From positions 66,936 through 130,935 of the IMG/VR virus record IMGVR_UViG_3300028802_000007: 64,000 nt of DNA; one strand, 5' to 3'. Of this stretch, positions 1 to 64,000 are shown in pieces. Numbering within the stretch: the stretch's first letter is position 1; every line of letters begins with the position of its first letter. The notes beneath the pieces were generated by a model. The model saw only the letters and a program-made list of their open reading frames with translations. It made no database searches and had not been told where the DNA came from. The DNA comes from a virus. A program made the translations under genes and the position numbers.

Positions 1-969
1 GGTCGTGGCGGTCGCGCTGTCGCCGGACAGCGGCCCCGGCACACCGAGCGTCGGCGAGTTGATGTAGGTGCCGTTCTTGCCGTTGCCGGAGTCATCGGTG
101 GCGGTCGTACCGGACGGATCGTCCAACCGCCAGAAGCCACGCGGCACATCGGAGATGACGACGGCGGAGTAGACGCTTCGCGTGGCCGATGCAGCGGCGT
201 AGTGGTTCGCGACCTGCTGAGCCGTCAGGGCGTAGGGATAGATGGCGACTTCGTCGAGCCCGCCGTTGAGGTAGTTACTCGCCCCATTCGCACCCGCGCC
301 GATGAACATCGGGAGGGCGTCGCTGGTGATCGACGTGTTGGCACCGTAGACATCGGTATCGAGCTGCCCATCGACGTACAGCAGCCACGAAGTGCCAGAC
401 ACCGTGCCGACGGCGTGGTGCCACACGTTGTCGTCGTAGTTCTTGAAGGTCCGAACGCGGTTGCCGTCGGCAGGCGTCCAGTAGAGCCGATGGTCGCCAC
501 CGCCAAGGAACAACAGCCACGGGCCGTTGGAGCCCTTGTAGATAAGGGACATCGTCGTCGAGGTGTTGTTGACGATGAACCAGCACTCGTACGACAGGTC
601 CCCCAGGAACATGTCCGGGTGGTCGGGGACGCTGACGTACTCAGAAGAGGCGGAGGCGACCGAGATCGAGGGGTTGGAGTCGCCGGACAGCGCGGACGGA
701 CCATTCAGCGTCGGCGTGTTGACGTACGTCGCATTCCAGGCGGCGATCTCGTCAACTGCCGACGTGCCCGCCAGTTCACCGAGCCGGTAGTAGACGAGCG
801 GTCGGTCGCCGGAGATCGTGTCGAAGTACGACATGACCGGATTGGCGGCAGGCTGAATGACCGCGTTGGCGGTGAACGAGCCGGTCTGGGTGATTGGTCC
901 AGCGGTCGCCGGGATGACCTTCCTCGGTCGGAAGATCTGCGCTGACCGGCGATAGGCTCCGCGAGCCAC
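1..969 (-). CDS. LamG/concanavalin-A-like domain virion protein (partial, runs off left edge)
   Basis: Manual translation from GTG at 969: ...PLVYYRLGE...SYECWF...WHHAVGT...LYVDGQL...GGLDEVAIYPYALTAQQVANHY, then a second repeat GFWRLDDPSGTTATDDSGNGKNGTY. Absent from the ORF track because it has no stop in the window. Confidence 0.85.
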   Translation of the reverse strand, partial: MARGAYRRSAQIFRPRKVIPATAGPITQTGSFTANAVIQPAANPVMSYFDTISGDRPLVYYRLGELAGTSAVDEIAAWNATYVNTPTLNGPSALSGDSNPSISVASASSEYVSVPDHPDMFLGDLSYECWFIVNNTSTTMSLIYKGSNGPWLLFLGGGDHRLYWTPADGNRVRTFKNYDDNVWHHAVGTVSGTSWLLYVDGQLDTDVYGANTSITSDALPMFIGAGANGASNYLNGGLDEVAIYPYALTAQQVANHYAAASATRSVYSAVVISDVPRGFWRLDDPSGTTATDDSGNGKNGTYINSPTLGVPGPLSGDSATATT

Positions 970-1032
970 GGGGTGGTATCCCCTTTAGGTCTAGCTCATG
1001 GGATTGAGCTCAGTGTTCCCGGCGCGAGCGCC

Positions 1033-1332
1033 TCAGGAGAGGGAGATGATGTCCTCGAGCCGGACGCCCACCGCCGGATACATGGGGTCGTCGGTCACGA
1101 TCTCCCAGTGCTCCGTGGTGTCCTTGCCGACGGCGATGCCCTCTTCGTCGTAGACGCGCTCGACCTGGTCGAAGCGTCGGAGGGTGCCGGTGACCTTGAC
1201 GATGACCGGCTCACCGGCCTTGACCGGCTCCGGGTAGTCCTCGGTGTTGGTCTGGCTGACTCGCTCGTGGACCTCGGCGTAGACCCCATGCTGGAGCGAG
1301 AACGTGCCCTTGTCGCCGTCCTTGTACGCCAT
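1033..1332 (-). CDS. hypothetical protein
   Basis: ORF coupled to the upstream stop (TGATG), RBS GAGGAGG. Confidence 0.7.
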   Translation of the reverse strand: MAYKDGDKGTFSLQHGVYAEVHERVSQTNTEDYPEPVKAGEPVIVKVTGTLRRFDQVERVYDEEGIAVGKDTTEHWEIVTDDPMYPAVGVRLEDIISLS

Positions 1333-1826
1333 CAGTTGACCTCCTCGTATTCGAGCGTGGCTCCCCAGCCGGTCAGGGTCGTCGGAGTGCCCTGAAGCTG
1401 GAAGACGAAGCTGAGGTCGAGGCCGATCATCGGGCGGTCCTCAGGCAGGAAGATCTTCTCGAAGCCGTTCAGGTTGTTGAAGCCCTCCCAGCCCATGACC
1501 GTCAGCGTGCCGCCGCCGTTGGCGGACGAGTCGGTGCCAGCCGATGCGGCTGCGTTCGAGGTCGAGCCCGCCAGGCCCGACGCCACGGAGTTGACGGTGA
1601 TGGGGGCGGGCGTGGTGCTGGTGAACGTGCCGAAGGCCGACGCCTTCATGCCCCAGCGGACGGCGAGCTGCTGGCTCGTGGAGGTGCCCGACTGTCCGCA
1701 TGTCAGGCGGTAGATGCGGATGATGGACGCACGGCTCGTGGCGGCGGTGGCGCACCTGACCGTGATCATCTCGGAGTCCGCGATGACGGTCTGGTTCGCC
1801 ATCGTGACGACGTAGAGAGAACTCAT
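1332..1826 (-). CDS. putative virion structural protein (Ser/Thr/Gly-rich)
   Basis: RBS AGGAG, beta-rich composition, position in the late operon. Confidence 0.6.
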   Translation of the reverse strand: MSSLYVVTMANQTVIADSEMITVRCATAATSRASIIRIYRLTCGQSGTSTSQQLAVRWGMKASAFGTFTSTTPAPITVNSVASGLAGSTSNAAASAGTDSSANGGGTLTVMGWEGFNNLNGFEKIFLPEDRPMIGLDLSFVFQLQGTPTTLTGWGATLEYEEVN

Positions 1827-1835
1827 CGCGAACTC

Positions 1836-2579
1836 CTACTGGGCGAGGATCGCCTTGTTTGACCGCCATCTAGGGTAACCCACGGGTGGGTTGTCGGCGG
1901 CGGGCGGAACGACTTGGAACGACGCCGCCACCACGAGTGTGCTGGTGATGGAAGTCGTGATAGACAGGGTCATGATGGCGGTGTGGCCGCCGGAGTTGCT
2001 GTTGGAGACCAGCGTCGCGTGGGAGTAGTGATCGACCGACGACACACCGTTGTTGGACGCCCGTAGCGTCGGCGTGCCGTGGTTCGATGTCCAAGTGTCG
2101 TTGGACGCTCTGGCAACGCTGCGCCTGTCGGCACCGACCATCGCCACCAGTTCTCCCGACAGAAGGTCAGCGTTAGCGAAGGTAGTAGTGTTGGGACTCG
2201 AAGTAGAACTACCCTGCGCGGTCTGGTCTAGCGGTATGTTTCCACCGCCAGAGAACTCGCCACCCGACCACTCTTCGAGATGCGCCGCCGTGATGAAACC
2301 GGCGAGCCCCGTGATGGTCGGAGCCGCATCTGACCCAGCGGCGATCTTGAAGAAGATCGAGCACGCGCAAGTGCCCCCGTCCGAGATGTTGACTGTGGAC
2401 AGCCAACCCGAAGGTGCCGCGTATGACAGGGCCGTGACGCCACCAGCGGTGCCGCTCACGAAGCACAACAGCAGGTTGTTCGCCGTTCGGCTCGATCCTG
2501 CGCCATACGCTGGCGTGACGTTCCCGCCAGACGTGCTGACCGACGCCGTCCCGGCTGATCCGACGAGCGCGTAGGCCAT
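1836..2579 (-). CDS. putative virion structural/decoration protein (Ser/Thr-rich)
   Basis: Likely start MAYALVGSAG at 2579; composition typical of virion beta-sandwich proteins. Confidence 0.6.
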   Translation of the reverse strand: MAYALVGSAGTASVSTSGGNVTPAYGAGSSRTANNLLLCFVSGTAGGVTALSYAAPSGWLSTVNISDGGTCACSIFFKIAAGSDAAPTITGLAGFITAAHLEEWSGGEFSGGGNIPLDQTAQGSSTSSPNTTTFANADLLSGELVAMVGADRRSVARASNDTWTSNHGTPTLRASNNGVSSVDHYSHATLVSNSNSGGHTAIMTLSITTSITSTLVVAASFQVVPPAADNPPVGYPRWRSNKAILAQ

Positions 2580-2598
2580 CAGCCACCACCGGTCATCA

Positions 2599-3051
2599 TC
2601 AGCCCAGCATACGCGAGGCGATGGCGTCCACTTCACCCTCTTCGCCGGTCATCACCATGCCGTTGGGCATGAGCCACAGGCGGGTGACGTGGCGGCCATG
2701 CTTCTTGCCGACGACGTGGGCGGTGACCGTCGGTCCGATGGTCGAGCCGATGATGCCGACGTGGTGACGGTGGTAGAAGAACTGGTCACCCTCCGACGTC
2801 GTCATGCACAGCATCGGCTGACCCGACTCCTTGCTCATCAGGAACCAGATGCCAGGCCGGCGGAAGGTGTCGCGGTTGCCCTCGATCCAACCGGGCGTGT
2901 CGAGATCGATACCGATGTTGCCGCCCACCTCGTCGTCAGGCTGGAAGACGAGGAAGACCGGAAGGTCGCCGACCCAGCCGCTCTCCGGGTGGTCGGCAGG
3001 GACGGGGACGGTGCTGACCTCGACCGCCGTGCCCTCGAAGATCTCTACCAT
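2599..3051 (-). CDS. hypothetical protein
   Basis: ORF overlapping the upstream glycosyltransferase stop. Confidence 0.65.
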   Translation of the reverse strand: MVEIFEGTAVEVSTVPVPADHPESGWVGDLPVFLVFQPDDEVGGNIGIDLDTPGWIEGNRDTFRRPGIWFLMSKESGQPMLCMTTSEGDQFFYHRHHVGIIGSTIGPTVTAHVVGKKHGRHVTRLWLMPNGMVMTGEEGEVDAIASRMLG

Positions 3052-3923
3052 GTGATGCCCAGCCTCTCTCGAGCCTGCGCCGGGGTGAGCGCCTTGTGGC
3101 CGACATCACCGAGCTGGCCCTCGCGGAAGTCCTGCTCGTCGGGCTTGCGGAAGGCGATCTCGCGCAGGAACGTCTCCTCATTCACCGTGGTCGGACCGAC
3201 GTGGCCGATCTTGATGGACGTGTCCACGAAGATGCGGGAGCCGGACTCCTTGGCCTCACGGCAGAACAGGAAGTCCTCGCCGTACTCGCCCTGCCAGCGG
3301 AAGAACGGCGGAGGGCGCATGCCCTGACGCTGCTCGAGGTCGGGGAAGCCCTCACCGGTCTGCTTCCGCAGGATGCGATCGAAGACGCGCTTGTGGATCA
3401 GGACGAAGGCCATGCCGGTGGCGTCCACCTCGACGGCCTCGTCGTCGCCCCAGTCCTCGAGGAAGGTGTAGCCGTGCTCCGCCTCAGCGGCCTTGACGTA
3501 CATCGTCGGCTGGTAGGGCGGCGTCCGCTGGAAGCACAGGCCACCGACCATGTCGAGGTCGAACTTCTCGCGGGTCTTGACGAGCTCCGTCACGGCTCCC
3601 GGCTGGAAGGCCATGTCGGAGTCGATGAACAAGATCCAGTCGCCGTCCATCTTGGCGATGCACTCGTTGCGCTGGTGGACGAGGACGTTGCCTTGGATGA
3701 TGAACCGCTGGCTGTACTCGCCCGGACCGATGTAGGTCCGGTCATCCATCAGCCAACTGATGGCCGTCTGGGCGGACACGTTGTCGCGGGTGACCATGGC
3801 GATCGTGCCGACGCATCTCTGCTCCGGCACGACCTCCTCATTGAGCTCGAGCACCGACATCTCGGTGCCATCGACAATCCCGGCCCGGACCTGTCGGCGG
3901 GCCTTAGGGGTCCTGGTCGTCAC
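3045..3923 (-). CDS. GT-A fold glycosyltransferase
   Basis: WILFIDSDMAF (DxD), VDATGMAFVLIHKRVF, GEDFLFC, VDTSIKIGH motifs. Confidence 0.85.
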   Translation of the reverse strand: MTTRTPKARRQVRAGIVDGTEMSVLELNEEVVPEQRCVGTIAMVTRDNVSAQTAISWLMDDRTYIGPGEYSQRFIIQGNVLVHQRNECIAKMDGDWILFIDSDMAFQPGAVTELVKTREKFDLDMVGGLCFQRTPPYQPTMYVKAAEAEHGYTFLEDWGDDEAVEVDATGMAFVLIHKRVFDRILRKQTGEGFPDLEQRQGMRPPPFFRWQGEYGEDFLFCREAKESGSRIFVDTSIKIGHVGPTTVNEETFLREIAFRKPDEQDFREGQLGDVGHKALTPAQARERLGITW

Positions 3924-3926
3924 CGC

Positions 3927-4247
3927 CTATGCGACGGTGACAGAGAGCGTCGCGACGGTCGAGTTGTCGGACGCCTTCTTGAGCGCCACCGTCCACGATC
4001 CGGCGGACGGGAAGATGTAGTTGTTGAAGACGTGAGCCCCGCCGTTGGGGGTGAACAGGTAGCTCTTGCCGTACACGACCGCACTCTTGGTGAAGTCGAT
4101 GTAGTACACGATGGCGGGCTCCGTCGGGTACTTCAGCGGATCGAACGCGGCGCTGTCGTTGGTCGGCGCTGCCGCCACGGTCACCCTGCACACCGTCTTG
4201 GTGGCAGTGATGGCCCCCGATGCGGGGACGATCGCCAATGTCGTCAT
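3927..4247 (-). CDS. small putative virion protein (Ig-like)
   Basis: RBS AAGGAG; FPSAGSWTVAL...VATLSVTVA resembles Ig/PKD-like strands. Confidence 0.5.
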   Translation of the reverse strand: MTTLAIVPASGAITATKTVCRVTVAAAPTNDSAAFDPLKYPTEPAIVYYIDFTKSAVVYGKSYLFTPNGGAHVFNNYIFPSAGSWTVALKKASDNSTVATLSVTVA

Positions 4248-4308
4248 CAGTTACTCCTTGAACTGCTCGCGACTGTGACCAAGTGGTCCGCGTCAGGGTA
4301 CACGACGC

Positions 4309-4995
4309 CTACCAGCTTTGGTCGCGCAACCGGCTCAGTTTCGGAGCCTGGGTGACCGACAGGTCCCCGCCTTGGTCCCACGGTGTGGAGTACGTTTCCG
4401 CCCATGGCTCGCCGCCCCACTTACGGGCGTGGTACTGCTTGTTGAGGGGGTAGCTGTGATCGTTGCGGGTACCGGGCTCACGGATCGTGACGCTGCCGCC
4501 CTCGGCCTGCGTCGTGGTGGACTCGAGGTTGATGACCTTGACGCCCAGGTTCTTGGCCCGCCAGTCCCAGTCGCTGTCCTCGCAGTAGCAGGGGATGTAG
4601 TTCTCATCGAACCAGCCAGCGAGCTCGATGGCCTTGTCGTTGACGGCGAACGCGGAATAGCCGCAGATGGATACGTTCACGGGGCCCGACGCACTCCACA
4701 TCGCGTCAGCAAGACGAGCGAGGTCTCCCGGGCCGAAGACGATGTCGGCGTTGGGGAAGAACCACCACGGGGCCCGGAGATTGGCCTTGATGATGAAGTT
4801 CAGAGCCGCCCCCCAGCCTAGGTTGAAACCGGGCTGGCAGACGAAGCGGTCGCCCGTCCACGGATGCTCGTCGGGGACGTACCCGCCGCCGTTGTCGAGG
4901 ACGTAGTAGCGGACAACGCCAAGATCGACCCCAGCCTCCATCCGCCCCGCCAGGTCGTAGCGGTTGAGGATGGGCAGGCCCATCACCGGGATCAT
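4309..4995 (-). CDS. GT2-family glycosyltransferase
   Basis: PILNRYD, VLDNG, NLGWGAALN, FPNADI, GWFDENYIPCYCEDSDWDWR. Confidence 0.85.
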   Translation of the reverse strand: MIPVMGLPILNRYDLAGRMEAGVDLGVVRYYVLDNGGGYVPDEHPWTGDRFVCQPGFNLGWGAALNFIIKANLRAPWWFFPNADIVFGPGDLARLADAMWSASGPVNVSICGYSAFAVNDKAIELAGWFDENYIPCYCEDSDWDWRAKNLGVKVINLESTTTQAEGGSVTIREPGTRNDHSYPLNKQYHARKWGGEPWAETYSTPWDQGGDLSVTQAPKLSRLRDQSW

Positions 4996-5675
4996 CCGAA
5001 CCTCACGACCGGGCTCGCCGTCGGGGCGAACGCGGCGGCGATGGCGTCGTGGCGTTCTAGCCAGAGAGCCTGATCATGGTCCCAGCCGGCTCTGGCGTTG
5101 CGGTAGGTGTCGTCCCACGGAGCCGAGTTGGCGGCGTTGTAGACCGGGTGGAGGTGCTCCACGGTGGCCTCGACGGCATGGGCATACTCGCCCTGCTGGA
5201 GGGCCGTCCAGAACATCTCGTTGTCAGCGAAGTTGTGGAGGTAGCCCGGGTGGAACGCCAGACCGGGGGCGTCGTACACAGCACGGGCGAGGTACTCGCG
5301 GCGGATCACTGCCTGGGTGCCCATGGGGTTGTGCATGTCGTTCATCACCACGCACGAGGGCCCCTCGGCCATGACCATCAGGGCCCGCGTCAGCCAGCCC
5401 CTGTGGTGGATGACGTCGTCGGAGCCGAAGAACAGGGAGTCGGCGTCATCGAGGTAGTCGATGAGCTTGTTCATCCGGGTGACGTAGCGCCGGTCCTCGA
5501 CATCACTATCGTCCAGGTACCACTCGCCCAGCTCGTCAAGGATATCCATCGACGCCTCGTCGCTCACACAGAACAGCATCGTGTGCGGCTCCGGCGTGTT
5601 GGCCCGGATGTTGGCGACGGTGTCCCGTAGGCGCTGTGGTCGATTGAGCGACGGGATGAGGATGGCCGTCGTCAT
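4992..5675 (-). CDS. GT2-family glycosyltransferase
   Basis: Start MTTAILIPSLNRP; FFGSDDVI, HNFADNE, VEHLHP motifs. Confidence 0.8.
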   Translation of the reverse strand: MTTAILIPSLNRPQRLRDTVANIRANTPEPHTMLFCVSDEASMDILDELGEWYLDDSDVEDRRYVTRMNKLIDYLDDADSLFFGSDDVIHHRGWLTRALMVMAEGPSCVVMNDMHNPMGTQAVIRREYLARAVYDAPGLAFHPGYLHNFADNEMFWTALQQGEYAHAVEATVEHLHPVYNAANSAPWDDTYRNARAGWDHDQALWLERHDAIAAAFAPTASPVVRFG

Positions 5676-5835
5676 GACAGCGGCTGCCAAGGGAGGTGGC
5701 GGCTGACCTTGAGCTTGTGCTCCTCGCACACGATCAGATCCGCCAAGTGCTGGCCCAGAGCAACCCTCGCCACCGCTGGCTTGCCGCACAGGGGTGGGTG
5801 GGGCGTCTTGAAGTTATTGAGCGGGTAGTTGCACT

Positions 5836-6627
5836 TCATCGGAACTCAGCCGACTCACGCCACATGACGTGCGGCTCCCAGCCGGGCACGTCGTTGCGGG
5901 CGACGTAGTAGGGGGCGTCACCGTAACGCTTCGGCCCGTGACTGAACTTCAGGCCCAGATGGAGAGCGATCTGGAGGACCGACACGGCGTTCATCTCCCC
6001 ACCGCCCACGTCCCACGTCTTGTTGCTGTAGGTCCCGAAGTCATCGATCTGGAGGAGCATCAGGCGGACGTAGTCGCTGACGTGGAGGAGGTCGCGCATG
6101 GCCGATCCGTCGCCGTTGATGACGACCGGCAGACCCTCCGCCCGGGCCTTGCAGAACCACGCGATCCAGCCGGAGTCCTCGCTACCCTCCTGCCCGGGCC
6201 CGTAGACGGTGCCGGGCCGGTTGATGATGAGCGGAACGTCGTAGGCCGACTCGTGCTCCTCTGCCCACAGCTCGACCATACGCTTGGCAGCACCGTACGG
6301 GGTCATGCCGTCAGCGGCCTTGCAGGAGCTCGTCAGGAGGACGGGGATGTTGCCCTCGCGGGCGGCGTCGAGCATGTTCGCCGCCGTGACCACCGTGTCG
6401 TTGAAGGTGCCCATCGGGTCCTTGACCGAGCCCGGCGTGGAGCACACCGACGCGAGGTGGACGATGACGTCGGGCCCGAAGGCGGCGACCAGCAGCGTGG
6501 CGCTGTGGTGGGCGAGGTCGAAGCCGTCCTTCTTGTCGAGACCGAGAACGGTGTCGCCGCGCCCCTCGAGAGCCCGCACCAGATGCTTCCCGATGAAGCC
6601 AGCCGAGCCGGTGACGAGGACCCTCAC
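5836..6627 (-). CDS. NAD-dependent nucleotide-sugar epimerase/dehydratase
   Basis: VLVTGSAGFIG Rossmann motif, HLAS, TSS, YGAAK (YxxxK), VYGPGQ, RDLLHVSD. Confidence 0.92.
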   Translation of the reverse strand: MRVLVTGSAGFIGKHLVRALEGRGDTVLGLDKKDGFDLAHHSATLLVAAFGPDVIVHLASVCSTPGSVKDPMGTFNDTVVTAANMLDAAREGNIPVLLTSSCKAADGMTPYGAAKRMVELWAEEHESAYDVPLIINRPGTVYGPGQEGSEDSGWIAWFCKARAEGLPVVINGDGSAMRDLLHVSDYVRLMLLQIDDFGTYSNKTWDVGGGEMNAVSVLQIALHLGLKFSHGPKRYGDAPYYVARNDVPGWEPHVMWRESAEFR

Positions 6628-7547
6628 TTGAGCTGGAGGTGGTCAGCGAGGTAGGTGCGGAAGTACGCGACGGTCCTCTCCACGCCGATCTCGAGGGGCA
6701 GCAACCCGGCGGCGGAGATGCCAAGGGGCTCGAGGGTCGTCGGGTCACCGAGCACGACGGAGTGCTCCCCCTCGCCGGGACGCATCGGGAGGTGGACGAT
6801 GTCGGCCACGACGCCAGCCTGGTCCGCGACCTCGCCTGCGACGAGGTGGGCGATGTCGTTGACGGTGGTCCGCCTGCCGGTGCCGGCCTCGAACGTGCCT
6901 GACGCACCATCGGTGGCGGTCTTCTCGAGGGCGGTGACGAGGATGTCCGCCACGTTCCCGACGAAGATCATGTCCATGATCTGGAGCCCGTCGCCATAGA
7001 TCTCGATCGGCTCGCCGGACAGGGCCCGGCAGACGAAGGAGGGCATGACCTTGCGGACGCGGGAGGGGCCGTAGGGCTGGGCGGCCACCTGTCGGGGCCC
7101 GTAGGCGTTGAGGGCCCGGACGACCGAGACACGGGAGCCACGGTACTTCGCGTACATGTCCGCGAACCGCTCGACCGTGTTCTTGGTGATGGAGTAGGTG
7201 TTGTTCTCCCAGTAGTTCCCGACGGCGATGTTTACCAGCGGGACGTCGTACTCGTTGCAGGCCTCGAGGACGTTGAGGCCGCCGAGCACGTTCGTGTGGG
7301 CAGCAGGGCGCGGGTTGGCGATGGTCTCCTGGGTCCCCAGCACACCGCCGAGATGGATGACGCCTTCCGCGTGCGCCACGGCTTCGTTGACCGCCACCTC
7401 ATCCCTGATGTCACCAAGGAAGACCTCGTAGGGAGAGTCGCGACGGATGTGGTCGAAGACGACCACCTCGTAGCCCCGGGCCTTCAGCTCCTCGCAGACG
7501 TAGCCGCCGATGAAGCCGGAGCCGCCCGTAACCAGAACACGCTTCAC
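6624..7547 (-). CDS. NAD-dependent nucleotide-sugar epimerase/dehydratase
   Basis: VLVTGGSGFIG, YSITK (YxxxK), NAYGPRQ, IYGDGLQ. Confidence 0.92.
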   Translation of the reverse strand: MKRVLVTGGSGFIGGYVCEELKARGYEVVVFDHIRRDSPYEVFLGDIRDEVAVNEAVAHAEGVIHLGGVLGTQETIANPRPAAHTNVLGGLNVLEACNEYDVPLVNIAVGNYWENNTYSITKNTVERFADMYAKYRGSRVSVVRALNAYGPRQVAAQPYGPSRVRKVMPSFVCRALSGEPIEIYGDGLQIMDMIFVGNVADILVTALEKTATDGASGTFEAGTGRRTTVNDIAHLVAGEVADQAGVVADIVHLPMRPGEGEHSVVLGDPTTLEPLGISAAGLLPLEIGVERTVAYFRTYLADHLQLK

Positions 7548-7646
7548 AAGATCTCCTCAGGCGTGACGGCCTTGAAGGGTAGTGGGGCCGAGTCGCATTG
7601 ACAGGTTGTCTAGACCGCCGGGAAACCACCCGGCCCCGGAGTGAGT

Positions 7647-8027
7647 TTAGACGGCGATGGAGTTGACCACACCGCTGATCGCGGCCACGTCGGCCTCGAG
7701 CTGGGCGATGATGGCCGGATCGACCGCATCTGCGGTCAGCAGGGCGATCTGCGCGTTGAGGTCGTCCACGGTCGCCTGGAGAGCGGCTGTGGCATCAGCA
7801 GCGGCAGCAGCCGCGTCAGCAGCAGCGGCGGCGTTGGCTTCGTCCCGGGCCTTGGCCGCGTCGGCGTCGGTCGTGAGGGTTGCGACAGCAGAGACCAGGG
7901 TATCCGTAACGGCCATGAGTTCCTCCAAGTGTTTCTCGATCCGGCGGAGTCGGTGTCGGATGATCTCATCCTCGTCCTCGTCGCCGTCCACGTCGATGTT
8001 GATATTGATGTCGCGGTCGTCGGTCAT
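7647..8027 (-). CDS. hypothetical Ala-rich coiled-coil protein
   Basis: ORF with heptad-like Ala/Leu pattern; start uncertain. Confidence 0.55.
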   Translation of the reverse strand: MTDDRDININIDVDGDEDEDEIIRHRLRRIEKHLEELMAVTDTLVSAVATLTTDADAAKARDEANAAAAADAAAAAADATAALQATVDDLNAQIALLTADAVDPAIIAQLEADVAAISGVVNSIAV

Positions 8028-8141
8028 GCGGGCCTCGGGAGGGGGTAGTCGGGAGACCAGTGCGTTTCGCCTCACCGATAGAGGCCTCCGGCTGGGCTGA
8101 GGACCAACCAGAAGTTGCGTGGGTCTCCCGACCCCGAAAGA

Positions 8142-8411
8142 CTACTCCTCGTCAGGGGCCTTGATGGTGAACTTCTTGGTGGCGAGATCCTTCTCGCCAT
8201 CGGTGAAGGCCACCTCGAAGTCACCGTTCTCGAGGACCTGGAACTGGCCCTCCTGCACGGCGGCCCCGACCCGGCTGGTGCCGGAAGAACCGGGCCCCTC
8301 GACGCGGAACCAGAGCTCACCCTCGACGTCGCCGTCGTAGGTGAAGGTCAGGAAGTCGAAGACCTTGGCGGACTTGAGGTCCGTCTCGGACGTGATCTTG
8401 CCCTTCGCCAT
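8142..8411 (-). CDS. hypothetical protein
   Basis: Likely start MAKGKITSE just after the upstream stop. Confidence 0.6.
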   Translation of the reverse strand: MAKGKITSETDLKSAKVFDFLTFTYDGDVEGELWFRVEGPGSSGTSRVGAAVQEGQFQVLENGDFEVAFTDGEKDLATKKFTIKAPDEE

Positions 8412-8413
8412 GG

Positions 8414-8905
8414 CTACGCCTCGTCGTAGGAGTAGTTCACCGTCTGCTGAGTCCAGTTTCCCGGGCCGGCAGTGGCGTCCACGCGGAGCTGGAGGACCAA
8501 GTACTTGGTGTACACACCAGTCTGGCCTGCCGTGAACTGCTGAACGTCCCACGTCGCCTTGTTGCCGGTGGTGAACGTGGTGGCGTTGGTGTTGGCGATC
8601 GTCGAGGTGGCCGTGGTGCCCAGCTGGTACGTCACATAGGCCCCGGTGAAGTTGAACGTCGTGGACGTGTCCACGGTGCTGTTGAACCACACCTTGAAGC
8701 TCTGGACGTAGTTGGCCGGGGTCGCGGTGACCTTGAGCCTGATCCACTTCTCGTACGAGTTGGTGCCAACGGTGATGGGGTTGGCCTGACGGTTAGCCAG
8801 GGTGTTGGTGGCGTTGTCGGCGGACTCGAGGTCCACGCCCGCGACCGAGTCGGTGACGGTAGGCGTGGAGCCGTTCGAGACGCTGACCACAAGAGTTGCG
8901 GCCAT
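8414..8905 (-). CDS. putative virion structural protein
   Basis: RBS AAAGGA; Thr/Asn-rich beta protein ending YSYDEA; directly after portal. Confidence 0.6.
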   Translation of the reverse strand: MAATLVVSVSNGSTPTVTDSVAGVDLESADNATNTLANRQANPITVGTNSYEKWIRLKVTATPANYVQSFKVWFNSTVDTSTTFNFTGAYVTYQLGTTATSTIANTNATTFTTGNKATWDVQQFTAGQTGVYTKYLVLQLRVDATAGPGNWTQQTVNYSYDEA

Positions 8906-8915
8906 GTTCGTCCTT

Positions 8916-10274
8916 TCAGTCAGTGTTCCCCGTCAGGACGGGCTCGATGGCGTCAGCCTTTGATGTCGGCTTGCCCTCACCCGCAGCGGGCTGCTGGTCG
9001 ATACCCGTGACTTCACGGGCGCTGGCGACCTCATCGATGGCGACCACACCAAGAGGCGTGTTCGCCATGAGGCGGTTGTAGGGGTTGTTGGGATCGATCG
9101 GATCTCCGAGCGGGAGACGGCCTTCGTCCAACCGCGCCTCGTTCACCGGCTTCCAAGGCATGCCTGCGAGCGCCAACTTGTTGATGTTGGCCTTTGACAT
9201 GGACTCCTTGATATTGAGCCGGGTGAAGCGGAACGCCAGGTTGTTGGCCGACCCTCCAAAGCTCTTGTCCCACACGATCTCACGCGTGAAGTAGTCCTGG
9301 ATGAGCGCGAGCAGGGGCCGGAGGCCCTGATCCTCGCTCATCTCCTGCTGGACTTCCCCGGTGGCACGGTTCACGTCGAACGTGACACCGATGTCCTGAG
9401 GGCTGATGAGGTACACCGCGCAGATCTTCCGCACGAGGTACTTCAGCCATTCGTCGTACTGCATATCGCGGTTCGACGGTCTGAATGGGATGAACTTCGC
9501 GCCCTTGGTGCCGCCCAGGAAGCCGAGTGCGCTGCGACCGGCGATTTCCGCCCGCCAGTAGGACTGGAAGGCCTCGACCTGGTCAGGCCGGGCTCCCTCG
9601 CCAAGATCGAACAGGCCGTCGGGAGCGGACTGCTCCACCTGACGGCGGTTGTACTGCGACCCTGTGACCTCTGCGTCGATGGTCATCTTGAGGGTCTCGA
9701 GCGGCGACAGGCCGAGCACCGAGTAGGTGCGCGGGTTCGCCATGATGTACATCATGTCGTCGTTCTTGAAGGCGATCTCCGTCTCCGGCACCGGCACCCA
9801 CCAGTAGCGCGTCTCGCCGGGGCTGCCGTCCCACCGTGCGTTGACCTTGATGCGGGCCCCGTCCACGGCGTGGAGGCCAGCAATCTGGCCGCCCAGGGTG
9901 CGTTCCTTCTCGATGACGCCTGCATCGAGCACGAGGATGTCCTCGATGATGGGCTCGACCCACGAGCGGAAGCTCTCGACCATCATGTTGGGCGAGATGA
10001 ACCGGTCGCGGATCTCCGCCTTGAGCGACTCGCTGACGTCCTCTTGGCCGTCGAACGGGACGATGTCCCACTCGGCGGAAGAGACCTGTGCCTTGCGGAT
10101 GCTGATGGCGGCCCGCACCCACTCTGAGTGCTCAGCCCAGTTGCGGAAGAGGGCGGACGTGGACTTCATGACCTTGCCGCGCTCTTGGAAGACGAAACCC
10201 CCGCCCGGCGAGGCAGGGATCGTCTTGGGGCTCGTCCTGTACGAGCGTGTGATGAGGTCGCTGATGACGCCCAT
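8916..10274 (-). CDS. phage portal protein (HK97-like)
   Basis: 452 aa; GLSPLE, DMQYDEW...ICAVYLISPQDIG, NEARLDEGRLPL; downstream of terminase. Confidence 0.9.
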   Translation of the reverse strand: MGVISDLITRSYRTSPKTIPASPGGGFVFQERGKVMKSTSALFRNWAEHSEWVRAAISIRKAQVSSAEWDIVPFDGQEDVSESLKAEIRDRFISPNMMVESFRSWVEPIIEDILVLDAGVIEKERTLGGQIAGLHAVDGARIKVNARWDGSPGETRYWWVPVPETEIAFKNDDMMYIMANPRTYSVLGLSPLETLKMTIDAEVTGSQYNRRQVEQSAPDGLFDLGEGARPDQVEAFQSYWRAEIAGRSALGFLGGTKGAKFIPFRPSNRDMQYDEWLKYLVRKICAVYLISPQDIGVTFDVNRATGEVQQEMSEDQGLRPLLALIQDYFTREIVWDKSFGGSANNLAFRFTRLNIKESMSKANINKLALAGMPWKPVNEARLDEGRLPLGDPIDPNNPYNRLMANTPLGVVAIDEVASAREVTGIDQQPAAGEGKPTSKADAIEPVLTGNTD

Positions 10275-10495
10275 TAGCCCAGCTTTCGGAAGTGCGCCGC
10301 GACGAAGTCCGCTCCAGCCTCGTTGAGGTGGTTGGCTTCCATCTGACGGTTCGCGGCGGTGATGGCCTCGTCGTATGTCATCGTGTGGGTCTCGATCTGG
10401 GCCATGATGTTGGCGAGGTACGCAGGCACGAGGCGCGTGCCGTCGCGGAACTCGACCTCGGTCTTCTGGCCCGGGAACACTAGGCCGTCTTCCAT
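10274..10495 (-). CDS. hypothetical protein
   Basis: Short ORF coupled between terL and portal. Confidence 0.55.
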   Translation of the reverse strand: MEDGLVFPGQKTEVEFRDGTRLVPAYLANIMAQIETHTMTYDEAITAANRQMEANHLNEAGADFVAAHFRKLG

Positions 10496-12006
10496 GACAC
10501 CTTCCCGGTCTTGTTCATGGAGCCGAAGAAGAAGCCCTCCGACGTGAGGTCCATCGAGTAGCCCAGAGCGTCCACGAAGTCGTCGTGGCCCTTGGGGAAC
10601 GACAGGAGCTCCGTCTCGAAGGCCGATCCGCGCAGGCTGATGTGGTGCTTGACCTTGTGGGCCTCGTACTTGGCCGCCACCCCTCGAGCTCGCGTCGTCT
10701 TCTCTCCGTCGGCCTTGCGTCCCTCAATCGGGATGTGCGGGTACTCCTCCATCGTGTTGTGGATGATGGTGCTCTGGGCCTGCACGCTCTCCACGATCAC
10801 CAGCCCGATGTTGGGGAAGGCCCGCCAGCCGTCGAGGATGAACTCGACGTGGTGGCTCTCGCGCTTGTCGCGGTAGGCTGACAGGACGTAGAAGAAGCCC
10901 CTGTTCGGGCAGCCGGCCTGGCAGGCGTCCTCGGCGGTCGTCGCCCGGGCTGTGAAGTCGGCCCGCTCGCGGGCGCTGAAGGCGAGGTCCACGCCCATGC
11001 GGAGGTTGTAGGTATGACCCTCTGGGAGCGTCTCAAAGTGCTCGAATGGGCCCTTGAAGATGTTGCCCTCGAGAAGCCCCGAGATGTCGTTCTGGTACGC
11101 GCACGAGAACAGCGCCGAACCCATCTCCTCGCGTTCACGAAGGAGGCGCTCGACCGGCCAGTACTCGGGCCAGTAGGACTTGAGGTCCCCCTTCTCGTCG
11201 GGCTGAAGCGCCGATACCACATGGCTCTCCCAGCCGAAACCGCCCTGAGCCGTCGGTGTGAAGAACTGCTCGTACAGGTCCGCTTCACCCCACCGCGTGC
11301 CGATGACGATGACCACCCCGTCAGGGGCTAGGCAGGGCTTGAGCGTCTTCTTGAACCAGGTCTCGACCGCCTCTCGCTGATCCACGGTCTGGGTGTTCTC
11401 CTCATCGAGGATGTCGTCCATCAGGATGATGTCGAAACGCTTGCTGATGATGGCCCCGCCCACGCCGACGGCGAAGCACGAGACGTCCTTGCTGCCGTGC
11501 CACCGGGAGCCTGAGCGCAGCCACTCCTTGTCGGTCCACTTACTGGCGGAGGGCCCGCACTCGGGGAAGATGTCCTTGTGGGCCGCGTTGGCCTCGTAGG
11601 TGTACTTGATGGCCCGGCTGAAGTCCTTGCCCTGCATGTCGGTGTTGGACACGAGGCCGACCCGCAGATCGGGGTACTTGGCGACCAGCCACGCCAAGAG
11701 GATGGTGTTGTTCCACGTCGTCTTGGCACCGCCTCGCGGCAGCAGCCACACGCCGTGGCTGCGGGCGTAGATGGCCTCGAGCGTCTGGCTGACCATCGCC
11801 CGGTGGTGGGCCGCCGGGAGGTAGCCGAAGACGGCCTCGCCATAGGCGAAGACCGCGTCTGGTCCGTCAGTTCGTGCGAGTTCTCTCAACGCGTGGGAGC
11901 GGAGAGCGTGCCACGTCTCCGGGGTCAGCTCCGCGCCCTCGAGAAGCTTCGACAAGGGCTCTGAGGAACTCGGGATCGTTTCCGGTAGAGGAGAGGCTGA
12001 TACCAA
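10480..12006 (-). CDS. terL: terminase large subunit (start uncertain, may be 20-40 codons downstream)
   Basis: LPRGGAKT Walker A, IILMDDI Walker B, IGTRW coupling motif, MGVDLA and HDDFVDALG nuclease motifs. Confidence 0.93.
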   Translation of the reverse strand: MVSASPLPETIPSSSEPLSKLLEGAELTPETWHALRSHALRELARTDGPDAVFAYGEAVFGYLPAAHHRAMVSQTLEAIYARSHGVWLLPRGGAKTTWNNTILLAWLVAKYPDLRVGLVSNTDMQGKDFSRAIKYTYEANAAHKDIFPECGPSASKWTDKEWLRSGSRWHGSKDVSCFAVGVGGAIISKRFDIILMDDILDEENTQTVDQREAVETWFKKTLKPCLAPDGVVIVIGTRWGEADLYEQFFTPTAQGGFGWESHVVSALQPDEKGDLKSYWPEYWPVERLLREREEMGSALFSCAYQNDISGLLEGNIFKGPFEHFETLPEGHTYNLRMGVDLAFSARERADFTARATTAEDACQAGCPNRGFFYVLSAYRDKRESHHVEFILDGWRAFPNIGLVIVESVQAQSTIIHNTMEEYPHIPIEGRKADGEKTTRARGVAAKYEAHKVKHHISLRGSAFETELLSFPKGHDDFVDALGYSMDLTSEGFFFGSMNKTGKVSWKTA

Positions 12007-12439
12007 GGTTTCGCTCCTCGGAGATGGTTGACGGCTTGCCGAAGAGGACCTGGAGACGGTCGATCAACTGCGCTACGTCTTGGGGTCGGATGACGACGAG
12101 CGGCTCTTCGACCCACTGGCCGTTGCGCTCGCGGGTGACGGTCCGCTTCATGTCGGAGCGCATCTTGCTGATGGCTTCATCGATGGCGTCGATGGCGTTG
12201 TCGCGGACCTTGACCTCTTTGGCGATCCGCCGGCCCTCGTCGTCAGCGAGGAGGGTCATGGCCTTTGACTGGGCGCGATCGCGGTAGTCCTCGCGCTTCT
12301 TGGCCCAGCCGCGCTTCTTGGACGCATCCATGATCATCGAGTGGGTGGACATGCCGTGGGAGTCCGCCAACTCGCGGAGGCTCATCTCACCCTGGATGTA
12401 TTCGAGCTCGAGAGCGTCGTAGTCCCACTTTCGGTTCAA
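11867..12439 (-). CDS. terS: terminase small subunit
   Basis: N-terminal HTH (WDYDALELEYIQGEMSLRELADSHG...KKRGWAKKR), directly upstream of terL. Confidence 0.75.
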   Translation of the reverse strand: MNRKWDYDALELEYIQGEMSLRELADSHGMSTHSMIMDASKKRGWAKKREDYRDRAQSKAMTLLADDEGRRIAKEVKVRDNAIDAIDEAISKMRSDMKRTVTRERNGQWVEEPLVVIRPQDVAQLIDRLQVLFGKPSTISEERNLGISLSSTGNDPEFLRALVEASRGRGADPGDVARSPLPRVERTRTN

Positions 12440-12771
12440 CGGATCTCCCTCGTCACCATGCCCGACGAACCGGGGATGGAGACCACGACTTCAACGATGC
12501 GGGGGTGCTCGAGGAGGAGGCGCTCGCAGATCCACGCCGCGATGCCGTCCAGACGCTCAGAGCCGCCATAGAGCATGTCCGACAGGGTATGGAGGTGCAG
12601 CGTGCGGGTGGTCGAGTACAGGTCGTCGTACAGCGTCAGGCATGGCCCGGCTAGGTCTGCGACCTCATCGACGGTGACGGTGAAGGTGTGGCCGTGGAGG
12701 TGCGGCCCCTCGCGCTCCGTGTCCCGGTGGGTGGAGTCGAAGGTGACCGTGGCGCGGGCGGTGGTGATCAA
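12436..12771 (-). CDS. QueD/6-pyruvoyl-tetrahydropterin synthase-like T-fold protein
   Basis: FDSTH...HLHGHTFTVTV...LHTLSD...IAAWICERL; TTG start after GAGGG. Confidence 0.7.
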   Translation of the reverse strand: MITTARATVTFDSTHRDTEREGPHLHGHTFTVTVDEVADLAGPCLTLYDDLYSTTRTLHLHTLSDMLYGGSERLDGIAAWICERLLLEHPRIVEVVVSIPGSSGMVTREIR

Positions 12772-12790
12772 GTTGCCCTCAGAACACACG

Positions 12791-12829
12791 AAAAAAGGGA
12801 CGGGCCGACCATTGCTGATCGACCCGTCC
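12791..12829 (-). terminator. intrinsic terminator
   Basis: Minus strand GGACGGGTCGATCA-GCAA-TGGTCGGCCCGTCC-CTTTTTT: 14-bp stem whose two G-U pairs form only on the minus strand, GNRA loop, U tract. Confidence 0.85.
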
Positions 12830-12912
12830 ATTCGGGAACCGGAACTCGCTGCGACCTGTCTGCTGGAGGTCAACCAAAAGAGCAGGGGGCGCGAGTCGGT
12901 AAGACCCTATTC
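12791..12912 (-). ncRNA. candidate trans-acting sRNA with an anti-RBS loop (UGGUUGACCUCC)
   Basis: Intergenic; long hairpin 12900-12838 with a 16-nt loop complementary to the GGAGGTCAACCA start motif, followed by the terminator; 5' end is a guess. Confidence 0.6.
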
Positions 12913-12953
12913 AGTTGTACCACGCGCACAGTACAGGGCGCGTGCTCTGTTTG

Positions 12954-13232
12954 CTAGGTGTCCCGGTCGTCTTCAGGGACGTTTGTGTCGATGAAGCGGT
13001 CGGTTTCGACGGAGTAGCGCCAGTCGATCGTGTACGCGGCAGGCGGCAGGAGGGTCACCGATCCGTCCGCCAAGACGACCACCGCCAAGAGTGTTTTGGC
13101 GGGTGGTCGCTTTTGACTATCGAACTGTTCGAGCGTGAAACCCAGAAGCATCCCGACCGGGTGGTCGGTTTCGACCGGATAGCGGTCGGGTCGGAGGGTC
13201 ACCCGGAGCGGTTCATCGAAGAGAGCTGTCAC
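12954..13232 (-). CDS. hypothetical protein
   Basis: Coupled ORF in the leftward block. Confidence 0.6.
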   Translation of the reverse strand: MTALFDEPLRVTLRPDRYPVETDHPVGMLLGFTLEQFDSQKRPPAKTLLAVVVLADGSVTLLPPAAYTIDWRYSVETDRFIDTNVPEDDRDT

Positions 13233-13600
13233 ATCTTCCCCTTGATGGTGAACGTGCCCTTGTCCACCTTGTAGACCTTGTTCTTGTTGCTGAAGGACGT
13301 CACGTCCATGAAGTCGCGCTCGAACTCGATGGACACGATCTTGTCGGTCGAGATGACCAGCACGTCACGATTGGGCATCTGGATCGTGATCAGCGTTGGC
13401 GGCTCGTTCACGCTGATAGGCGAGGACTCGAGCTCGATGTGCCGCTTTGGCTTCTGCGATGGCGCGAACGTCAGACTCGTCGGGGACGGCGAGATGCGGA
13501 GCGAGTCCCGCAGGGCGTTCGACTCTCGCGTCGTGAAGCCACGACCCTTTGAAGTCCGCCCAGATCTGGACTCCGCAGACTTGGCACTTCGAGGAGCCAT
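13229..13600 (-). CDS. hypothetical protein
   Basis: Coupled ORF. Confidence 0.5.
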   Translation of the reverse strand: MAPRSAKSAESRSGRTSKGRGFTTRESNALRDSLRISPSPTSLTFAPSQKPKRHIELESSPISVNEPPTLITIQMPNRDVLVISTDKIVSIEFERDFMDVTSFSNKNKVYKVDKGTFTIKGKM

Positions 13601-13603
13601 GGC

Positions 13604-13816
13604 TCACCTGATCCCCGCGCACCTGGCGCACAGCAGGGGGCTCTTGATGATGTCGCCCAGGCCGACGTAGTACAGGACCCGGCGGTTCTCGCAGGCGGAG
13701 CACTTCCCCCGGTGCTCCCTGTTGAGGCTGATGGACACGGTCATGGTCAGCGGCCCCCAGTTGGTGCTGACCGGCGACAGACCGGCGGGGACCTGGCCGG
13801 GCGCTCCGACAATCAC
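13604..13816 (-). CDS. small Zn-finger protein
   Basis: CSAC...CARC. Confidence 0.55.
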   Translation of the reverse strand: MIVGAPGQVPAGLSPVSTNWGPLTMTVSISLNREHRGKCSACENRRVLYYVGLGDIIKSPLLCARCAGIR

Positions 13817-14115
13817 GCCTTCACCCTCGTCTTGCTGCTCTTGCGCGGGGCGGGCTTGGGCACCGCCCGGACCGGGTTGTAGGGGATGGCTGCCGGAGCT
13901 CCGGTCGCGGTCGTGATTGTCGTAGTCCCACTGGTGAAGCTATGCGTCTGCTCCAGCGGGGTGGCTGACGTGAACTTGACCTGTGGTCCCGCGATCGCTT
14001 CGCGGGCCGCATGGGCCACGAACGACGACACGCTCATGCCGTGGTCGAGGCAGTAGTGACGAAGCGATTTCCAGTCCTCGTCGTCCAGGTAAAAACTATG
14101 CTGACGGACAGTCAC
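13813..14115 (-). CDS. ribbon-helix-helix-like DNA-binding protein
   Basis: RQHSFYLDDEDWKSLRHYCLDHGMSVSSFVAHAAREA fits the RHH pattern; RBS AAGGAGG. Confidence 0.65.
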   Translation of the reverse strand: MTVRQHSFYLDDEDWKSLRHYCLDHGMSVSSFVAHAAREAIAGPQVKFTSATPLEQTHSFTSGTTTITTATGAPAAIPYNPVRAVPKPAPRKSSKTRVKA

Positions 14116-14127
14116 AGGCCGTCCTCC

Positions 14128-14418
14128 TTATCTATCTTCTGCTTGGAACTGTTCGATGCCGCCGACTGGCGGCTCGTGCTTGTCGATGTGGGTGTGCTCC
14201 TCGAGCCGCTGCACGCGGCCCTCAAGGTCTGACGTGCGGCGATCTTCGTATTCGAGGGGGCCGATCCCACCGCCCAAGACGATGGCCTCAGGAGTCGCGC
14301 CCGGGTTCTTGGCCCACCACTCCTTCCAGTACTGGCCGATGGCGTCGAGCTGAGCTGGCGTGATGTCCGGGCCAGCGTCGAGAACGTAGCGGTCGTCGGT
14401 CAGGCGGATGAGCTTCAT
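14128..14418 (-). CDS. hypothetical protein
   Basis: Likely start MKLIRLTDD coupled to the upstream stop. Confidence 0.55.
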   Translation of the reverse strand: MKLIRLTDDRYVLDAGPDITPAQLDAIGQYWKEWWAKNPGATPEAIVLGGGIGPLEYEDRRTSDLEGRVQRLEEHTHIDKHEPPVGGIEQFQAEDR

Positions 14419-14629
14419 CACCACCCCCGCGACGGCGCGAGGAACGCGTCGTCCTTCATCTGCCAAGAACCGGTCCCACTCATGGCGAAGGCTTCGGCGT
14501 GCTTTTTGCACAGGTCGAAGTGGAGATTGGCCCCCGGGGCGTGCGGCTCCGTCAAGACCATGAAGTGATGGATCTGGAAGATGGCAGCGTCAACACAGCC
14601 CTCGACATCGCACACGAGGCTCTCGAGCT

Positions 14630-14803
14630 TCACGACGCGATCACCTGGTCGATGCTCTTGGTCACGCGCTCAAGGATGGGCAGCGGGTCGATGTCTGCCT
14701 GGAGCAGCCCGAAGCCATCGAGCAGGATGTCGGCCCGCACCGACGCCCTGACCTCCTCGAGGGCCTCGCGCCTGATCTCTTCCTTGGTCTGTCGCTTAGC
14801 CAC
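14630..14803 (-). CDS. hypothetical protein (57 aa)
   Basis: GTG start directly after AAGGAGGTCAACC; below the ORF-track cutoff. Confidence 0.6.
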   Translation of the reverse strand: MAKRQTKEEIRREALEEVRASVRADILLDGFGLLQADIDPLPILERVTKSIDQVIAS

Positions 14804-15140
14804 GGTTGACCTCCTTGAGCGAGTTGCGGACCTGTTCGGCTAGACCGCCGGGCTTATTGTTCTCGGTGAAGTGCCAGGCATCGACGATCGCCGGGTCCGC
14901 CTGGACCACGAAGTCGTAGAACCGCTGGTACTCAGAAGGAGTCGCGTCATGCGCCGTCGGATCGCTCTTGCCATCGCTCTTGGTCTGTCCCTCCTCGCCG
15001 CCCTCGCTCCTGTTGTCGAGGCTGGCAAGGTCTTTGGCGGAAAGGTGTTCTAGGCCCCTCTCAACGCGAAGCCGGTTCAGGGCGCGGGTGGCGGCGATGA
15101 ATGCCGCCTCCGCATCCTCCAAGTCGCGGTAGTAGCTCAC
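14796..15140 (-). CDS. hypothetical protein
   Basis: GTGA-coupled ORF. Confidence 0.55.
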   Translation of the reverse strand: MSYYRDLEDAEAAFIAATRALNRLRVERGLEHLSAKDLASLDNRSEGGEEGQTKSDGKSDPTAHDATPSEYQRFYDFVVQADPAIVDAWHFTENNKPGGLAEQVRNSLKEVNRG

Positions 15141-15364
15141 GACAGCACCTCCGTCTCCATCTCGTAGCCGCAGCGTCGGCAGGGCCACGCCAGCCACTCG
15201 TGGCTGTAGGTGTCGTCGTAGCTCTTGCCCGGACGCTCGCGGATGCTCGTCTGCTCGTGGTAGCGCGGCTCGCCGCCAATCTCAGTGCCGTACATCGTCC
15301 TGATGGCCTTGAAGGCGTTCGGCTGGCCGCACTTGGGACAATCAGCCGTCGGAGCCTCGATCAC
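15137..15364 (-). CDS. Zn-ribbon protein
   Basis: CPKCG...CRRCG. Confidence 0.6.
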   Translation of the reverse strand: MIEAPTADCPKCGQPNAFKAIRTMYGTEIGGEPRYHEQTSIRERPGKSYDDTYSHEWLAWPCRRCGYEMETEVLS

Positions 15365-15560
15365 GACAGCTCCCTGATGGCGGCCTCGATGACCGCGTCG
15401 ATGTCGGTGCAGAGCACGGCGTCTTCGCCAGCGGCTGGTATCACCGACGCGTTCCGCAGATCGACCTGGATGTCGCGCAACACGGCCATGACCACGTCGG
15501 GATAGGCCTCCTTGACGTAGTCCCGACGAACGCGCAGCTTCTCTGCCGCCGACGTCGGGC

Positions 15561-15986
15561 TCACGCGGGCACCCACAGCACTTCCGCCACGCGACGGCGC
15601 AGCCACTGGAGGTCGGTCTCGCGACCGGTGGACTCCTCCTTCTCGCGGACCTTGGTCGGGCCGATGGCCTTGACCGATCCGTCGGGCTTGTGGAGGTACG
15701 ACTGCTCGAGGGTGTAGCTCACGCCGCCACCCATGTCGAAGGTGTTGGTCGAGTTGATGATGTCGCCCGTGTAGGTCTGGGCGTTGCTGGTCACGACGTG
15801 CGAGCCCATGGCGCGATCGGGCATCAGCCACGAACGGTTGGCGTCACCGAAGGCGGTCACCTCGATGGCCCGGCCCTCCATCGGCGTATGGAGTTGGGTG
15901 GCGAGCTCGTGCTCGAGTTCACGCCCGCTCAACTTGCTGTACTGGCGACGCTGTTCGGGCGTCATGCCAACACCGTCCCCCTTCAT
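15561..15986 (-). CDS. hypothetical protein, C-terminus paralogous to 15983-16297
   Basis: Ends RETDLQWLRRRVAEVLWVPA. Confidence 0.65.
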   Translation of the reverse strand: MKGDGVGMTPEQRRQYSKLSGRELEHELATQLHTPMEGRAIEVTAFGDANRSWLMPDRAMGSHVVTSNAQTYTGDIINSTNTFDMGGGVSYTLEQSYLHKPDGSVKAIGPTKVREKEESTGRETDLQWLRRRVAEVLWVPA

Positions 15987-16297
15987 ACCGGCACCCAGCT
16001 CACTTCAGAGATGCGCCGCTTGAGCCATTGCATCTCGGTCTCGGGCCGCTCCTTCTTCACCTTGGCGGGTTTCGCCGGAGGGAAGTAGGGCGCGTCCATG
16101 AAGTAGGCGTCGCCGTATGAGGTCGGCCAGACGGTCACGGTGTTGCTGGCGGTGACGTAGCCGGTGGTGGTCGATGCGTTGGTGATGGTCCCCGTTTGGT
16201 AGATGGGCACGCCCAGGCTCCTCCGATACTCGTTGACGGTCATGTAGGTGCCCGGGACGAGGCGGTAGTCGTTCTCGTCCCGGTCACCCCATTCCAT
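15983..16297 (-). CDS. hypothetical protein, C-terminus paralogous to 15561-15986
   Basis: Ends RPETEMQWLKRRISEVSWVPV. Confidence 0.65.
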   Translation of the reverse strand: MEWGDRDENDYRLVPGTYMTVNEYRRSLGVPIYQTGTITNASTTTGYVTASNTVTVWPTSYGDAYFMDAPYFPPAKPAKVKKERPETEMQWLKRRISEVSWVPV

Positions 16298-16299
16298 CC

Positions 16300-16824
16300 C
16301 TAGACGGCGGTCTTGGACGACTTGGTGGTGGTCGTCCGGTCCGTGATCTGGCGATCGACGGTGACCGTCGGGAGGCGCTCGAGGATCTGGCCCATCAGGT
16401 CCTTGAGGTAGCCGACCTCCTGATTGAAGCGGGCCTCGCGGAAGTCCATCTCCTTCTTGAACGCCTCGCGCTCCGTGGCGAGGTTCTCGGTCTTGACCTC
16501 GAGGACGGCCTCCTTGCGGGCCTGCTCGATACCGGCGAGGGCCTGCTCAGCCTCGAACTCCTGACGCTTGCGCTCGAGGCCGACCATGTGGGTCACCTCG
16601 CGCTTCTCGCGTGCGTTCGTCTCGACGATCCGGTCCTTGTCGATGTTCAGCTTGGCGATCTGCTCGCGGAGGACGTTCGCCTCCGTGGTGAGCTCCGTCT
16701 CCTTGCCACGCGCCTTGAGCGTCGCCTCGAGCTTGGCGATCTGTGCCGTCAGGTCGAGGACGGTGTCGGTGAGCTGCGCCTCCAGCGCCTCGCGCTTACT
16801 CGGTGTGCGATCGAAGATGCCCAT
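16300..16824 (-). CDS. coiled-coil hypothetical protein
   Basis: GGAGGTCAACC-ATG start; long charged helical heptads. Confidence 0.75.
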   Translation of the reverse strand: MGIFDRTPSKREALEAQLTDTVLDLTAQIAKLEATLKARGKETELTTEANVLREQIAKLNIDKDRIVETNAREKREVTHMVGLERKRQEFEAEQALAGIEQARKEAVLEVKTENLATEREAFKKEMDFREARFNQEVGYLKDLMGQILERLPTVTVDRQITDRTTTTKSSKTAV

Positions 16825-17122
16825 GGTTGACCTCCCTTTCGGATGAGTCTGCCGCGACCGGCGGCCCGGGTTCTTGCCCTAGGTGATGAGCTTGGCGAGC
16901 AGGAGCACGCCGAAGCCGACGATGGCGGACCAGCCGACCATAGACTGGCCCTGGCTGCGGAACTCCTCGACAACGGCCAGGAAGACCGCCACGAGCAGGC
17001 CAAGGATCACGATGGTGTCGTTCACGGGAACCTCCAACTATTCGCCCCGCTCCCCCAAGCCATCTCGCTGACCAGGGCCGGCTAAGCGCGAGAGCCATGC
17101 CTTCGCCTCAGGGCGTCGTCGT

Positions 17123-17151
17123 AGCCTAGTACCACAGTGTCATGCGGTCAA
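17123..17151 (-). promoter_or_regulatory. sigma70-like promoter (leftward)
   Basis: TTGACC-N17-TAGGCT. Confidence 0.6.
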
Positions 17152-17603
17152 GACGGCTCTCCCGCCGTCTCGGTGTCAGGGGATCGGAGACGTTGCGCGG
17201 TGATGTGCATCTGGCCGATACGTTCCGCCGACAAGCCGCAGTCGGGGCATGTCTCGGTGTCAGGGGAGCGGAGGGCGGCGTACTCGCGGGCGAGCAGCGT
17301 GATACGCCCGTCGTTCGGCTCGATGGGTGCGAACGCCTTGCTCCATGCCCGGGCCAGCCGCTCCACATCGAGCGGTGCCGCTTCTGCTGCGACATGGTAC
17401 GAGAGTGAGTTTGTCAACCGCGTGACGTAGGGTGACCCGCCGGACGGTGCATCGAGCGGTGCCGCTTCTGCTGCTGCGAGGGCGGCACGGAGCAACCGCA
17501 GAACCTCGGAATGGTGGTACTGGCCGACCGACTCCCCGCGACCGATGGCCGACTCCACCGACATCAACAACGGCTCGAAGTGGTAGCGGTCCTCGGGCGT
17601 CAT
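17148..17603 (-). CDS. hypothetical protein with internal repeated modules
   Basis: AAEAAPLD x2, RSPDTE x2. Confidence 0.55.
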   Translation of the reverse strand: MTPEDRYHFEPLLMSVESAIGRGESVGQYHHSEVLRLLRAALAAAEAAPLDAPSGGSPYVTRLTNSLSYHVAAEAAPLDVERLARAWSKAFAPIEPNDGRITLLAREYAALRSPDTETCPDCGLSAERIGQMHITAQRLRSPDTETAGEPS

Positions 17604-17724
17604 CGCCAACCTCCGCGCAGCGTGCCGACGGCGACCCATTCGGGGCCAGCGCCGAGGTCCAGACGTACCCAGACGACCATGATTAGGTAGCCGGTGAGAT
17701 CGCGCCCCGGTCGTATCTCTGCTT

Positions 17725-17997
17725 TCACGTCGTCTCCTCGGTGTCAGGGGATCGGAGGGCGGCGTACTCGGCGAGCAGCGCCGTCACGAACGCGGCGGCG
17801 TTGTAGCGGTCAGGTTCCCATCGGTTCGGGTTCGTCTCTGCGACGAGGACCGCCCATGCGTTCGTCATGGTCCGAGCATCGAGCGGTGCCGCTTCTGCTG
17901 CTGCGTGTCTATCACTGTGTCCCGCTGGCAGGTCACACAGAGCGACCGTAGCGCGGCACTTCGGAACCTCTTGCGCCCGCAGCGCGGGGTCGGTCAT
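17725..17997 (-). CDS. hypothetical protein sharing modules with 17148-17603
   Basis: AAEAAPLD and EYAALRSPDTE; RBS GGAGG. Confidence 0.55.
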   Translation of the reverse strand: MTDPALRAQEVPKCRATVALCDLPAGHSDRHAAAEAAPLDARTMTNAWAVLVAETNPNRWEPDRYNAAAFVTALLAEYAALRSPDTEETT

Positions 17998-18398
17998 CGG
18001 TCGTTCCTCCAGCCGTGATGCCACATCTCCCTCGCGGCCATGTACACCCCCGGAGCTGAGGCGATGCAGAAGAAGACGAAGAAGGTCCAGATCGGGACAT
18101 GGACCCACCAGAAGGCGAAGCCCGCAGCAAGCATGAACGGCCAGGAGATGACCGCAGCCAGCATCACCCTGTCAGTCATGCTCGACCCCCATATGCACCA
18201 GCCTCGCCACGATCTCCTCGGCACAGACCATCGACCTGTTCAGACCGATGCCGTGCTCGCGCAGGATGGCGGCGGCCTCGCGCACTTGCAGTTCACGACG
18301 ACGGAGCCTGCGCTCGACGTCCTTGCACAGATGTGGCTGCACCTGGGCCGACATATGCACCTCAGCTCCGCACCTGACGCAGTAGCGCATCGGGTCTC

Positions 18399-18635
18399 TC
18401 ACCACAGCCTCCGCCTCTTCGTCTGTGGGAGGGGCATATGGAACCTCTCCCAGCGGTTCCGAAGATCGGCCATCCGACGATCCCACTCAGGCGTGTGAGC
18501 CACACCCTCCTTCTGCCTCTCGAGATAACGCGCCAGCAAGTCAATCTCCCTGTCCGTCAACGGCCCGCGTTCGGTGTACGGAACATCATCTGGGTCCACC
18601 GGCGGCCTGTACTGGCGCGAGATCTCATCAGTCAT
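18399..18635 (-). CDS. hypothetical protein, first gene of the leftward early block
   Basis: AAGGAGGTCAACCCATG start. Confidence 0.65.
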   Translation of the reverse strand: MTDEISRQYRPPVDPDDVPYTERGPLTDREIDLLARYLERQKEGVAHTPEWDRRMADLRNRWERFHMPLPQTKRRRLW

Positions 18636-18657
18636 GGGTTGACCTCCTTCTCGCCGT

Positions 18658-18686
18658 AGCATCGTGGGTTGGTACTAGGGTGTCAA
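18658..18686 (-). promoter_or_regulatory. sigma70-like promoter (leftward)
   Basis: TTGACA-N17-GATGCT just upstream of the 18635 start. Confidence 0.6.
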
Positions 18687-18943
18687 GGGCATATGGTGGT
18701 GGGTGGATGGATGGTTGTATGTGGTCGTATGCGAGATTTTGACCTCGCTCGACGCCGGGACAAGGCTCGCGGGAAGCGAGCGACCGGGGGGGGGCCGCCG
18801 GTGCCCAGCATGCCCTACAGGGCCTCTAGGATCAACGGAGACGGCTTCGGCCTCCACTGTGCGGAGAGGAGCCCGGTGTGACACCCTCCGGGCGACCTGG
18901 GGGCTCCTAGGCCCCTTGTAGGCGATATAGCTCTGGCGGCTAC

Positions 18944-18990
18944 CGTAGCATGCTACGCCTACCGTAGCAGGTGCTACGCAAGGTGCTACG
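18944..18990. repeat. cluster of five CGTAGC/GCTACG hexamers
   Basis: CGTAGC at 18944 and 18963; GCTACG at 18952, 18973, 18985. Confidence 0.75.
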
Positions 18991-19170
18991 GCGACCGCTG
19001 CGCTCCACTCAGCAGGATCAAACTCAGGCCCCTCCGCGAGGGTGCCGTCGGGGTAGCAACCTAGGAGCACTCTGGGTCGCGGCGACCTAGCAGCCTGACC
19101 CTCGTGAGGGCGGTCTGCCCCCGCGTCCCAGATCGACCTTGGTGACCCACCGTCACGAGGAGCGCCGTGC

Positions 19171-19200
19171 TTGACACCCCTGCCGTCCATCCCCGATACT
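19171..19200 (+). promoter_or_regulatory. sigma70-like promoter (rightward early)
   Basis: TTGACA-N18-GATACT upstream of the first plus-strand gene (ATG 19246). Confidence 0.55.
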
Positions 19201-19507
19201 GGTCGCAGACACCCCCTGTGCTGGGGTGACGCATGGAGGTCAACCATGACTCACAAGGCCCGTGTTATCGCGGCGAGCAAGGCCCGTCGCTACCCACCCT
19301 GCGACGACTGCGGCAAGGTCGTCGCCCTTGAGGGTCACGCCTGTGACCTCAAGCCCCTCGCCCGATGACCGCCATCCTCGACGCCATCGACCGCCTCCCG
19401 ACCATGGTCTGGGCGCTGGTCGTCATGCTGTCGGCGTGGGCCATCATCGCCTTCGCCTTCGCCCTGATGGTCGGCACCTACCTCGCCATCGGCGAACTGG
19501 TCGCGGC

Positions 19508-19963
19508 ATGACCACCTACAACGCAGCCTCCATCAACTGCGAGTGCGGACACCCGGGCATCGACGGCCACAACATGCGGCAGTCGCCCCCGGAGTGCCTG
19601 ACCCCCGGCTGCATCTGCGGCCTGTACGGTGCCACCGCTGACGGCTCGTCCGTCCATCGCGTGGGCCGCTGGGTGGTCCGCATCGCCCCTGAGCCCGCCG
19701 ACCTCTATCTGGGGACGGATCGGACTTGGACCCGCGAGCGGGCGACCTACGAGACGGGCACCATCGTTGAGGTCTACGACGCCAAGTACGTCGAGGGCTT
19801 CACCCCTCTGGGCCAGTTCGTCACCGCCTACGGTGCCCGGACCCTGACCGACTCAGCCGTCGGTCGTGGCACAGGGCTCATCCTCGACGGCGGTATCCCG
19901 GCATGGCGCATGAGCGCCGATGAGTTCACCACCGTCCTAGGGCTCATCGCCCGCTGGGGCTGA
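19508..19963 (+). CDS. hypothetical protein
   Basis: Start MTTYNAAS; stop codon is the first triplet of repeat copy 1. Confidence 0.65.
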   Translation: MTTYNAASINCECGHPGIDGHNMRQSPPECLTPGCICGLYGATADGSSVHRVGRWVVRIAPEPADLYLGTDRTWTRERATYETGTIVEVYDAKYVEGFTPLGQFVTAYGARTLTDSAVGRGTGLILDGGIPAWRMSADEFTTVLGLIARWG

Positions 19964-20016
19964 CCCTCACGGGTGCCCCCCACTGGGAGGCACCAGCGAG
20001 CGCCAGACAGGCACTC
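19961..20016 (+). repeat. cassette-boundary double-hairpin repeat, copy 1
   Basis: TGACCCTCACG-[GGTGCC..GGCACC]-AGCGAGCGCC-AGACA-GGCACTC. Confidence 0.9.
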
Positions 20017-20033
20017 AGGTAGCAGGAGGAAGC

Positions 20034-20627
20034 ATGAAGGTCTTGGTCGTCTGTGAGTACAGCGGGCGCGTCAGGGACGCGTTCAGGGCTGAGGGGCACG
20101 AGGCCATCTCGTGCGACCTCCTGCCCACTGAGGTCCCCGGGCCTCACATCATCGGGGACGCCCTTGAGGCGATCCGCGCTGAGAAGCCCGACCTCCTCAT
20201 CGCCCACCCGCCCTGCACCTACCTCGCCAACTCAGGCGTCCGGTGGCTGTACGGCGGCAAGGGCACCACCATCGACCCGGTCCGCTGGGCGCAGATGGTC
20301 GAGGGCGCGGCCTTCTTCAAGGCCCTCCTCAACGCCGACGTCCCGATGGTCGCGGTCGAGAACCCGGTGATGCACGGCTTCGCCCGGGACCTCATCGGCC
20401 AGCGGGCCAACCAGTTCATCCATCCGTGGCAGTTCGGCCACGGCGAGCAGAAGTCCACAGGGCTCTGGCTCCGTGGTCTGCCCCTCCTGACCCCGACCGA
20501 CGTGGTCGAGGGCCGGGAGCAGCGGGTCTGGCGGATGGGTCCGTCGGCTGACCGCTGGAAGGAACGCAGCCGCACGTTCAGCGGCATCGCGGCTGCCATG
20601 GCAGCCCAGTGGGGAGGTCAGCGATGA
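20034..20627 (+). CDS. short phage-type DNA cytosine methyltransferase
   Basis: KVLVVCEYSGRVRDAF, SCDLLP, LLIAHPPCTYL (catalytic PC), AVENP, RSRTFSGIAAAMAAQWG. Confidence 0.8.
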   Translation: MKVLVVCEYSGRVRDAFRAEGHEAISCDLLPTEVPGPHIIGDALEAIRAEKPDLLIAHPPCTYLANSGVRWLYGGKGTTIDPVRWAQMVEGAAFFKALLNADVPMVAVENPVMHGFARDLIGQRANQFIHPWQFGHGEQKSTGLWLRGLPLLTPTDVVEGREQRVWRMGPSADRWKERSRTFSGIAAAMAAQWGGQR

Positions 20628-20893
20628 CTGAGGACATCAACGCCATCCGGGCGAGGAACGAGGCCAACCGCGAGGCCCACAGGGTCGCGGCGCTGGCACG
20701 GCAGGAGGCCTACCGGGCCTCCCCTGAGTACAGGGAGGCCAGGTTGGCGCGGATCAACTCTGGCCTGTGCGTCATCGATGACGACCAGTGCGTCACCCAC
20801 GGGGTCCCCGGCGACTTCGGCCACTACCTCGACACCCGCCCCGCTGAGGACCGGGGCCACAACCCGGTCAGCGGCATCGCCTACAACGACTGA
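20624..20893 (+). CDS. hypothetical protein
   Basis: ATGA-coupled; stop is in repeat copy 2. Confidence 0.65.
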   Translation: MTEDINAIRARNEANREAHRVAALARQEAYRASPEYREARLARINSGLCVIDDDQCVTHGVPGDFGHYLDTRPAEDRGHNPVSGIAYND

Positions 20894-20945
20894 CCCTCAC
20901 GGGAGCCCTGACCTCAGGGCTCCAGCGAGCGCCAGACAGGCACTC
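20891..20945 (+). repeat. cassette-boundary repeat, copy 2
   Basis: Stem GGAGCCCTG/CAGGGCTCC. Confidence 0.9.
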
Positions 20946-20960
20946 AAGAAGGAGAAGAGC

Positions 20961-21320
20961 ATGGCACTCACCAAGTCCGATCTGGAACGGGCCATCGAGG
21001 ACGAGCGCCGTCAGGGCACCGTCGGATACAACGAGGGCGATGGCCGCAGCCAGCGGCTCCGGGCCAAGGGCGCGACCATCGTGGTCCGCGAGGCCAACGC
21101 CAAGGGCTGGTCGTACGACGACCTCGTCCTCTGGGTGGACTCCAAGTACGGGCGCTGGTTCTGGGACAGCCTGTACGGCTGCGACGACCCTGAGGGCGCG
21201 GCCCGGGCGGTCACCCTCGACTGGGTCGAGCCCGGGGAAGGCGACTACGTCTACGACCCGACTCCCTACACCGTGGCGGTCGCCCGCAGTGGTGAGTGGG
21301 GCTCGCAGCGACCTCGCTGA
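20961..21320 (+). CDS. hypothetical protein
   Basis: RBS AAGGAG supplied after the repeat; stop is in copy 3. Confidence 0.7.
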   Translation: MALTKSDLERAIEDERRQGTVGYNEGDGRSQRLRAKGATIVVREANAKGWSYDDLVLWVDSKYGRWFWDSLYGCDDPEGAARAVTLDWVEPGEGDYVYDPTPYTVAVARSGEWGSQRPR

Positions 21321-21374
21321 CCCTCACGGGAGGCCCACGAGCTTGGGCCTCCGGCGAGCGCCAGATGGGCACTC
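21318..21374 (+). repeat. cassette-boundary repeat, copy 3
   Basis: Stem GGAGGCCCA/TGGGCCTCC. Confidence 0.9.
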
Positions 21375-21558
21375 TAGAAGGAGAACAGATGGACAGCCAG
21401 AACGGAGTCTCCGCTCTGATCCTGACGCCTCAGGACCGTCGCGACCTACAGGCCGCACTGGTCGAGGCCATCGACACCGCCGACACGACGGCGGACTACA
21501 ACAGCCCTCAGGTCGCCCGCTGGGTGGCCCTCATCAACCTCATCGAGGAGGGCAACAA

Positions 21559-21984
21559 GTGAGCACCGGAGCCGACTGCCAGTTCAAGGAGGTCACACCG
21601 GGCCGCTGGTCGTACGCCCTTCAGGAGTGGCCCTACGGCGACTCGAACGAGTACACCTCGTACGGACCCTTCGCCTCGTTCGCGATCGCGCGGGACCACC
21701 TCGACCAGAACCACGCCAACCCGGGCGGCTGGATGACCACCATCCATCCGACAGGCCACGTCCACGAGTGGACGACCGACCGTGGTGCCTACGTCCCGGC
21801 GGGCGTGGTGGTCACCATCCGCGTCGAGTCGCTGGGTCAGGACCCGACGCCTGAGGCCCTCCTGAAGTTGATCACCAAGAAAGGTGCCCTGACCACTGAC
21901 CACCTCAGCATCAGGCCTGAGACGCGCTACGACATGAACGCCAAGGTCACGTCCTGCGAGTCCTGCAACCAGCAGAAGCCCTGA
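21559..21984 (+). CDS. hypothetical protein
   Basis: GTGA-coupled to small ORF 21389-21562; stop is in copy 4. Confidence 0.6.
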   Translation: MSTGADCQFKEVTPGRWSYALQEWPYGDSNEYTSYGPFASFAIARDHLDQNHANPGGWMTTIHPTGHVHEWTTDRGAYVPAGVVVTIRVESLGQDPTPEALLKLITKKGALTTDHLSIRPETRYDMNAKVTSCESCNQQKP

Positions 21985-22037
21985 CCCTCACGGCTGGCCC
22001 CCACTGGGAGCCAGCAGCGAGTGCCAGATGGGTGCTC
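21982..22037 (+). repeat. cassette-boundary repeat, copy 4
   Basis: Stem GCTGGC..GCCAGC. Confidence 0.9.
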
Positions 22038-22056
22038 TAGCAACAGGAGGTCAACC

Positions 22057-22563
22057 ATGGCAAGCAAGTACCCCGACGTCGGGTCCTACAAGGCCTCGCC
22101 GGACAACCGCGACATCGCCCGTCGGGTCGAGTGCGACTTCGTCGCCAGCGGATCGGGCTCCTACTACAGCCGCGCATGCTCCAACCTCGCGGCGTGGGTC
22201 AGGGTCTACCGCCACAAGGACGGCACGGTCACCACGACCAGCGACCTCCGGTGCCACCGCCACCGCGCCATCGATGAGCGCACCGCCACCAACCGCAAGT
22301 GGTCGAGCCAGTTCAACGCCGACGGCTCGTCCAACCTCATGTTCCCCCAGTTCGACCCGTTCGACGGGATGGCTGCGGCCAAGCGTCTGATCCGCGAGGA
22401 ACAGGCCAGGTTGCAGGAGGCCCGCCTCGCGGCCATCAGCGAGAAGGTCGCGGAGGCCGCCGCCTACATCACAGCCCACATCGTCGGGCTGGACGAGGAG
22501 ACGGTCGGCTCCCTCAACGCCATCCACGCCATGGCGACCCTTGGAACGCTGGTGGTCCGGTGA
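22057..22563 (+). CDS. hypothetical protein
   Basis: AGGAGGTCAACCATG start. Confidence 0.7.
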   Translation: MASKYPDVGSYKASPDNRDIARRVECDFVASGSGSYYSRACSNLAAWVRVYRHKDGTVTTTSDLRCHRHRAIDERTATNRKWSSQFNADGSSNLMFPQFDPFDGMAAAKRLIREEQARLQEARLAAISEKVAEAAAYITAHIVGLDEETVGSLNAIHAMATLGTLVVR

Positions 22564-22853
22564 CCGCCGAAGAGGTCAGGGCTCGCTACCTCATCAGCGA
22601 GGCAGCTTGGGCGACCATGCGGGCGGTGACGCTCGAGGTCCACGACGTCACAGGCGAGGTCGTGGCCCTCGCCGTCCGGGGCGTGCCCTCGTTCTCAGAG
22701 CCTCAGGGCGAGGACAGCGACGAGTTCTTCTACGACGTGGACTGGCTCCAGTGGTTCAAGTTCGCCTACCCCGGTCGGAGCATCGTCGGGTCGATGGCTC
22801 CCGTTGATCAGGACACGGAGGAGGCGTTCGTCTGGTTCATCGCTCTGGACTGA
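22560..22853 (+). CDS. hypothetical protein
   Basis: GTGA-coupled; stop is in copy 5. Confidence 0.6.
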   Translation: MTAEEVRARYLISEAAWATMRAVTLEVHDVTGEVVALAVRGVPSFSEPQGEDSDEFFYDVDWLQWFKFAYPGRSIVGSMAPVDQDTEEAFVWFIALD

Positions 22854-22904
22854 CCCTCACGGCTGGGGCTGACGGCCCCAGCAGCGAGTGCCAGATGGGC
22901 GCTT
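22851..22904 (+). repeat. cassette-boundary repeat, copy 5
   Basis: Stem GCTGGGGC/GCCCCAGC. Confidence 0.9.
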
Positions 22905-22924
22905 GGGATCGCAGGAGGTCAACC

Positions 22925-23311
22925 ATGGACAAGGCACAGGTCAAGGTCATCCACGAAGAGGTCAGCGAGGCCATCAGGACCGTCTACGCCAAGCACGGCC
23001 TGACCATCACCAGCGACCGCGCCTCCTACGGCGAGGCGGAGTTCAACATCAGCGTCAAGGCCATCAGCACCAAGGCTGAGGATCAGGCCAAGACGTGGGC
23101 ACAGTACGCACCGGTCTACGGCCTCCCCGTCGATGGCTTCGGTCAGTTGGTCACCATCAACCGCCAGCAGTACGTCATCACCGGGCTCGACCTGAACCGT
23201 CGAGGCTACGTCGTCCGGGTGAAGAACCTAGGCACCGGCAAGGTCAGCCTGTTCAAGGCCGATGCGATCCGGCGGGCACTCGCCCTCATCGACATCAGCA
23301 GCCCCGCCTGA
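22925..23311 (+). CDS. hypothetical protein
   Basis: AGGAGGTCAACCATG start; stop is in copy 6. Confidence 0.75.
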   Translation: MDKAQVKVIHEEVSEAIRTVYAKHGLTITSDRASYGEAEFNISVKAISTKAEDQAKTWAQYAPVYGLPVDGFGQLVTINRQQYVITGLDLNRRGYVVRVKNLGTGKVSLFKADAIRRALALIDISSPA

Positions 23312-23364
23312 CCCTCACGGCTGAGGCCTCGCCGGCCTCAGCAGCGAGCGCCATGTCGGCACTC
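23309..23364 (+). repeat. cassette-boundary repeat, copy 6
   Basis: Stem GCTGAGGCC/GGCCTCAGC. Confidence 0.9.
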
Positions 23365-23382
23365 AAGTACAGGAGGTCAACC

Positions 23383-23625
23383 ATGAGCCCCATCGAACTG
23401 GCAGAGCGTCTGGGCCAGAGCCCCGACCTCGACAACCGGGCAACAGGTGTCGCCATCATCGTGCGCGGCCTGTGCGACGACGACGGCGATCGCATGGGCT
23501 GGCCGATGACCGCAGCGGTCGTGGCCCGTGCGGCCAAGCACATCGGTGTCGAGCCCACAGCCGAGCTGGTGGAGGCGGTCCTCGAGCTCGCCCCGATCCT
23601 GCCCGACTTCTACCTCAACCGATGA
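23383..23625 (+). CDS. hypothetical protein
   Basis: AGGAGGTCAACCATG start. Confidence 0.65.
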   Translation: MSPIELAERLGQSPDLDNRATGVAIIVRGLCDDDGDRMGWPMTAAVVARAAKHIGVEPTAELVEAVLELAPILPDFYLNR

Positions 23626-24040
23626 TGAACGACGTCAGCCTGGTCGGGCACTGCCCGGACTGCGACTTCAACCTCGACGGCGGTGGCAACGAGGACTGCG
23701 AGACGTGCGCCGCAGAGCCCGCCTTTGTCACCGTGGTCGAGGCGGTGGACCGCGACATCGTCGTGGTCATCATCGCCTTCGACTCAGGCCGCGACCTCAA
23801 GGACAACCGCATCCTCAACTACCTCGTGGATCGGTGGCCGAACCACCGACCTCTGGCCGTCCAGATGGACGGCTCCGTCATCACCGTGACCGACGCCGGG
23901 TTCGTCGCCATCCTCGACCTGAACATCGGAGGCTGACGTGCCTGACCGCGAGGAGCTCCCGGCTGGCCCGACCAACGCTGCCGCTGAGGTGTGGTACGAA
24001 CTCCAGCGGCGCATCCAACAGCATCTACCTGTACCTGGGG

Positions 24041-24069
24041 TTGACACCCCGGCGGCCAAGCCTCAGACT
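24041..24069 (+). promoter_or_regulatory. possible internal sigma70-like promoter
   Basis: TTGACA-N17-CAGACT; shares TTGACACCC with the promoters at 19171 and 18686. Confidence 0.45.
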
Positions 24070-24245
24070 CACGAGGTGAGGTCAACCGACGAACTCGAAG
24101 ACGAGCCCGTGTGCGAGCACGTCCACGTCGAGAAGGACGACGACGGCGAGTTCGCCCGCCGGTTCTTCTGCCTCGACTGTCAGCAACAGGTCGTCCCGGG
24201 CGAGCCCGACGAAGACGGCGAGTCATTCTGGGAGGAGGTCAACTG

Positions 24246-24578
24246 ATGCCCATCATCATCGACGGCAACGTCACGGTCAGCGTCAAGACCCTCAAGATGC
24301 ACGAGGGTCACGCCATCAAGGTCCACACCATCGACGGTCGGACGGGCCTGTACTGCGTCGATGACGGCATCATCGAGCAGGAGCCCAAGCCCTCCACCTC
24401 GCTGTGGTGCGGCTGCCCGGATCGGGCCGAACATGACGAGGGTGTCGCCCTCCAGACCCAGTTCCGCAAGCAGTACCGCATCCCCAAGTCGTCGTGCGTC
24501 GGCTGCTATCTGGGCGACGACGGACCGTCGATGCACTCCTGCTACATCCACGCAGAGAAGGATTGGCCCACAGCCTGA
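24246..24578 (+). CDS. Cys/His-rich hypothetical protein
   Basis: GGAGGTCAACTGATG start; stop is in copy 7. Confidence 0.65.
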   Translation: MPIIIDGNVTVSVKTLKMHEGHAIKVHTIDGRTGLYCVDDGIIEQEPKPSTSLWCGCPDRAEHDEGVALQTQFRKQYRIPKSSCVGCYLGDDGPSMHSCYIHAEKDWPTA

Positions 24579-24635
24579 CCCTCACCCCAGCCGCTGATTG
24601 ACCCAGCGGCTGGAGCGAGCGCCAGATTGGCACTC
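24576..24635 (+). repeat. cassette-boundary repeat, copy 7
   Basis: Stem CCAGCCGCTG/CAGCGGCTGG. Confidence 0.9.
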
Positions 24636-24653
24636 ATCAACAGGAGGTCAGCC

Positions 24654-25220
24654 ATGGCCGAAGCCACCATCACCTACAAGGTGCCTCACTTCAAGGGCAC
24701 AGCGGCACTCGACCGCTACGGCGACTACGACGGCAACGTCCTGCTCCAGGCACTGGTCAGCGGCGACGGACCGGCGGTGGATCAGTTCCTCGCGGAACTC
24801 GCCATCAAGCAGAACGAGGAGTTCGACCGGACCGACGCCCGGTACGCCTATCAGGCCAAGGTCATCGAGGCCATCGACCCAATCATCGCAGCGACCAGCC
24901 TCACGGGCTTCAAGGCCTACGCCAACACCGACCCCAAGACGCGCTACCGCCGACCGAAGATCACCAAGGAGGGCGAGGGCTGCCAAGCTGGCTACTGCGA
25001 CCTCGCGGCCAAGTACCGGCTGCCCGATCCGCAGGAAGGCAACGACTGGGAGGCCTACACCCTCGCGTGCCAGAAGCACGCCATCAAGAGCATCAACAGC
25101 CGCGCTGACTTTGTGGCGAAGGGTGGGGTAGCGCCTCTCCGTCACGTCTACCTGACCAGCGACCAGCATCGCACCATCACTGATGCGATCCGCGAGGGCC
25201 TCAAGACCGTCAAGGCCTGA
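24654..25220 (+). CDS. hypothetical protein
   Basis: AGGAGGTCAGCCATG start; stop is in copy 8. Confidence 0.75.
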   Translation: MAEATITYKVPHFKGTAALDRYGDYDGNVLLQALVSGDGPAVDQFLAELAIKQNEEFDRTDARYAYQAKVIEAIDPIIAATSLTGFKAYANTDPKTRYRRPKITKEGEGCQAGYCDLAAKYRLPDPQEGNDWEAYTLACQKHAIKSINSRADFVAKGGVAPLRHVYLTSDQHRTITDAIREGLKTVKA

Positions 25221-25273
25221 CCCTCACGCCAGCCCCCGGGCCGGGGGCTGGAGCGAGCGCCAGACTGGCACTC
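25218..25273 (+). repeat. cassette-boundary repeat, copy 8
   Basis: Stem CCAGCCCCC/GGGGGCTGG. Confidence 0.9.
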
Positions 25274-25288
25274 AACAAGGAGGTCGCC

Positions 25289-25648
25289 ATGGGCATCACC
25301 TACGAAGAGGTGGACAAGTACTGGGACTCGACCATCGCCCGCCTCAAGGCGGAGTTCCCGGCGGAGTGGAGCATCACCGGCTACAAGGGCCATGGCACCC
25401 GCGACGGCGTGGCCTGGGTCGCCAAGCTGCGCCGCAACGGCAAGGTCGTCGGCTCTCTCGAAGACTCCGGTGTCGGTGGGTCGGTCTTCATCGACTTCTG
25501 GACGAAGGTCGGCAACTCCATCGACTACGGCCACAACAGCGAGGACGCCAAGGCGTGGGCCGCTGCGATCGCAGCCGCGCTGCCCGACGAGAAGATCGAG
25601 CCTGACCAGATGGTCATCGAGGCCCTCCTCCAGCGAGCCGGCAAGTGA
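25289..25648 (+). CDS. hypothetical protein
   Basis: AAGGAGG RBS after repeat copy 8. Confidence 0.7.
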   Translation: MGITYEEVDKYWDSTIARLKAEFPAEWSITGYKGHGTRDGVAWVAKLRRNGKVVGSLEDSGVGGSVFIDFWTKVGNSIDYGHNSEDAKAWAAAIAAALPDEKIEPDQMVIEALLQRAGK

Positions 25649-26337
25649 AGGTTCTCGACCTCTACTCCGGTCTGGGCGGCTGGTCACAGCCAGCCCTCGA
25701 CGCCGGTCACGAGGTGGTCAGGGTCGAGTGGGACAAGCGCCTCGCGGCTGAGGTGCCCAACACCATTCAGGCCGACATCACCGAACTGACGGCGACCGAT
25801 CTCCTCAACATGTGCGACGGCAAGCCCGACCTGATCCTCGCCTCGCCTCCCTGCGAGTCGTGGTCGGTCATGGTCCTGTCACGCAACTGGTTCCCCGACT
25901 ACACACCCAAGAGCCAGCGTGCGGTCGAGGCCATCCTCATGGTCAGCCACACACTGGAGTTGATCCACCAGCTCGACCCTGCCTTCTGGGTCATGGAGAA
26001 CCCACGCGGCATGATGCGGAAGCATCCGGTGGTCGCCGGGCTGGAGCGTCGGACCATCACCTACTGCCACTACGGCGAGCAGCGCATGAAGCCGACCGAT
26101 CTGTGGTCGGACCGCTGGCCCGCCAGCCTCACCCTCGCACCGGCGTGCAAGAACGGCGACCCCTGTCACGTCCGCGCACCTCGCGGCTCGATGACCGGGA
26201 CCCAGGGCATGAAGGGCGACCGCAACGGCTACTGGACGAAGTCCCTCATCCCGTACCCGCTGGCACGCGACGTCACCGACGCCGTCTGCCGCGACCTAGA
26301 GGCGGGCCACGTCGGCTCCAACCTCACGCTCTGGTAA
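25645..26337 (+). CDS. DNA cytosine (C5) methyltransferase
   Basis: KVLDLYSGLGGWS (motif I), ADI, LILASPPCESWS (motif IV), VMENPRG (motif VI). Confidence 0.85.
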   Translation: MKVLDLYSGLGGWSQPALDAGHEVVRVEWDKRLAAEVPNTIQADITELTATDLLNMCDGKPDLILASPPCESWSVMVLSRNWFPDYTPKSQRAVEAILMVSHTLELIHQLDPAFWVMENPRGMMRKHPVVAGLERRTITYCHYGEQRMKPTDLWSDRWPASLTLAPACKNGDPCHVRAPRGSMTGTQGMKGDRNGYWTKSLIPYPLARDVTDAVCRDLEAGHVGSNLTLW

Positions 26338-26348
26338 GGAGGTCAACC

Positions 26349-26594
26349 ATGGCTATCACGATGCGCTCGTCTGATCGCGCTGAGGTCATCCGCGAGATGG
26401 CCCGGGAGCTCCTCGCGAAGGCGGACTTACTGGACGGCACCTCGCCGTGCGTCTGCGGACACCTCCGCCAGAACCACGATCCGGCGGGCTGGAACGAGGG
26501 CTGGTGCAGCGGTGCCCAGACCACGCGGCGACCCAAGAACCAGATCATCGCCGCCGACGGCGACTGCAAGTGCGAGGAGTTCGAGGCATGGTGA
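26349..26594 (+). CDS. Cys/His-rich hypothetical protein
   Basis: AGGAGGTCAACCATG start; CVCGH...H...C...CKC. Confidence 0.6.
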   Translation: MAITMRSSDRAEVIREMARELLAKADLLDGTSPCVCGHLRQNHDPAGWNEGWCSGAQTTRRPKNQIIAADGDCKCEEFEAW

Positions 26595-27371
26595 GAGAGC
26601 GAACACTGGCTGAGTACCGCGAAGCGATGGCCGCAGACAGCAACGCCTCGTTCTACGAGGAGCGCCGCCTCAACTTCCTGATCCTCGCCCTGCCTGACGG
26701 CCACCTTGGCACGGGGGAGATTGTCAGCGTCTCCTTCCGCGAGGGCATCGACTTCATCGATGAGGACTGGCCTGAGTTCGGCAACTTCCTCATCTTGGAG
26801 ACGGCATGAAGACCAACGGACCGAAACTCGTCGGTGACTGGCGTCGCCGTCGCGGCTCCAAGACCGACGCCCACCTGTTCGACGGATCGGGGCACCACCC
26901 GTTCGACCAGCGACCGATGTGCGGCAAGGCCATCCGCCACATGAGCACCGAACCGGCGACGCTCTGGACGGGCACGCCCATCAGCCGGTCAGGCTCGTTC
27001 TGGGCGCTGCCCTGCACGGAGTGCCTCGTTCAGGCCATCACCCGCCAGCGCAAGGAGGTCAACCATGCCTGAGACACGACGCATCAAGGCCACCTACTAC
27101 CCGGTGCGCCAAGCACACCCACGCCGGACCGACTGGGCCAGGGTCGCCCTGTTCATCGCTGGCGGCATCGTCGCCGCGATCGCGGTCTGGGCCTTCGTCG
27201 CCCTGTTCCTCGTGACGTTCTGATGTGCGGCAGGGAGGACGACCCGTCCATGACTGACGTCTGCACCCGCTGCGGGCATCCCGCCACCGACCATGGCGGC
27301 GGCCCCGGCGAGGGCGAGTATCCCGATCTGCCGTGCGACTGCGGCTGCGACCGCTGGACGGAGGAGGGCTG

Positions 27372-27776
27372 ATGCCAGCCATCGACATCCCGGCGGAGAT
27401 GCCCCAGCTCAAGGGCCTGTTCGTGGGCGGCTGCGTCGCTCGAGGAGACGGCTCCTCGTTCCGGGCTCGAGCTCACGCCCACACCTTGCCCAGCGACTAC
27501 AAGGGCTGGGTCTGCGTCAGGGCAGCACATCGCGTGCTCACGCCCTCAGGCCGGCCCTCCCGTCTGATGTGGCACGAGTACGCCCACATCACCACCGGTC
27601 ACGGACATGACGCCGTCTGGCGCGAGCGGATCACGGAGTACGGCTTCCCGGCGGAGGCCCACCGGTACATCAGGAAGAAGAGGCCGCCGCTCGTCTGGTA
27701 TTGGTATGACCCCGCCACTGGCGAGCGCCAGACGGGTGCCCACCGCGAGATGGTCGCAGCACTGAGAGGAAGGTAG
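27372..27776 (+). CDS. HExxH zinc metallopeptidase-like (SprT-like) protein
   Basis: LMWHEYAHITTGHGHDAVWR. Confidence 0.65.
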   Translation: MPAIDIPAEMPQLKGLFVGGCVARGDGSSFRARAHAHTLPSDYKGWVCVRAAHRVLTPSGRPSRLMWHEYAHITTGHGHDAVWRERITEYGFPAEAHRYIRKKRPPLVWYWYDPATGERQTGAHREMVAALRGR

Positions 27777-28420
27777 ACATGGACATCACCGCGCTCATCA
27801 TCGAGCTGGTCCAGGTTCGCGAGGTCTTCGGTGACCTCGAGGTCATGGTGGCACTGGAGCAGACAGGCGACGAACCTGTGACCGATGTCATCGTGCTGCC
27901 CGCCGACAAGCAGTTCCGCCGCGTCGTCAAGATCGCGGCGCTGGGAAAGCGTGACAACGCCTAGGCCACGGGCCTATACTCACCAAAGGAGGTCAACACA
28001 GAGTGGACGAGAAGCCGGATCAACCACCCCCGAAGCGGTTCTGGAGGGTCACCTTCTGGACTGCCGACGGGTCTGAGCACCGCCGCTACATCCGCTGCCC
28101 GTACGCATCGCCTGACTCGCTCGTCGGCGTGTCGGCCAGGCTGGGCGAACTGATGTGGGACGGCATCATCACCAGCTACCGCCTCAGCCCTGTCCCATCG
28201 GCCCGTGTCGCGGTCGTCCGTGACCGGTCCGTCCGCTGGAGCGAGGTCGAAGCGACCCTCGCCGCCTAGGAGACACCATGCTTATCGCACTGTTCATCAC
28301 CGGCATCCTGATGTACATCATCGGCTCACGTCTCGACAAGGGCGAACGCCGCAAGCGCGAACGTGAGATCGACCTCAAGTACGGCCACACCGCCGACGGT
28401 CGCCCCCTCGAGCGACGCCG

Positions 28421-28819
28421 ATGAAACGATCCTACTCAACCATGGCCCGTGAACTGGGCATCAAGCTGTGCGGCGGTGTCCGGCCTACCGGACACTACTG
28501 CGAGCTCGACCACCAGCGATGGGGCGCGTCTGAGCCGGGCCTCGTCCACATGGCCGACGTGCGCGTCACCAAGGCCGGCCTCGCCCGGTTCTTGGGTCAC
28601 GCCGCGATCGCGCTCGACCCGAGCATCAACGACGAGGTCCCGTGGCGACGCGTCTACCGTCGGCAGATCGCCTCTCGCGATCTGGCCCGTCGGCTGCATG
28701 TCCGCATGCCCGGTCGCGAGTTCTACGACTTCGACCGGTCGTTCGTCCTCGCCAGTGTGGCGTCCATCCCGAACGGCGAGCCTCTTCGGAAGCAAGCCTT
28801 CGACTGGGCCCGGCGGTGA
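28421..28819 (+). CDS. hypothetical protein
   Basis: ORF in the coupled plus-strand block. Confidence 0.55.
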   Translation: MKRSYSTMARELGIKLCGGVRPTGHYCELDHQRWGASEPGLVHMADVRVTKAGLARFLGHAAIALDPSINDEVPWRRVYRRQIASRDLARRLHVRMPGREFYDFDRSFVLASVASIPNGEPLRKQAFDWARR

Positions 28820-29233
28820 GTGATGCGATCCGCCGACGTGTTCCTCATCGCCGGGGCGCGGCTGCGGCTACCGATGGTGCCTCATGTCCGCCACGGGGCT
28901 GGCCTGATCAACTATCGGGAAGGCGCACGCATCGTCCTGAACTCGTACGTCGAGCCGGGGCCGTGGTGGGAAGTTGAGTGCGTCACCCCGGACCGTCCGC
29001 TGGAGGGCCAACGCATCGAGCATGACTGGCCCGGGTTCATCTACGGCCCGGCAACGGGCCTCAAGCGAGCAGAGGAGCAGCCATGCCGGACGACCATCCT
29101 GATCGTGTCTGGCTCTGCACCAAGTGCTGGAAGGAGGGCCGCAAACCGAAGTTCATCATCCTGGATGGGACCTACGGGTCAGCACCCTGCCGCCATTGCG
29201 GCACCAAGCGCATCTTCCACGAGGAGCTCCGCC

Positions 29234-30022
29234 ATGACATCGATACTGAACAGCCACGAGTACACGGCACCGCGCAGCAATCCTGAAGTCGCCCGGATCA
29301 TGCAGGAGAAGGGCGTGGGCCGGAAGCGGGCCTACAACATCCTCCGACAGGCCAAGGCGGCCCAGTTCACCGTCGAGGTTCCCCAGACGCAGCGGGCACA
29401 GGTGCTCACCTCGCTGGTGGAACACGCCGGACAGTCCAAGAACGCGGCCCAGCTACTGGAGCAACTCCACGACGACGGCGTGAACATCGACATGCACGAC
29501 GTGGTCAAGACGCTCTGGTCGCTCCAGAAGACCAACTTCGTCCAGTTCCGCGAGCGCAACAACCCGCCCAGCCTGTACGCCATCAAGGTCACCGACCAGG
29601 GCCTCGCGGCCTACGGCGACATGAAGGAACGGCTGGCGACCGACGCGGGAACCATCACGGTGCCTGAGACACCGCTCATCACCGAAGCCCGGGCGTCTGT
29701 GGCGCTCGACCACGATCCGAAGATGGAGACGCAGTCCGTCGAGGTCGAGACCATCCTGCCCGGCACGCCGGAGTGGGACGAGTCCGAAGTCGCCCTCGAG
29801 GCGCAGCGCCGCGCCGAGTACACCGGCATCGACCTGTCGGACTTCCCGCTGATGCGGTCCATCCGCGATCGGGCCCGCAAGGAGTCCGTCCTCGCCAAGG
29901 CTGCCGCCCTCCTCGAGGACGCTGGCGAAGACGACATGGCTCTCGACGTCATGAACCTCACCCAGTTCAACGCCCTCGAGCTCGAGGTCAAGCAGATGCT
30001 CCAGAGCATCGGAGAGGTCTAG
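29234..30022 (+). CDS. putative winged-helix DNA-binding protein
   Basis: Start after GAGGAG; VVKTLWSLQKTNFVQF...AIKVTDQGLAAY fits a wHTH wing. Confidence 0.55.
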   Translation: MTSILNSHEYTAPRSNPEVARIMQEKGVGRKRAYNILRQAKAAQFTVEVPQTQRAQVLTSLVEHAGQSKNAAQLLEQLHDDGVNIDMHDVVKTLWSLQKTNFVQFRERNNPPSLYAIKVTDQGLAAYGDMKERLATDAGTITVPETPLITEARASVALDHDPKMETQSVEVETILPGTPEWDESEVALEAQRRAEYTGIDLSDFPLMRSIRDRARKESVLAKAAALLEDAGEDDMALDVMNLTQFNALELEVKQMLQSIGEV

Positions 30023-30614
30023 ATGACAGTCACCCTGAAGATCGAGGTCACGTCGCCTCTGACCGACGACGACCGCGACCTCCTCGCCGGCCTCGCCGTG
30101 ATGACGGTCGCCATCGCCAACCGCCAGCTCAACATGGAAGAGCAGCCGCCTGAGCCGACGGAGTGCGGCGAGCTCGAGTACGCCGATGAGCCGTCTGGCC
30201 CTCAGGCCACCGGCAGGATCTGCGACAAGGACCCGCACCACGTCGGTCGCCACCGCTTTCGTCAGGCCCCCGTCCTAGCGATGGTGAACTGATGCCCCAG
30301 CCCGCAGAGGGCATGCCGCAGTCTGAGGTCGTCCTCAGGCTGCGGGCTGCCATCGACACCGCCATCAGGTTCCCGTCGGCCAACAACGACGCCTCAGCCA
30401 TCGCCATCGCTCAGGCCTACCCCAAGGCGATGCGATCCACCCACGTCAATCACAACCTCGGTCAGGCCCGCTGGGACTGGCTGACCGAGCACGGCTATTA
30501 CTCCGCCCTGGACCCGTCGGAGGAGGACGACCGGGTCCAGGGCACCATCGCCCCGGACTACACCGGCTGATGCCGTGACATACAGGTGGCAGAACGGTCG
30601 GGGAAGATGACGGT

Positions 30615-31319
30615 GTGACTCGCCCCGTCGTCTTCTCCGCATCGTCGGTCAACGCCTACCTCGACTGCCACCTCCAGTGGTGGTTCAGCTACGTTCTCAA
30701 CGAGGAGGGATACCAGTCCGAAGCGAAGGTCTTCGGCATCGCCTTCCACGACGCCGTCGAGGCGATCCTGAAGGGCACCCTGCCGTCGGATGCGTTCGAT
30801 GACTACCCCATCAAGAGCGCGATCGAGGTCTTCGTCCGCGACATCCTGCCGACCTACCGCAACCCGGTGTGGATCGAGAAGGAGTTCCAGATCGAGGTCA
30901 ACGGCATCCCGTACAGCGGCGTCATCGACGCTCTGGACGAGCAGGACACGCCGTGGGGTTTCGAGGACATCCTGCGCGACCACAAGAGCACCGGCAGCCG
31001 GCCCCGGGCCGGACGCTACCGCTTCAACATGCAGGGCTACTGGATGGGGGCCCGGGACCTAGGCCGCACCCCGGCTGCCATCCAGCTCGACTACGTCGTC
31101 CGAACCAAGACGCCCTACTACTGGCCGGAGGTCGTGCCAGTCCCAGACGATGACGACCTGGCGGTTTTCGCCACGACCCTCAAGAGGGTGGCAGATGGTG
31201 TTGACCGTTCTGACTACCGGGCTACAGGTTTGGGCACCCGGGCCTGTTCGAGTTGTCCCTACACCGCGATGTGCGGTCCATACCAGCGTTTCATGGAGGT
31301 CACCGATGGCAACGTCTGA
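30615..31319 (+). CDS. PD-(D/E)XK (RecB-like) exonuclease
   Basis: FSASSVNAYLDC, FGIAFHDAVE, EKEF, GVIDALD, LRDHKS, QGYW, CSSCPYTAMC. Confidence 0.88.
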   Translation: MTRPVVFSASSVNAYLDCHLQWWFSYVLNEEGYQSEAKVFGIAFHDAVEAILKGTLPSDAFDDYPIKSAIEVFVRDILPTYRNPVWIEKEFQIEVNGIPYSGVIDALDEQDTPWGFEDILRDHKSTGSRPRAGRYRFNMQGYWMGARDLGRTPAAIQLDYVVRTKTPYYWPEVVPVPDDDDLAVFATTLKRVADGVDRSDYRATGLGTRACSSCPYTAMCGPYQRFMEVTDGNV

Positions 31320-32118
31320 AGCCAAGGTCATGCCCACCCTCGCCGCCAAGTTGGCGGAGATCATGGGCGAGATGGCCCACGTCAAGAAGGAGGGCTTCAA
31401 CAAGGCCCAGAACTACCGCTTCGTCCGCGAGACCGACGTGGCTGAGAAGGCGTCGGAGCTCCTCGCGGCGCGGCACATCTGGGTCCACCAGTCGGTCATC
31501 AGCGAGGAGATGGTGCCGCTCTACACGACCGCGTCTGGCTCCCAGATGTGGCTGACCAAGTTGCAGATCGCCTTCAAGTTCATCGACGGTGACACCAAGG
31601 AGGAGACCGAGCCGCAGACCTTCAGCGGCCACGGTGCCGACACCGGCGACAAGGGTGTCTACAAGGCGATGACCGGTGCCGAGAAGTACTTCCTGATGAA
31701 GAGCTTCCTCGTCTCGACCGGCGACGATCCTGAGGCCGACGAGAAGGTGGACAAGGCCGCCGCTGCCGCCGGATCGACTGGAGCGCCTCGCGTGGTGCGC
31801 GGCAATCAGGCTGGCGTCCAGCGTGGCGGCAAGAGCACCAACGCGACCGCCGCTCAGGTCAACGAGGTCGCCCGCCTCTACAGGGATCTGAACCTGACGC
31901 CGGAGTCGGTCCTGCCCATCATCCAGGCCACCCTTGGCAGCATCCCGGGCGAGGGCCAGACGCTGCGTGACTTCCTTGGTGCCCAGAAGGGCGACGACGT
32001 CGCCAAGCTCATCAGCACCCTCATGGAGTTCAAGCCCGTCGAGGCCGACGCGGTCGAGCCGGGTGATGTCGCCGTCGAGGGCGAAGACGACCTTCCCCCG
32101 GCGATGGCCGTCGTCTAG
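31306..32118 (+). CDS. ERF-family single-strand annealing protein
   Basis: VKKEGFNKAQNYRFV...GADTGDKGVYKAMTGAEKYFLMKSFLVSTGDDPE. Confidence 0.85.
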   Translation: MATSEAKVMPTLAAKLAEIMGEMAHVKKEGFNKAQNYRFVRETDVAEKASELLAARHIWVHQSVISEEMVPLYTTASGSQMWLTKLQIAFKFIDGDTKEETEPQTFSGHGADTGDKGVYKAMTGAEKYFLMKSFLVSTGDDPEADEKVDKAAAAAGSTGAPRVVRGNQAGVQRGGKSTNATAAQVNEVARLYRDLNLTPESVLPIIQATLGSIPGEGQTLRDFLGAQKGDDVAKLISTLMEFKPVEADAVEPGDVAVEGEDDLPPAMAVV

Positions 32119-32165
32119 ACTTATGGGCCGTCCCTAAACGGGTCGGCATCGGTGACGCGAGCCGG

Positions 32166-33173
32166 GTGTCTGACAGCATCCGGCTCCCGCCGCCCTTTCT
32201 GTCAGGAGGGTGGATTTTGTACGACCCTGTCGAGGTCGCGTCCGTCTACGTTGCAACGTTTCCGGCCCGCTCCGATGTGTACAGCGTCTGGGTGCCGGAC
32301 ATCAAGAGCTGGAGGCCAGTCAGAGAGCCGCTGACTCCCGCGATCGCACTCGCTGGCCTCACCCGAACCGGTCCCGCCATCAGTGGCTTCATGATCGCTC
32401 CCGACTCCGTCACGCACTCATTGGCAATCGACTTCGATACCCCTAACGGCCTCGAGCAGGGCTTCGCCGTCGCGCTGGCGATGGAGGAGGCCGGGCTCCC
32501 GGCCTATGTCGAGACCAGCCGTCGCGGCTCGCACCTGTGGTGCGTCCTGGATGGTCTGGTGCCCGCAAAATCTGCACGCCGTGCGCTCCGGGCGTTTCTC
32601 GCCACAGCCCTGCTAGACCCTGAGGATACTCACATCGAGATCAGGCCCGGCTCTGACGATGTCGATGCCCGGTGGCATGAGCATGTCTCTGGTGCTGTCG
32701 TCGGAGACGGGCTGGGTCACGCCCTGCGGCTGCCATTCATGCCGCACCCCAAGACCGGCGTGACGCCCCAGTTCATGGACGCCAAGGGCAAGGTGATGGG
32801 CCCGACCATCGCCGCCGCATTGCTCGACATCGAATGGGGTAATGCGAGCATCATTGCGGACTGGTCCCGTCGGTGGTCGCCCGTCACCAAGCGCACCGAT
32901 CTGACCAAGGCCTACCAGACCCCGAAGGACTTCGGGCCTGACGAGTATGAGGATGCCTCCGCCTCGGCGATCCTCATGGAACTATGGGGCGTGGACCGGG
33001 CTGCGCCCGGAAGGAGTGTCCGGTGTCCTGCCCATGACGATAGGATCGCCAGTCTCAGCATCCTCCGCGACGATAGACGGGTCATCTGCAAGAGCCCTGC
33101 CTGCCCCCTCAACAACGGGGACCACGGACGCGGGACGTTCGAGCTCACCAAGCTCGCACCCCGTCATGAATAG
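32166..33173 (+). CDS. AEP-type primase with C-terminal zinc finger
   Basis: AIDFD (DxD), ETSRRGSHLW, LRLPF; CPAHDD...SLSI...CKSPAC. Confidence 0.75.
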   Translation: MSDSIRLPPPFLSGGWILYDPVEVASVYVATFPARSDVYSVWVPDIKSWRPVREPLTPAIALAGLTRTGPAISGFMIAPDSVTHSLAIDFDTPNGLEQGFAVALAMEEAGLPAYVETSRRGSHLWCVLDGLVPAKSARRALRAFLATALLDPEDTHIEIRPGSDDVDARWHEHVSGAVVGDGLGHALRLPFMPHPKTGVTPQFMDAKGKVMGPTIAAALLDIEWGNASIIADWSRRWSPVTKRTDLTKAYQTPKDFGPDEYEDASASAILMELWGVDRAAPGRSVRCPAHDDRIASLSILRDDRRVICKSPACPLNNGDHGRGTFELTKLAPRHE

Positions 33174-34524
33174 CGGCAACGAGCGGTTCAACTTCGAGAA
33201 GATCGGGCTGGGCTACCGCGTGTGGCCGACCGACGAGAAGCTCAACACCGAACTGAAGATCAGCCGCATCAAGCGCAGCAGCCAAGAGTTGCACGGCTAC
33301 CTCCAGGTCATGTGCAAGTTCGAGGGCGTCAAGACCGTCAACGGCGTCCTCCACTCGACCCGCTTCAACATGTCGGCGGGCCAGACGCGCAAGGGCCTCG
33401 CCAAGCTCCTCGCGGAGCGGACGCCGGGCTTCGAGAAGATGGACTGGTTCGACGCCCTCGAGTCCCTGTGCCAGTGGGTGGCGGAGGCTGAGAGCCGTGG
33501 TGAGCCGGTCATCGCGGTCGGCACCGGCATCGCCCCGGCACAGCGCACCACGCGCCTCGCTCTGGACCCGCTGGTGCCCGCCAACGTGGCTTCCCTGCTG
33601 TACGGGCCCGGAGGTGCCGGGAAGAGCGTGCTGGCCCTCGCTGGGGCCCTGTCCATCGCGGTCAACGAAGAGATCATCCCGGGCATCCCGCCCGTCATCA
33701 ACGGACCCGTCCTGTACCTCGACTGGGAGACCGACGCTCACGTCGTCAACGACAGGCTCTGGTCGCTCTGCGCTGGGGCCGGCGTCGAGCCAGCCAACGT
33801 CAGCTACCGCCGCTGCAACCGTCCGCTGGCGGACGACGCTGAAGAGCTGGCGATGCTGGTCGCGGAGAAGAAGATCGTCTACGTCGTCATCGACTCGTGC
33901 GGCCCGGCGATGGGCACGTCGGGTGAGTACGGCGACGCCAACGAGAGCACCCTGCGCCTGTTCGAGGCGATCCGCCACATCGGCATCACCACCCAGATCA
34001 TCGACCATGTCAGCAAGCAGGAGATGCGATCGCCCAAGGGCAACGTCACCGGGCTCCTGCCGTACGGCTCCATCTACAAGGTCAACCTGTCACGCGCCGC
34101 GTGGGAGCTCCGCAACAGCACCACGACGGACGACGAGCAGTTGCACATCACCCTCCACAACACCAAGGCCAACGACTCGCGGCTCCGCGAGCCCATCAGG
34201 CTGCTGCTCGACTGGGCGACCGACAGCATCGCCTTCCAAGCCGATACCGACGGTCCGGCCCCGCGAGACGACATCAGCGGCAACACCTGGCGTGACAAGC
34301 TCCGCAACTTCCTCCTCGAGGACGACGAGCCGCCGCGCTACACCGTCGAGGTCGCCAAGCTGCTCAACACCACCGACGCCAACATCCGCAACCAGATCCA
34401 GCGCAACCCGTCGGACTTCACCCGTCCCGACGGAGAGCCGAAGAAGATCATGCTGACTGTCAGTGGGGGTATCGGCGGACCATCGAACGTCGTCTCTTTC
34501 ATGGCCGCGAGGGGTCCTGAATGA
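33166..34524 (+). CDS. RecA/DnaB-like (AAA_25) replicative helicase
   Basis: LLYGPGGAGKS Walker A, VLYLDWE, VVIDS Walker B, IIDHVSK, YGS; C-terminal HTH-like tail. Confidence 0.85.
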   Translation: MNSGNERFNFEKIGLGYRVWPTDEKLNTELKISRIKRSSQELHGYLQVMCKFEGVKTVNGVLHSTRFNMSAGQTRKGLAKLLAERTPGFEKMDWFDALESLCQWVAEAESRGEPVIAVGTGIAPAQRTTRLALDPLVPANVASLLYGPGGAGKSVLALAGALSIAVNEEIIPGIPPVINGPVLYLDWETDAHVVNDRLWSLCAGAGVEPANVSYRRCNRPLADDAEELAMLVAEKKIVYVVIDSCGPAMGTSGEYGDANESTLRLFEAIRHIGITTQIIDHVSKQEMRSPKGNVTGLLPYGSIYKVNLSRAAWELRNSTTTDDEQLHITLHNTKANDSRLREPIRLLLDWATDSIAFQADTDGPAPRDDISGNTWRDKLRNFLLEDDEPPRYTVEVAKLLNTTDANIRNQIQRNPSDFTRPDGEPKKIMLTVSGGIGGPSNVVSFMAARGPE

Positions 34525-34527
34525 CCT

Positions 34528-34670
34528 ACCGTAGCAGTGCCGTAGCATGCGTAGCGTAGCAACCGTAGCAGGCGTCAGGTACCGTAGCGTAGCACCCACC
34601 CCTATAGGGGTGCTACGCTACGGTTCCTGCTACGCCCCGCTGGCCCTCGTGCCGGGTCTGGGTGCTACGG
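34528..34670. repeat. putative replication origin: 11 CGTAGC/GCTACG iterons and a 17-bp inverted repeat
   Basis: ACCGTAGCGTAGCACCC (34581-34597) / GGGTGCTACGCTACGGT (34608-34624); intergenic, directly after primase-helicase. Confidence 0.7.
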
Positions 34671-34674
34671 TCCG

Positions 34675-35055
34675 ATGACACGCAAAGATGCTGTCTCTGA
34701 ATGGACCGCCGACCAGGTCGCCCGACGAGATAACTACAGGTGCATCGCACCCCGCATCGACGGTCAATCCGGGTGGTGCCGCGATCGCTGGGGCAATGCC
34801 ATCACCCGCTGGCCGGTCAACCGCATCGACCGTGACAAGTTGACCTTCGCCCACGTCAAGGACGCCGACGCCCAAGCGATGGGCAAGCGGGCCCCGTCGG
34901 ATCAGGCCCACCTCGTGCTGCTGTGCTGGGGGCACCACGAGGGAGCGGGCGAGACCGGCGGCTACTGTTGGGGCACCAGCCGGGCTGGCCTCGACAAGCA
35001 GCGGATCTACCTCGCTGGCTTCCACACCCTCAACCCAAGGACACCGCTCCTATGA
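34675..35055 (+). CDS. HNH-like endonuclease
   Basis: RRDNYRC...C...TFAHVK...HLVLLCWGHH. Confidence 0.55.
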   Translation: MTRKDAVSEWTADQVARRDNYRCIAPRIDGQSGWCRDRWGNAITRWPVNRIDRDKLTFAHVKDADAQAMGKRAPSDQAHLVLLCWGHHEGAGETGGYCWGTSRAGLDKQRIYLAGFHTLNPRTPLL

Positions 35056-35249
35056 AGCACCTCTATGCTGGCCTCGCCGTCGGGGGCGTCGCGGCTGGCT
35101 TGATCCTCGCGACCGTCGTCGTCTGGTGGCTCTTGGGCTTGTTCGTCAGCCGCGAGCTCGCCACCACCTTGACTGCGGTCATCATCCTCGTCATGGCGGC
35201 GACCGCCGTCCTCGACTACGTCACGGAGAAGAGGGAGAAGAAGGCATGA
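35052..35249 (+). CDS. small two-TM membrane protein
   Basis: Two hydrophobic stretches and a basic C-terminus. Confidence 0.55.
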   Translation: MKHLYAGLAVGGVAAGLILATVVVWWLLGLFVSRELATTLTAVIILVMAATAVLDYVTEKREKKA

Positions 35250-35941
35250 CCCTGCTCGAGAAGCTCAAAGAGAGCCGCCGTCGGCACCCATTCGGTCAGT
35301 TCGGCACGACCGACGACGAATGCACCGACAACGGCGCTCTTGGCTGCACCCACACGATCTGGCGTTGGATCGCGTGGTGCTACAAGGGCAAGTGGTACAG
35401 CCACGACCAGCTCTCGCATCTGTCCGGCTACCCCTGCGGCGGCGGCCCGTCGAACCGGGGCATGAGGGTCAGCGAGAGCCAAGTCCTGTGCAAGAAGCTG
35501 GGCCTGCCCTTGGTCTACAAGGGCAACCTCTCGTCGGGCGATCTGCTCCGAGCATCGAGGGTCGGACCCTGCCTGTTCGGTATCCGCTACGGCGACTGGC
35601 CGAACTGGGCCCACTACAAGGGCCAGACGCGCCCCCGCCCGTGGGCTCGTCCTCTCGACAAGGCCGGACGCAACCAGTTCACGGGCTTCACCGGCTCGCA
35701 CGCCGTCGGGCTCCTCGGCTACATTCGGGTCACCCTGGCGAACGGCACGTTCGTCCGCAACGACGCCTACTGCTTCGAGCCCAACCACGACTCGCCGGCT
35801 CGCCCCGAAAACGTCGCCTTCGACATCGTCACCCAGACCCAGTTGAACGCCGCCTACCAGGCGACGAAGACCAAGCTCCACTGGAAGGCCACCATGGCCT
35901 TCATCCCGACCAAGTCCCCCACCTTCCCCGGAGGCCTGTAG
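35246..35941 (+). CDS. papain-like (C39-like) cysteine peptidase, candidate endolysin
   Basis: GQF...GCTHT (Cys), GSHAVGLLGY (His), YCFEPN (acid) in papain-fold order. Confidence 0.5.
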   Translation: MTLLEKLKESRRRHPFGQFGTTDDECTDNGALGCTHTIWRWIAWCYKGKWYSHDQLSHLSGYPCGGGPSNRGMRVSESQVLCKKLGLPLVYKGNLSSGDLLRASRVGPCLFGIRYGDWPNWAHYKGQTRPRPWARPLDKAGRNQFTGFTGSHAVGLLGYIRVTLANGTFVRNDAYCFEPNHDSPARPENVAFDIVTQTQLNAAYQATKTKLHWKATMAFIPTKSPTFPGGL

Positions 35942-36323
35942 ATGACAGAAGCGGAGCAGCCCGTGCCGGTCGAGGACCCGGTCCCCGACGATGACCCCGG
36001 AGCAGGAGAGGAAGTGGAGATCGTTCCCGGCGACGACATCGCCCCGGAGGATGACCTCGCCACCGCGACCGACAAGGTCGAAGAGGACGAGACCGTCGAA
36101 GATGCCGACGGCGAGCTGATTGAAGATGAGGATCTTGGAGAATGAGTGACGAGCCCATCCTCGCGGTCTACGCCGTGAGGGTCACCGTTCGGGGTATCGG
36201 CATCGCGCCGACCATCGCTGAGCTCGAGGCCGCCGTCGAGAAGGCGGTCGAAGACCTCGGCATGGTCTCCCGTGCCAACCAGCCGCTGCTCTCGGTCAAC
36301 GCCGAAGCGACGAGGACAGACAA

Positions 36324-36704
36324 GTAGCCTGGACCGTCACCATCCCCGGCCACGTCCCGTCGGGTAACCACGCCAACAAGATCGGGCGTGGTTACCGGGC
36401 GGGCGGCATCGCCTACCCCAAGCTGGTCAAGACCGACGAAGCGGCGGCCTACCAGCAGGGGGCAGCGATGATCGTGCGGACCGCAAGGCCGTCGGGCTGG
36501 AAGTGGGACGGAGGTCAGGTCGTGGTCGAGTACCGCATGTACCTCGACCGCGACGCTGACTGCACCAACATCATCAAGACGCTCGAGGACGCGATCTTCC
36601 CGGCCCTCGGCATCAACGACTCGTTCGCCCTCCCTAGGGCGATGAGCAAGGAGGTCGTCAAGAAGGCCGACGCACGCATCGAAGTGACCATTGACTCAGC
36701 CTAG
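36324..36704 (+). CDS. RusA-like Holliday junction resolvase (start non-canonical or at 36468)
   Basis: WTVTIPGHVPSGN...DRDADCTNIIKTLEDAIFPALGINDS...RIEVTI. Confidence 0.7.
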   Translation, partial: VAWTVTIPGHVPSGNHANKIGRGYRAGGIAYPKLVKTDEAAAYQQGAAMIVRTARPSGWKWDGGQVVVEYRMYLDRDADCTNIIKTLEDAIFPALGINDSFALPRAMSKEVVKKADARIEVTIDSA

Positions 36705-36731
36705 TACTATGACACGATAGGAGGTCAACCC

Positions 36732-37013
36732 ATGGCAGAGATTGTGATCCGCATCCAGGTGCCCGACGGCACCAACGTCCGCGTCGATCAGGGCGGTGGC
36801 TCCGACAAGCCGTTCGTCCAGCGACCGGCCCCGCCTGAGCCCAACGATGGTGGCTGCCCCACCCACGAGGTGGCGTGGAAGCTGGTCCCGGCGGGCGTGA
36901 GCAAGAAGACCGGGCGTCAGTACAACGCCTTCTGGGCGTGCCCGGAGCGCGGCTGCGACGAGAAGCCGTCGTGGGACGATAGCGCCCCCGGTGGTGGCGA
37001 CCTTCCCTTCTGA
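36732..37013 (+). CDS. Zn-ribbon protein with SSB-like acidic tail
   Basis: CPTH...GVSKKTGRQYNAFWACP...C, ends GGGDLPF; GGAGGTCAACCCATG start. Confidence 0.6.
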   Translation: MAEIVIRIQVPDGTNVRVDQGGGSDKPFVQRPAPPEPNDGGCPTHEVAWKLVPAGVSKKTGRQYNAFWACPERGCDEKPSWDDSAPGGGDLPF

Positions 37014-37014
37014 G

Positions 37015-38751
37015 GTGGACCTGACCCATGCCTCCTTCTTCAGCGGAGTGGGAGGCGTTGACCTTGGGCTTGAGCGAGCTGGATGGAGAACCGTCTCCAC
37101 CAGCGAAGTCGATCCCTACGCCAACGCCGTCCTCGCCCACCACTGGCCGGACGTCCCGAACCTCGGAGACATCGTTGCTCTCGCCCACGCTGAGGGTGGG
37201 GCCCAAGAACAACCGGCAGGGCAGCACGTCAGCGATGCAGCCGGTCATCCTGACTGGTGGGACGCCACCCTCTGGTCAGGAGGGTTCCCCTGTCAGGATC
37301 TCTCCGTTGCGGGCAAGCGCCGTGGCTTCGCGGGCGATCGCAGCAGCCTCGCCTTCGCCTTCCTGGACCTCGTTGGAGTTCACCGACCTCGAGCCATCCT
37401 TCTCGAGAACGTCCCCGGTCTCCTCTCCAGTCATGGGGGCCGAGACCTTGGGGCTCTCCTCGGTGCGATGGTCGAACTCGGGTACGGCGTGGCGTGGCGC
37501 GAGCTCGACGCTAAGCACTTCGGCGTGCCCCAGCGCCGACGACGGATCTTCCTCCTTGGTCTGCGAAGCGAGGCCGACGACCCTGACGGACGTGTTGCAG
37601 CCGACCGCGCCGCTGCGGTTCTCGCTGTCGGCACGCGCTGCGACAGGCATCCTGCGCCGGGCTGGAAGAAGGGGACGGTCCCTGCCAGCGGACCTCGAAG
37701 AGGCGCTTCACTCGTTGGGGGAGGAAACTCCGCCCCCCAGTCCCAGCGCGTCTTTGGCACCGACGGTGAGTCCCCTGCGCTCAGCGTCCAGAACCGCTAC
37801 GGAGGACCCCAAGCCCCAGCCGTCCACGTCGGCAGCCTCCAAGTCGGAAGCGGACCCGGAGGTGGCTGGCGTGTCGGAGCCGACGAGGCAGGGGCCGGGC
37901 ACGTCATCGTTGGTCCGCCGTCTGACGCCGGTGGAGTGCGAGAGGCTGATGGGGTGGCCGGACGGCTGGACGATCGCGCCGGGGTGGTTAGAGCGTTCAC
38001 GAAAAGCCGCCGCGCCCAGACCGACCACGACCACGAGACGTGGGTCGAAGGCGACGCCACCCCCACCCTGAATGGCTTCGACTCGTCCGCCGTCCGGGCG
38101 ACCACCGTCATCAGCCAGTCCCTCGACCAGAAGAACGGCGGTGTCGATGACAACGAGGCCCAGTCTGGCCTAGCCATGGGCGGTGGCATCATGGACGATC
38201 CGCTCCTGCCCACTGGGCTCGACTCCAACCGCTATCGGTGCTGCGGCAATGGTGTCGTCGCCCCGGTGGCGGAGTGGATCGGGGCCAGGCTCGCCGCCTA
38301 CCTGAACCAGAGCCCGTGGGTGGTCGTGCCCAAGGGCAACAAGGCCGCCGTGGCTCTGGCCGACGGGCACTACAGCCGCCGCAAGGTGGGCAGCCCGCAG
38401 TTCATGCCACCCGGCCAGACGCTGGTCCTCATCACGCCCGACGACAAGGCCGTCTTCGGCTGGTGGCGTCCGCACCCTGACTCTGGCATCAAGCAGATGA
38501 ACGGCCTCGATGGCTGGACATGCACCATCTTCCGCAACACCGGACCGCAGCGGTCGAGCGACCTGATCCTCGCCGCCGAGAAGGAGCTCCTCGAGAGGTA
38601 CGACGTGGGCCCGGACGGCCTGCTGACCTACGTCTGGGACAAGAAGGTCGAGTCAGTCAACCCGGGCTACTGCTTCAAGGTCGCCGGGTGGAAGCGCATC
38701 GGGCGATCGCAGGACGACCGCAAGACCTTGCTCCAGAAGAGGCCAACATGA
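37015..38751 (+). CDS. C5 DNA methyltransferase alpha chain fused to a C-terminal Mom/GNAT-like domain
   Basis: SFFSGVGGVDLG, GGFPCQDLS, LLENVPG, PQRRRRIF, RYRCCGNGV; then HYSRR..QFMPPG..CTIFRN..LTYV..NPGYCFKVAGW. Confidence 0.85.
   Translation: MDLTHASFFSGVGGVDLGLERAGWRTVSTSEVDPYANAVLAHHWPDVPNLGDIVALAHAEGGAQEQPAGQHVSDAAGHPDWWDATLWSGGFPCQDLSVAGKRRGFAGDRSSLAFAFLDLVGVHRPRAILLENVPGLLSSHGGRDLGALLGAMVELGYGVAWRELDAKHFGVPQRRRRIFLLGLRSEADDPDGRVAADRAAAVLAVGTRCDRHPAPGWKKGTVPASGPRRGASLVGGGNSAPQSQRVFGTDGESPALSVQNRYGGPQAPAVHVGSLQVGSGPGGGWRVGADEAGAGHVIVGPPSDAGGVREADGVAGRLDDRAGVVRAFTKSRRAQTDHDHETWVEGDATPTLNGFDSSAVRATTVISQSLDQKNGGVDDNEAQSGLAMGGGIMDDPLLPTGLDSNRYRCCGNGVVAPVAEWIGARLAAYLNQSPWVVVPKGNKAAVALADGHYSRRKVGSPQFMPPGQTLVLITPDDKAVFGWWRPHPDSGIKQMNGLDGWTCTIFRNTGPQRSSDLILAAEKELLERYDVGPDGLLTYVWDKKVESVNPGYCFKVAGWKRIGRSQDDRKTLLQKRPT
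37235..38071 (+). CDS. overlapping alternative-frame beta chain of the C5 methyltransferase (start uncertain)
   Basis: LTDVLQ..RFSLSARAATGILRRAGRRG..LP..LEEAL and motif IX RRLTPVECERLMGWPDGWT lie in this frame, not the main frame. Confidence 0.75.
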   Translation: MQPVILTGGTPPSGQEGSPVRISPLRASAVASRAIAAASPSPSWTSLEFTDLEPSFSRTSPVSSPVMGAETLGLSSVRWSNSGTAWRGASSTLSTSACPSADDGSSSLVCEARPTTLTDVLQPTAPLRFSLSARAATGILRRAGRRGRSLPADLEEALHSLGEETPPPSPSASLAPTVSPLRSASRTATEDPKPQPSTSAASKSEADPEVAGVSEPTRQGPGTSSLVRRLTPVECERLMGWPDGWTIAPGWLERSRKAAAPRPTTTTRRGSKATPPPP

Positions 38752-38889
38752 CCACCACCGTCGCCACTCCAGACCACGATCCGCGACCTATCCGTATGCT
38801 CGTCCTCGAGGCCGCCATCCGGCGGGCCATCGAGATGCTGGACGGTGAGGGAGATGTCGAGGTACGCGAGCTTCTCGAGGAGGCGCTCC

Positions 38890-39351
38890 GTGAGGGTAGT
38901 CATCGCGGGTAGCCGTGCCCTGCCACGCGGCCAGGCTCCGCGCCTGCTGGCTCGCTTCCTCGCCAAGTTCGATGACGGTGACAGCGTCCTGATCCGCACG
39001 CCCAAGATGGGTGAGCCCGGCCCCTTCGAGCGCGACGTCATCAAGCTGTGCGAGCTCTTCCAAGTCGAGGTCGAGACGTTCACGCCGGAGCCCACGCCGC
39101 AGACGCCGGGCCGTGGCTCCGTCTTCCTCCGCGACATCGAGATGGTTGACAAGGCGGACCTCGTCCTCCTGTTCTTCACGCCGACGGAGGCTGTCGAGGG
39201 CTACTCAGGCACGGCCCACATGATGGAGAAGGCGCTCGATGCCGCACGTCCGGTCTACGCCTACACCGTGTCGGAGGCCGGCGAGGTGAACCGGCTGGGC
39301 GAGTACGACCCTGACGATCTGTTCAGCCACAAAGTTCCGTCAGTACCTTGA
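38890..39351 (+). CDS. SLOG-superfamily (YspA-like) protein
   Basis: RVVIAGSR...FLRDIEMVDKADLVLLF...SGTAHMMEKA...PVY. Confidence 0.65.
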   Translation: MRVVIAGSRALPRGQAPRLLARFLAKFDDGDSVLIRTPKMGEPGPFERDVIKLCELFQVEVETFTPEPTPQTPGRGSVFLRDIEMVDKADLVLLFFTPTEAVEGYSGTAHMMEKALDAARPVYAYTVSEAGEVNRLGEYDPDDLFSHKVPSVP

Positions 39352-39377
39352 CATCATGGTGTCATGCCACTTATTGT
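39348..39377 (+). promoter_or_regulatory. sigma70-like promoter for the Y-RNA/Ro operon
   Basis: TTGACA-N18-TATTGT; predicted +1 near 39384 coincides with the 5' end of module 1. Confidence 0.75.
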
Positions 39378-39383
39378 TCGCGG

Positions 39384-39454
39384 TCTGCGGTGCGTAGCCA
39401 CGGGGTTACTTCTCTGGAAAGTAATACCTCGAACGGCGATCTTGTTCTCGCAGA
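39384..39454 (+). ncRNA. Y-RNA-like module 1 (minimal insert)
   Basis: TCTGCG-GTGCGTA..GGGGTTACTTC..ACCTC..TTGTTCTC-GCAGA; termini pair. Confidence 0.7.
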
Positions 39455-39464
39455 TAACTGAATA

Positions 39465-39605
39465 GGTGACGGTGCGTAGGCCGGGGATACTTCGTTAATC
39501 TTTGGGTCGTGGGTTCGAGTCCCACCCCGGGCCCGCAAGGGCCTGGGTAGCTCAGTTGGTAGAGCAAAAGACAAGAGACACCTCGTCCACTCAGTCCTCG
39601 TCGCC
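39465..39605 (+). ncRNA. Y-RNA-like module 2, YrlA-like with circularly permuted tRNA domain
   Basis: T arm GTGGG-TTCGAGT-CCCAC, acceptor stem closed by GCAA, D arm GCTC-AGTTGGTA-GAGC, anticodon stem TCTTT/AAAGA. Confidence 0.88.
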
Positions 39606-39612
39606 ACTAGAC

Positions 39613-39736
39613 GTGCTGATGGTGCGTATGGGTAGGGGCTACTTCGTTGCTTGAAGTCTCAGTTCGACTCTGACGGAGAGCTTGCTCTCTGTGGCAGTGG
39701 TGCCAACACCTCAACCCGACCTGTTCTCATCGGCGC
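39613..39736 (+). ncRNA. Y-RNA-like module 3 (reduced permuted tRNA-like domain)
   Basis: TCAG-TTCGACT-CTGA T arm, CGGAGAG-CTTG-CTCTCTG stem, TGGC-AGTGGT-GCCA D-like arm; same scaffold. Confidence 0.8.
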
Positions 39737-39745
39737 TACATCAAC

Positions 39746-39856
39746 GTCAGCGGTGCGTAGACCGGGGTTCCTTCGTTGGAGAGAGCCCACCGGCTTGCTG
39801 GTGGGTGGGGGTTCGAGTCCCCCAAGTAAAACCTTGATCGCCTAGTCCTCGCTGAT
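39746..39856 (+). ncRNA. Y-RNA-like module 4
   Basis: CCCACCGG-CTTG-CTGGTGGG hairpin plus T arm GGGGG-TTCGAGT-CCCCC; same scaffold. Confidence 0.78.
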
Positions 39857-39865
39857 ACATCCGTT

Positions 39866-39984
39866 CCAGTGGTGCGTAGAAGAGGGGTACTTCGAGTGCC
39901 AGGCCCCGCAAGGGGTCAGCCGGACACTCAACCGGCAACCCGCCGCAAGGCGGTTCGTTCCCTTCCTCGACTTGTTCTCACTGG
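39866..39984 (+). ncRNA. Y-RNA-like module 5 (non-tRNA insert, two GCAA-capped hairpins)
   Basis: CCAGTG-GTGCGTA..GGGGTACTTC..TTGTTCTC-ACTGG. Confidence 0.75.
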
Positions 39985-40004
39985 TACACCGACAGGAGCT
40001 TCGA

Positions 40005-41570
40005 ATGGTCAAGCTCGCCGCCCGCACGAAGCGGGCTCCCAAGGCACCGGTCACGTCCACCAAGGGCCGGAAGCCGGACACCCTCACCTACAACGCAGGC
40101 GCAGGGTTCTCCCGTGAAGCCAAGTCGGAGCTGTTCCTCCTGTCCGTGACCAACATGGTCAGCGAGGACACCTTCTACGAGCGCGGCAAGAACCGTGACA
40201 AGCGGTTCGTGGACCTCATCCGTCAGGTCGCCCTCGAAGATCCCGACTGGGTCGCCCGGCTTGTGCCCTACCTCCGCGACACGATGAACATGCGATCCGC
40301 ATCCATCGTGATGGCGGCTGAGCTGGTGCATGCCAAGCTGACCCGTCCCGTCGGTCCCGGCACGATCAAGAACCGCGACATCATTGCGTCCGCAATCAAG
40401 CGGGCGGATGAGCCGGCGGAGATGATCGGCTACTGGATGTCCGAGTGGGGCAAGGCCCTGCCGCAGCCGGTGAAGCGCGGCATCGCTGACGCGGTCGTGC
40501 GCGTGTACAACGAGCGGTCCCTGATCAAGTACGACGGTGGCGACAAGGCCATCCGCTTCGGTGATGTCATCGACCTCACCCACCCGGAGGCCAAGGCCCC
40601 GTGGCAGTCGGCTCTGTTCAAGTACGCCATCGATGACCGCCACAAGCGGGACATCCCGATCTTGGAGCGTGCTGAACTCGGCCTGGTCTGGGCCAACGAG
40701 GGTGCGATGTCGCTCGACACCGACGCCTTCCGCGCTGCCTTCACGCCTGAGTTCGTGGCGGCGGCTGGCCTGACGTGGGAGCAGGCGTCGTCCAAGTACG
40801 GCAAGCTCGACGCGAAGTTCTGGGAGGCGATGATCCCCTCGATGGGCATCTTCGCCATCGTGCGGAACATCCGCAACTTCGAGGACGCCGAGATCAGCGA
40901 GGCCGCCGCCGACCTGGTCCGGGCCAAGCTCAAGGACGAGGAGACCATCCGCAAGTCGCGGATGTTCCCGCTCCGGTTCATGGCCGCGTACACCGCGACC
41001 AAGAGCCTGACGTTCGCCCGCGAGCTCGAGGCCGCGATCGACCTCGCCACCTCCAACGTGCCTGCCCTGACGGGCAAGACGCTGGTGATGGTGGACATCT
41101 CCGGCTCCATGGACGCGGCGCTGTCCGCCAAGTCGGACGTCAAGCGGCTTGCCGTGGCGTCCATCTTCGGTGCGGCTCTCGCGATCCGGGCGGAGAAGGC
41201 CGACCTCGTGGCGTTCTCGGACACCACGGCGGTCATCCCGGTCCGCAAGACGGACTCGGTGCTGCGGACGGTGGCTGCCCTCGTGCAGTCCCTGCCGCAC
41301 GGTGGCACCCAGACGTGGCAGGCGGTGCAGCGCACCTACACCGACCACGACCGGATTGTCATCGTGACCGACGAGCAGGCCAACGCAGGCTACGCGGGGA
41401 CGACCCTCCCTGAGGACGCCCGCGTCTACACCTTCAACGTGGCTGGCTACCGTGCCGGTCACGGCCCGTCGGGCAAGAAGGGGTGGTACACGTTCGGTGG
41501 GCTGACGGATGCGGGCTTCACCGCCATCGAGCTCCTCGAGCGAGGGAACGACCAGACCTGGCCGTTCTGA
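40005..41570 (+). CDS. rsr: Ro60/Rsr ortholog (TROVE + vWA domains)
   Basis: KSELFLL..TFYE..YLRDTMNMRS..RADEPAE..LPQPVKRGIADA..KYD..DVIDLTHP..TWE..RNIRN..SRMFPLRF; vWA MIDAS VDISGSM, GGT, IVTDEQ. Confidence 0.95.
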   Translation: MVKLAARTKRAPKAPVTSTKGRKPDTLTYNAGAGFSREAKSELFLLSVTNMVSEDTFYERGKNRDKRFVDLIRQVALEDPDWVARLVPYLRDTMNMRSASIVMAAELVHAKLTRPVGPGTIKNRDIIASAIKRADEPAEMIGYWMSEWGKALPQPVKRGIADAVVRVYNERSLIKYDGGDKAIRFGDVIDLTHPEAKAPWQSALFKYAIDDRHKRDIPILERAELGLVWANEGAMSLDTDAFRAAFTPEFVAAAGLTWEQASSKYGKLDAKFWEAMIPSMGIFAIVRNIRNFEDAEISEAAADLVRAKLKDEETIRKSRMFPLRFMAAYTATKSLTFARELEAAIDLATSNVPALTGKTLVMVDISGSMDAALSAKSDVKRLAVASIFGAALAIRAEKADLVAFSDTTAVIPVRKTDSVLRTVAALVQSLPHGGTQTWQAVQRTYTDHDRIVIVTDEQANAGYAGTTLPEDARVYTFNVAGYRAGHGPSGKKGWYTFGGLTDAGFTAIELLERGNDQTWPF

Positions 41571-42025
41571 TGCCACAGCCTCCCGACTTCGATGGGGAAA
41601 CCTACGAGCGGGACCGCGACCATGAGCGCCTGACCAGCCAACTCGGCAGAGTCAGGTCGCTCATGGCCGACGGCCACTGGCGGGCCCTCCCTGAGATCGC
41701 GCTGGGGACCGGCGACCCGGAAGCCTCCATCTCTGCGAGGCTCCGAGACCTTCGCAAGACCAAGTTCGGCGGCCTCCGTGTCGAACGTCGCTACGTCGAG
41801 GAGGGTCTCTGGGAGTACAGGGTCTCACCACTCGACACGCTGGACGTTCCAGTACCTCAAGCAGCACCCCCTCCTCCCCCTCCAGCAAGGCCCAGTCGTT
41901 GGGTCTGCACTTCGTGCCAGCAGCCAGCCAGCGTGGACCCGACGGTCTCGCTCGTGCCCAACATCGCCATCGGCAAGTGCCTCGTCTGCAAGAAGGACTC
42001 GACGTTCAGGCGTGTCGGCGCGTAG
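41570..42025 (+). CDS. winged-helix protein with C-terminal Zn ribbon
   Basis: LMADGHWRALPEIALGTGDPEASISARLRDLRK...WEYRV; CTSC..CLVC. Confidence 0.7.
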   Translation: MPQPPDFDGETYERDRDHERLTSQLGRVRSLMADGHWRALPEIALGTGDPEASISARLRDLRKTKFGGLRVERRYVEEGLWEYRVSPLDTLDVPVPQAAPPPPPPARPSRWVCTSCQQPASVDPTVSLVPNIAIGKCLVCKKDSTFRRVGA

Positions 42026-42036
42026 ACTCCCCCGCG

Positions 42037-42477
42037 ATGGCGTCACCCACCCCGTTCCCTGACCATGTCATGCGCGAGACCGCGCACTGGGCGACCTACT
42101 TCGCCAACGATTGGAAACAGGAAGCGCCGCAGTACATCCACTCCCACGACATCTCAGCCGACGGATCGCCGCAGTGGCACCCCGACTTCGAGACGTGGAT
42201 CACCCGCGACGAGAAGCCCTCGCGCCGCAACGGTGCTGAGCGGCTCCGAACAACCAGGGTCATGCGCCGTCTCAGGCGTGCGGCTGTCCGTGAATACGAG
42301 GTGCTCTACAGAGTCCTCGTGCTCAACGAGAGGCTCGAGGAGACGACCGTATGGCTCAACGATCGCGCACTACGAAACGCCATCCCACTCCAACCGGGCA
42401 GGACCGTCCACTACACCGACAAGGACACCCTCGCCCTCGTCATCTGCGGCATCGACTACGCCCGCTGTTTCTGGTAG
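42037..42477 (+). CDS. hypothetical protein (possible transcriptional regulator)
   Basis: ORF in the operon; helical and basic. Confidence 0.55.
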   Translation: MASPTPFPDHVMRETAHWATYFANDWKQEAPQYIHSHDISADGSPQWHPDFETWITRDEKPSRRNGAERLRTTRVMRRLRRAAVREYEVLYRVLVLNERLEETTVWLNDRALRNAIPLQPGRTVHYTDKDTLALVICGIDYARCFW

Positions 42478-42989
42478 TCGGAGCTCTTCTCACCGCCTGC
42501 GGGCCGGTCACATCGGCGGTGGCACCCACACCCACGGCTCTCCGTCAGAGTCCGCACCCCAGTAGTACCCCTCCGGCGTCGGCAACGCCCCTCCCGACAC
42601 TGATCCCCACGCCCACTTCCACACCAGAGCCACGCCCGTCACCACGAGCAGTAGCCAAAACAGTTTCCCGAGCAACGCCCAGGCCTGTTGCACCACGCAC
42701 CTCCAGCAGCCGTTCCATCAAGGGAACAGCCACATGGTATTGCCTGCCAGGCCGGTCAGCGTGCCCCCACGGCTACACAGGGGGCCTGTACGCCGCCATC
42801 AGCCCGGATCTGAAGGGATTGCGCGGGAAGCGCGTCCGCGTCTGCTACAGGTCATCCTGCGTCGTCGTGAAGATCGTGGACTGCGACTGTCAGGCCCGTC
42901 GGAGCATCGACCTCTTCGCTGACGCCTTCCGCAGGCTGGCTCCGCTGTCGGCGGGCCGGCTCCGGGGCGTGACCATCTCGTGGTCCTAG
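42351..42989 (+). CDS. RlpA/expansin-like double-psi beta-barrel lipoprotein (start uncertain)
   Basis: Hydrophobic stretch plus lipobox LTAC, Pro/Thr linker, GTATWY..YAA..VKIVDCDC..RSIDLFADAFRRLAPLSAG. Confidence 0.7.
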   Translation: MAQRSRTTKRHPTPTGQDRPLHRQGHPRPRHLRHRLRPLFLVVGALLTACGPVTSAVAPTPTALRQSPHPSSTPPASATPLPTLIPTPTSTPEPRPSPRAVAKTVSRATPRPVAPRTSSSRSIKGTATWYCLPGRSACPHGYTGGLYAAISPDLKGLRGKRVRVCYRSSCVVVKIVDCDCQARRSIDLFADAFRRLAPLSAGRLRGVTISWS

Positions 42990-43327
42990 TGGCCTAGGCC
43001 GAAGAAGGCCAAGATCCCGAAGAACGTCCCGACGATGCCGAGGACGACGCCAGTTCCGAGCACGAACCGCCACGCACCCTTCGTCTGGTTCCACCAATCA
43101 TCGATCGGCGCGAACTCCTCCTTCTTGAACAACTCGAAGTCGGCACGCAACCTGTCATGCCGCTCCCTGTTCTCCTTGGCACGCGACAGCAGGGACCGCC
43201 CGAGAGGGCTGGCCTCCGGCTCAGTGATGAGCAGCTCGCGGATGGACGCTACGTCTTTGGCGATGCCGTCCACCTTGTGGGCGAGCTTGTCATAACGCTG
43301 GTCATCGGTGCGCCGCAGTTCCGTCAT
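42986..43327 (-). CDS. coiled-coil plus C-terminal TM protein (lysis-associated)
   Basis: KGAWRFVLGTGVVLGIVGTFFGILAFF. Confidence 0.6.
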   Translation of the reverse strand: MTELRRTDDQRYDKLAHKVDGIAKDVASIRELLITEPEASPLGRSLLSRAKENRERHDRLRADFELFKKEEFAPIDDWWNQTKGAWRFVLGTGVVLGIVGTFFGILAFFGLGH

Positions 43328-43455
43328 GGCACCACCGATGAACCGATGGTGCTCAGGGCCTCCATGATCTGGCTACCCAAGAACAGCAGGGCAACGATCG
43401 CGACGATCGCAACCAAGGCCAGGATGAGTGCGTACTCGACAAGGCTTTGGGCCAT
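43324..43455 (-). CDS. flp: Flp/Fap type IVb pilin-like peptide (43 aa)
   Basis: Manual translation MAQSLVEYALILALVAIVAIVALLFLGSQIMEALSTIGSSVVP; Flp motif QxxxEYALI; RBS AGGAG; below the ORF-track cutoff. Confidence 0.85.
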   Translation of the reverse strand: MAQSLVEYALILALVAIVAIVALLFLGSQIMEALSTIGSSVVP

Positions 43456-43745
43456 CAGATAGCTCCTGTGTCGTCGTCGTCATCGTAGTGCGGATCGTTC
43501 ATGCGTCGGAACCAGCGCGGCCTGAACGGCCCCGGCGGTGGCAGCGGCTGCTTGGGCACCAGCGCCGGGTAGATGGGGCGCTCCTCGATCTTGGGCAAGT
43601 CGGGCCACAGGCGGTGGGCCGCCTCGAGCACTTGCATCAGCAGCCAGCCTGCGGTGATCTTGCGGTCGGACGTCTTGAGCATTGTGTCGAGACGCGTCGG
43701 CCAGAAGAAGACCGTGGTCTTCTCGCCCGTCTCGTTGTCGATCAT
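43455..43745 (-). CDS. hypothetical protein
   Basis: Coupled between the TadE-like and Flp-like genes. Confidence 0.55.
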   Translation of the reverse strand: MIDNETGEKTTVFFWPTRLDTMLKTSDRKITAGWLLMQVLEAAHRLWPDLPKIEERPIYPALVPKQPLPPPGPFRPRWFRRMNDPHYDDDDDTGAI

Positions 43746-44140
43746 CACGAGGGTGAGGCGACCGTGGTCGGGGTCGGGCTTGATGAGGCGGGCGGCGATG
43801 ACCGGGTCAAGGCCGTCTCCCGACTGCTGATCGGGATCTGGTCGAACATCGGCAGGCCCGTCTTGGGTTGGTATGGGCAGCGGCTCGTCGCTTGCACCAG
43901 GTCGGGCACGATACTGGTGACCTCGACGTCGCATCCTGGCAGTTCCCTATTGGCGACCGCATTCCATGAGGAGTTGGGGTGGCTGGCAGCCCAGTCCGCG
44001 ACGACCGCCGTCGCCCGGTCTTGGTGGGCCTTGGTGATGAGCAGATAGCCCACCTCCACGCCACCAAGGATGGTGAAGAGGAGGATTGGCAGGATGAGCG
44101 CGAACTCGACTAGGGCTTGAGCCTTCCTCCTTCTGTTCAT
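43745..44140 (-). CDS. TadE/TadG-like pseudopilin
   Basis: MNRRRKA|QALVEFALILPILLFTILGGVEVGY: basic leader, prepilin site, E at +5, TadE motif. Confidence 0.8.
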   Translation of the reverse strand: MNRRRKAQALVEFALILPILLFTILGGVEVGYLLITKAHQDRATAVVADWAASHPNSSWNAVANRELPGCDVEVTSIVPDLVQATSRCPYQPKTGLPMFDQIPISSRETALTRSSPPASSSPTPTTVASPS

Positions 44141-44352
44141 GTGCGCCCGCTCACTTGGCGGCCAGCCATGTAGCCGACGAGTGCGGCGATGATGACACTG
44201 ACGAAGCGGCTGATGGCATCAGCAGCGAAGGCGACGCTCGAGTCGCTACCGGTGACCGAGACGTACAGCAGGGCGAACGTGGTCGAGATGATCACGACCG
44301 CCACGACGATAGCGAGGATGAGGGCGACGAGGTCGGCGGTCTGTCGGGGCAC
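44137..44352 (-). CDS. two-TM membrane protein (holin-like)
   Basis: Two long hydrophobic helices. Confidence 0.55.
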   Translation of the reverse strand: MPRQTADLVALILAIVVAVVIISTTFALLYVSVTGSDSSVAFAADAISRFVSVIIAALVGYMAGRQVSGRT

Positions 44353-44569
44353 TGATGATCACGGCTTCCTCTTTCGGGGCCGCGTCGAGATCAACGCTGA
44401 GCCATCGTTCGGGCACGCGATCATCTTGATGCCCGGCAGCTTGAGCCACCGGAAACCGCAGTCGGGCTTGGGACAGGCCATGGGCAGGCCGTAGTCCTCA
44501 GACCGGATCGTGGGGCGGGCGTTCCCGCCCGCGCTCACGGGGACAGGAGGGAGGGCACCCCGTAGGTGC

Positions 44570-44887
44570 TCATGCGTCGGTGGTCGCCCAGCGGAGGGCC
44601 GCACGATAGCCAGCGCGGACGACAGCACCGATGAGGGCGAAGGCCGCCACTTGCTGCTGGTCGATCGCACCACCGACGTCGGTGATCTGCACGGCAGCCA
44701 GAGCGGCAGCGCCGGACAGAAGCACGTCAGCGACGAAGTCCTTGATGAACTTCTTGGCGTTGAAGGGAGAGACGCCGGTACCGTCGGTCAGGACTCCGAC
44801 GACAGCTCCCTGCGTGGGGGTCGGGGCAGCGGCTGGGGCCGCGTCCTGAACCGGGGCAGCGGCAGGCTTGGGTGTGACGGGGGTCAT
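44570..44887 (-). CDS. putative holin
   Basis: Two hydrophobic segments; first gene after the tail genes; RBS GAGGTG. Confidence 0.55.
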   Translation of the reverse strand: MTPVTPKPAAAPVQDAAPAAAPTPTQGAVVGVLTDGTGVSPFNAKKFIKDFVADVLLSGAAALAAVQITDVGGAIDQQQVAAFALIGAVVRAGYRAALRWATTDA

Positions 44888-44931
44888 TGGGCACCTCAAA
44901 CGGGCGACCTCTCCCGGCTGCCTCGCGGAGT

Positions 44932-46509
44932 CTACGCCGTGCGGGCCTGACAGTACACATCAGTTCCTGTGGCAGGAGCCGAGACGAACGTGAACGAGCC
45001 CACGTCCGGGTCGGTCTCGCTGTACACCACGTCCTTGGTCTGGAGGGTGAGCGTGCCACCCGTGCCGGTGTAGACCTGGAGCGTGCCCGGAATGTAGGGC
45101 GGCAGGATGGTGAACAACGTCCTCGAGGAGTTGGCGGCCTCCTCTGCCACGTCAGCGTAGTACGACCCGTACGGGAAGGTGGCCGATCCGCTGTCCGTCC
45201 CGACGACGGGAGCCGGCTGGGGCTGGGGCCGCATCTTGCGGAGGAACTGCCACCACCACACCGGGTCCGACATCTGGAGGCCGAACGTGCCCTCGAACTG
45301 GACGTAGGTCAGCGGATTGTTACCGGGGTTGGTGCTGGGCAGGGTCGGGAAGGTGATCTTGACCTGACGCAGCGGCACGTCGATGACGTACGGCGTGACA
45401 CCGTTGTCCTCGCTGAAGGACCACAGGTTGAAGGTCGTGACCATGCCCGGGATGAGGTGCTGCCGGACACCGGCGGAGAGCGGCACGTCGTGGGCGAACC
45501 AGGTCAGGACGTACTGCCGGTCGGGGTTGACCAGACCCTGCGCCCCTGTCACCGGGCTGGTGCCCGACGTGTCGCCGCTGATGAGAGCGTTCGCTCGAGC
45601 GTCCACCTCAGCCTGGCTCTTGAAGCGATCCTCACCGGGGTGGTTCTCGCCCAACTGCCAGCGCCCGTTGTCGGTGATGCTGGTCGAGTTGCTCTTGTGG
45701 GCCAGCACCACCGTGCCGTTGGTGCCGATCGGACTGCCGCCCCACACGAAGACCTCGTTGATGACCGACGTGCCGTCGTCGGTGACCGTGCCGTCACGCC
45801 AGCCGATGAAGGTCGTGCCATTGGGGATGTCGGAGAAGCCCCACGGTGCGGCGGTCGTCTGGAGCGCCAGCCAGTTGAGGCGGGCCGCCGCGTCCACCCA
45901 GTAGATGCAGGCGAGCTGGCCGTGGATCGTGGTCTCGATGACGAGCGAGTCGAGGACAGCCCTCATCGTCTCGCCCTGTGACGGCCAGACGTACTTGACC
46001 GTGAAGTCGTTGACGTGGGTCACCTTGGTCGCCACATCGAGCGTGCCGCCGCCCGTGAAGCCCAAGTCGAAGTAGGACGAGAACAGGCTGATGATGTGTG
46101 CGTCGTTGCCGTTGGCCCCGACGGCCACCGACGGGATGAGGTGGGTGTAGTCGCTGGTGTTCCGCAGCACCCTCTTGTCGAGGAGATAGTTGTAGTCCAC
46201 GCCGTCGAGCGACCAGCGCCTGCCCGTCACCGGCGTGCTGGTGTCGAGGGCACTGAAGAAGAAGTCGCGGGTGACTTGGGTCAGGAAGCCGCCGAACATC
46301 TTGACCGTGCCGAGCAGCATCTCGATCCGCCCACCCGACACGAAGCCCAAGGTTTGGTCGGGGTCCTTGACCGTGAGGTGGAAGGAGCCAGGCACGGCTG
46401 CCGCTTGGAGCTCGAAGTAGGCGTCGATGTAGGTGCAGGACGAGGTGATGTCGGTCGTGAAGCCCGACGGATCGATGTAGTTGATGGTGATGTCTTCGGG
46501 GACCGGCAC
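44932..46509 (-). CDS. minor tail protein (hub/tail-tip-like)
   Basis: 525 aa; paralogous to the middle of 46509-52427 (GVDYNYLLDKRVL vs GVDYNRFLDRRVL; GRWQ). Confidence 0.75.
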   Translation of the reverse strand: MPVPEDITINYIDPSGFTTDITSSCTYIDAYFELQAAAVPGSFHLTVKDPDQTLGFVSGGRIEMLLGTVKMFGGFLTQVTRDFFFSALDTSTPVTGRRWSLDGVDYNYLLDKRVLRNTSDYTHLIPSVAVGANGNDAHIISLFSSYFDLGFTGGGTLDVATKVTHVNDFTVKYVWPSQGETMRAVLDSLVIETTIHGQLACIYWVDAAARLNWLALQTTAAPWGFSDIPNGTTFIGWRDGTVTDDGTSVINEVFVWGGSPIGTNGTVVLAHKSNSTSITDNGRWQLGENHPGEDRFKSQAEVDARANALISGDTSGTSPVTGAQGLVNPDRQYVLTWFAHDVPLSAGVRQHLIPGMVTTFNLWSFSEDNGVTPYVIDVPLRQVKITFPTLPSTNPGNNPLTYVQFEGTFGLQMSDPVWWWQFLRKMRPQPQPAPVVGTDSGSATFPYGSYYADVAEEAANSSRTLFTILPPYIPGTLQVYTGTGGTLTLQTKDVVYSETDPDVGSFTFVSAPATGTDVYCQARTA

Positions 46510-49500
46510 TACAGGGCTCCGTTCGTGATGTAGGTGAGCGACACGGTCGAGGTGGCAACGAGGGTCGGGTTGTACTGGATGATGCCTGCGGCAGCATCGT
46601 AGATGCTCCAGTTGCCGTACTGGATCGCCCCGCCGACGGTGAGGACCGCCGATCCGGGCAGGATGGAGTTGGTCGCCTGCCAGTGGGAGTTGGCGGGGTA
46701 TGTCGGCGGAGCTCCGGTGGCTGTGCTCAGCGGCGTGAGATCTTCCGTCAGGTGGGTGCCTGAGGGAACGCCGTCGCCACCGGCGTTGGGGTCCGTGTCA
46801 GTGCAGTACGTTCCCCAAGTGCGACGATCCTTGAAGCTGATGTTGCTGATGGACGAGGTGATGGTCATGGTCGGACCACTGCCGCTGAAGCCCGCTCCTA
46901 CGCCCATATCCATCTGCGTGAGGGCGGTCCCATCGGGCACGACCATCGGCTCCAAGTCGAAGTTCCGCCAGACGTCCTGGTAGATCTGCGAGCCGTTGTG
47001 GTAGACGGTACAGGTCGTGAAATCTGCCACGACCGTGATCGTGCCGCTGGTGATGGGCGCACTGTACTTGACGGAGTCCCCGCTCCCGCTGATCGAGGTG
47101 TCGAACATGGAGCGAGGACCCCCGACATACCCGCTGTTGTACAGCAAGCACTCGAACCAGGCGTAGTCCAAGCTGCCAGGCCCCGTCCGACCAGCGAAGC
47201 TGAGACCATATGCATACACGCTGTCGCCAACGATGTTGCTGATGTCCACGTCGTATGTCTGTACGAACGGGAAGGTGGGGGCGGGCACGCCTCCCAAGGA
47301 CCAGTCGATGATCGGGTTCACCGACCTCAACTGACTCCCGGTGGAGGTGGCGGTGATGACGCCCCTCGTGCCATCGACGTAGGCGACTCGTCCGGTCAAG
47401 CTCGTCGGAGACTGGATGAGCCAAGAGTTGCTACCACCCGACGTAGCACCCCAGTTCAACGTCGATCCAGGAGCACCCACCGTCCGGTTGAAGTTATCGA
47501 AGGTCTCCAGCGAGCCATCCGTCGGAGAGCAGCCGATGTAGCACGGCCTGCCGCTGTAGTCGAAGTCGATGTAGTCCCGCCACACCCCCCAAGTCAGAAG
47601 GCTGCTGGACTCGCGCTGAGAGAAGACGACCAACTGGTTGGGCGTGATGACGCCGACGCCGGTGACCGTGACGTCCCATCCCGCTGGTTCTGTCGTTCCG
47701 CGCACCCACGACTTGACTCGGTGGGTCGTGCCCTCCTTCTGGTATCGCATCTCGTAGATGACACCGACCGTCCACGTCTTGCTGGCGTAGGTCCCGCCGA
47801 CACCGGCCTCGACAAAGCCCAGCTTGTCGTTGCCGTTGACGGCACCTTGGTTCTTGACGACCCAGATGCCATGGTTGACGAAGAACCCGGTCGATGACTG
47901 GGTCACACCGATCGCCTGGGCGGCCTCTGCCGACGCCGACGCAGACGTGATCTTGAACGCCGACGACATCGTGAAGTCGCCACCCCACTGCTCGACACCA
48001 CCCGTGGTGATGATCATCGTCTGACCACCGGTGAACCCGGACCCCTGCTCGATCTTGCCCCAGCCGCCGTCTCCGACTGCCTTCAGCGTGTAGCCACCCG
48101 GTCCGGCGTTCCCCCAAGACACACCCGAAGGAATGGCAGTACCCCAAGCGCCGGTGATAATCCGATCGAAGTTGTCGAACTGAACGGCGTCACATCGACT
48201 CGCGCCACCAACGTCGAGGTAGCTGATGTCGAGCCTCAGGGCTCCGAAGACGTTGGAACTGCCCGAACCCTGGTTGCCAGAGATGTCAACAAAGCTAGGA
48301 CTCTCTGACCACCTGTACGCCGTTCCAGGCAATGTGTGGCTGATGTTCGGCGTTGACGGCTCGTCGGTCCCATCCGGCCAGTACGTCAAGGTGACAGTGG
48401 TGGTGGTGCGGACGACGCGATACCACCACCATGCGTTGTCGCGCATGTCCGGGGTCGCCTGAGCAGTGAAGGTGAAGAAGGGGCTGGAGCCGTTCACTCC
48501 GACACCGATGGAGTTGCCTGAGCCCGCCCCGTATGACGAACTCGAGTGGTTGAAGTTCCAGAAAAGCGAGGTCTGCCCATTCCCGACGGACGGTCCCACG
48601 ATCAACGAGGCCCATGGCTCAGAGTCAGTATCGAGCGACGACCCACTCCATCGGGCACGGATCAGGAAGTACGACTCTGAAGCCGGGCCGGGGAACCCAT
48701 CGAGGAACGCATCCACCACGCTACCGAACGAGTTGACGTTCGACTGGGGCATGGCAAACGAGGCGACACCACCCGAGATGTAGGCGTTGCTCGTGTTGTG
48801 GAACGCATCAACCGCCGTCGGGAAGATGCCGCTTAGCTCCCATGCCGTGCCGATGTCGGCAGTGCCCCACAACGGGCCGTCAGCCTGGGCACCCGGGGCA
48901 CCGACGGCAGGCCCAGCTATCCGATCGGCGAACCCGTCGGTGATGCCGCAGCCATCATCGGCGCAGCCAGCCACCGGCTCCTGGCCGCCCGGCGGCAGTC
49001 CACCGGGGCCGGTCCCGCCTCCACCCAGACCCGGCGCTCCGACCGGCAGCCACGGATCGAAGAAACTCCACACCGCATCGACCTCCCAGCTCAACTGGAG
49101 GGCGAACAGCGGAGCGGTGGGCGTCGGCCAAGTGATGGTCATGGTGCGGATCGGCAACACGTCGTCGTGGGTCGGCGCGTCGTCCGGGTCGGCTGGCGGC
49201 ATGAAGAACTGGGAGTCGTGGAAGTTGACCACGTCACCGATACCGAAGACCGGCGACCACGTCAGGAGCTCCACCGCCCGCTTGGGGTTCTTGGCACCGC
49301 GCAGCGACACCGGGCTACCCTCGACGGCGGCCCTCGAGACGGCGTTGGCGGTGGCCTGCTTGTAGATGCCAGCGGTGAAGTTGCCCGACTGCCAGCGTCC
49401 ATGGTCAGCCTGGCTTTCCGGGCTCTGGTAGCGGGACTCGACGACCTGATTGCTGCCCTTGCCAGCGCCCCACACGATGGCGTCGTTCACCATCTCGGTC

Positions 49501-52427
49501 GAGTCCTCGATGATCCGCACGTCGTGGAAGCCCACGTCGAGCGGGCCCGACGGCTGGTCGGTCAGGGTGTACGGGTTGCTGACGAGGTCGGCATCGACGT
49601 AGGTCACCACCTTCTGGGGCGTGACGTAGAAGATGGCCCCCGTGTCCCACGACAGGTGCATCAGGCAGTCACGCATCGTGAAGCCACCCTGAGCCACGTT
49701 GCCGCCGGTCTTGGCAGTGACCCCCGGGATGTCGAGCACACCCGCTCCCACTCGGTGGATGTTCTTGGTGAAGCCGGTCGTGTCGAAGTACGACCACAGG
49801 TTGTTGAAGATGGTGTCGTCGTAGGTGCCCGCCGGGTAGTTCCACGTCCTGTTGGGGCTGCCGGAGTCGTGGAGGACGCGCCGATCGAGGAAGCGGTTGT
49901 AGTCCACGCCAGCGATGTGGAAGATGCGGGCTTCCGTCGCCGGGGCCTTCATGACCGAGAAGGGGAACTGGCGGTTCACCTGGACGATCCAGCCGCCCCA
50001 CCGCAGGACACCGTCGATGTACAGCTGGACCTCGTCACCGAACGAGAAGGTCAGGTCGTGGGCACGGTCCACCACGTCGAAGGTGCATTCACCCGACTGG
50101 GCGTTGACCTTGGCCGAGAACGAGGCGGTCTTCCACATGACGTGGCTGGTGATCTCGACGCCGTTGACGAAGATCTTGGTCGGCACGCCGATGAGCGGCG
50201 GCGGCGGCCCGACGCCGGACCACGTCATGTAATCGACGGTGAACGAGCCAGCACCCGACGCCTTCAGCAGCGAGTTCGCCGGGAAGGAGCCAGTGAAGGA
50301 GCGGTTGTAGTAGGCGTCGGCGGTGAAGGACCCGCTGACCGTCTTGCGCTTGAGGGCGCTGACGGTGAAGGAGCCCGCGCCCGAGGTCGCGATGACGGCG
50401 TTGGCCCGGAAGTACCCCTGACTTATCAGGGCGTCCGCCGTGAAGGACCCTGACCGATCCAACGCCTTGATGACGGCGTTGGCGGTCCTCGAGCCGGTCT
50501 GGGGCCGCAGCTTGAGGGCGTCGGCGGTGAGGGCGGGAGTCCCAAGACCGTATATCTGGATGTTGTCGATGCGGAGCGCCTCTGTCGATGGCGCGTAGTA
50601 CATATCGACAATCGGGGCTTGGGCGAGGTACGTCGCATTGCCGGTGAACGCCACCGGCCACACCGTCTGGACGGTCGTGTACGTCCCGGGCTCCGCGTCT
50701 CCGACCTTCCAGATGTGGGCCCTGACCGTTGCTCCGTCAACGATGACGTGGAGGCGGTGCCACGCCGATCGCGTGACGGGCCACAGTCCGTTCGCGTTCT
50801 GTCCGATAACCTGGTAGTTGGCCTGCTGGTCTTGGTATTCGACCCACCACTGGGAGTCGTACCAGTAGAGGCGCTGCTGGTTATCGCCTGAGGCCGGGAC
50901 CCAGAAGTCGAGATAGAGCTCGCCCACTGTGATGAGCGATGCTCCACGCATCGAGTCCCACTGGTTCGCCGTGACGGTCAGGTAGCCGCCAGCATCGACG
51001 TGGGTGGGCGAGAGGGCAGCCGAGTTGTAGTAGCTGTCCCAGTCCGTCCAGACGAAGGAGTTGCCGATGTCCGCCGTGCCAGCATTGAAGGGCGGAGCCG
51101 ACGTCGGCGTACTGAAGGTGTCGAGGAAGATTGTCCCCGGGGGGCCGACCGGGATGATGGTCTTGAGCCGGATGGCGTCGGCTGTGAAGGACCCCGTGAT
51201 GGGGACGTTGATCTTCCTCGCGTCGGCGGTGAAGGTGCCAATCCGGGTCGTCGCGATGACGGCGCTGGCCCGGAAGAACATGTCTCCCTTGGTCGCATCG
51301 ACCGTGAAGGAGCCGGTCCTTGAGGCCTTGATGAGGGCGTCGGCGCGGAAGCGGTAGCCCTTGAACGCATCGACCGTGAAGACCGGCGTCGTCTGGTCGG
51401 TTGTCGCCGTGCCAGCACCTGTACGCGATCCGTTGAAGGCGAACGAGTAGACCCAGACGAACCTGTTGCTGCCCGTGACCGTAGGCGCGAAGATGCCGAC
51501 GGGGGTGTTGGTGAAGGTGTTCTGGGTCGTGCTCGCGAGGACGTTGGTCGTGCCCGCGACGATGCCCAGGTTGCCATCACTCTGGGCCGAGACCCGGATG
51601 GTGATTGCCGTGCCCGGGGTGATGCGGATGGGCCCGGCGTGGATGTTGGCGTTGGCGGTAGCGCCGGCACCTTGGAAGCCCGGGTACGTCAGCACTACCG
51701 GGACAATCGACGTCTTCTTCTGGATCGCGTTGACGGTGAACGGCGTGCCCGTGATCCTGAGCGCGAACCACGCACTGACGGTGAAGGTGCGGAGCTGGTC
51801 TGGCCGGAAGATGACCGCGTCAGCCCAGAACCGCAGCGGGACGATGAGCGCATCGACAGGCCGCGACCCGGTCTGCACCCGCAGGACGGTGGCGTCAGCC
51901 GTGAACCGACGCGGGATGAAGACGGCATTGGCGGTGAACGTGCCCGTGGTCGTCTTCCCACGGAGAGCATCGACCGTGAACGTCGGGGTGGTCTGGTCGG
52001 TCGTGACCGTGCCATTCCCTGTCCGCCCACCGTTGAAGGCGAACGAGTAGACCCACACCCACCTGTTGGTCGAGGTGAAGACGTGAACCCCGATGGGGTT
52101 GTCGTCCCAGGTGTTCTGGGTCGCGTTCGCGAGGACGGCAGTCGTCCCGCTGAAGATGCCTAGGTTGCCGTCGCTCTGGGAGTAGACCCGGATGGTGATC
52201 TGGGTGTTGGGCGTGATGCGGAGCGGCCCGGCATGGATGTTGGTGTTGCTGCCGGGACCCGCACCGATGACGCCCGGGTAGACCAAGTCCACCGGGACCT
52301 GAGACGTCTTCTTCTGGATCGCGTTGACGGTGAAGGACGACGTCTGGTTCCGCTTGATGACCGCGCTAGCGGTGAACGACCCAGCCCGGGTGGACGTCAG
52401 GACCGCGTCGGCGGTGAAGACCGCCAT
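46509..52427 (-). CDS. large tail/receptor-binding protein with FTADA repeats
   Basis: 1972 aa directly after the tape measure; many (S/T)FT(A/V)(D/N)A repeats and a duplicated ~115-aa domain. Confidence 0.8.
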   Translation of the reverse strand: MAVFTADAVLTSTRAGSFTASAVIKRNQTSSFTVNAIQKKTSQVPVDLVYPGVIGAGPGSNTNIHAGPLRITPNTQITIRVYSQSDGNLGIFSGTTAVLANATQNTWDDNPIGVHVFTSTNRWVWVYSFAFNGGRTGNGTVTTDQTTPTFTVDALRGKTTTGTFTANAVFIPRRFTADATVLRVQTGSRPVDALIVPLRFWADAVIFRPDQLRTFTVSAWFALRITGTPFTVNAIQKKTSIVPVVLTYPGFQGAGATANANIHAGPIRITPGTAITIRVSAQSDGNLGIVAGTTNVLASTTQNTFTNTPVGIFAPTVTGSNRFVWVYSFAFNGSRTGAGTATTDQTTPVFTVDAFKGYRFRADALIKASRTGSFTVDATKGDMFFRASAVIATTRIGTFTADARKINVPITGSFTADAIRLKTIIPVGPPGTIFLDTFSTPTSAPPFNAGTADIGNSFVWTDWDSYYNSAALSPTHVDAGGYLTVTANQWDSMRGASLITVGELYLDFWVPASGDNQQRLYWYDSQWWVEYQDQQANYQVIGQNANGLWPVTRSAWHRLHVIVDGATVRAHIWKVGDAEPGTYTTVQTVWPVAFTGNATYLAQAPIVDMYYAPSTEALRIDNIQIYGLGTPALTADALKLRPQTGSRTANAVIKALDRSGSFTADALISQGYFRANAVIATSGAGSFTVSALKRKTVSGSFTADAYYNRSFTGSFPANSLLKASGAGSFTVDYMTWSGVGPPPPLIGVPTKIFVNGVEITSHVMWKTASFSAKVNAQSGECTFDVVDRAHDLTFSFGDEVQLYIDGVLRWGGWIVQVNRQFPFSVMKAPATEARIFHIAGVDYNRFLDRRVLHDSGSPNRTWNYPAGTYDDTIFNNLWSYFDTTGFTKNIHRVGAGVLDIPGVTAKTGGNVAQGGFTMRDCLMHLSWDTGAIFYVTPQKVVTYVDADLVSNPYTLTDQPSGPLDVGFHDVRIIEDSTEMVNDAIVWGAGKGSNQVVESRYQSPESQADHGRWQSGNFTAGIYKQATANAVSRAAVEGSPVSLRGAKNPKRAVELLTWSPVFGIGDVVNFHDSQFFMPPADPDDAPTHDDVLPIRTMTITWPTPTAPLFALQLSWEVDAVWSFFDPWLPVGAPGLGGGGTGPGGLPPGGQEPVAGCADDGCGITDGFADRIAGPAVGAPGAQADGPLWGTADIGTAWELSGIFPTAVDAFHNTSNAYISGGVASFAMPQSNVNSFGSVVDAFLDGFPGPASESYFLIRARWSGSSLDTDSEPWASLIVGPSVGNGQTSLFWNFNHSSSSYGAGSGNSIGVGVNGSSPFFTFTAQATPDMRDNAWWWYRVVRTTTTVTLTYWPDGTDEPSTPNISHTLPGTAYRWSESPSFVDISGNQGSGSSNVFGALRLDISYLDVGGASRCDAVQFDNFDRIITGAWGTAIPSGVSWGNAGPGGYTLKAVGDGGWGKIEQGSGFTGGQTMIITTGGVEQWGGDFTMSSAFKITSASASAEAAQAIGVTQSSTGFFVNHGIWVVKNQGAVNGNDKLGFVEAGVGGTYASKTWTVGVIYEMRYQKEGTTHRVKSWVRGTTEPAGWDVTVTGVGVITPNQLVVFSQRESSSLLTWGVWRDYIDFDYSGRPCYIGCSPTDGSLETFDNFNRTVGAPGSTLNWGATSGGSNSWLIQSPTSLTGRVAYVDGTRGVITATSTGSQLRSVNPIIDWSLGGVPAPTFPFVQTYDVDISNIVGDSVYAYGLSFAGRTGPGSLDYAWFECLLYNSGYVGGPRSMFDTSISGSGDSVKYSAPITSGTITVVADFTTCTVYHNGSQIYQDVWRNFDLEPMVVPDGTALTQMDMGVGAGFSGSGPTMTITSSISNISFKDRRTWGTYCTDTDPNAGGDGVPSGTHLTEDLTPLSTATGAPPTYPANSHWQATNSILPGSAVLTVGGAIQYGNWSIYDAAAGIIQYNPTLVATSTVSLTYITNGAL

Positions 52428-52430
52428 CTT

Positions 52431-55400
52431 CTAGCCCGTCGCTGAGACGAGGCCGCGCATACCGAGGCGGGCGGCCTTACGGTTGAAGGAGGCCTCGACG
52501 GCCCGGACGATCTTCTCGATGGTCGCGTCGCCGGACACGTCGCCCTGCACCGTCAGGTTCAGGTTGACGGTGACGGGTCCTCCACCGCCACCGCCGCCCA
52601 TCATCTGGGTCGTCGGGTTGCGGAGGATGGCGACCGTCTCCGGCCCGGCTTCACCGACGGTCATCGTCGCGCCCCGGGCGAAGCGGCCCAGATAGCCGTT
52701 GGCGAAGCCGCCGCCACCGCTGGTGCCACCGCTGCTGGTGCCGCCTACGGTCGGCATCGGGTTGGTCTGGACCCACCGGCCACTCTTGGTCTGGCTGAAG
52801 CCCAGCGAGGTGTAGATGGTCTTCACGGCGGCTTGGACCGCCCCGCCGAACTGTCCGGCGTAGGTCGCGGCGGACTGGAGCACGGTGGTGAAGCTGTTCT
52901 CCGCCTTCATCTGGACGACCTGGGCCTTGGCCTGAGCCTGCGAGAGCTTGATCTGCTGGGCGGCGATGGCCTTCTGCGCTGCCGCGATCGCAGTCTGTGC
53001 AGCCTGCTCGCTCTTGAGCAGCTTGAGGGCAGCACCCGTGTCCTCCACGCCGCGTCCGGCACCGACGGTGAACTCCCGCTTCTGGATATTGAGCTGCTGC
53101 TGGGCGACCTTGGCTTCGGCCTGCGCCTGAGCCTGACGAGCAGCCCGCTCCTCAGACGTCAGGCCCGGAGCCTGGAAGCCGGCGAGGGCCGTCTGGAAGT
53201 TGATCTGCTTCTGGGCCAAGCCGAAGCCGAGCATCGCCTGCTGGCGCTCGAGGCCGCCCATCTCACCACGGCTGCCGCGACCACCACCACCGCGACCGGC
53301 GAGCGCCAGCGCGTCAGCGTAGGCGCGGTTGGACAGGCGGAGGTTGTTGCTGAACTGGGCCCACTGCTGCTGGGTCTGGATACCGGCGATCTTGGTCTGC
53401 CACTGGGTGATGGCCGCGCCCGCGTCGCCCATGTCCTTGGTGAAGGAGTCGAACGCCTCCTGGGCTGAGCCGAAGGTCTGCTGCCCTGACGTGTACGTTC
53501 CCTGCATGCCGGGCTGCGAGCCGATCCAGTTCGAGAGCTCCTTGAGAGCGTCCCTGCCCTGCTGGGCCAGCTGATCCTGCAAGGCCTGCGTGTCGGCCAG
53601 CGTCTTGCCCACATCGAAGCCCGCGACGGTTCCCGTCTTCTTGGCGACGTCTGCGGCGGACATGCCCGGGGGCAGGACCCCAGCGGTGGCCTCCATGAAC
53701 GGCTGGGCCGCGAGCTGCATGCCCAACTGGCCGGGGATGCCGACCTCAAGCTGGTGGGCGGCCTGAGCAGCGACCATCTCGAACCCAGCCCGCAGCGACT
53801 GCGCCTGCGACTGGATGTAGGTCGCCATGTCAGGGATGGTCGCGCCCTTCGCCATCTGCCTAGTCGTGGTCTGGAAGTCTTCGGCTGACTGGGCGACCTT
53901 GCCCGTCGCGTCCACGAGGACGACGCCATTGGTCGCCATCGAGACGGCGTAGGCGTCACCGCTCTTGGCGGCTGCCGTCGTCCCAGCGTCAAGCTGCGCC
54001 TGATCCTTCGCCAACTGGTAGCTGTACTTCGACACCTGACCGAGGGCCTGCGCCCCGCGCTTGGCCTCTTCACCCAGGTTCTCGAGGTACTTGGTGATGC
54101 CCTCGATGTCAGCGCCGCCCTTACCGATCAGGGCCGGGTTCTGGAAGCCGACAGCACCACCAGCACTCTGGGGTGACGGTCCGGTCTTGGGAAAGAGGAA
54201 CTGAGCGGCGGTTCCGACGAGCGGCCCAGCCCCACGAAGGATGTCCCCGCCAGTCCCCACGATGTCAGCCGCGACGCCCAGCGGGTTGCCCTGCTCCTTG
54301 GCCTTGCCCGTGACGTAGTCGCGGAACTGCTGGTTCTGGGCGAACAGCAGACCGGTGCCAAGATCCTCCGGGTTGAGGCCGCCACGAGGACCAGCGAAGG
54401 CGCTGACGTCGCCTGCGATCTGCTCCATGAAGCCCTTGCCGCCACCCAACTGGGAGGCGAGGAACGAGGTCCCGCCCACACCGCCGTAGCCGCCGTACAG
54501 GCCTGACGCCACGTTGTTGTTGCCGACACCGAGAGCCGCCCTGAACAACTCCGACTGCTGGCCCTGGTTGGCGGCAGCGGCCTTGGCGGTCACCGATCCG
54601 CCAAGCGTCTTCTCGAGGAACATGCTGAAGCCGACGCTCATGCGCGTCTGGAGACCGACGTCACCGAAGACCTTGTCGAGGTTGCCGCCAGCCTGGTTGA
54701 GCTGTTCACCGAGACCCTTGGTGACGCGGGCACCGGTCGTGCTGAAGCCACCGAGCTGGTCACCGAAGTCCTTGAGGGCTTGGACGCTGCCCTCGACGGC
54801 GGGCGTGATGATGGCTCCTGCCGCCTGCATCGCCATGCCGTAGGCGGACGTGGCCGCGATGATGACGCCGATGTTCTTGACGATGCCAGCCTGCGTCGGC
54901 CTCGCCTCGACATCGGCCCTCTCGAGGGCCTCGCCACGCTCCTTCTCGAGGGCGATCGCCTCTTGGAGCTTGGGCTTGGCGCGAGCGATGTAGTCGGTGC
55001 GGGCGACGTCGAGAGCGGTGCCCTCTTCCGTCGTCTTGCCGACAGCCGCGATGGCATCGCGATACTCAGTCAGGGTGCCCTTGTACGTCTGGAGCTGGCT
55101 GTTGACGATACGCAGGGACTTCGAGTACCCCTGCTCAGCCTGAGCTCGACGGACCTGAGCCTGACCCAACTGCTGGACACCACCGAAGAGGAACGAGGCC
55201 ACCGACGCCACAGCGCCCTGAGCGGTGCGCGACGGGAGCTCCTTGCCGATGCCTGCCCGACCCTCAGCCAGGTCCTGAGCGATGTTGCGGCGTGGCGCTG
55301 TAGGAATGTCACGACCACGCGAGGGACCAGCCCTTTCCGCGCTGCGGGCCATCTCCGAGATGTGCTCCGCCCACGTCTGGTAGCCGTACATCTGGGCGGT

Positions 55401-58400
55401 GGCTTCCGCTCCGCCACCAGCCTTGGTGACGTTCTGGATCTTGCGGATGTCCTCCGGGTCAGTGCCCGGCGGGACGGCGACGCCGCCGATATTCTGGAAG
55501 CCAGCCTGGGCATGGCGCAGGGCACCGACGTATGGCACCGCCCACTTGGGGATGATGACGCCGTCCTGCTCCGGGGCGAAGAAGCTGTTGGCGGGCTTGT
55601 TGATCATCCCCGTCTGAGCGCCGTCGCGGGCGTGGGGGATGCGATCCATCACGAACTTGGGGATGAGGTGGGCATCCTTGTTGGCGACGAAGCCCTCGCT
55701 GTTGTCGCCCTGCTCGTTGATGATGTACAGCCCGCGACCGGTGGGCCCACCGGCGGCGTGGCCCTTGATGCTCCTGCCCTGATGGCGGGCGAGCGCCATC
55801 GAGCGCAGGATGCCGCTGATCTCAGGCTCGTCCTGCATGCCGGGCAACGAGACGCGGGGCTTGCCAGCCTCCGGGCCGCGCCACTGCTCGTCGGTGATGT
55901 GCCGCTGGTAGCCCGCCATCTGGGAGCCCCAGCCGTACTCGCCGGACATGATGTCGAGCCAGTCCTGGTCGCCCTTGTACCAAGGCGACATGCGGGCCGG
56001 GACTTCGGCCAGCGGCGGACCGGCGAAGTCACGGGCCACCCGCCCACCACGGGCCCGATGCTGCTTCTGCTGCTGCGCCTGCCACGCCATCATCGCCATG
56101 TACGGGTCGCTGGCCCAATCGGCTCCGGTCTGGAAGACGGCCTTGGCGAAGGGACCGCTCGCCATGACCGGCCCGCCCGAGGCACGCGGCATCGCACGTC
56201 CGGTCTTGGTGTCGAAGCGGAAGTACTTGACCGCTTCCTTGTTCAGGTCACGGATGGTGCCCCACGGCTCAGCCTGCGCCTCTCGAGGGTCGATCGCCCG
56301 ACGCTTGGCGAGCTCGTTGATGGTGAAGATGCTGGCTCGCCGGACAGCCGGCTGGGGCACGTCCTTGCCGATCCAGTCCTTGCCACGCAGCGCCTGCATG
56401 AGTTCCATCGCGGTCTTCGGCGCGGGGATGCCGGTCTTCATGCCGAGCGTCGTGATGCGTCCCATCCAGCGGTCGATGGGGAAGGCGTTGGGATCGTAGA
56501 AGGCGTCCGCGAAGGGCAGGCGCTTGACGCCTGTCACCCGCTTGCCAGCGAGGATCGCCTCGACCATCTCGAGCTGCTCGCGGTTGGCGAAGCCCGCCGG
56601 ACCCTGCCCCTGCACCGCACGGATGGCTTGGATGCCAGCGGCGACGTTGCGGTCCCATGGCTGGTTCGATGACAGGGCAGCGACGACGTCCACGAGCTGG
56701 TGCCCGCTGACACCGCCGAGCTTCCCTGCTTCGGACTCGATCTTGCCGCGCTCGATGTCGTAGAAGGCCCGGTGCATGCCTGTCGCGGCCCGGGTCTGGC
56801 CGATGTCGGTCAGGGCATCGAGCACCGCGTTGCCACGGTTGACCATGGCGAACTCGTTCGGGGCGACCTTGATGCGGCCAGAGCCGCCCATCATCAGGCT
56901 GTGCTGGACGGCCCACTCGCCGTAGGCCTTCGCCGCCTTGGCCTCGCCACCAGCCGCCATCCGGCAGCCACCGTTGGCGTGGACTGCACCGCCCGCGCAG
57001 CGGTGCATGTTGGGGTTGAAGTTCTCGCTGAGCGACATCTCCTCGCGGAGTTCCTGCGCCTTCGCGTCGTTCTTCTGGATGACGTCAATCGCCTGACGGA
57101 TGAAGGACCCCATCTTCTTGCCGCCCATGGGGTCTTCCGGCCACTGCGTGGCGAAGCTGCCTTCGGGCAAGTGGTAGCCCATCGGGTCATACACATCGAC
57201 GGCTGCGTGCAGCGACTCCCGGGAGGCCCCGACGAGACGGTTGATCTGGGCCATCGTGGGCAGCCGAGTCATCTCAGCGCCGACGGTGTGGAGCGGTCCG
57301 CCGCGAGCACCGGACGTCCCCCACACCCGGATGAAGCCCATCGACTTCATCTTCTCGACGGCCTCGCCCTGATAGATGCCGGGCAGGATCTCGCTGGCTT
57401 GGACGTGGTCTACGCCGCGCTGACCAGCGAGGTAGTCCTGGTCAGAGAGGTGGCTGTAGATCGGGTCACCCGCGCCGTAGCGCCCAGACCGCACGAAGCG
57501 ATCACCCTGACGCTCGTAGCCCTCCGACTCGTGACGACCGCTGAAGTCGAGGAACTTGCCAGACGGCGTGAGGTAGCCCGCCTCGCGGATGTTGTCGGTG
57601 ACACCGAAGTGCTCGATCGCGATGTTCTCGAGGTCTTCGGGGTTCTTGTAGCGGTTGACCTCTCCGCCACCAGCCCGGGCGACCGCCTTCATCGACAGCG
57701 GCGATCCGCACTTGAAGCACGACTTCCGGGGAGCGCCCGACATGAGCGACCAGTTGACGAGCTTGCACGACGGGCAGGCGACGGGCTGCATCGGCGCTCC
57801 GCCGCTGCGATAGACCCCTCCACCTCGAGCACGGTGGCGAGCTCGCCACGAGTTGGCGACGAACTGGTCGTAGCCCTGCGTCATGTCCTCGTAGCCGGAG
57901 TCGCCGCGCATGCCCGAGATCGTGGAGCCGATCTGGCGCATGACCCGACCCGGGCTCTCCTCACCGGCCCGCTCCTCCATGTAACGGGTGTGGTGCATCC
58001 ACGGCTCGAGGTGGGAGGCGAAGCGACGAGGGCTGACGTTGCGCCCGACGCCCATGTTGCTCGACGGCCCGCCGATGGTGTACGGATCGCTGGGGCGACG
58101 TCCCATCCCGAACCAGCGGGACGGGAGGTGCGCCTCGACGGCGTAGCCAGACTCGTAGGGCGTGTTGGTGAACCAGTTCATGTCCGGCTCGCCGTACAGG
58201 TGGCCCTGCGTCTTCGACATCTGAAGACCGCCCCGACGGATCGACGCCAGGTTCGCGGCCATCTGGCTGGTGTCGCTGCCGCTCGTGCGGTGGTAGCCCC
58301 TAACGTAGCCCTCGCGCAGGGGTGCTGTGCCCAACGCTGGCGGCATGCTCGAGCCCGGCGGGAGCATCGGCACCCGCGCACCCTTCAGGGCGTGCTGGAT

Positions 58401-59045
58401 GCGTCCCTGACGCTGCTGGATCTGGTACTCGAGGGCGGCGAGCTCAGCGGCGCGGCGGCGGTACTCGGCCACGTCGCGCTCGATGAAGCCCGTGGCCCCG
58501 GGCCGGAAGACCTCAGGCCGCCCACCGTCACCGACGACGACCGGACGCCCTGACGAGACGGGCCCGCCGTGGGCTCGCTTGGGGAGGATCTGCTCGATGG
58601 CCTGTCGGGCGAGGGTCTGGCCCTTCTGCGGGCTCACACCACCGAGCGACGAGAAGACGGTGCCGATGATGGCCTGCGGGCTGTTGGGCCCGCTCTTGGG
58701 GAACTGAGCGGAGATCTGGACCGGGATGACGCCGAGGCCCTGGGTGATCTTCGTCCGCATCGCGGCGATGGAGCGAGCGTCCACGTCGATCGGAACGTGG
58801 ACGGTCTGGATGCCGGTGGAGGCGGCCTTGAGGGCGGCCTGAAGCTGGGCAGGCTCGACCGCCACCGTGAGGGTGGTCGGGGTCTGGCCTGCCCCTGCCT
58901 TGGCCGTAGCAGCACCAGACGCGGCCTTCGCCGCCTGCTGCTGGAACGTATTCAGCTTGCCCTGGGCCGTCCCCAGACCGGAGTTGAAGCTGGACGCATC
59001 AAGCGACAGCTTCACTCCGATATTGCTGACTTCCTCGTTCGCCAC
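52431..59045 (-). CDS. tape measure protein with inserted enzyme-like domains
   Basis: IGVKLSLDASSFNSGL N-terminus, Ala/Gln helical body, VGEAGPE and VTVNLNLTVQGD C-terminal motifs; follows the tail assembly chaperone. Confidence 0.88.
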   Translation of the reverse strand: MANEEVSNIGVKLSLDASSFNSGLGTAQGKLNTFQQQAAKAASGAATAKAGAGQTPTTLTVAVEPAQLQAALKAASTGIQTVHVPIDVDARSIAAMRTKITQGLGVIPVQISAQFPKSGPNSPQAIIGTVFSSLGGVSPQKGQTLARQAIEQILPKRAHGGPVSSGRPVVVGDGGRPEVFRPGATGFIERDVAEYRRRAAELAALEYQIQQRQGRIQHALKGARVPMLPPGSSMPPALGTAPLREGYVRGYHRTSGSDTSQMAANLASIRRGGLQMSKTQGHLYGEPDMNWFTNTPYESGYAVEAHLPSRWFGMGRRPSDPYTIGGPSSNMGVGRNVSPRRFASHLEPWMHHTRYMEERAGEESPGRVMRQIGSTISGMRGDSGYEDMTQGYDQFVANSWRARHRARGGGVYRSGGAPMQPVACPSCKLVNWSLMSGAPRKSCFKCGSPLSMKAVARAGGGEVNRYKNPEDLENIAIEHFGVTDNIREAGYLTPSGKFLDFSGRHESEGYERQGDRFVRSGRYGAGDPIYSHLSDQDYLAGQRGVDHVQASEILPGIYQGEAVEKMKSMGFIRVWGTSGARGGPLHTVGAEMTRLPTMAQINRLVGASRESLHAAVDVYDPMGYHLPEGSFATQWPEDPMGGKKMGSFIRQAIDVIQKNDAKAQELREEMSLSENFNPNMHRCAGGAVHANGGCRMAAGGEAKAAKAYGEWAVQHSLMMGGSGRIKVAPNEFAMVNRGNAVLDALTDIGQTRAATGMHRAFYDIERGKIESEAGKLGGVSGHQLVDVVAALSSNQPWDRNVAAGIQAIRAVQGQGPAGFANREQLEMVEAILAGKRVTGVKRLPFADAFYDPNAFPIDRWMGRITTLGMKTGIPAPKTAMELMQALRGKDWIGKDVPQPAVRRASIFTINELAKRRAIDPREAQAEPWGTIRDLNKEAVKYFRFDTKTGRAMPRASGGPVMASGPFAKAVFQTGADWASDPYMAMMAWQAQQQKQHRARGGRVARDFAGPPLAEVPARMSPWYKGDQDWLDIMSGEYGWGSQMAGYQRHITDEQWRGPEAGKPRVSLPGMQDEPEISGILRSMALARHQGRSIKGHAAGGPTGRGLYIINEQGDNSEGFVANKDAHLIPKFVMDRIPHARDGAQTGMINKPANSFFAPEQDGVIIPKWAVPYVGALRHAQAGFQNIGGVAVPPGTDPEDIRKIQNVTKAGGGAEATAQMYGYQTWAEHISEMARSAERAGPSRGRDIPTAPRRNIAQDLAEGRAGIGKELPSRTAQGAVASVASFLFGGVQQLGQAQVRRAQAEQGYSKSLRIVNSQLQTYKGTLTEYRDAIAAVGKTTEEGTALDVARTDYIARAKPKLQEAIALEKERGEALERADVEARPTQAGIVKNIGVIIAATSAYGMAMQAAGAIITPAVEGSVQALKDFGDQLGGFSTTGARVTKGLGEQLNQAGGNLDKVFGDVGLQTRMSVGFSMFLEKTLGGSVTAKAAAANQGQQSELFRAALGVGNNNVASGLYGGYGGVGGTSFLASQLGGGKGFMEQIAGDVSAFAGPRGGLNPEDLGTGLLFAQNQQFRDYVTGKAKEQGNPLGVAADIVGTGGDILRGAGPLVGTAAQFLFPKTGPSPQSAGGAVGFQNPALIGKGGADIEGITKYLENLGEEAKRGAQALGQVSKYSYQLAKDQAQLDAGTTAAAKSGDAYAVSMATNGVVLVDATGKVAQSAEDFQTTTRQMAKGATIPDMATYIQSQAQSLRAGFEMVAAQAAHQLEVGIPGQLGMQLAAQPFMEATAGVLPPGMSAADVAKKTGTVAGFDVGKTLADTQALQDQLAQQGRDALKELSNWIGSQPGMQGTYTSGQQTFGSAQEAFDSFTKDMGDAGAAITQWQTKIAGIQTQQQWAQFSNNLRLSNRAYADALALAGRGGGGRGSRGEMGGLERQQAMLGFGLAQKQINFQTALAGFQAPGLTSEERAARQAQAQAEAKVAQQQLNIQKREFTVGAGRGVEDTGAALKLLKSEQAAQTAIAAAQKAIAAQQIKLSQAQAKAQVVQMKAENSFTTVLQSAATYAGQFGGAVQAAVKTIYTSLGFSQTKSGRWVQTNPMPTVGGTSSGGTSGGGGFANGYLGRFARGATMTVGEAGPETVAILRNPTTQMMGGGGGGGPVTVNLNLTVQGDVSGDATIEKIVRAVEASFNRKAARLGMRGLVSATG

Positions 59046-59062
59046 GGGGCACCCCGTCGGTG

Positions 59063-59284
59063 CTACACCGCCTCTCCCTTGAGAGACTTAGCGTTGAGAT
59101 CAAAACCTTCTAGCCCTGCGAACCCGTCGTCGTCTTCGGCGGGAGCGACGGCCTGGCTTTCGATCCAGTCCTCGCGCAAGGCTAGGTAGTAGTGAAAAGG
59201 GAGCGCCGCCACCTCGTGAGGCCATCGTCCGTATCGCACGGCGATGCGGAAGATGATCTGACGGGTGGTCAGGCGGCGTTTCCC
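59063..59284 (-). CDS. tail assembly chaperone -1 frameshift extension (gpT-like)
   Basis: Slippery G-GGA-AAC at 59284-59278; -1 frame reads KRRLTTRQIIFRIAVRYGRWPHEVAALPFHYYLAL...GEAV*. Confidence 0.75.
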   Translation of the reverse strand, partial: GKRRLTTRQIIFRIAVRYGRWPHEVAALPFHYYLALREDWIESQAVAPAEDDDGFAGLEGFDLNAKSLKGEAV

Positions 59285-59652
59285 GTGGCCGTTCCTTCCT
59301 CGACGTCACCGTCGGTCTCGTCGGCCTTCTTCTCTTCCTCAGGCTCGTCGCCGTAGTGCATCCGGTTGACGGTCGAGTTGAACTTCATGACGACCCGCAT
59401 CGGCAGGGCGGCGAGCGCCTCCGCGCTGAGCTTCGGATCGTACGAACACTTGGTGACCATCATCTTGAGGAGGACGGCGTTGTCGATCATCTCGTCCTCG
59501 CCACCCAGCGGGTTCGGACGCTTGGTCGTCGCCTTCTTGACGAGCTCGTCGTAGTCCCCGATGGAGAGCTCGCGGAAGTGGTAGGACACGCCACGGGCGC
59601 TGACCTCTTCCTCGAGGAAGTCGGGCGTGAGCGGCTGCACCTTAGATGTCAT
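59269..59652 (-). CDS. tail assembly chaperone (gpG-like)
   Basis: FRELSIGDYDEL; position between tail tube and tape measure. Confidence 0.75.
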   Translation of the reverse strand: MTSKVQPLTPDFLEEEVSARGVSYHFRELSIGDYDELVKKATTKRPNPLGGEDEMIDNAVLLKMMVTKCSYDPKLSAEALAALPMRVVMKFNSTVNRMHYGDEPEEEKKADETDGDVEEGTATGNAA

Positions 59653-59971
59653 CGAGAGTTACTCCTTCGATCAGTAGGCTCGACCCCTGACGCACCGTCG
59701 CGTAACCTGGGGCCTGAGTGAGCCTGAACTGCTTATGCGGGGTGAGGTTGACCACCACCCGCTTGGTGTACTCGGGGTCGTCCCAAAGGGCGTCCGAGAC
59801 GAACGAAAACGCGGCGCGGAGATCGTAGAGATCGGCATCCCGACCCTCGTCTCCTCGCCGCGTGAGTGTCCAGTTCGCGAACTCCCCGACCTTGGCTCCA
59901 AGGAAGGGAACGTCCACGATCCCGGCGGGCTTGTACGTCCCCGACCGGAGCAGTTTGAAGAGATACGCCAT
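59642..59971 (-). CDS. hypothetical tail-associated protein
   Basis: Start MAYLFK after GAGGA. Confidence 0.55.
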   Translation of the reverse strand: MAYLFKLLRSGTYKPAGIVDVPFLGAKVGEFANWTLTRRGDEGRDADLYDLRAAFSFVSDALWDDPEYTKRVVVNLTPHKQFRLTQAPGYATVRQGSSLLIEGVTLDDI

Positions 59972-60057
59972 GTGGTCCTCGAACGTTCGGGCAGGAAAGG
60001 CCGGCAAGCCGGGAGAGGCCGATGACGCGACCTCGCCTGCCCGAGATAGTACGGGGC

Positions 60058-60489
60058 CTAGTTACCGGTCGTGAAGACCGTCCACGCGCCAGCCGCCCGG
60101 AAGTTACCGGTCGTCTTGATCGCGTCCGTGTTGCTCGCGGTGATGGCCGCATCCACCAGACCCAGCCCGTTGGCAACGAGCAGGACCGTGCCGCCGTTCG
60201 TGCCATCGTCGGCGTAGAGGTAGATGTTGATCGAGTCGGAGTTCGCCGCGTTGACCTGATAGTCACCCGACGTGTCCAACAGACCGGCGAAGGTGCCCTG
60301 GATGTCCTTCAGACCGACGAGGTACGTCTTGTTCGTGTCACCGAAGACAGTCGCATCGACGTAGTCGCGGTTGAGGTTCAGCGTCCATTCGGTCTTGGTG
60401 GTGACTTTCGTCCCCGTCCCAACACCGCCGCCGAAGTAGATGGCACCATTCTTACCGTGGAGCTTGTGGCCCAGACCGGGTCCAGCCAT
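60058..60489 (-). CDS. major tail (tube) protein
   Basis: HGKNG..EWTLNLNRDYVDATVFGD..KTYLVGLKDIQGTF; strong RBS. Confidence 0.8.
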   Translation of the reverse strand: MAGPGLGHKLHGKNGAIYFGGGVGTGTKVTTKTEWTLNLNRDYVDATVFGDTNKTYLVGLKDIQGTFAGLLDTSGDYQVNAANSDSINIYLYADDGTNGGTVLLVANGLGLVDAAITASNTDAIKTTGNFRAAGAWTVFTTGN

Positions 60490-60516
60490 GTGTTAGCTCC
60501 TTCAGGAGTTGAGTGG

Positions 60517-60936
60517 TTACAGGGGCTGGTCGGTCCAGATGGAGTACGACCCGCCGACCTGGTAGATGCGCTTGCCCTGCGAGTCAACATCTGGCCCCGT
60601 TGGCAGATCGCTGACGCGTCGGCAAAGCATGTTGGTCTGCCCGTCCACCGAAAGCACAGCCTCGTCGAGTGCCCCGGAGATGAGCGCGTCGATGTTGTTG
60701 GCATCGACGGGGTTCACCGCGAAGGTCGAGACGTCGATCAACGTGTGGTACTGGAAGCCGTCCCACTGGTATTCCCGTGGGGCAGCGGCCATGAGGTACA
60801 CGACGAACGGGTACTTGACCTTGCGGGGAGCGACGCCCTCGTGGATGCCGCCTGCGATGGCGGCCATGAGGGGAGCAGAAGCACGAAGCTGCTGCACCAC
60901 CGCTCGCTTGATGGGAGCGGCTGTAGACGTTGCCAT
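60517..60936 (-). CDS. tail terminator (DUF3168-like)
   Basis: GGIHEGVAPRKVKYPFVVY; position. Confidence 0.75.
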   Translation of the reverse strand: MATSTAAPIKRAVVQQLRASAPLMAAIAGGIHEGVAPRKVKYPFVVYLMAAAPREYQWDGFQYHTLIDVSTFAVNPVDANNIDALISGALDEAVLSVDGQTNMLCRRVSDLPTGPDVDSQGKRIYQVGGSYSIWTDQPL

Positions 60937-60947
60937 CTAGGCCCCCT

Positions 60948-61670
60948 TCATATCCGCACCACGATCTCGATCTCCGTTGACTGGCCTCCGGTGCGGGCGG
61001 CCTCTCGAACGGCGTCAGCGATGAGCCTGACGACCTCACTGCGGCTCTCCTCAGCAGCCGGGCGAAGGAAGGGGTGGGCTGCGTTGTGGCGCGTCCCGAA
61101 CTCCTGGAACTTCGCGTACGGCGCTGTGGCGATGACCCATGCCTCCGCCGACACCTTCGATGCACTCGCAGGCTTGGCGGAGATGCTGCCCCTGAGACGC
61201 CCGCCGATACCGGCGTGCCCCCAGGTCGAGAACTGAGCCCGCATGGTGCGGACCTCATATGCCCCCTTGCGGTCGAGGGCTGTCTTCTGCCCGATGTAGC
61301 CCTTCGTCCGGCGACGCGTCATCTCAGCGTCGTACTGGGCGAGGAGCTCCGCCGAAGCCGCCAGCCGGCGCTCGCGCCAGTGGACCGGCGGCTTGCGTCC
61401 GATGGCCTTCTGGAGCCACACCCCCGGCACATCGCCGGGCTGGGTGACGGACGCTCGCGGTGAGCCTGTGCGGAGGGCCCTGTCCCTGACCGACCGCTCG
61501 CCCTCGATCTCATCGATGCTCTTGAAGCGGATGTGGTAGCCGCCCCCGGCGAAGATGTGGCGGACAGGTGCCTTCGCTCGAGCCAGGGTGGCGACCCTGC
61601 GGGCCCCCAAGTCGAGGCCGTGGACAGCCGCCTCGAAGATGGCGTCCCCGAGCTCAGCGAGGTTGATCAT
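60948..61670 (-). CDS. HK97 gp10-like tail completion protein
   Basis: ARAKAPV...GRLRGSI...APYAKFQEFGTRHNAAHPFLRPA, with a long basic insertion. Confidence 0.8.
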   Translation of the reverse strand: MINLAELGDAIFEAAVHGLDLGARRVATLARAKAPVRHIFAGGGYHIRFKSIDEIEGERSVRDRALRTGSPRASVTQPGDVPGVWLQKAIGRKPPVHWRERRLAASAELLAQYDAEMTRRRTKGYIGQKTALDRKGAYEVRTMRAQFSTWGHAGIGGRLRGSISAKPASASKVSAEAWVIATAPYAKFQEFGTRHNAAHPFLRPAAEESRSEVVRLIADAVREAARTGGQSTEIEIVVRI

Positions 61671-62104
61671 TCACGCAGCCTCAGGTTGCAGTTGATGAGC
61701 GCCTTCCAGGTGTTCTCCTTGGTCGTGTCCGACACCGTGTAGGTCTCGCCCAGGAACTCGAGCTCGTCGCCCGGAAGGATGTCGGTCCCGACCGGGCAGC
61801 GGAACATGTAGGTGTTCACGGTGACGATCGCGCCCGTGTCCGCCGACTGGACCTGAGACGGCGTGCTGTAGAACCAACCCTTCACCCAGTGCCTGCGGCT
61901 GTCGCCTGTCGCGATGTACTCGAGGCCGTCGTCGCCGTAGGCGTTGGCCGGATCGGACGAGCTCTCGATGGGCGTCCGGCGGAGGACCGAGACGTCCTCG
62001 ATCATGCCCAGTCGGGCGATGTACTTGCTGATGTAGTCCACCTGTGCCGGGCTGAAGAACCGGTGGGTGGCCGGGTCCATTGGCGGCGGGCCGGAACTGG
62101 TCAT
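61667..62104 (-). CDS. head closure/head-tail adaptor
   Basis: PVGTDILPGDELEFLGETYTV motif; position. Confidence 0.7.
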   Translation of the reverse strand: MTSSGPPPMDPATHRFFSPAQVDYISKYIARLGMIEDVSVLRRTPIESSSDPANAYGDDGLEYIATGDSRRHWVKGWFYSTPSQVQSADTGAIVTVNTYMFRCPVGTDILPGDELEFLGETYTVSDTTKENTWKALINCNLRLRE

Positions 62105-63051
62105 CGCACCGAGACCCCATCAAAGCGGTAGCTGGCTAGCAGCGCCGCAGCGTCAGGGACAAGGACCTGGAGGTCCGCTGCCCGATCCGCGCTGGGAGCA
62201 GACCGGATGGTGGGCTTGGTCAGCTTGACCTCACCGATCTGGAGGCTCTCGAGCTGGGTCATGCCACGCGACCTGGTCTCCGACGCCCCGAACAGCCACG
62301 CCATGATGTGGCCCGCTGCCAGCGAGATCTCGTTGGGCAGCTTGTAGTGGTACGCCGCCGAGACCGTGTCGGTCGCCTCGAGGTTGGCGTCGAAGATGAC
62401 CGTGCCCTCGTCGTAGTTGATGGTGAAGCCGGTGGTGATGACCACTCCGTTCTTCTCGATGACCGGGGGCCCGCCGATGGGCACGCCCCACGCGTCCTCG
62501 CCGTCCTGATCCTCGTACCACCACTGGTTCGTGGCGGCCCACGTCTGGCCGTCCTCTGTCTGGAGCGTCTCACCGGGCTCCGTGAAGTCCCAGCCGTACT
62601 CGTAGTTGAAGCGCACCACCGGCGTGGCGAGCCCGATGTTCGGGACCACCAGGGCGTTGAACAGTCCGGCGGAGGTCAGAGCGAGGGAGACGACCTCGAC
62701 GTACCTCTGGCTGCTGTTGATGAACAGCCCCGTCGTGTCCACCTGGACGTACTGGGTGTTCGTGACGTAGATGCGGAACTGGCTCATCCGCTTCACCGGC
62801 CAGTGGAACGGGTAGGCCCGTCGCTGACCGATGTCGAAGTCGCTCTCCGGGTAGCGCCACGAGTGCTGCTCACCCGTGATGACGCCACCCCGGAAGTCAT
62901 GCTGCTGTGGCATGCGCGGGACGAGGCAGTAGTTGTTGACCCAAGTCGTCGCTTGGGCTGCGAGCGAAGCCCACGTCGCGGGATCGTGCTCGCTCATGTC
63001 GATACCGAAGCCCATCTTCCTGAACCGGTCATAAGTGATGTAGGCGGGCAT
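62101..63051 (-). CDS. head-tail connector protein
   Basis: YITYDRF..ATTWVNNYC..YEYGW..LPNEISLAA..LLASYR; first gene after capsid. Confidence 0.7.
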   Translation of the reverse strand: MPAYITYDRFRKMGFGIDMSEHDPATWASLAAQATTWVNNYCLVPRMPQQHDFRGGVITGEQHSWRYPESDFDIGQRRAYPFHWPVKRMSQFRIYVTNTQYVQVDTTGLFINSSQRYVEVVSLALTSAGLFNALVVPNIGLATPVVRFNYEYGWDFTEPGETLQTEDGQTWAATNQWWYEDQDGEDAWGVPIGGPPVIEKNGVVITTGFTINYDEGTVIFDANLEATDTVSAAYHYKLPNEISLAAGHIMAWLFGASETRSRGMTQLESLQIGEVKLTKPTIRSAPSADRAADLQVLVPDAAALLASYRFDGVSVR

Positions 63052-63072
63052 CGGAGCTCCTGAGAGATATAG

Positions 63073-63111
63073 AAGGAGCAGGGCGGGCGGGGGGACGCCG
63101 CCCTGCTCCTT
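63073..63111 (-). terminator. hairpin/terminator after the capsid gene
   Basis: AAGGAGCAGGGCGG / CCGCCCTGCTCCTT 14-bp inverted repeat; weak U tract. Confidence 0.55.
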
Positions 63112-63129
63112 GGTGTAAGCGAGAGAGGC

Positions 63130-63999
63130 CTAGACGACCTTCACCCGGACCTTGTTGTTCCACGGCAGGACCTTCACCGCGAGCCCGTTCATCAGGAAGA
63201 CGATGTACAGGTGGGTGAGCTGGCCCGAAATCCCGATGGGGATCTCGAGAACCGTGGGACCGGCGGTCCCGAGGTAGGGGAGCGTGATGCTCTCCTCGTC
63301 AAGGATGTACAGGTCGCGGACGTTGTTGCTCGAGTAAGTCGTCGCGACGTAATCGGAGATCGAGTCGCCCGGAACGACAGCCCACGGCAGCGGGCCGCCG
63401 ACGGTGTTGATCCGGTCGGCCACGACGCCGACGCCCAGCGAAACCTGCTCTTCTCCCGCAAGGATGCGGAAGTTCGGGTCCTGCTGCTGGTTGAAGGTGA
63501 TCTTCTCCTGAGGATGCGACCACAGGATGCTGGAGCGGCCACCGTTCTGGATGATCGGCAGGACAGCCGAGTCCACGACATTGCGGAAGTTGCCAGTGGT
63601 CGTCGGCGCGGTCGCCGGGTCGATGTTCTTTGCATCGCCCGTGTTGAGGAGCTGGCGCAGGCCGGTGAAGGCGTTGGCGTCGTAGAGCCCGAGCTCGTTG
63701 TCAGCCGTGCCGCCGGAGTCCGTCGCGTTGCCCTCGAAGATCGTGGTCTGCATGCGGTGCGCGATGCTCCGCAGGCCACCCTGAAGCTCGATCTGCTCCG
63801 GGTTGTAGTTCATCCCGCCTGCCATCACAGCGAACTGCGACTTGAGCGAGATGCCACGCCGGGTCGCCAGGATGGCGATGTTCGTGGTCTTGCGGACGTA
63901 GGTCGAGGTGTCGTCCGTGACGGTGCCGAGCTCCGCCATGAACTTCGCGTCGCCGTACGCGGTGATCTGGTTCCAGGCGTGGACGAGGCCGTTCGCCGG
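63130..63999 (-). CDS. major capsid protein (partial, starts beyond right edge)
   Basis: Open frame to the window edge; HAWNQIT..FMAE..TIFEGNA..FTGLRQL; upstream of connector genes. Confidence 0.75.
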   Translation of the reverse strand, partial: PANGLVHAWNQITAYGDAKFMAELGTVTDDTSTYVRKTTNIAILATRRGISLKSQFAVMAGGMNYNPEQIELQGGLRSIAHRMQTTIFEGNATDSGGTADNELGLYDANAFTGLRQLLNTGDAKNIDPATAPTTTGNFRNVVDSAVLPIIQNGGRSSILWSHPQEKITFNQQQDPNFRILAGEEQVSLGVGVVADRINTVGGPLPWAVVPGDSISDYVATTYSSNNVRDLYILDEESITLPYLGTAGPTVLEIPIGISGQLTHLYIVFLMNGLAVKVLPWNNKVRVKVV

Positions 64000-64000
64000 C

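What the first reader, a model, noticed from the sequence alone, without database searches (positions are those of the whole stretch)
12791..12945. Candidate phage sRNA whose loop is the exact antisense of the RBS motif shared by many early genes
Seen: the gap between the leftward early block and queD-like/terS reads, on the minus strand, ACCG-ACTCGC-GC-CCC-CTGCT-[CTTTTGGTTGACCTCC]-AGCAG-ACAGGTC-GC-A-GCGAGT-TC-CGGT, followed by a strong intrinsic terminator. The 16-nt loop contains UGGUUGACCUCC, perfectly complementary to GGAGGUCAACCA, which covers the SD, spacer and first base of AUG. I found GGAGGTCAACC directly before start codons at 10 other sites. This copy (12865-12875) is the only one I found with no start codon after it, and it is antisense to local transcription. 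Candidate -10 boxes (TACTGT 12933-12928, TACAAC 12919-12914) sit in or beside a CACGCGC/GCGCGTG inverted repeat. Inference: one trans-acting RNA that silences translation of a whole early-gene regulon at the early-to-late switch, with the targets sharing a barcode RBS.
Basis: partly seen in the sequence, partly recalled or inferred. Interest (0 to 1): 0.85.

Follow-up and report, generated by a model that had tools for sequence, protein, structure and literature searches.

The report
Phage RNA hairpin mirroring its ribosome-site tag
An uncultured soil phage keeps, just in front of its packaging and head genes, a conserved folded RNA whose tip is the exact mirror of a private ribosome-binding tag on about ten of its small early genes. 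It probably switches those genes off together, though no transcript has yet been seen.

Summary
GGAGGTCAACC occurs 11 times in the window (0.07 expected). Ten copies sit 0-1 nt before ATG/GTG of small ORFs. The eleventh (12865-12875, +) is antisense to local genes.

On the minus strand it lies at the tip of a long hairpin followed by an intrinsic terminator, directly upstream of a small ORF, terS, terL and portal. The element is conserved in uncultured phages. Of 35 assessable homologous leaders found without requiring the loop, 33 keep UGGUUGACCUCC unchanged. The stems covary: 89.9% of cells paired, 20 of 34 pairs with double changes.

Relatives with the loop also carry the tag. The two distant relatives without the loop (67 and 74 kb) have no exact tag copy.

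Best reading (0.55): an anti-RBS RNA from the late-operon leader that represses the tagged early genes. No transcript, promoter or repression is shown.

Cluster K1 mycobacteriophages show the same layout where late transcription starts. Pixie, Yuna and Microbacterium phage AnnaSerena do not. This scan noted similar hairpins before in other phages.

The parts
12921..12944 (-). Inverted repeat CACGCGC (12944-12938) / GCGCGTG (12927-12921) flanking the -10-like box, right after the stop codon (12956-12954) of the upstream gene
   Evidence: Read directly and folded. Some relatives have a different inverted repeat at the same place and others have none.
12928..12933 (-). -10-like hexamer TACTGT (TANNNT), the candidate promoter of the leader RNA
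   Evidence: TANNNT is kept at this aligned position in the 28 distinct leaders as TACTGT, TAGGCT, TAGTCT, TAGGGT or TACGCT. The tool's sigma-70 scan found no site. The promoter is inferred, not shown.
12908..12920 (-). Conserved block GTACAACTGAATA, either the 5' end of the RNA or a second -10-like box (TACAAC, 12919-12914)
   Evidence: Near-invariant columns in alignment A1.
12834..12907 (-). Long imperfect hairpin from GGG to CCC
   Evidence: The covariance-model alignment of 28 distinct sequences gives 20 of 34 pairs with changes on both sides.
12865..12876 (-). Invariant 12-mer UGGUUGACCUCC, complement of GGAGGUCAACCA (SD, spacer and first base of AUG)
   Evidence: Unchanged in 33 of 35 assessable homologous leaders found without requiring it. 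The duplex energy with the tag is -21.7 kcal/mol.
12867..12873 (-). 7-nt apical loop UUGACCU, closed by G-C, G-C and a covarying pair
   Evidence: The closing pair reads UA 13, CG 11, UG 4.
12791..12829 (-). Intrinsic terminator: stem-loop 12829-12798 and T6 12796-12791
   Evidence: All 28 sequences pair at 100% of cells, with G-U pairs that would be A-C mismatches on the other strand.
12436..12771 (-). First gene after the terminator (111 aa, TTG start 19 nt after the T-run); sub-threshold PTPS/QueD-like
8916..12439 (-). Late packaging genes: terS 11867-12439, terL 10480-12006, small ORF 10274-10495, portal 8916-10274
   Evidence: PHROG and Pfam hits.
14804..14814 (-). Tag copy directly before GTG of a 57-aa ORF (14630-14803)
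16825..16835 (-). Tag copy directly before ATG of a 174-aa ORF (16300-16824)
18637..18647 (-). Tag copy 1 nt before ATG of a 78-aa ORF (18399-18635), first gene of the leftward block
19235..19245 (+). Tag copy before ATG of a 40-aa ORF (19246-19368), first gene of the rightward block
22046..22056 (+). Tag copy before ATG of a 168-aa ORF (22057-22563)
22914..22924 (+). Tag copy before ATG of a 128-aa ORF (22925-23311)
23372..23382 (+). Tag copy before ATG of an 80-aa ORF (23383-23625)
26338..26348 (+). Tag copy before ATG of an 81-aa ORF (26349-26594)
27054..27064 (+). Tag copy before ATG of a 52-aa ORF (27065-27223)
36720..36730 (+). Tag copy 1 nt before ATG of a 93-aa ORF (36732-37013)

Best explanation
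The stretch 12791 to about 12920 (minus strand) encodes a conserved structured RNA of roughly 115-130 nt. It lies between the leftward early genes and the late packaging/head operon.

The RNA has a short 5' tail and one long hairpin. The hairpin tip (a 7-nt loop plus its closing pairs) displays UGGUUGACCUCC. An intrinsic terminator follows.

The RNA could be made as a terminated leader from a -10-only promoter just upstream, or as the tail of early-left transcripts or the head of late transcripts. In each case its tip would pair with the private ribosome-binding tag GGAGGUCAACC(A) on about ten small early mRNAs. That pairing covers the SD, the spacer and the first base of the start codon, so it would shut off their translation as a group when late transcription rises.

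Shown: the motif statistics, the RNA structure and its covariation, the invariance of the 12-mer, the position before the late operon, and the joint presence or absence of loop and tag.

Inferred: the promoter, the transcript ends, the pairing in vivo, the direction of the effect (repression) and its timing.
For: 1. Exact 11-12 nt complementarity to the most frequent 10-mer of the phage. Ten of 11 copies sit at starts.
2. The minus-strand fold has z = -5.14 against -1.75 for the plus strand. G-U pairs are kept on the minus strand.
3. A search that required only the terminator half returned 53 loci. Thirty-five are assessable homologous leaders, and 33 of them carry the 12-mer unchanged. One more is cut off and 17 are unrelated chance hits. 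None of those 17 is found by the covariance model.
4. All 6 protein-anchored loci that reach far enough upstream also have the 12-mer.
5. The stems differ between groups but stay paired. 89.9% of cells pair, against 36-56% when partners are slid. Twenty of 34 pairs have double changes. The covariation score is 0.361 against 0.04-0.10, and 0 of 500 shuffles reach it. That alignment is fitted to the model. The crude MAFFT alignment already gave 85%.
6. The U of UGG never changes although its partner alternates between G and A. This suggests a constraint on sequence beyond structure.
7. Tag counts in relatives that have the loop, hairpin copy excluded:
   - second genome of this contig: 5
   - G006, 77 kb: 7, of which 6 are followed by ATG/GTG within 4 nt
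   - G013, 38 kb: 7
   - G007: 4; G008: 2
8. Relatives whose leader lacks the 12-mer are G011 (67 kb, 94% complete) and G012 (74 kb, complete). Both have 0 exact copies and no other over-represented RBS word.
9. Opening the apical stem costs about 6.7 kcal/mol. The 12-bp duplex gives -21.7 kcal/mol.
10. An independent parallel exists in Cluster K1 mycobacteriophages. Their single reverse SAS copy (Anaya, Adephagia) lies in the loop of a GC hairpin, GCGCGG[CCUCCUAUC]CCGCGC. In Adephagia it falls in the gene 92-93 gap, where 'late transcription appears to initiate' (PMC11373665, passages read).
Against: - No RNA evidence exists for this phage.
- The sigma-70 scan finds no promoter.
- The terminator sits about 20 nt before the first late gene. 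The element must therefore also be read through to express late genes, and a purely cis role would explain its position.
- The loop is invariant, so loop-tag covariation could not be tested.
- Joint absence in G011 and G012 may reflect a single gain in one clade. The three lineages are about equally distant, with terL 55-59% identical.
- A duplex-energy scan with a 23-nt probe does not single out the tag sites in this GC-rich genome. 1551 windows score at or below -14 kcal/mol, and unrelated sites score as well as the tags.
- Tag systems exist without a mirror copy:
   - Pixie has no anti-SAS at the homologous place and Yuna has the loop deleted.
   - Unicorn, Krueger and Fefferhead have degenerate loops.
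   - Microbacterium phage AnnaSerena has 10 forward SAS and no reverse copy at 11 of 13 or better. Its only same-strand anti-SAS 10-mer match (9 of 10) lies inside a DnaE-like gene.
- The tag's primary function therefore cannot depend on such an RNA.
Confidence: 0.55

Rival explanations
1. The element is only a cis-acting leader or attenuator of the late operon, laid out like lambda pR'-6S-tR'. A promoter or incoming early transcription meets a strong terminator just before the first late gene, and a phage factor allows read-through late in infection. The conserved tip would be the binding site of that factor. Its likeness to the tag would then be secondary.
For: - The terminator ends about 20 nt before the first late gene, leaving no room for another promoter. 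The same holds in all relatives.
- Two -10-like boxes stand in tandem.
- CCCGAAUGGACGGG is strongly conserved, also in G011 and G012, which lack the tag. That conservation is partly by construction of the search.
Against: - It does not explain an exact, invariant 12-nt complement of the genome's most over-represented word, nor why loop and tag come and go together.
- No Q-like or other antiterminator family was found in the 20 ORFs scanned around the element.
- Blocking the loop or the 5' arm in silico leaves the terminator intact in all 5 leaders tried, so the tip has no evident structural role in termination.
- This role is compatible with the best explanation. Both roles could coexist.
Confidence: 0.2
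2. The tip pairs in cis rather than in trans. As the 3' tail of the leftward early transcript, it would fold back on the three tags in that same transcript (18637, 16825, 14804). This would be an mRNA 3'UTR-to-RBS contact that limits translation or stabilises the message.
For: - The hairpin lies on the same strand as, and downstream of, three tagged genes, with no predicted terminator between them in 12954-14500.
- The tag at 14804 is preceded by AACUCGCU, which is complementary to AGCGAGUU in the hairpin's 3' arm.
Against: - Seven of the 10 tags are on the opposite strand, so most contacts would have to be in trans anyway.
- The extra 8-mer match is seen only in the window's own group.
Confidence: 0.1
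3. The site works at the DNA level. The 11-mer would be bound as double-stranded DNA by a phage protein at all copies, or the hairpin region would be part of the packaging (pac/cos) site next to terS.
For: - It lies just upstream of terS, a common place for pac sites.
- Pope et al. 2011 left open whether an RNA or a protein recognises SAS (PMC3203893, passages read).
Against: - All other copies are strictly oriented with their gene and sit 0-1 nt before the start. This fits RNA, not DNA.
- The stems covary with G-U pairs on one strand only, and the plus strand folds no better than many shuffles.
- A DNA site would not need to sit at the tip of a covarying hairpin.
Confidence: 0.07
4. The copy is a chance match or the fossil of a lost plus-strand gene start.
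For: None beyond the bare possibility.
Against: - Only 0.07 copies are expected per window.
- The 12-mer is invariant in 33 of 35 leaders while the flanking stems change.
- No start codon follows within 39 nt.
Confidence: 0.02

Closest known systems
Start-associated sequences (SAS) of Cluster K mycobacteriophages (Pope et al. 2011, PMC3203893) and of Microbacterium cluster EF phages (Jacobs-Sera et al. 2020, PMC7302621)
   Same: - A private, asymmetric 11-13-nt motif contains the SD core. It occurs in about 10-19 near-identical copies, a few nt before the starts of non-structural genes, in one orientation.
[quoted passage not shown] I found it in a hairpin loop in the gap where late transcription begins.
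- Some tags here are also preceded by a repeated upstream element, as ESAS are.
   Different: - The motif sequence differs (GGAGGTCAACC against GGGATAGGAGCCC and GGGAAAGGACCCC), and the phages are unrelated.
- The tag here abuts the start codon (0-1 nt) rather than lying 3-7 nt away.
- The function of SAS is still called unknown in the passages I read. The word 'antisense' does not occur in PMC3203893 or PMC12699233.
- SAS exist without a mirror copy in Pixie, Yuna and AnnaSerena.
Trans-acting base-pairing sRNAs with C/U-rich loops that mask SD sequences of several mRNAs (for example RsaE or RNAIII of Staphylococcus and 6C RNA of actinobacteria; recalled, not checked here)
   Same: - A small structured RNA ends in an intrinsic terminator.
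- A pyrimidine-rich apical loop containing CCUCC is complementary to the SD region of many targets.
- The loop begins UUGA, which fits the YUNR U-turn motif of antisense loops (recalled).
   Different: - The seed is 12 nt and matches a tag private to the phage, so the targets are marked by design rather than by a generic SD.
- The RNA is phage-encoded and placed in the late-operon leader.
- No transcript is known.
Lambda late leader (pR' - 6S RNA - tR' with Q antitermination; recalled)
   Same: A short leader ends at a strong terminator immediately before the first late (packaging) gene, with promoter-like boxes just upstream.
   Different: - No Q-like gene was found.
- Lambda 6S RNA has no known target-mirroring loop.
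- Read-through control here is only inferred.
Phage antisense RNAs that block ribosome sites (c4 of P1/P7, sar of P22, OOP of lambda; recalled)
   Same: A phage RNA loop pairs with a ribosome-binding region to time gene expression.
   Different: Those act on one nearby message, mostly encoded opposite or next to the target. Here one loop would address about ten dispersed genes on both strands through a shared tag.

Membership tests
Start-associated sequences (SAS-type RBS tag) | Many near-identical copies of an asymmetric motif longer than a normal SD | tested here: met
   11 exact copies against 0.07 expected. It is the top 10-mer of the genome.
Start-associated sequences (SAS-type RBS tag) | Copies lie a few nt upstream of start codons, oriented with the gene, and contain the SD core | tested here: met
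   10 of 11 copies lie 0-1 nt before ATG/GTG and contain GGAGG.
Start-associated sequences (SAS-type RBS tag) | Restricted to non-structural genes | tested here: met
   All 10 exact copies lie between 14.8 and 36.7 kb, outside the packaging and tail blocks. One one-mismatch copy precedes a gene at 1332 in the structural block.
Start-associated sequences (SAS-type RBS tag) | Sequence of the Cluster K or EF consensus | tested here: not met
   The motif is different. This is an analogue, not a homologue.
Trans-acting base-pairing sRNA | Discrete transcript with defined ends | not testable with these tools
   No RNA run holds the sequence.
Trans-acting base-pairing sRNA | Own promoter | tested here: inconclusive
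   A TANNNT box is conserved 5-8 nt before a conserved block. The sigma-70 scan found none.
Trans-acting base-pairing sRNA | Intrinsic terminator at the 3' end | tested here: met
   The U-tract is weaker in several relatives.
Trans-acting base-pairing sRNA | Conserved secondary structure with a conserved seed exposed at a loop | tested here: met
Trans-acting base-pairing sRNA | Regulation of the complementary targets | not testable with these tools
   Needs reporters or proteomics.
Lambda-type late leader with antitermination | Leader and terminator immediately before the first late gene | tested here: met
Lambda-type late leader with antitermination | Phage antiterminator protein (Q-like) or put-like RNA | tested here: inconclusive
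   No family hit in the 20 neighbouring ORFs. There is no Rfam hit. Most ORFs have no family at all.
Any Rfam family (riboswitch, Y RNA, known sRNA) | Score at or above the family's gathering threshold | tested here: not met
   0 hits in the window. The only sub-threshold hit is sX14 on the other strand, 18.4 bits against 80.

The most novel reading that the evidence does not exclude
Some phages run a private SD/anti-SD pair. A set of early genes carries a bar-coded ribosome site. The head of the late transcript carries a hairpin that imitates the 3' end of 16S rRNA (recalled short motif GGAUCACCUCC; the loop reads GGUUGACCUCC). The hairpin has two changes that match the bar code exactly. The late RNA would therefore out-compete ribosomes for just these messages and switch the whole class off when late transcription starts.

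The same logic would explain the single reverse SAS copy of Cluster K1 mycobacteriophages. It would also give a testable function to SAS, which have been unexplained since 2011.
Probability: 0.4. Interest if true: 0.85.

Novelty: new variant of a known kind. Interest (0 to 1): 0.72.

Why it matters
Base-pairing RNAs that mask ribosome sites are well known, and so are phage start-associated sequences. The link between the two is not in the papers I could search. The phrase 'start-associated sequence' occurs in 8 papers, and none of the passages I read proposes an antisense RNA.

If the reading is right, a phage can address a whole temporal class of genes with a single 12-nt RNA address. That would be a compact way to shut early genes off after transcription.

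It would also give the SAS puzzle a concrete experiment in a tractable system, Adephagia or Anaya in Mycobacterium smegmatis mc2 155. There the mirror copy sits where late transcription begins. The design could also serve as an orthogonal translation switch.

Tried and rejected
- Rfam: no family at gathering score in the window. A permissive scan of 12650-13050 gave only a sub-threshold hit on the other strand. No tRNA was found.
- preQ1 or other riboswitch before the QueD-like ORF: no support. The ORF itself is only sub-threshold PTPS.
- Expression: the look-up of sequencing runs listed 24 DNA runs (soil and other metagenomes) and no RNA holder.
- Close relatives among cultured phages: megablast found no match. 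The best terL tblastn hits are under 30% identical.
- Prophage copies: the loop-plus-terminator pattern found 0 matches in genome contigs. The host remains unknown.
- L011/G001 (45 kb, 55% GC) matched the 18-mer by chance inside unrelated sequence and was dropped.
- Duplex-energy target scan with a 23-nt probe: not discriminating in this GC-rich genome.
- Idea that tag pairing controls the terminator: blocking the loop or the 5' arm in silico leaves the terminator intact in all 5 leaders tried. Rejected at the thermodynamic level.
- Idea that the RNA is a Y RNA for the phage's Ro60/TROVE protein: there is no Rfam hit, and G006 has the hairpin but no TROVE match. Rejected.
- RNAalifold on plain MAFFT alignments recovered only the apical stem and the terminator. 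The middle stems needed the covariance-model alignment.
- My recollection that Pseudomonas phage PAK_P3 ncRNAs mirror early RBSs was not confirmed in the texts read, so it was dropped.
- The ZoeJ paper is not held.
- A shared promoter motif around CTAGTAC: too few copies to say anything.
- Supplementary figures of Pope 2011 (S3) and of the 2025 K4 paper were not read. They may list further reverse sites.

Full report
**What is there**

The window is the last 64 kb of a 130,935-bp virus contig. That contig consists of two related phage genomes of about 75 kb laid head to tail. They are 67-86% identical where they align. The window has 65% G+C.

Minus-strand genes run from about 18.6 kb down to 12954. 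After a 182-nt gap come a 111-aa ORF (12771-12436), terS, terL and portal. The finding lies in that gap.

- GGAGGTCAACC occurs 11 times (0.07 expected).
- Ten copies stand 0-1 nt before ATG/GTG of ORFs of 40-174 aa. None of these ORFs has a Pfam or PHROG family.
- The eleventh copy (12865-12875, +) has no start codon after it and is antisense to the local genes.

Read on the minus strand, the gap contains, in order:
- a -10-like TACTGT inside an inverted repeat;
- a conserved block GTACAACTGAATA;
- a long hairpin (12907-12834);
- a terminator (12829-12798 plus T6).

The minus strand folds far better than shuffles (z = -5.14). The plus strand does not (z = -1.75).

**Comparative evidence**

The other genome on the same contig has the same element with compensatory changes (CUGCU/AGCAG becomes CUACU/AGUAG).

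A protein-anchored search with the 111-aa ORF gave 7 IMG/VR loci, with 53-90% amino-acid identity. All 6 that reach far enough upstream carry the hairpin and its tip.

A DNA pattern that required only the terminator half gave 53 loci:
- 33 have UGGUUGACCUCC unchanged;
- 2 are homologous leaders without it;
- 1 is cut off;
- 17 are unrelated chance hits.

A covariance model built from 12 leaders found one copy in the window (12785-12923, 89 bits). It also found every full-length homologue given to it, and none of the 17 unrelated loci.

On the model-based alignment of 28 distinct sequences:
- 89.9% of cells pair, against 36-56% with slid partners;
- 20 of 34 pairs show changes on both sides;
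- the terminator pairs in 100% of cells, with G-U pairs that would be mismatches on the other strand.

That alignment leans towards the model. A plain MAFFT alignment already gave 85%.

In every sequence the tip is a 7-nt loop UUGACCU closed by G-C, G-C and a covarying pair. The 12-mer is therefore half loop and half apical stem. Opening that stem costs about 6.7 kcal/mol, against -21.7 kcal/mol for the 12-bp duplex with the tag.

**Link between loop and tag**

GGAGGTCAAC is the most frequent 10-mer in the window's genome, in G006 (77 kb, complete) and in G013 (38 kb). It is not the most frequent in G011 or G012.

| Genome | Leader has the 12-mer | Exact tag copies besides the hairpin |
|---|---|---|
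| Window | yes | 10 |
| Second genome on the contig | yes | 5 |
| G006 | yes | 7 (6 followed by ATG/GTG within 4 nt) |
| G013 | yes | 7 |
| G007 | yes | 4 |
| G008 | yes | 2 |
| G011 (67 kb) | no | 0 |
| G012 (74 kb) | no | 0 |

G011 and G012 have a homologous leader (39 and 44 bits) but no 12-mer, no exact tag copy and no other over-represented RBS word.

These two genomes and the tag-bearing clade are three about equally distant lineages, with terL 55-59% identical. The joint pattern may therefore be a single evolutionary event. It supports the link but does not prove it. Because the loop never varies where the tag exists, true covariation could not be tested.

**How it most likely works**

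The tip would pair with the SD, the spacer and the first base of the start codon of the tagged messages and block ribosome binding. Seven of the ten tags lie on the other strand, so the action must be largely in trans.

The position matters. The terminator ends about 20 nt before the first late gene, so late genes must be reached by read-through. The element is therefore the leader of the late operon. The RNA may be a terminated leader (as lambda 6S is; recalled), the tail of early-left transcripts, or the head of late messages. In each case it would rise with transcription into the late region. That fits an early-to-late switch.

A promoter is only inferred, from a TANNNT box kept in all 28 leaders. 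The tool's sigma-70 scan found none.

I also note, from memory, that the loop resembles the 3' end of 16S rRNA (GGAUCACCUCC) with two changes that the tag mirrors.

**Comparison with what is known**

The tag is an analogue of the start-associated sequences of Cluster K mycobacteriophages and cluster EF Microbacterium phages. Their role is still called unknown in 2024-2025 papers (passages read).

Pope et al. noted one reverse copy in K1 phages, without interpreting it. What I found:
- In Anaya there are 16 forward copies and 1 reverse copy. Adephagia also has a reverse copy.
- The reverse copy lies in the loop of a GC hairpin.
- It sits in the gap where Adephagia late transcription initiates.
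- Five K1-type phages keep this loop.

Against a general rule:
- Unicorn, Krueger and Fefferhead have degenerate loops.
- Pixie has no anti-SAS at that place, and Yuna has the loop deleted.
- AnnaSerena has ten forward copies and no mirror.

Tags therefore do not need a mirror RNA. Where present, the mirror looks like an added control.

Earlier notes of this scan describe similar hairpins in other uncultured actinobacterial phages. One of them partly failed a later check. These are leads, not evidence. None concerns this genome or its relatives.

**Verdict**

A conserved structured RNA element is well supported. Its role as an anti-RBS regulator of a tagged gene set is the best explanation, but it is untested (0.55). 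A purely cis leader role is the main rival, and the two roles are compatible.

Noticed in passing
whole contig (G000:C1 1-130935; window = 66936-130935): The record is two related but distinct phage genomes of about 75 kb joined head to tail. They are 67-86% identical where they align, and the second is cut at 56 kb. It could be a chimeric metagenome assembly of two strains or a real tandem.
   Followed up: partly
window 39972-41570 (+): The phage encodes a Ro60-like protein (TROVE and vWA domains; PHROG 'RNA-binding protein'). No Y RNA is found by Rfam anywhere in the window. G006 has the hairpin but no TROVE match.
   Followed up: partly
window 22006-22045, 22874-22913, 23332-23371 (+): Three tags are preceded by a repeated element (CAGCGAGTGCCAGATGGGTGCTC and variants) that forms a weak hairpin. 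It is reminiscent of the extended SAS of Cluster K. It shares the 8-mer CAGCGAGT with the 3' arm of the leader hairpin.
   Followed up: no
window 14815-14825 (-): The tag before the 57-aa ORF is preceded by AACTCGCT, which is complementary to AGCGAGTT in the 3' arm of the hairpin. This is a possible second contact, seen only in this group.
   Followed up: no
window 1334, 24234, 24643, 27988: Four one-mismatch copies of the tag also precede start codons. One of them (1334, minus strand) is in the structural gene block.
   Followed up: partly
window 12823-12836 (-) and all relatives: CCCGAAUGGACGGG is the linker plus the 5' half of the terminator. It is almost invariant, also in G011 and G012, which is unusual for a terminator stem. 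It could form a small alternative hairpin CCCG/CGGG. Its conservation is partly by construction of my search.
   Followed up: no
alignment A1 (5' arm of the hairpin in relatives): The 5' arm is pyrimidine-rich and carries further conserved CUCC-type words (GCUCC, CUCUCC) upstream of the 12-mer. It is better conserved than the 3' arm.
   Followed up: no
L076 (G011:C1 about 53113-53311): The tag-less relative G011 has GGUAGACCUGC at the homologous hairpin tip. Nine of its 11 bases match the invariant loop, so it is either a decayed or an ancestral form.
   Followed up: partly
L108 39750-39950 (Anaya), L109 3560-3760 (Adephagia): In all 10 Cluster K phages aligned, an invariant TAGACT box and a strong hairpin precede the anti-SAS hairpin in the gap before the last genes of the right arm. 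This is likely the late promoter and leader.
   Followed up: partly
window 20034-20627, 25645-26337, 36991-38751 (+): There are three DNA methyltransferase genes (two with Pfam C5 cytosine methylase hits, the third by PHROG only). An Erf recombinase, a PD-(D/E)XK exonuclease and an AEP-type primase with an AAA helicase are also present.
   Followed up: no

Follow-up and report, generated by a model that had tools for sequence, protein, structure and literature searches.

A repeated two-hairpin element between early-gene cassettes of an uncultured soil phage

What is the role of an element of approximately 75 bases that recurs as a spacer between small groups of early genes in an uncultured soil phage? 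The window analyzed here is a stretch of 64,000 nucleotides that comprises bases 66936-130935 of a 130,935-base record. The original prediction placed eight copies of a double-hairpin repeat in it, and all eight are present and co-oriented (Table 1). The sequence TGACCCTCAC occurs exactly on the + strand at the eight element starts, and position 36175 on the - strand gives one further exact match. When up to one mismatch is allowed, 18 matches are found versus 7.45 expected, a number reached in 0 of 100 shuffles. The pattern GCGAGYGCC-N5-GGYRCT is found exactly in the same eight places, and its total, including reverse-strand echoes, is 22 matches versus 3.37 expected.

The whole record contains 14 copies, because two diverged versions of a phage genome of ~74 kb are present in it. 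The six copies outside the window are all in the equivalent early region of the second version. All 14 are intergenic and co-oriented with the genes, and none lies more than ~6 kb behind the putative early promoter. Six further contigs, from uncultured viruses or metagenomes, contribute eight more copies, for a total of 22. No DNA similarity of the phage to any catalogued phage was found. A weak match in the window, perhaps a relic and possibly due to chance, consists of TGACCCC, 7 nucleotides, and then GCGAGCGCCAGACGGGTGCC. It lacks hairpin 1 and sits in the 3' end of the ORF at 27372-27776.

Table 1. Positions in the window of the elements and of the other features discussed in the text
Feature	Position	Strand	Score (bits)	Upstream ORF end	Remarks
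Sigma-70-like early promoter (putative)	19171..19200	+			TTGACA-18-GATACT; 10/12 matches
Element 1	19961..20036	+	76.0	19963	From stop TGA of ORF 19343-19963 to ATG of methyltransferase gene 20034-20627
Element 2	20891..20963	+	76.3	20893	Followed by single-gene cassette 20961-21320
Element 3	21318..21391	+	74.6	21320	
Element 4	21982..22059	+	83.9	21984	
Element 5	22851..22927	+	75.1	22853	Followed by cassette 22925-23311
Element 6	23309..23385	+	87.6	23311	Followed by four-gene cassette
Element 7	24576..24656	+	85.7	24578	
Element 8	25218..25291	+	84.9	25220	Last copy; later genes joined without elements
Possible relic (weak)	27707..27741	+	12.1		1 mismatch in GCGAGYGCC-N5-GGYRCT search
PD-(D/E)XK exonuclease	30615..31319	+			Forms a pair with the Erf-type protein (next row)
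Erf-type annealing protein	31306..32118	+			With the exonuclease, the phage's own homologous-recombination pair (30615..32118)
Scores are covariance-model scores.

The element comprises four parts. The first (X) is an 11-nucleotide box, C-UGACCCUCAC, which holds the stop codon of the upstream gene. It is followed by a GC hairpin (hairpin 1, or stem 1) whose sequence varies while its pairing is kept. The third part (X') is the invariant GCGAGYGCCA, and the fourth (X'') is GGYRCUC, after which comes a strong ribosome binding site (RBS). As predicted, the leading TGA is the stop codon of the upstream ORF in all eight window copies, and an AGGAG or GGAGG box is followed by an ATG 70-78 nucleotides after the TGA. 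Among the 14 copies of the record, this stop codon lies in the box in 12, with one TAG in the same place and one TAG 7 nucleotides upstream; the full copies from other contigs have a stop codon in the box in 8 of 8 cases. The base at position -1 of the box is C in 14/14 copies versus 75/205 gene calls (37%).

Stem 1 has a different sequence in each of the eight window copies and is nonetheless paired, as the original prediction held. In the 14-copy alignment, compensatory changes occur in 8 of 9 pairs, 95% of cells are paired, and the covariation score is reached by 0 of 500 shuffles. With 22 copies, compensatory changes are found in all nine pairs, and 94% of cells are paired. Searches with Rfam yielded no match at the gathering score over the 64-kb window, HK022 put included, and the only match at E<=1 over 19000-26000 was a chance miRNA (mir-3179, E=0.64). 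With this result and the strong covariation of stem 1, the description of the repeat as an undescribed structured element stands.

The ATG with its strong RBS lies 4-12 nucleotides after hairpin 2. Every cassette opens with a gene that has ATG and GGAG(G), and genes internal to cassettes mostly start by a 4-nucleotide stop/start overlap. The sequence GGAGGTCA is the generic RBS of the phage (29 of 205 gene calls) and is missing from distant copies of the element. The cassettes contain 2, 1, 2, 2, 1, 4, and 1 genes. Of 14 cassette ORFs searched, one has a strong family match, to methyltransferases, and one has a weak, HicB-like match; a single orphan DNA methyltransferase is the sole basis for the earlier idea that the cargo is directed against the host.

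The original prediction also proposed that GAG can pair in two ways, and this alternative pairing is recovered in silico. X' has two predicted partners: pairing with X produces a single long imperfect hairpin, and pairing with X'' produces hairpin 2. These alternatives are nearly isoenergetic, their predicted energies lying 0.2-5.2 kcal/mol apart. Position Y is C in 9 of 14 copies, and in these the free minimum-energy fold pairs the CUC of the box with GAG. For X and X', 7 of 10 columns are paired in all 22 copies, and the box of one variant (V368) departs from the consensus at two bases, each of which mends a mismatch (A5-U45 and G9-C41). Hairpin 2 is a perfect Watson-Crick helix in none of the 14 copies, and its arms show linked changes (9/0/0/5, Fisher p=0.0005, for copies that are not independent). 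The box and the RBS are themselves inverted repeats (TGACC-TC / GAGGTCA), and the box-to-RBS helix in minimum-energy folds uses GGAGGTCA. Simple masking of the RBS is not supported as the output of the element, because the predicted accessibility of the RBS is no lower at elements (mean 0.35) than at 117 control genes (0.32). When the box is masked, the mean rises only to 0.43, and accessibility is lower in two copies.

A scan of 16800-28000 for promoters gave three sites (19171, 27774, and 27951), none of which is in an element, and the site at 19171 is the only one upstream of the cassette array. The same region contains one terminator site, which is outside the elements. The elements contain no T runs, and no U tract directly follows a hairpin, in agreement with the original statement that they are not standard terminators.

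Comparison of cassette order between related phages indicates that the elements mark where groups of genes are lost, gained, and reordered. The two genome versions do not share one order, and several of the breakpoints between them coincide with elements; the cassette behind element 5 is the first cassette in the other version. In a contig from an independent soil run (X2), position 20889 is joined to 21317 across 16 shared letters, such that element 2 leads directly into element 3, and therefore exactly cassette 2 is missing. Other breakpoints lie at gene boundaries without elements, and crossovers are seen both before and after stem 1. In phage G001, which has only 5 of 205 proteins in common with this phage, homologues of two cassette genes adjoin elements.

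Our tentatively favored explanation, which draws on predicted folds, is that the element is a transcribed intercistronic adaptor that is flipped between its folds by the terminating ribosome, and that the repeated boxes are crossover points. One long early mRNA would start at the promoter (Table 1) and carry the elements as self-folding adaptors, with RNA as the active form. A ribosome terminating on the UGA would cover X, so that the hairpin-2 state should be forced, and the element would in this way report upstream translation to the next cistron. Because the element would fold on itself, neighboring coding sequences could not interfere, and any gene group placed between two elements would be expressed. 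Every junction repeats the same boxes of ~11 and ~20 nucleotides, so that the recombination system of the phage itself might cross over in them, with the result that cassettes are lost, gained, and reordered. The Erf protein and the PD-(D/E)XK exonuclease are candidates for this role, and homologous recombination through them would be enough, as no tyrosine or serine site-specific recombinase and no HUH nuclease were found among the 15 + 74 + 61 proteins searched, which include many orphans. The proposal that the repeats form a recombination platform thus holds as a description of their effect, as seen in the cassette order and in the loss of cassette 2, but breakpoints also lie outside the elements, and no dedicated recombinase was found among the searched proteins.

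X, X', and the loop of hairpin 2 are invariant rather than covarying, as would be expected of a site recognized by a protein or nuclease no less than of a switch. The element might be an RNA-processing or RNA-stabilizing site, although we consider this unlikely; processing or antitermination had been put forward in the original prediction. A host or phage endoribonuclease would cut either the long imperfect hairpin, a mismatched helix of ~20 bp, or the linker that joins the two hairpins; the upstream mRNA would then end in hairpin 1, and the downstream mRNA would start at hairpin 2. T7 RNase III sites are repeated interrupted hairpins between early-gene cistrons of one transcript, and the elements likewise lie between cistrons of one early operon with a single promoter. 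They have no U tract. Folding with the 3' arm blocked predicts a long interrupted helix (about 20 bp) in every one of the 14 copies, and the invariant X, X', and the GCCA after the helix would suit a nuclease. However, this helix carries three mismatches on the mRNA strand, where it is the less stable fold in 14/14 copies, and processing leaves the placement of the stop codon in the box unexplained. The elements also differ from the T7 sites in containing a stop codon and a second, competing hairpin.

Compared with the mRNA strand, the reverse strand has the more stable predicted fold in 19 of 22 copies (mean gain, 6.1 kcal/mol), because A.C mismatches become G.U pairs. As DNA, the - strand forms predicted helices of ~20-22 bp that all contain a 1x1 internal loop, and two of three such helices have a further one-base interruption; element 7 gives a 22-bp hairpin (z -6.07). 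With such predicted stability, readings at the DNA level or on the bottom strand are conceivable. The base skew here (A>T and C>G) could yield this strand asymmetry in the absence of selection. Stem 1, with six G.U and five A.C, carries no strand signal.

Integron attC sites have conserved, imperfectly pairing flanks around a variable center that keeps its fold, and their bottom strand folds better; their core sequences, R''/L'' and L'/R', are RYYYAAC ... GTTRRRY. It is conceivable, though improbable, that the elements are folded DNA recombination sites of this kind, which a phage protein recombines and for which cassette mobility is primary. The bottom strand would be an almost perfect long hairpin, and in silico the elements do form imperfect single-strand palindromes with conserved flanks and a variable center of kept fold. 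They also lie directly behind promoterless ORFs as a co-oriented array downstream of one promoter. The exact loss of a cassette between two elements, the unlike cassette order, and the element-adjoining homologues in G001 are in line with such mobility. In contrast to attC, the elements have neither R/L cores, their flanks being TGACCCTCAC and GCGAGYGCCA, nor an adjacent IntI tyrosine recombinase gene and attI, and their breakpoints are not confined to one point. Crossovers on either side of stem 1 and at element-free gene boundaries are as in homologous exchange, and base-composition skew can account for the better folding of the reverse strand.

The phiC31 conserved inverted repeats are comparable oriented intergenic sites near stop codons. 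Stoperators, described in mycobacteriophage L5 and Cluster A and in Streptomyces phage R4, are likewise present as many such sites across an operon, and according to these descriptions they depend on an immunity repressor and on a temperate life style (PMC9283540, PMC10276819). The elements could similarly constitute a DNA operator array, in which a regulator binds hairpin 2 (GAGYGCC-N5-GGYRCTC) or the asymmetric box and blocks or tunes transcription, but this is quite doubtful. The sequences are invariant, and an asymmetric, co-oriented site lies in a short intergenic gap beside a stop codon in 14/14 copies. On the other hand, no immunity repressor or integrase was detected among 74 proteins (PHROGs), 61 proteins (Pfam), and a set of 15, with orphan proteins remaining, and the PHROGs and Pfam searches detected no helix-turn-helix protein; no sign of a temperate life style was seen. 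The half-sites are identical in 0/14 copies, and a more obvious operator-like repeat of another kind exists in this phage, namely the CGTAGCA arrays found both at a large palindrome and at the promoter region. An operator also leaves the covarying hairpin 1 unexplained, and such a hairpin is absent from stoperators as described.

There is only a slim chance that the elements are functionless, either junction scars or small selfish repeats that travel with cassettes, their presence tolerated for the stop codon they provide and for their place before an RBS. The inverted repeats of box and RBS and the small, clustered set of copies are compatible with this origin. Nevertheless, phages with almost no genes in common have identical box and X' sequences, the pairing of stem 1 is under purifying selection, the imperfection of hairpin 2 is maintained, and no pair of empty and filled sites and no target duplication were seen.

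Least likely is partial termination or attenuation that would set graded expression levels across the early operon. The elements lack a U tract, which mycobacterial RNA polymerase needs, T-run terminators occur elsewhere in the same genome, and eight terminators in series without an internal promoter would starve downstream genes, the next promoter-like sites being those beyond the array. A stable GC hairpin does directly follow each cassette, and PeSL stem-loops are described as terminators (PMC2839356).

The element resembles two known types of phage repeat and is a member of neither. Promoter-early stem-loop (PeSL) cassettes of T4-like phages combine a sigma-70-like promoter with a terminator stem-loop (PMC2839356, PMC4122927). 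As described there, they too are short composite repeats with a GC-rich stem-loop that flank orphan genes in a hyperplastic early region, and insertions, deletions, and replacements between relatives occur at them, apparently through short-homology recombination. The elements share the adjacent stable GC-rich stem-loop and, at the X2 joint and in cassette order, end points within repeats. They differ from the published PeSLs in that they have no promoter, no U tract, and no sequence in common with them, and in that only the elements start on a stop codon and have a second conserved hairpin with alternative pairing. Start-associated sequences (SAS) of Cluster K mycobacteriophages are the 13-mer GGGATAGGAGCCC, and the arms of ESAS are 17 bp and conserved in sequence (PMC3203893). 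These, by that account, are also oriented repeats before a subset of genes in actinophage-type genomes, include the RBS region with an inverted repeat and spacer upstream, and are suspected, as are the elements, of a role in translation. The elements have neither the 13-bp GGGATAGGAGCCC at the start nor 17-bp conserved arms, as that motif is given in PMC3203893. Instead they conserve the stop-codon box and a 7-bp imperfect hairpin, while their large hairpin is variable and their RBS generic.

A more far-reaching reading, which we regard as a long shot, joins the favored adaptor to the DNA-level site. The array would be a viral counterpart of an integron, with attC-like sites on single-stranded bottom-strand DNA and a putative phage recombining protein, and the mRNA strand of each site would double as the ribosome-sensed adaptor. 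If so, a lytic phage would possess a system dedicated to the capture and reshuffling of gene cassettes that lack promoters, and the adaptor on the mRNA strand would make each captured cassette expressible.

The element is a repeat of about 75 bases that occurs eight times in the window (see table), with the box TGACCCTCAC found exactly, on the + strand, at all eight of the predicted sites. Each copy consists of this box (X), a variable hairpin (hairpin 1), the segment X' (GCGAGYGCCA), the segment X'' (GGYRCUC) and a ribosome binding site (RBS), and GCGAGYGCC-N5-GGYRCT follows the box at each site. When one mismatch is allowed, the box has 18 matches compared with 7.45 expected, and 18 was reached in none of 100 shuffles. 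As originally proposed, the leading TGA is the stop codon of the upstream ORF in every window copy. An AGGAG/GGAGG box and an ATG lie 70-78 nt after this TGA in all eight, and the ATG is the start codon of the first gene behind every element.

Genes located between successive elements form seven cassettes, within which 4-nt stop/start overlaps join most genes. A family search of 14 cargo ORFs, from element 1 through the first gene behind element 8, identified one DNA methyltransferase (phrog_757, E 1.8e-56), in agreement with the original prediction, and one weak HicB-like match (E 1.7e-4); 12 of the 14 ORFs have no family match. The phage has three DNA methyltransferase genes, two of which, a cassette gene and a gene shortly after the array, share one PHROG family. 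A half element inside coding sequence comprises a box-like TGACCCC, 7 nt, and the exact 5' arm and loop of hairpin 2. It may be a decayed ninth copy that was absorbed by the upstream ORF.

Coordinates of elements and other features in the window (start positions for elements)
Feature	Position	Strand	TGA-to-ATG frame	Genes in cassette behind
Glycosyltransferase/epimerase block	3045-7547	-		
ORF with ~125-base stretch at its 3' end	17148-17603			
~125-base stretch	~17150-17290	-		
CGTAGCA/TGCTACG arrays	18940-19000			
Strong promoter-like site	19171-19200			
Start signal, example	19234-19248			
Element 1	19961	+	1	2
Methyltransferase gene	20034-20627			
Cassette gene with G001 homologue	20624-20893			
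Element 2	20891	+	1	1
Cassette 2 gene	20961-21320			
Element 3	21318	+	2	2
Element 4	21982	+	0	2
Cassette gene with G001 homologue	22057-22563			
Element 5	22851	+	2	1
Single-gene cassette, moved in A	22925-23311			
Element 6	23309	+	2	4
Start signal, example	24232-24248			
Element 7	24576	+	0	1
Element 8	25218	+	2	
Methyltransferase gene	25645-26337			
Half element	27707-27741			
Promoter-like sites	27774, 27951			
CGTAGCA/TGCTACG palindrome	34524-34675			
Methyltransferase gene	36991-38751			
Gap upstream of Ro60-like gene	39352-40004			
Ro60-like gene	40005-41570			

Self-comparison reveals that the 130,935-base soil virus record consists of two diverged versions of a ~74-kb genome, arranged head to tail, fully syntenic and 65-86% identical in nucleotide sequence. 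Version B lies in the window, which spans record bases 66936-130935, and version A is the other. Either the two versions are truly joined, as a concatemer or co-integrate, or two strains living side by side were merged into one chimeric assembly. A search of the record with a covariance model of the copies gives 14 elements, eight from B and six from A, with scores of 74.6-88 bits. All are on the + strand and no farther than ~6 kb downstream of the early promoter of their own version. The next best match scores 31 bits and is an echo of element 8 on the reverse strand.

The phage encodes portal, terminase and tail proteins, an Erf annealing protein and a PD-(D/E)XK exonuclease, a Ro60-like protein and probably a tape measure protein. 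It has no close relative among catalogued phages: megablast gave no match, and the distant mode gave only methyltransferase fragments. On the basis of GC content and RBS type, our guess is that the host is actinobacterial. The Ro60-like protein has TROVE and vWA domains, and the gap of ~650 bases upstream of its gene, which holds no called gene, contains no Y-RNA, no other Rfam match at the gathering score and no tRNA. Three glycosyltransferase-like genes and two genes for nucleotide-sugar epimerases form a cluster in the leftward late block, on the downstream side of the portal gene. A CGTAGCA/TGCTACG motif is arrayed just upstream of the early promoter, and a large near-perfect palindrome of the same motif follows the AAA_25 helicase gene and recurs at record positions 26131-26495. 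These repeats look like operator or origin repeats, distinct from the elements.

Hairpin 1 was predicted to vary in sequence while remaining paired, and this holds: it is paired in 95% of cells across the 14 copies, with both-side changes at eight of nine pairs. When copies from other contigs are included (22 copies), these values are 94% and nine of nine. The covariation score was reached in none of 500 shuffles in either alignment, and sliding the 3' partners by one to three columns lowers pairing to 31-49%. The flanks of hairpin 1, in contrast, do not vary. The box actually spans 11 nt: all 14 copies have C as the final base of the upstream ORF, compared with 75 of 205 gene calls overall. 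X' is identical in all 22 copies except at position Y.

Every copy has 7 of 10 complementary positions between X' and the box. X' is also complementary to the following X'', with which it forms hairpin 2. Therefore, the idea that GAG can pair with either of two CUC triplets to give two conformations is borne out in silico, and the alternative pairing reaches beyond these triplets. The variant box on IMGVR_UViG_3300010052_000212 is TGACACTCGC, and both departures from the consensus convert X:X' mismatches to pairs. Hairpin 2 is a perfect helix in none of 14 copies: a C in the left arm accompanies a GGCACUC right arm with a C.A mismatch (9/9), and a U in the left arm never accompanies GGCACUC (5/5). 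When folds are constrained, the two states are 0.2-5.2 kcal/mol apart. Without constraint, the nine C-type copies reach their minimum energy with the box CUC paired to GAG, and the five U-type copies with the full hairpin 2. The variant box, the imperfection of hairpin 2 and the small energy gap suggest that both pairings matter.

Several other roles at the junction were considered. Full-length minimum-energy folds close the element via box:RBS pairing, but masking of the RBS by the box was not upheld. Predicted RBS accessibility is 0.35 for elements versus 0.32 for 117 control genes (0.43 with the box masked), GGAGGTCA is a generic RBS of the phage (29 of 205 gene calls, including 11 at elements), and distant copies lack box:RBS complementarity. 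Read-through to yield a fusion protein is ruled out because the TGA-to-ATG distance has no constant frame, and inspection of the window elements by eye found no MIRU-like mini-ORF in a consistent frame. A scan for sigma-70-like promoters found none in the elements, one strong site upstream of the array and two further promoter-like sites. An N4-like virion RNA polymerase using hairpin promoters was also rejected: two giant proteins, one of which is the tape measure protein by position, have no PDB sequence match and no Pfam family. No RNA polymerase was detected among the phage proteins searched. Separately, a stereotyped start signal, GGAGGTCAAC(C)ATG, occurs genome-wide, and GAGGTCA precedes 29 of 205 called genes at a distance of up to 25 nt, on either strand and independent of elements.

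Relatives of the element were sought by pattern scans and then with the covariance model. Three copies are present in G001 (IMGVR_UViG_3300028802_000219, a complete 47-kb record), one clear and one degenerate copy in the fragment G002 (IMGVR_UViG_3300032256_000287), one in IMGVR_UViG_3300010052_000212, and two, one and one in at least three metagenome contigs among the matches listed. The 53 viral pattern matches yielded two real contigs, 75 viral loci from a hairpin-2 pattern yielded one real copy, and 120 metagenome loci among the matches listed yielded at least three real contigs. None was found in 10 further viral pattern loci, in 120 genome_contigs loci (80, then 40) among the matches listed, or in 80 viral loci encoding a homologue of the neighbouring methyltransferase (1.08 Mb). 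One match of the hairpin-2 search (28.9 bits, locus L314) was judged on reading to be coding sequence or chance. A link between the element and the Ro60/TROVE family was rejected, because neither G001 nor the fragment G002 has a member of the family.

The eight full copies from other contigs all have a stop codon inside the box and are located near the start of an operon, preceded by either a promoter-like site or a control region rich in repeats. Two outside copies have an extra hairpin between hairpin 2 and the RBS, so the conserved core comprises the box and both hairpins, and the RBS lies outside it. G001 has only 5 of 205 predicted proteins in common with the record, yet two of these five are homologues of cassette genes and are encoded directly behind its three elements, which points to transfer of the element with some cargo between otherwise unrelated phages. 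The three G001 elements (locus L064, 2001-2673) have one identical stem and differ in the loop alone, whereas stems are all different in the record studied here. Elsewhere, a ~125-base stretch in the 3' end of an ORF shares ~95% identity with G001 (locus L468, 745-870). It is flanked by the 17-nt direct repeat TCCCCTGACACCGAGAC, also found in two further viral contigs, has no Rfam match, and may be a small mobile or structured element.

The proposal that the elements form a recombination platform is upheld in part. Breakpoints and loss of a cassette do occur at elements, but breakpoints also occur at junctions without them. One single-gene cassette lies between elements 5 and 6 in version B and between the first two elements in version A. 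In each version the cassette 2 gene comes after an element whose stem is similar, and A places three genes behind this gene without an intervening element. The methyltransferase gene is behind element 1 in B and inside a cassette, with a start/stop overlap, in A. One additional gene follows the last element of A. In two cases the homology between A and B sets in at the box, and in a third at hairpin 2, so breakpoints fall on both sides of hairpin 1; others fall at element-free junctions.

The cleanest case of cassette exchange at an element is a 367-nt contig from X2, a soil sequencing run of another study, which covers 20606-20889 and resumes at 21317-21423. The joint skips 427 bases, exactly cassette 2 plus one element's worth of sequence, and the 16 letters CTGACCCTCACGGGAG fit both sides. 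The other joints, which include 23727 to 23946 and 22564 to 22781 in run X4, fall inside cassettes or at plain gene boundaries. A 5,611-nt contig of the probable source run matches 20237-25847 without difference, and is not independent. We conclude from these comparisons that the elements are crossover points and that others exist too. Homologous recombination by the phage Erf and exonuclease pair is sufficient as an explanation.

The original prediction of an undescribed structured element stands, in that no Rfam family matches. The elements are closest in working to the PeSLs of T4-like phages, but lack the promoter and terminator that define them (PMC2839356, PMC4122927). They are closest in look to the SAS/ESAS repeats of Cluster K mycobacteriophages, from which they differ in both sequence and layout, and whose function is described there as unknown (PMC3203893).

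Perhaps the element is an adaptor transcribed between cistrons, a tentative reading that falls short of probable. A ribosome sitting or not sitting on the stop codon in X would decide the fold, the element would insulate and couple the strong start site of the next cassette, and the repeated boxes would additionally be places where recombination occurs. Such an adaptor accounts better than its rivals for four features: a stop codon at a constant place, the C conserved at -1, alternative pairings that are in balance, and a hairpin 2 that is kept imperfect. One rival, that a nuclease processes the transcript at these paired hairpins, is unlikely.

An attC-like DNA site is equally unlikely. In 19 of 22 cores, the reverse strand gives the more stable fold, with a mean advantage over the mRNA strand of 6.1 kcal/mol, because A.C mismatches that are conserved in X:X', and in hairpin 2 of most copies, are G.U pairs on that strand. 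When the bottom strands of elements 1, 6 and 7 are folded as DNA, each yields a helix of ~20-22 bp that contains a 1x1 internal loop, and two of the three have one additional single-base interruption. Three explanations are possible: the bottom strand may be what acts, as it is for attC; the long helix of the mRNA strand may be kept weak on purpose so that two folds balance; or the asymmetry may follow from the base skew of the region (A>T and C>G). Wobble pairs in hairpin 1 are nearly even (six G.U versus five A.C). The element does not qualify as an attC site, and no integrase was detected among the phage proteins searched.

An operator array is improbable: the elements do not qualify as stoperators, and the same protein search detected no repressor. 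That they are functionless junction repeats, a reading to be set beside the covariation of hairpin 1, is just as improbable. The least probable rival, an attenuator, concerns elements that do not qualify as intrinsic terminators and whose hairpins, as predicted, are followed by no U tract although hairpins with T runs are present elsewhere in the same genome, so they are unlikely to be strong terminators.

Early regions of phages are full of small orphan genes with fast turnover. To our knowledge, how such genes are exchanged and expressed in new contexts is poorly understood outside T4-like phages. The element provides a compact, testable junction between cassettes, in which a stop codon lies within a fold that has two states in silico. 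It is common to phages that share almost no other genes, and the metagenomic evidence that cassettes come and go at it is direct. If the switch or adaptor reading is true, the element would be a natural part to insulate and couple genes in high-GC hosts, and if a DNA-level reading is true, it would point to a viral cassette-capture system. Whichever reading is correct, RNA and repeat catalogues gain a new and well-defined family of structured motifs, which can also be used as a marker to locate hyperplastic regions in the genomes of uncultured actinophage-like viruses.
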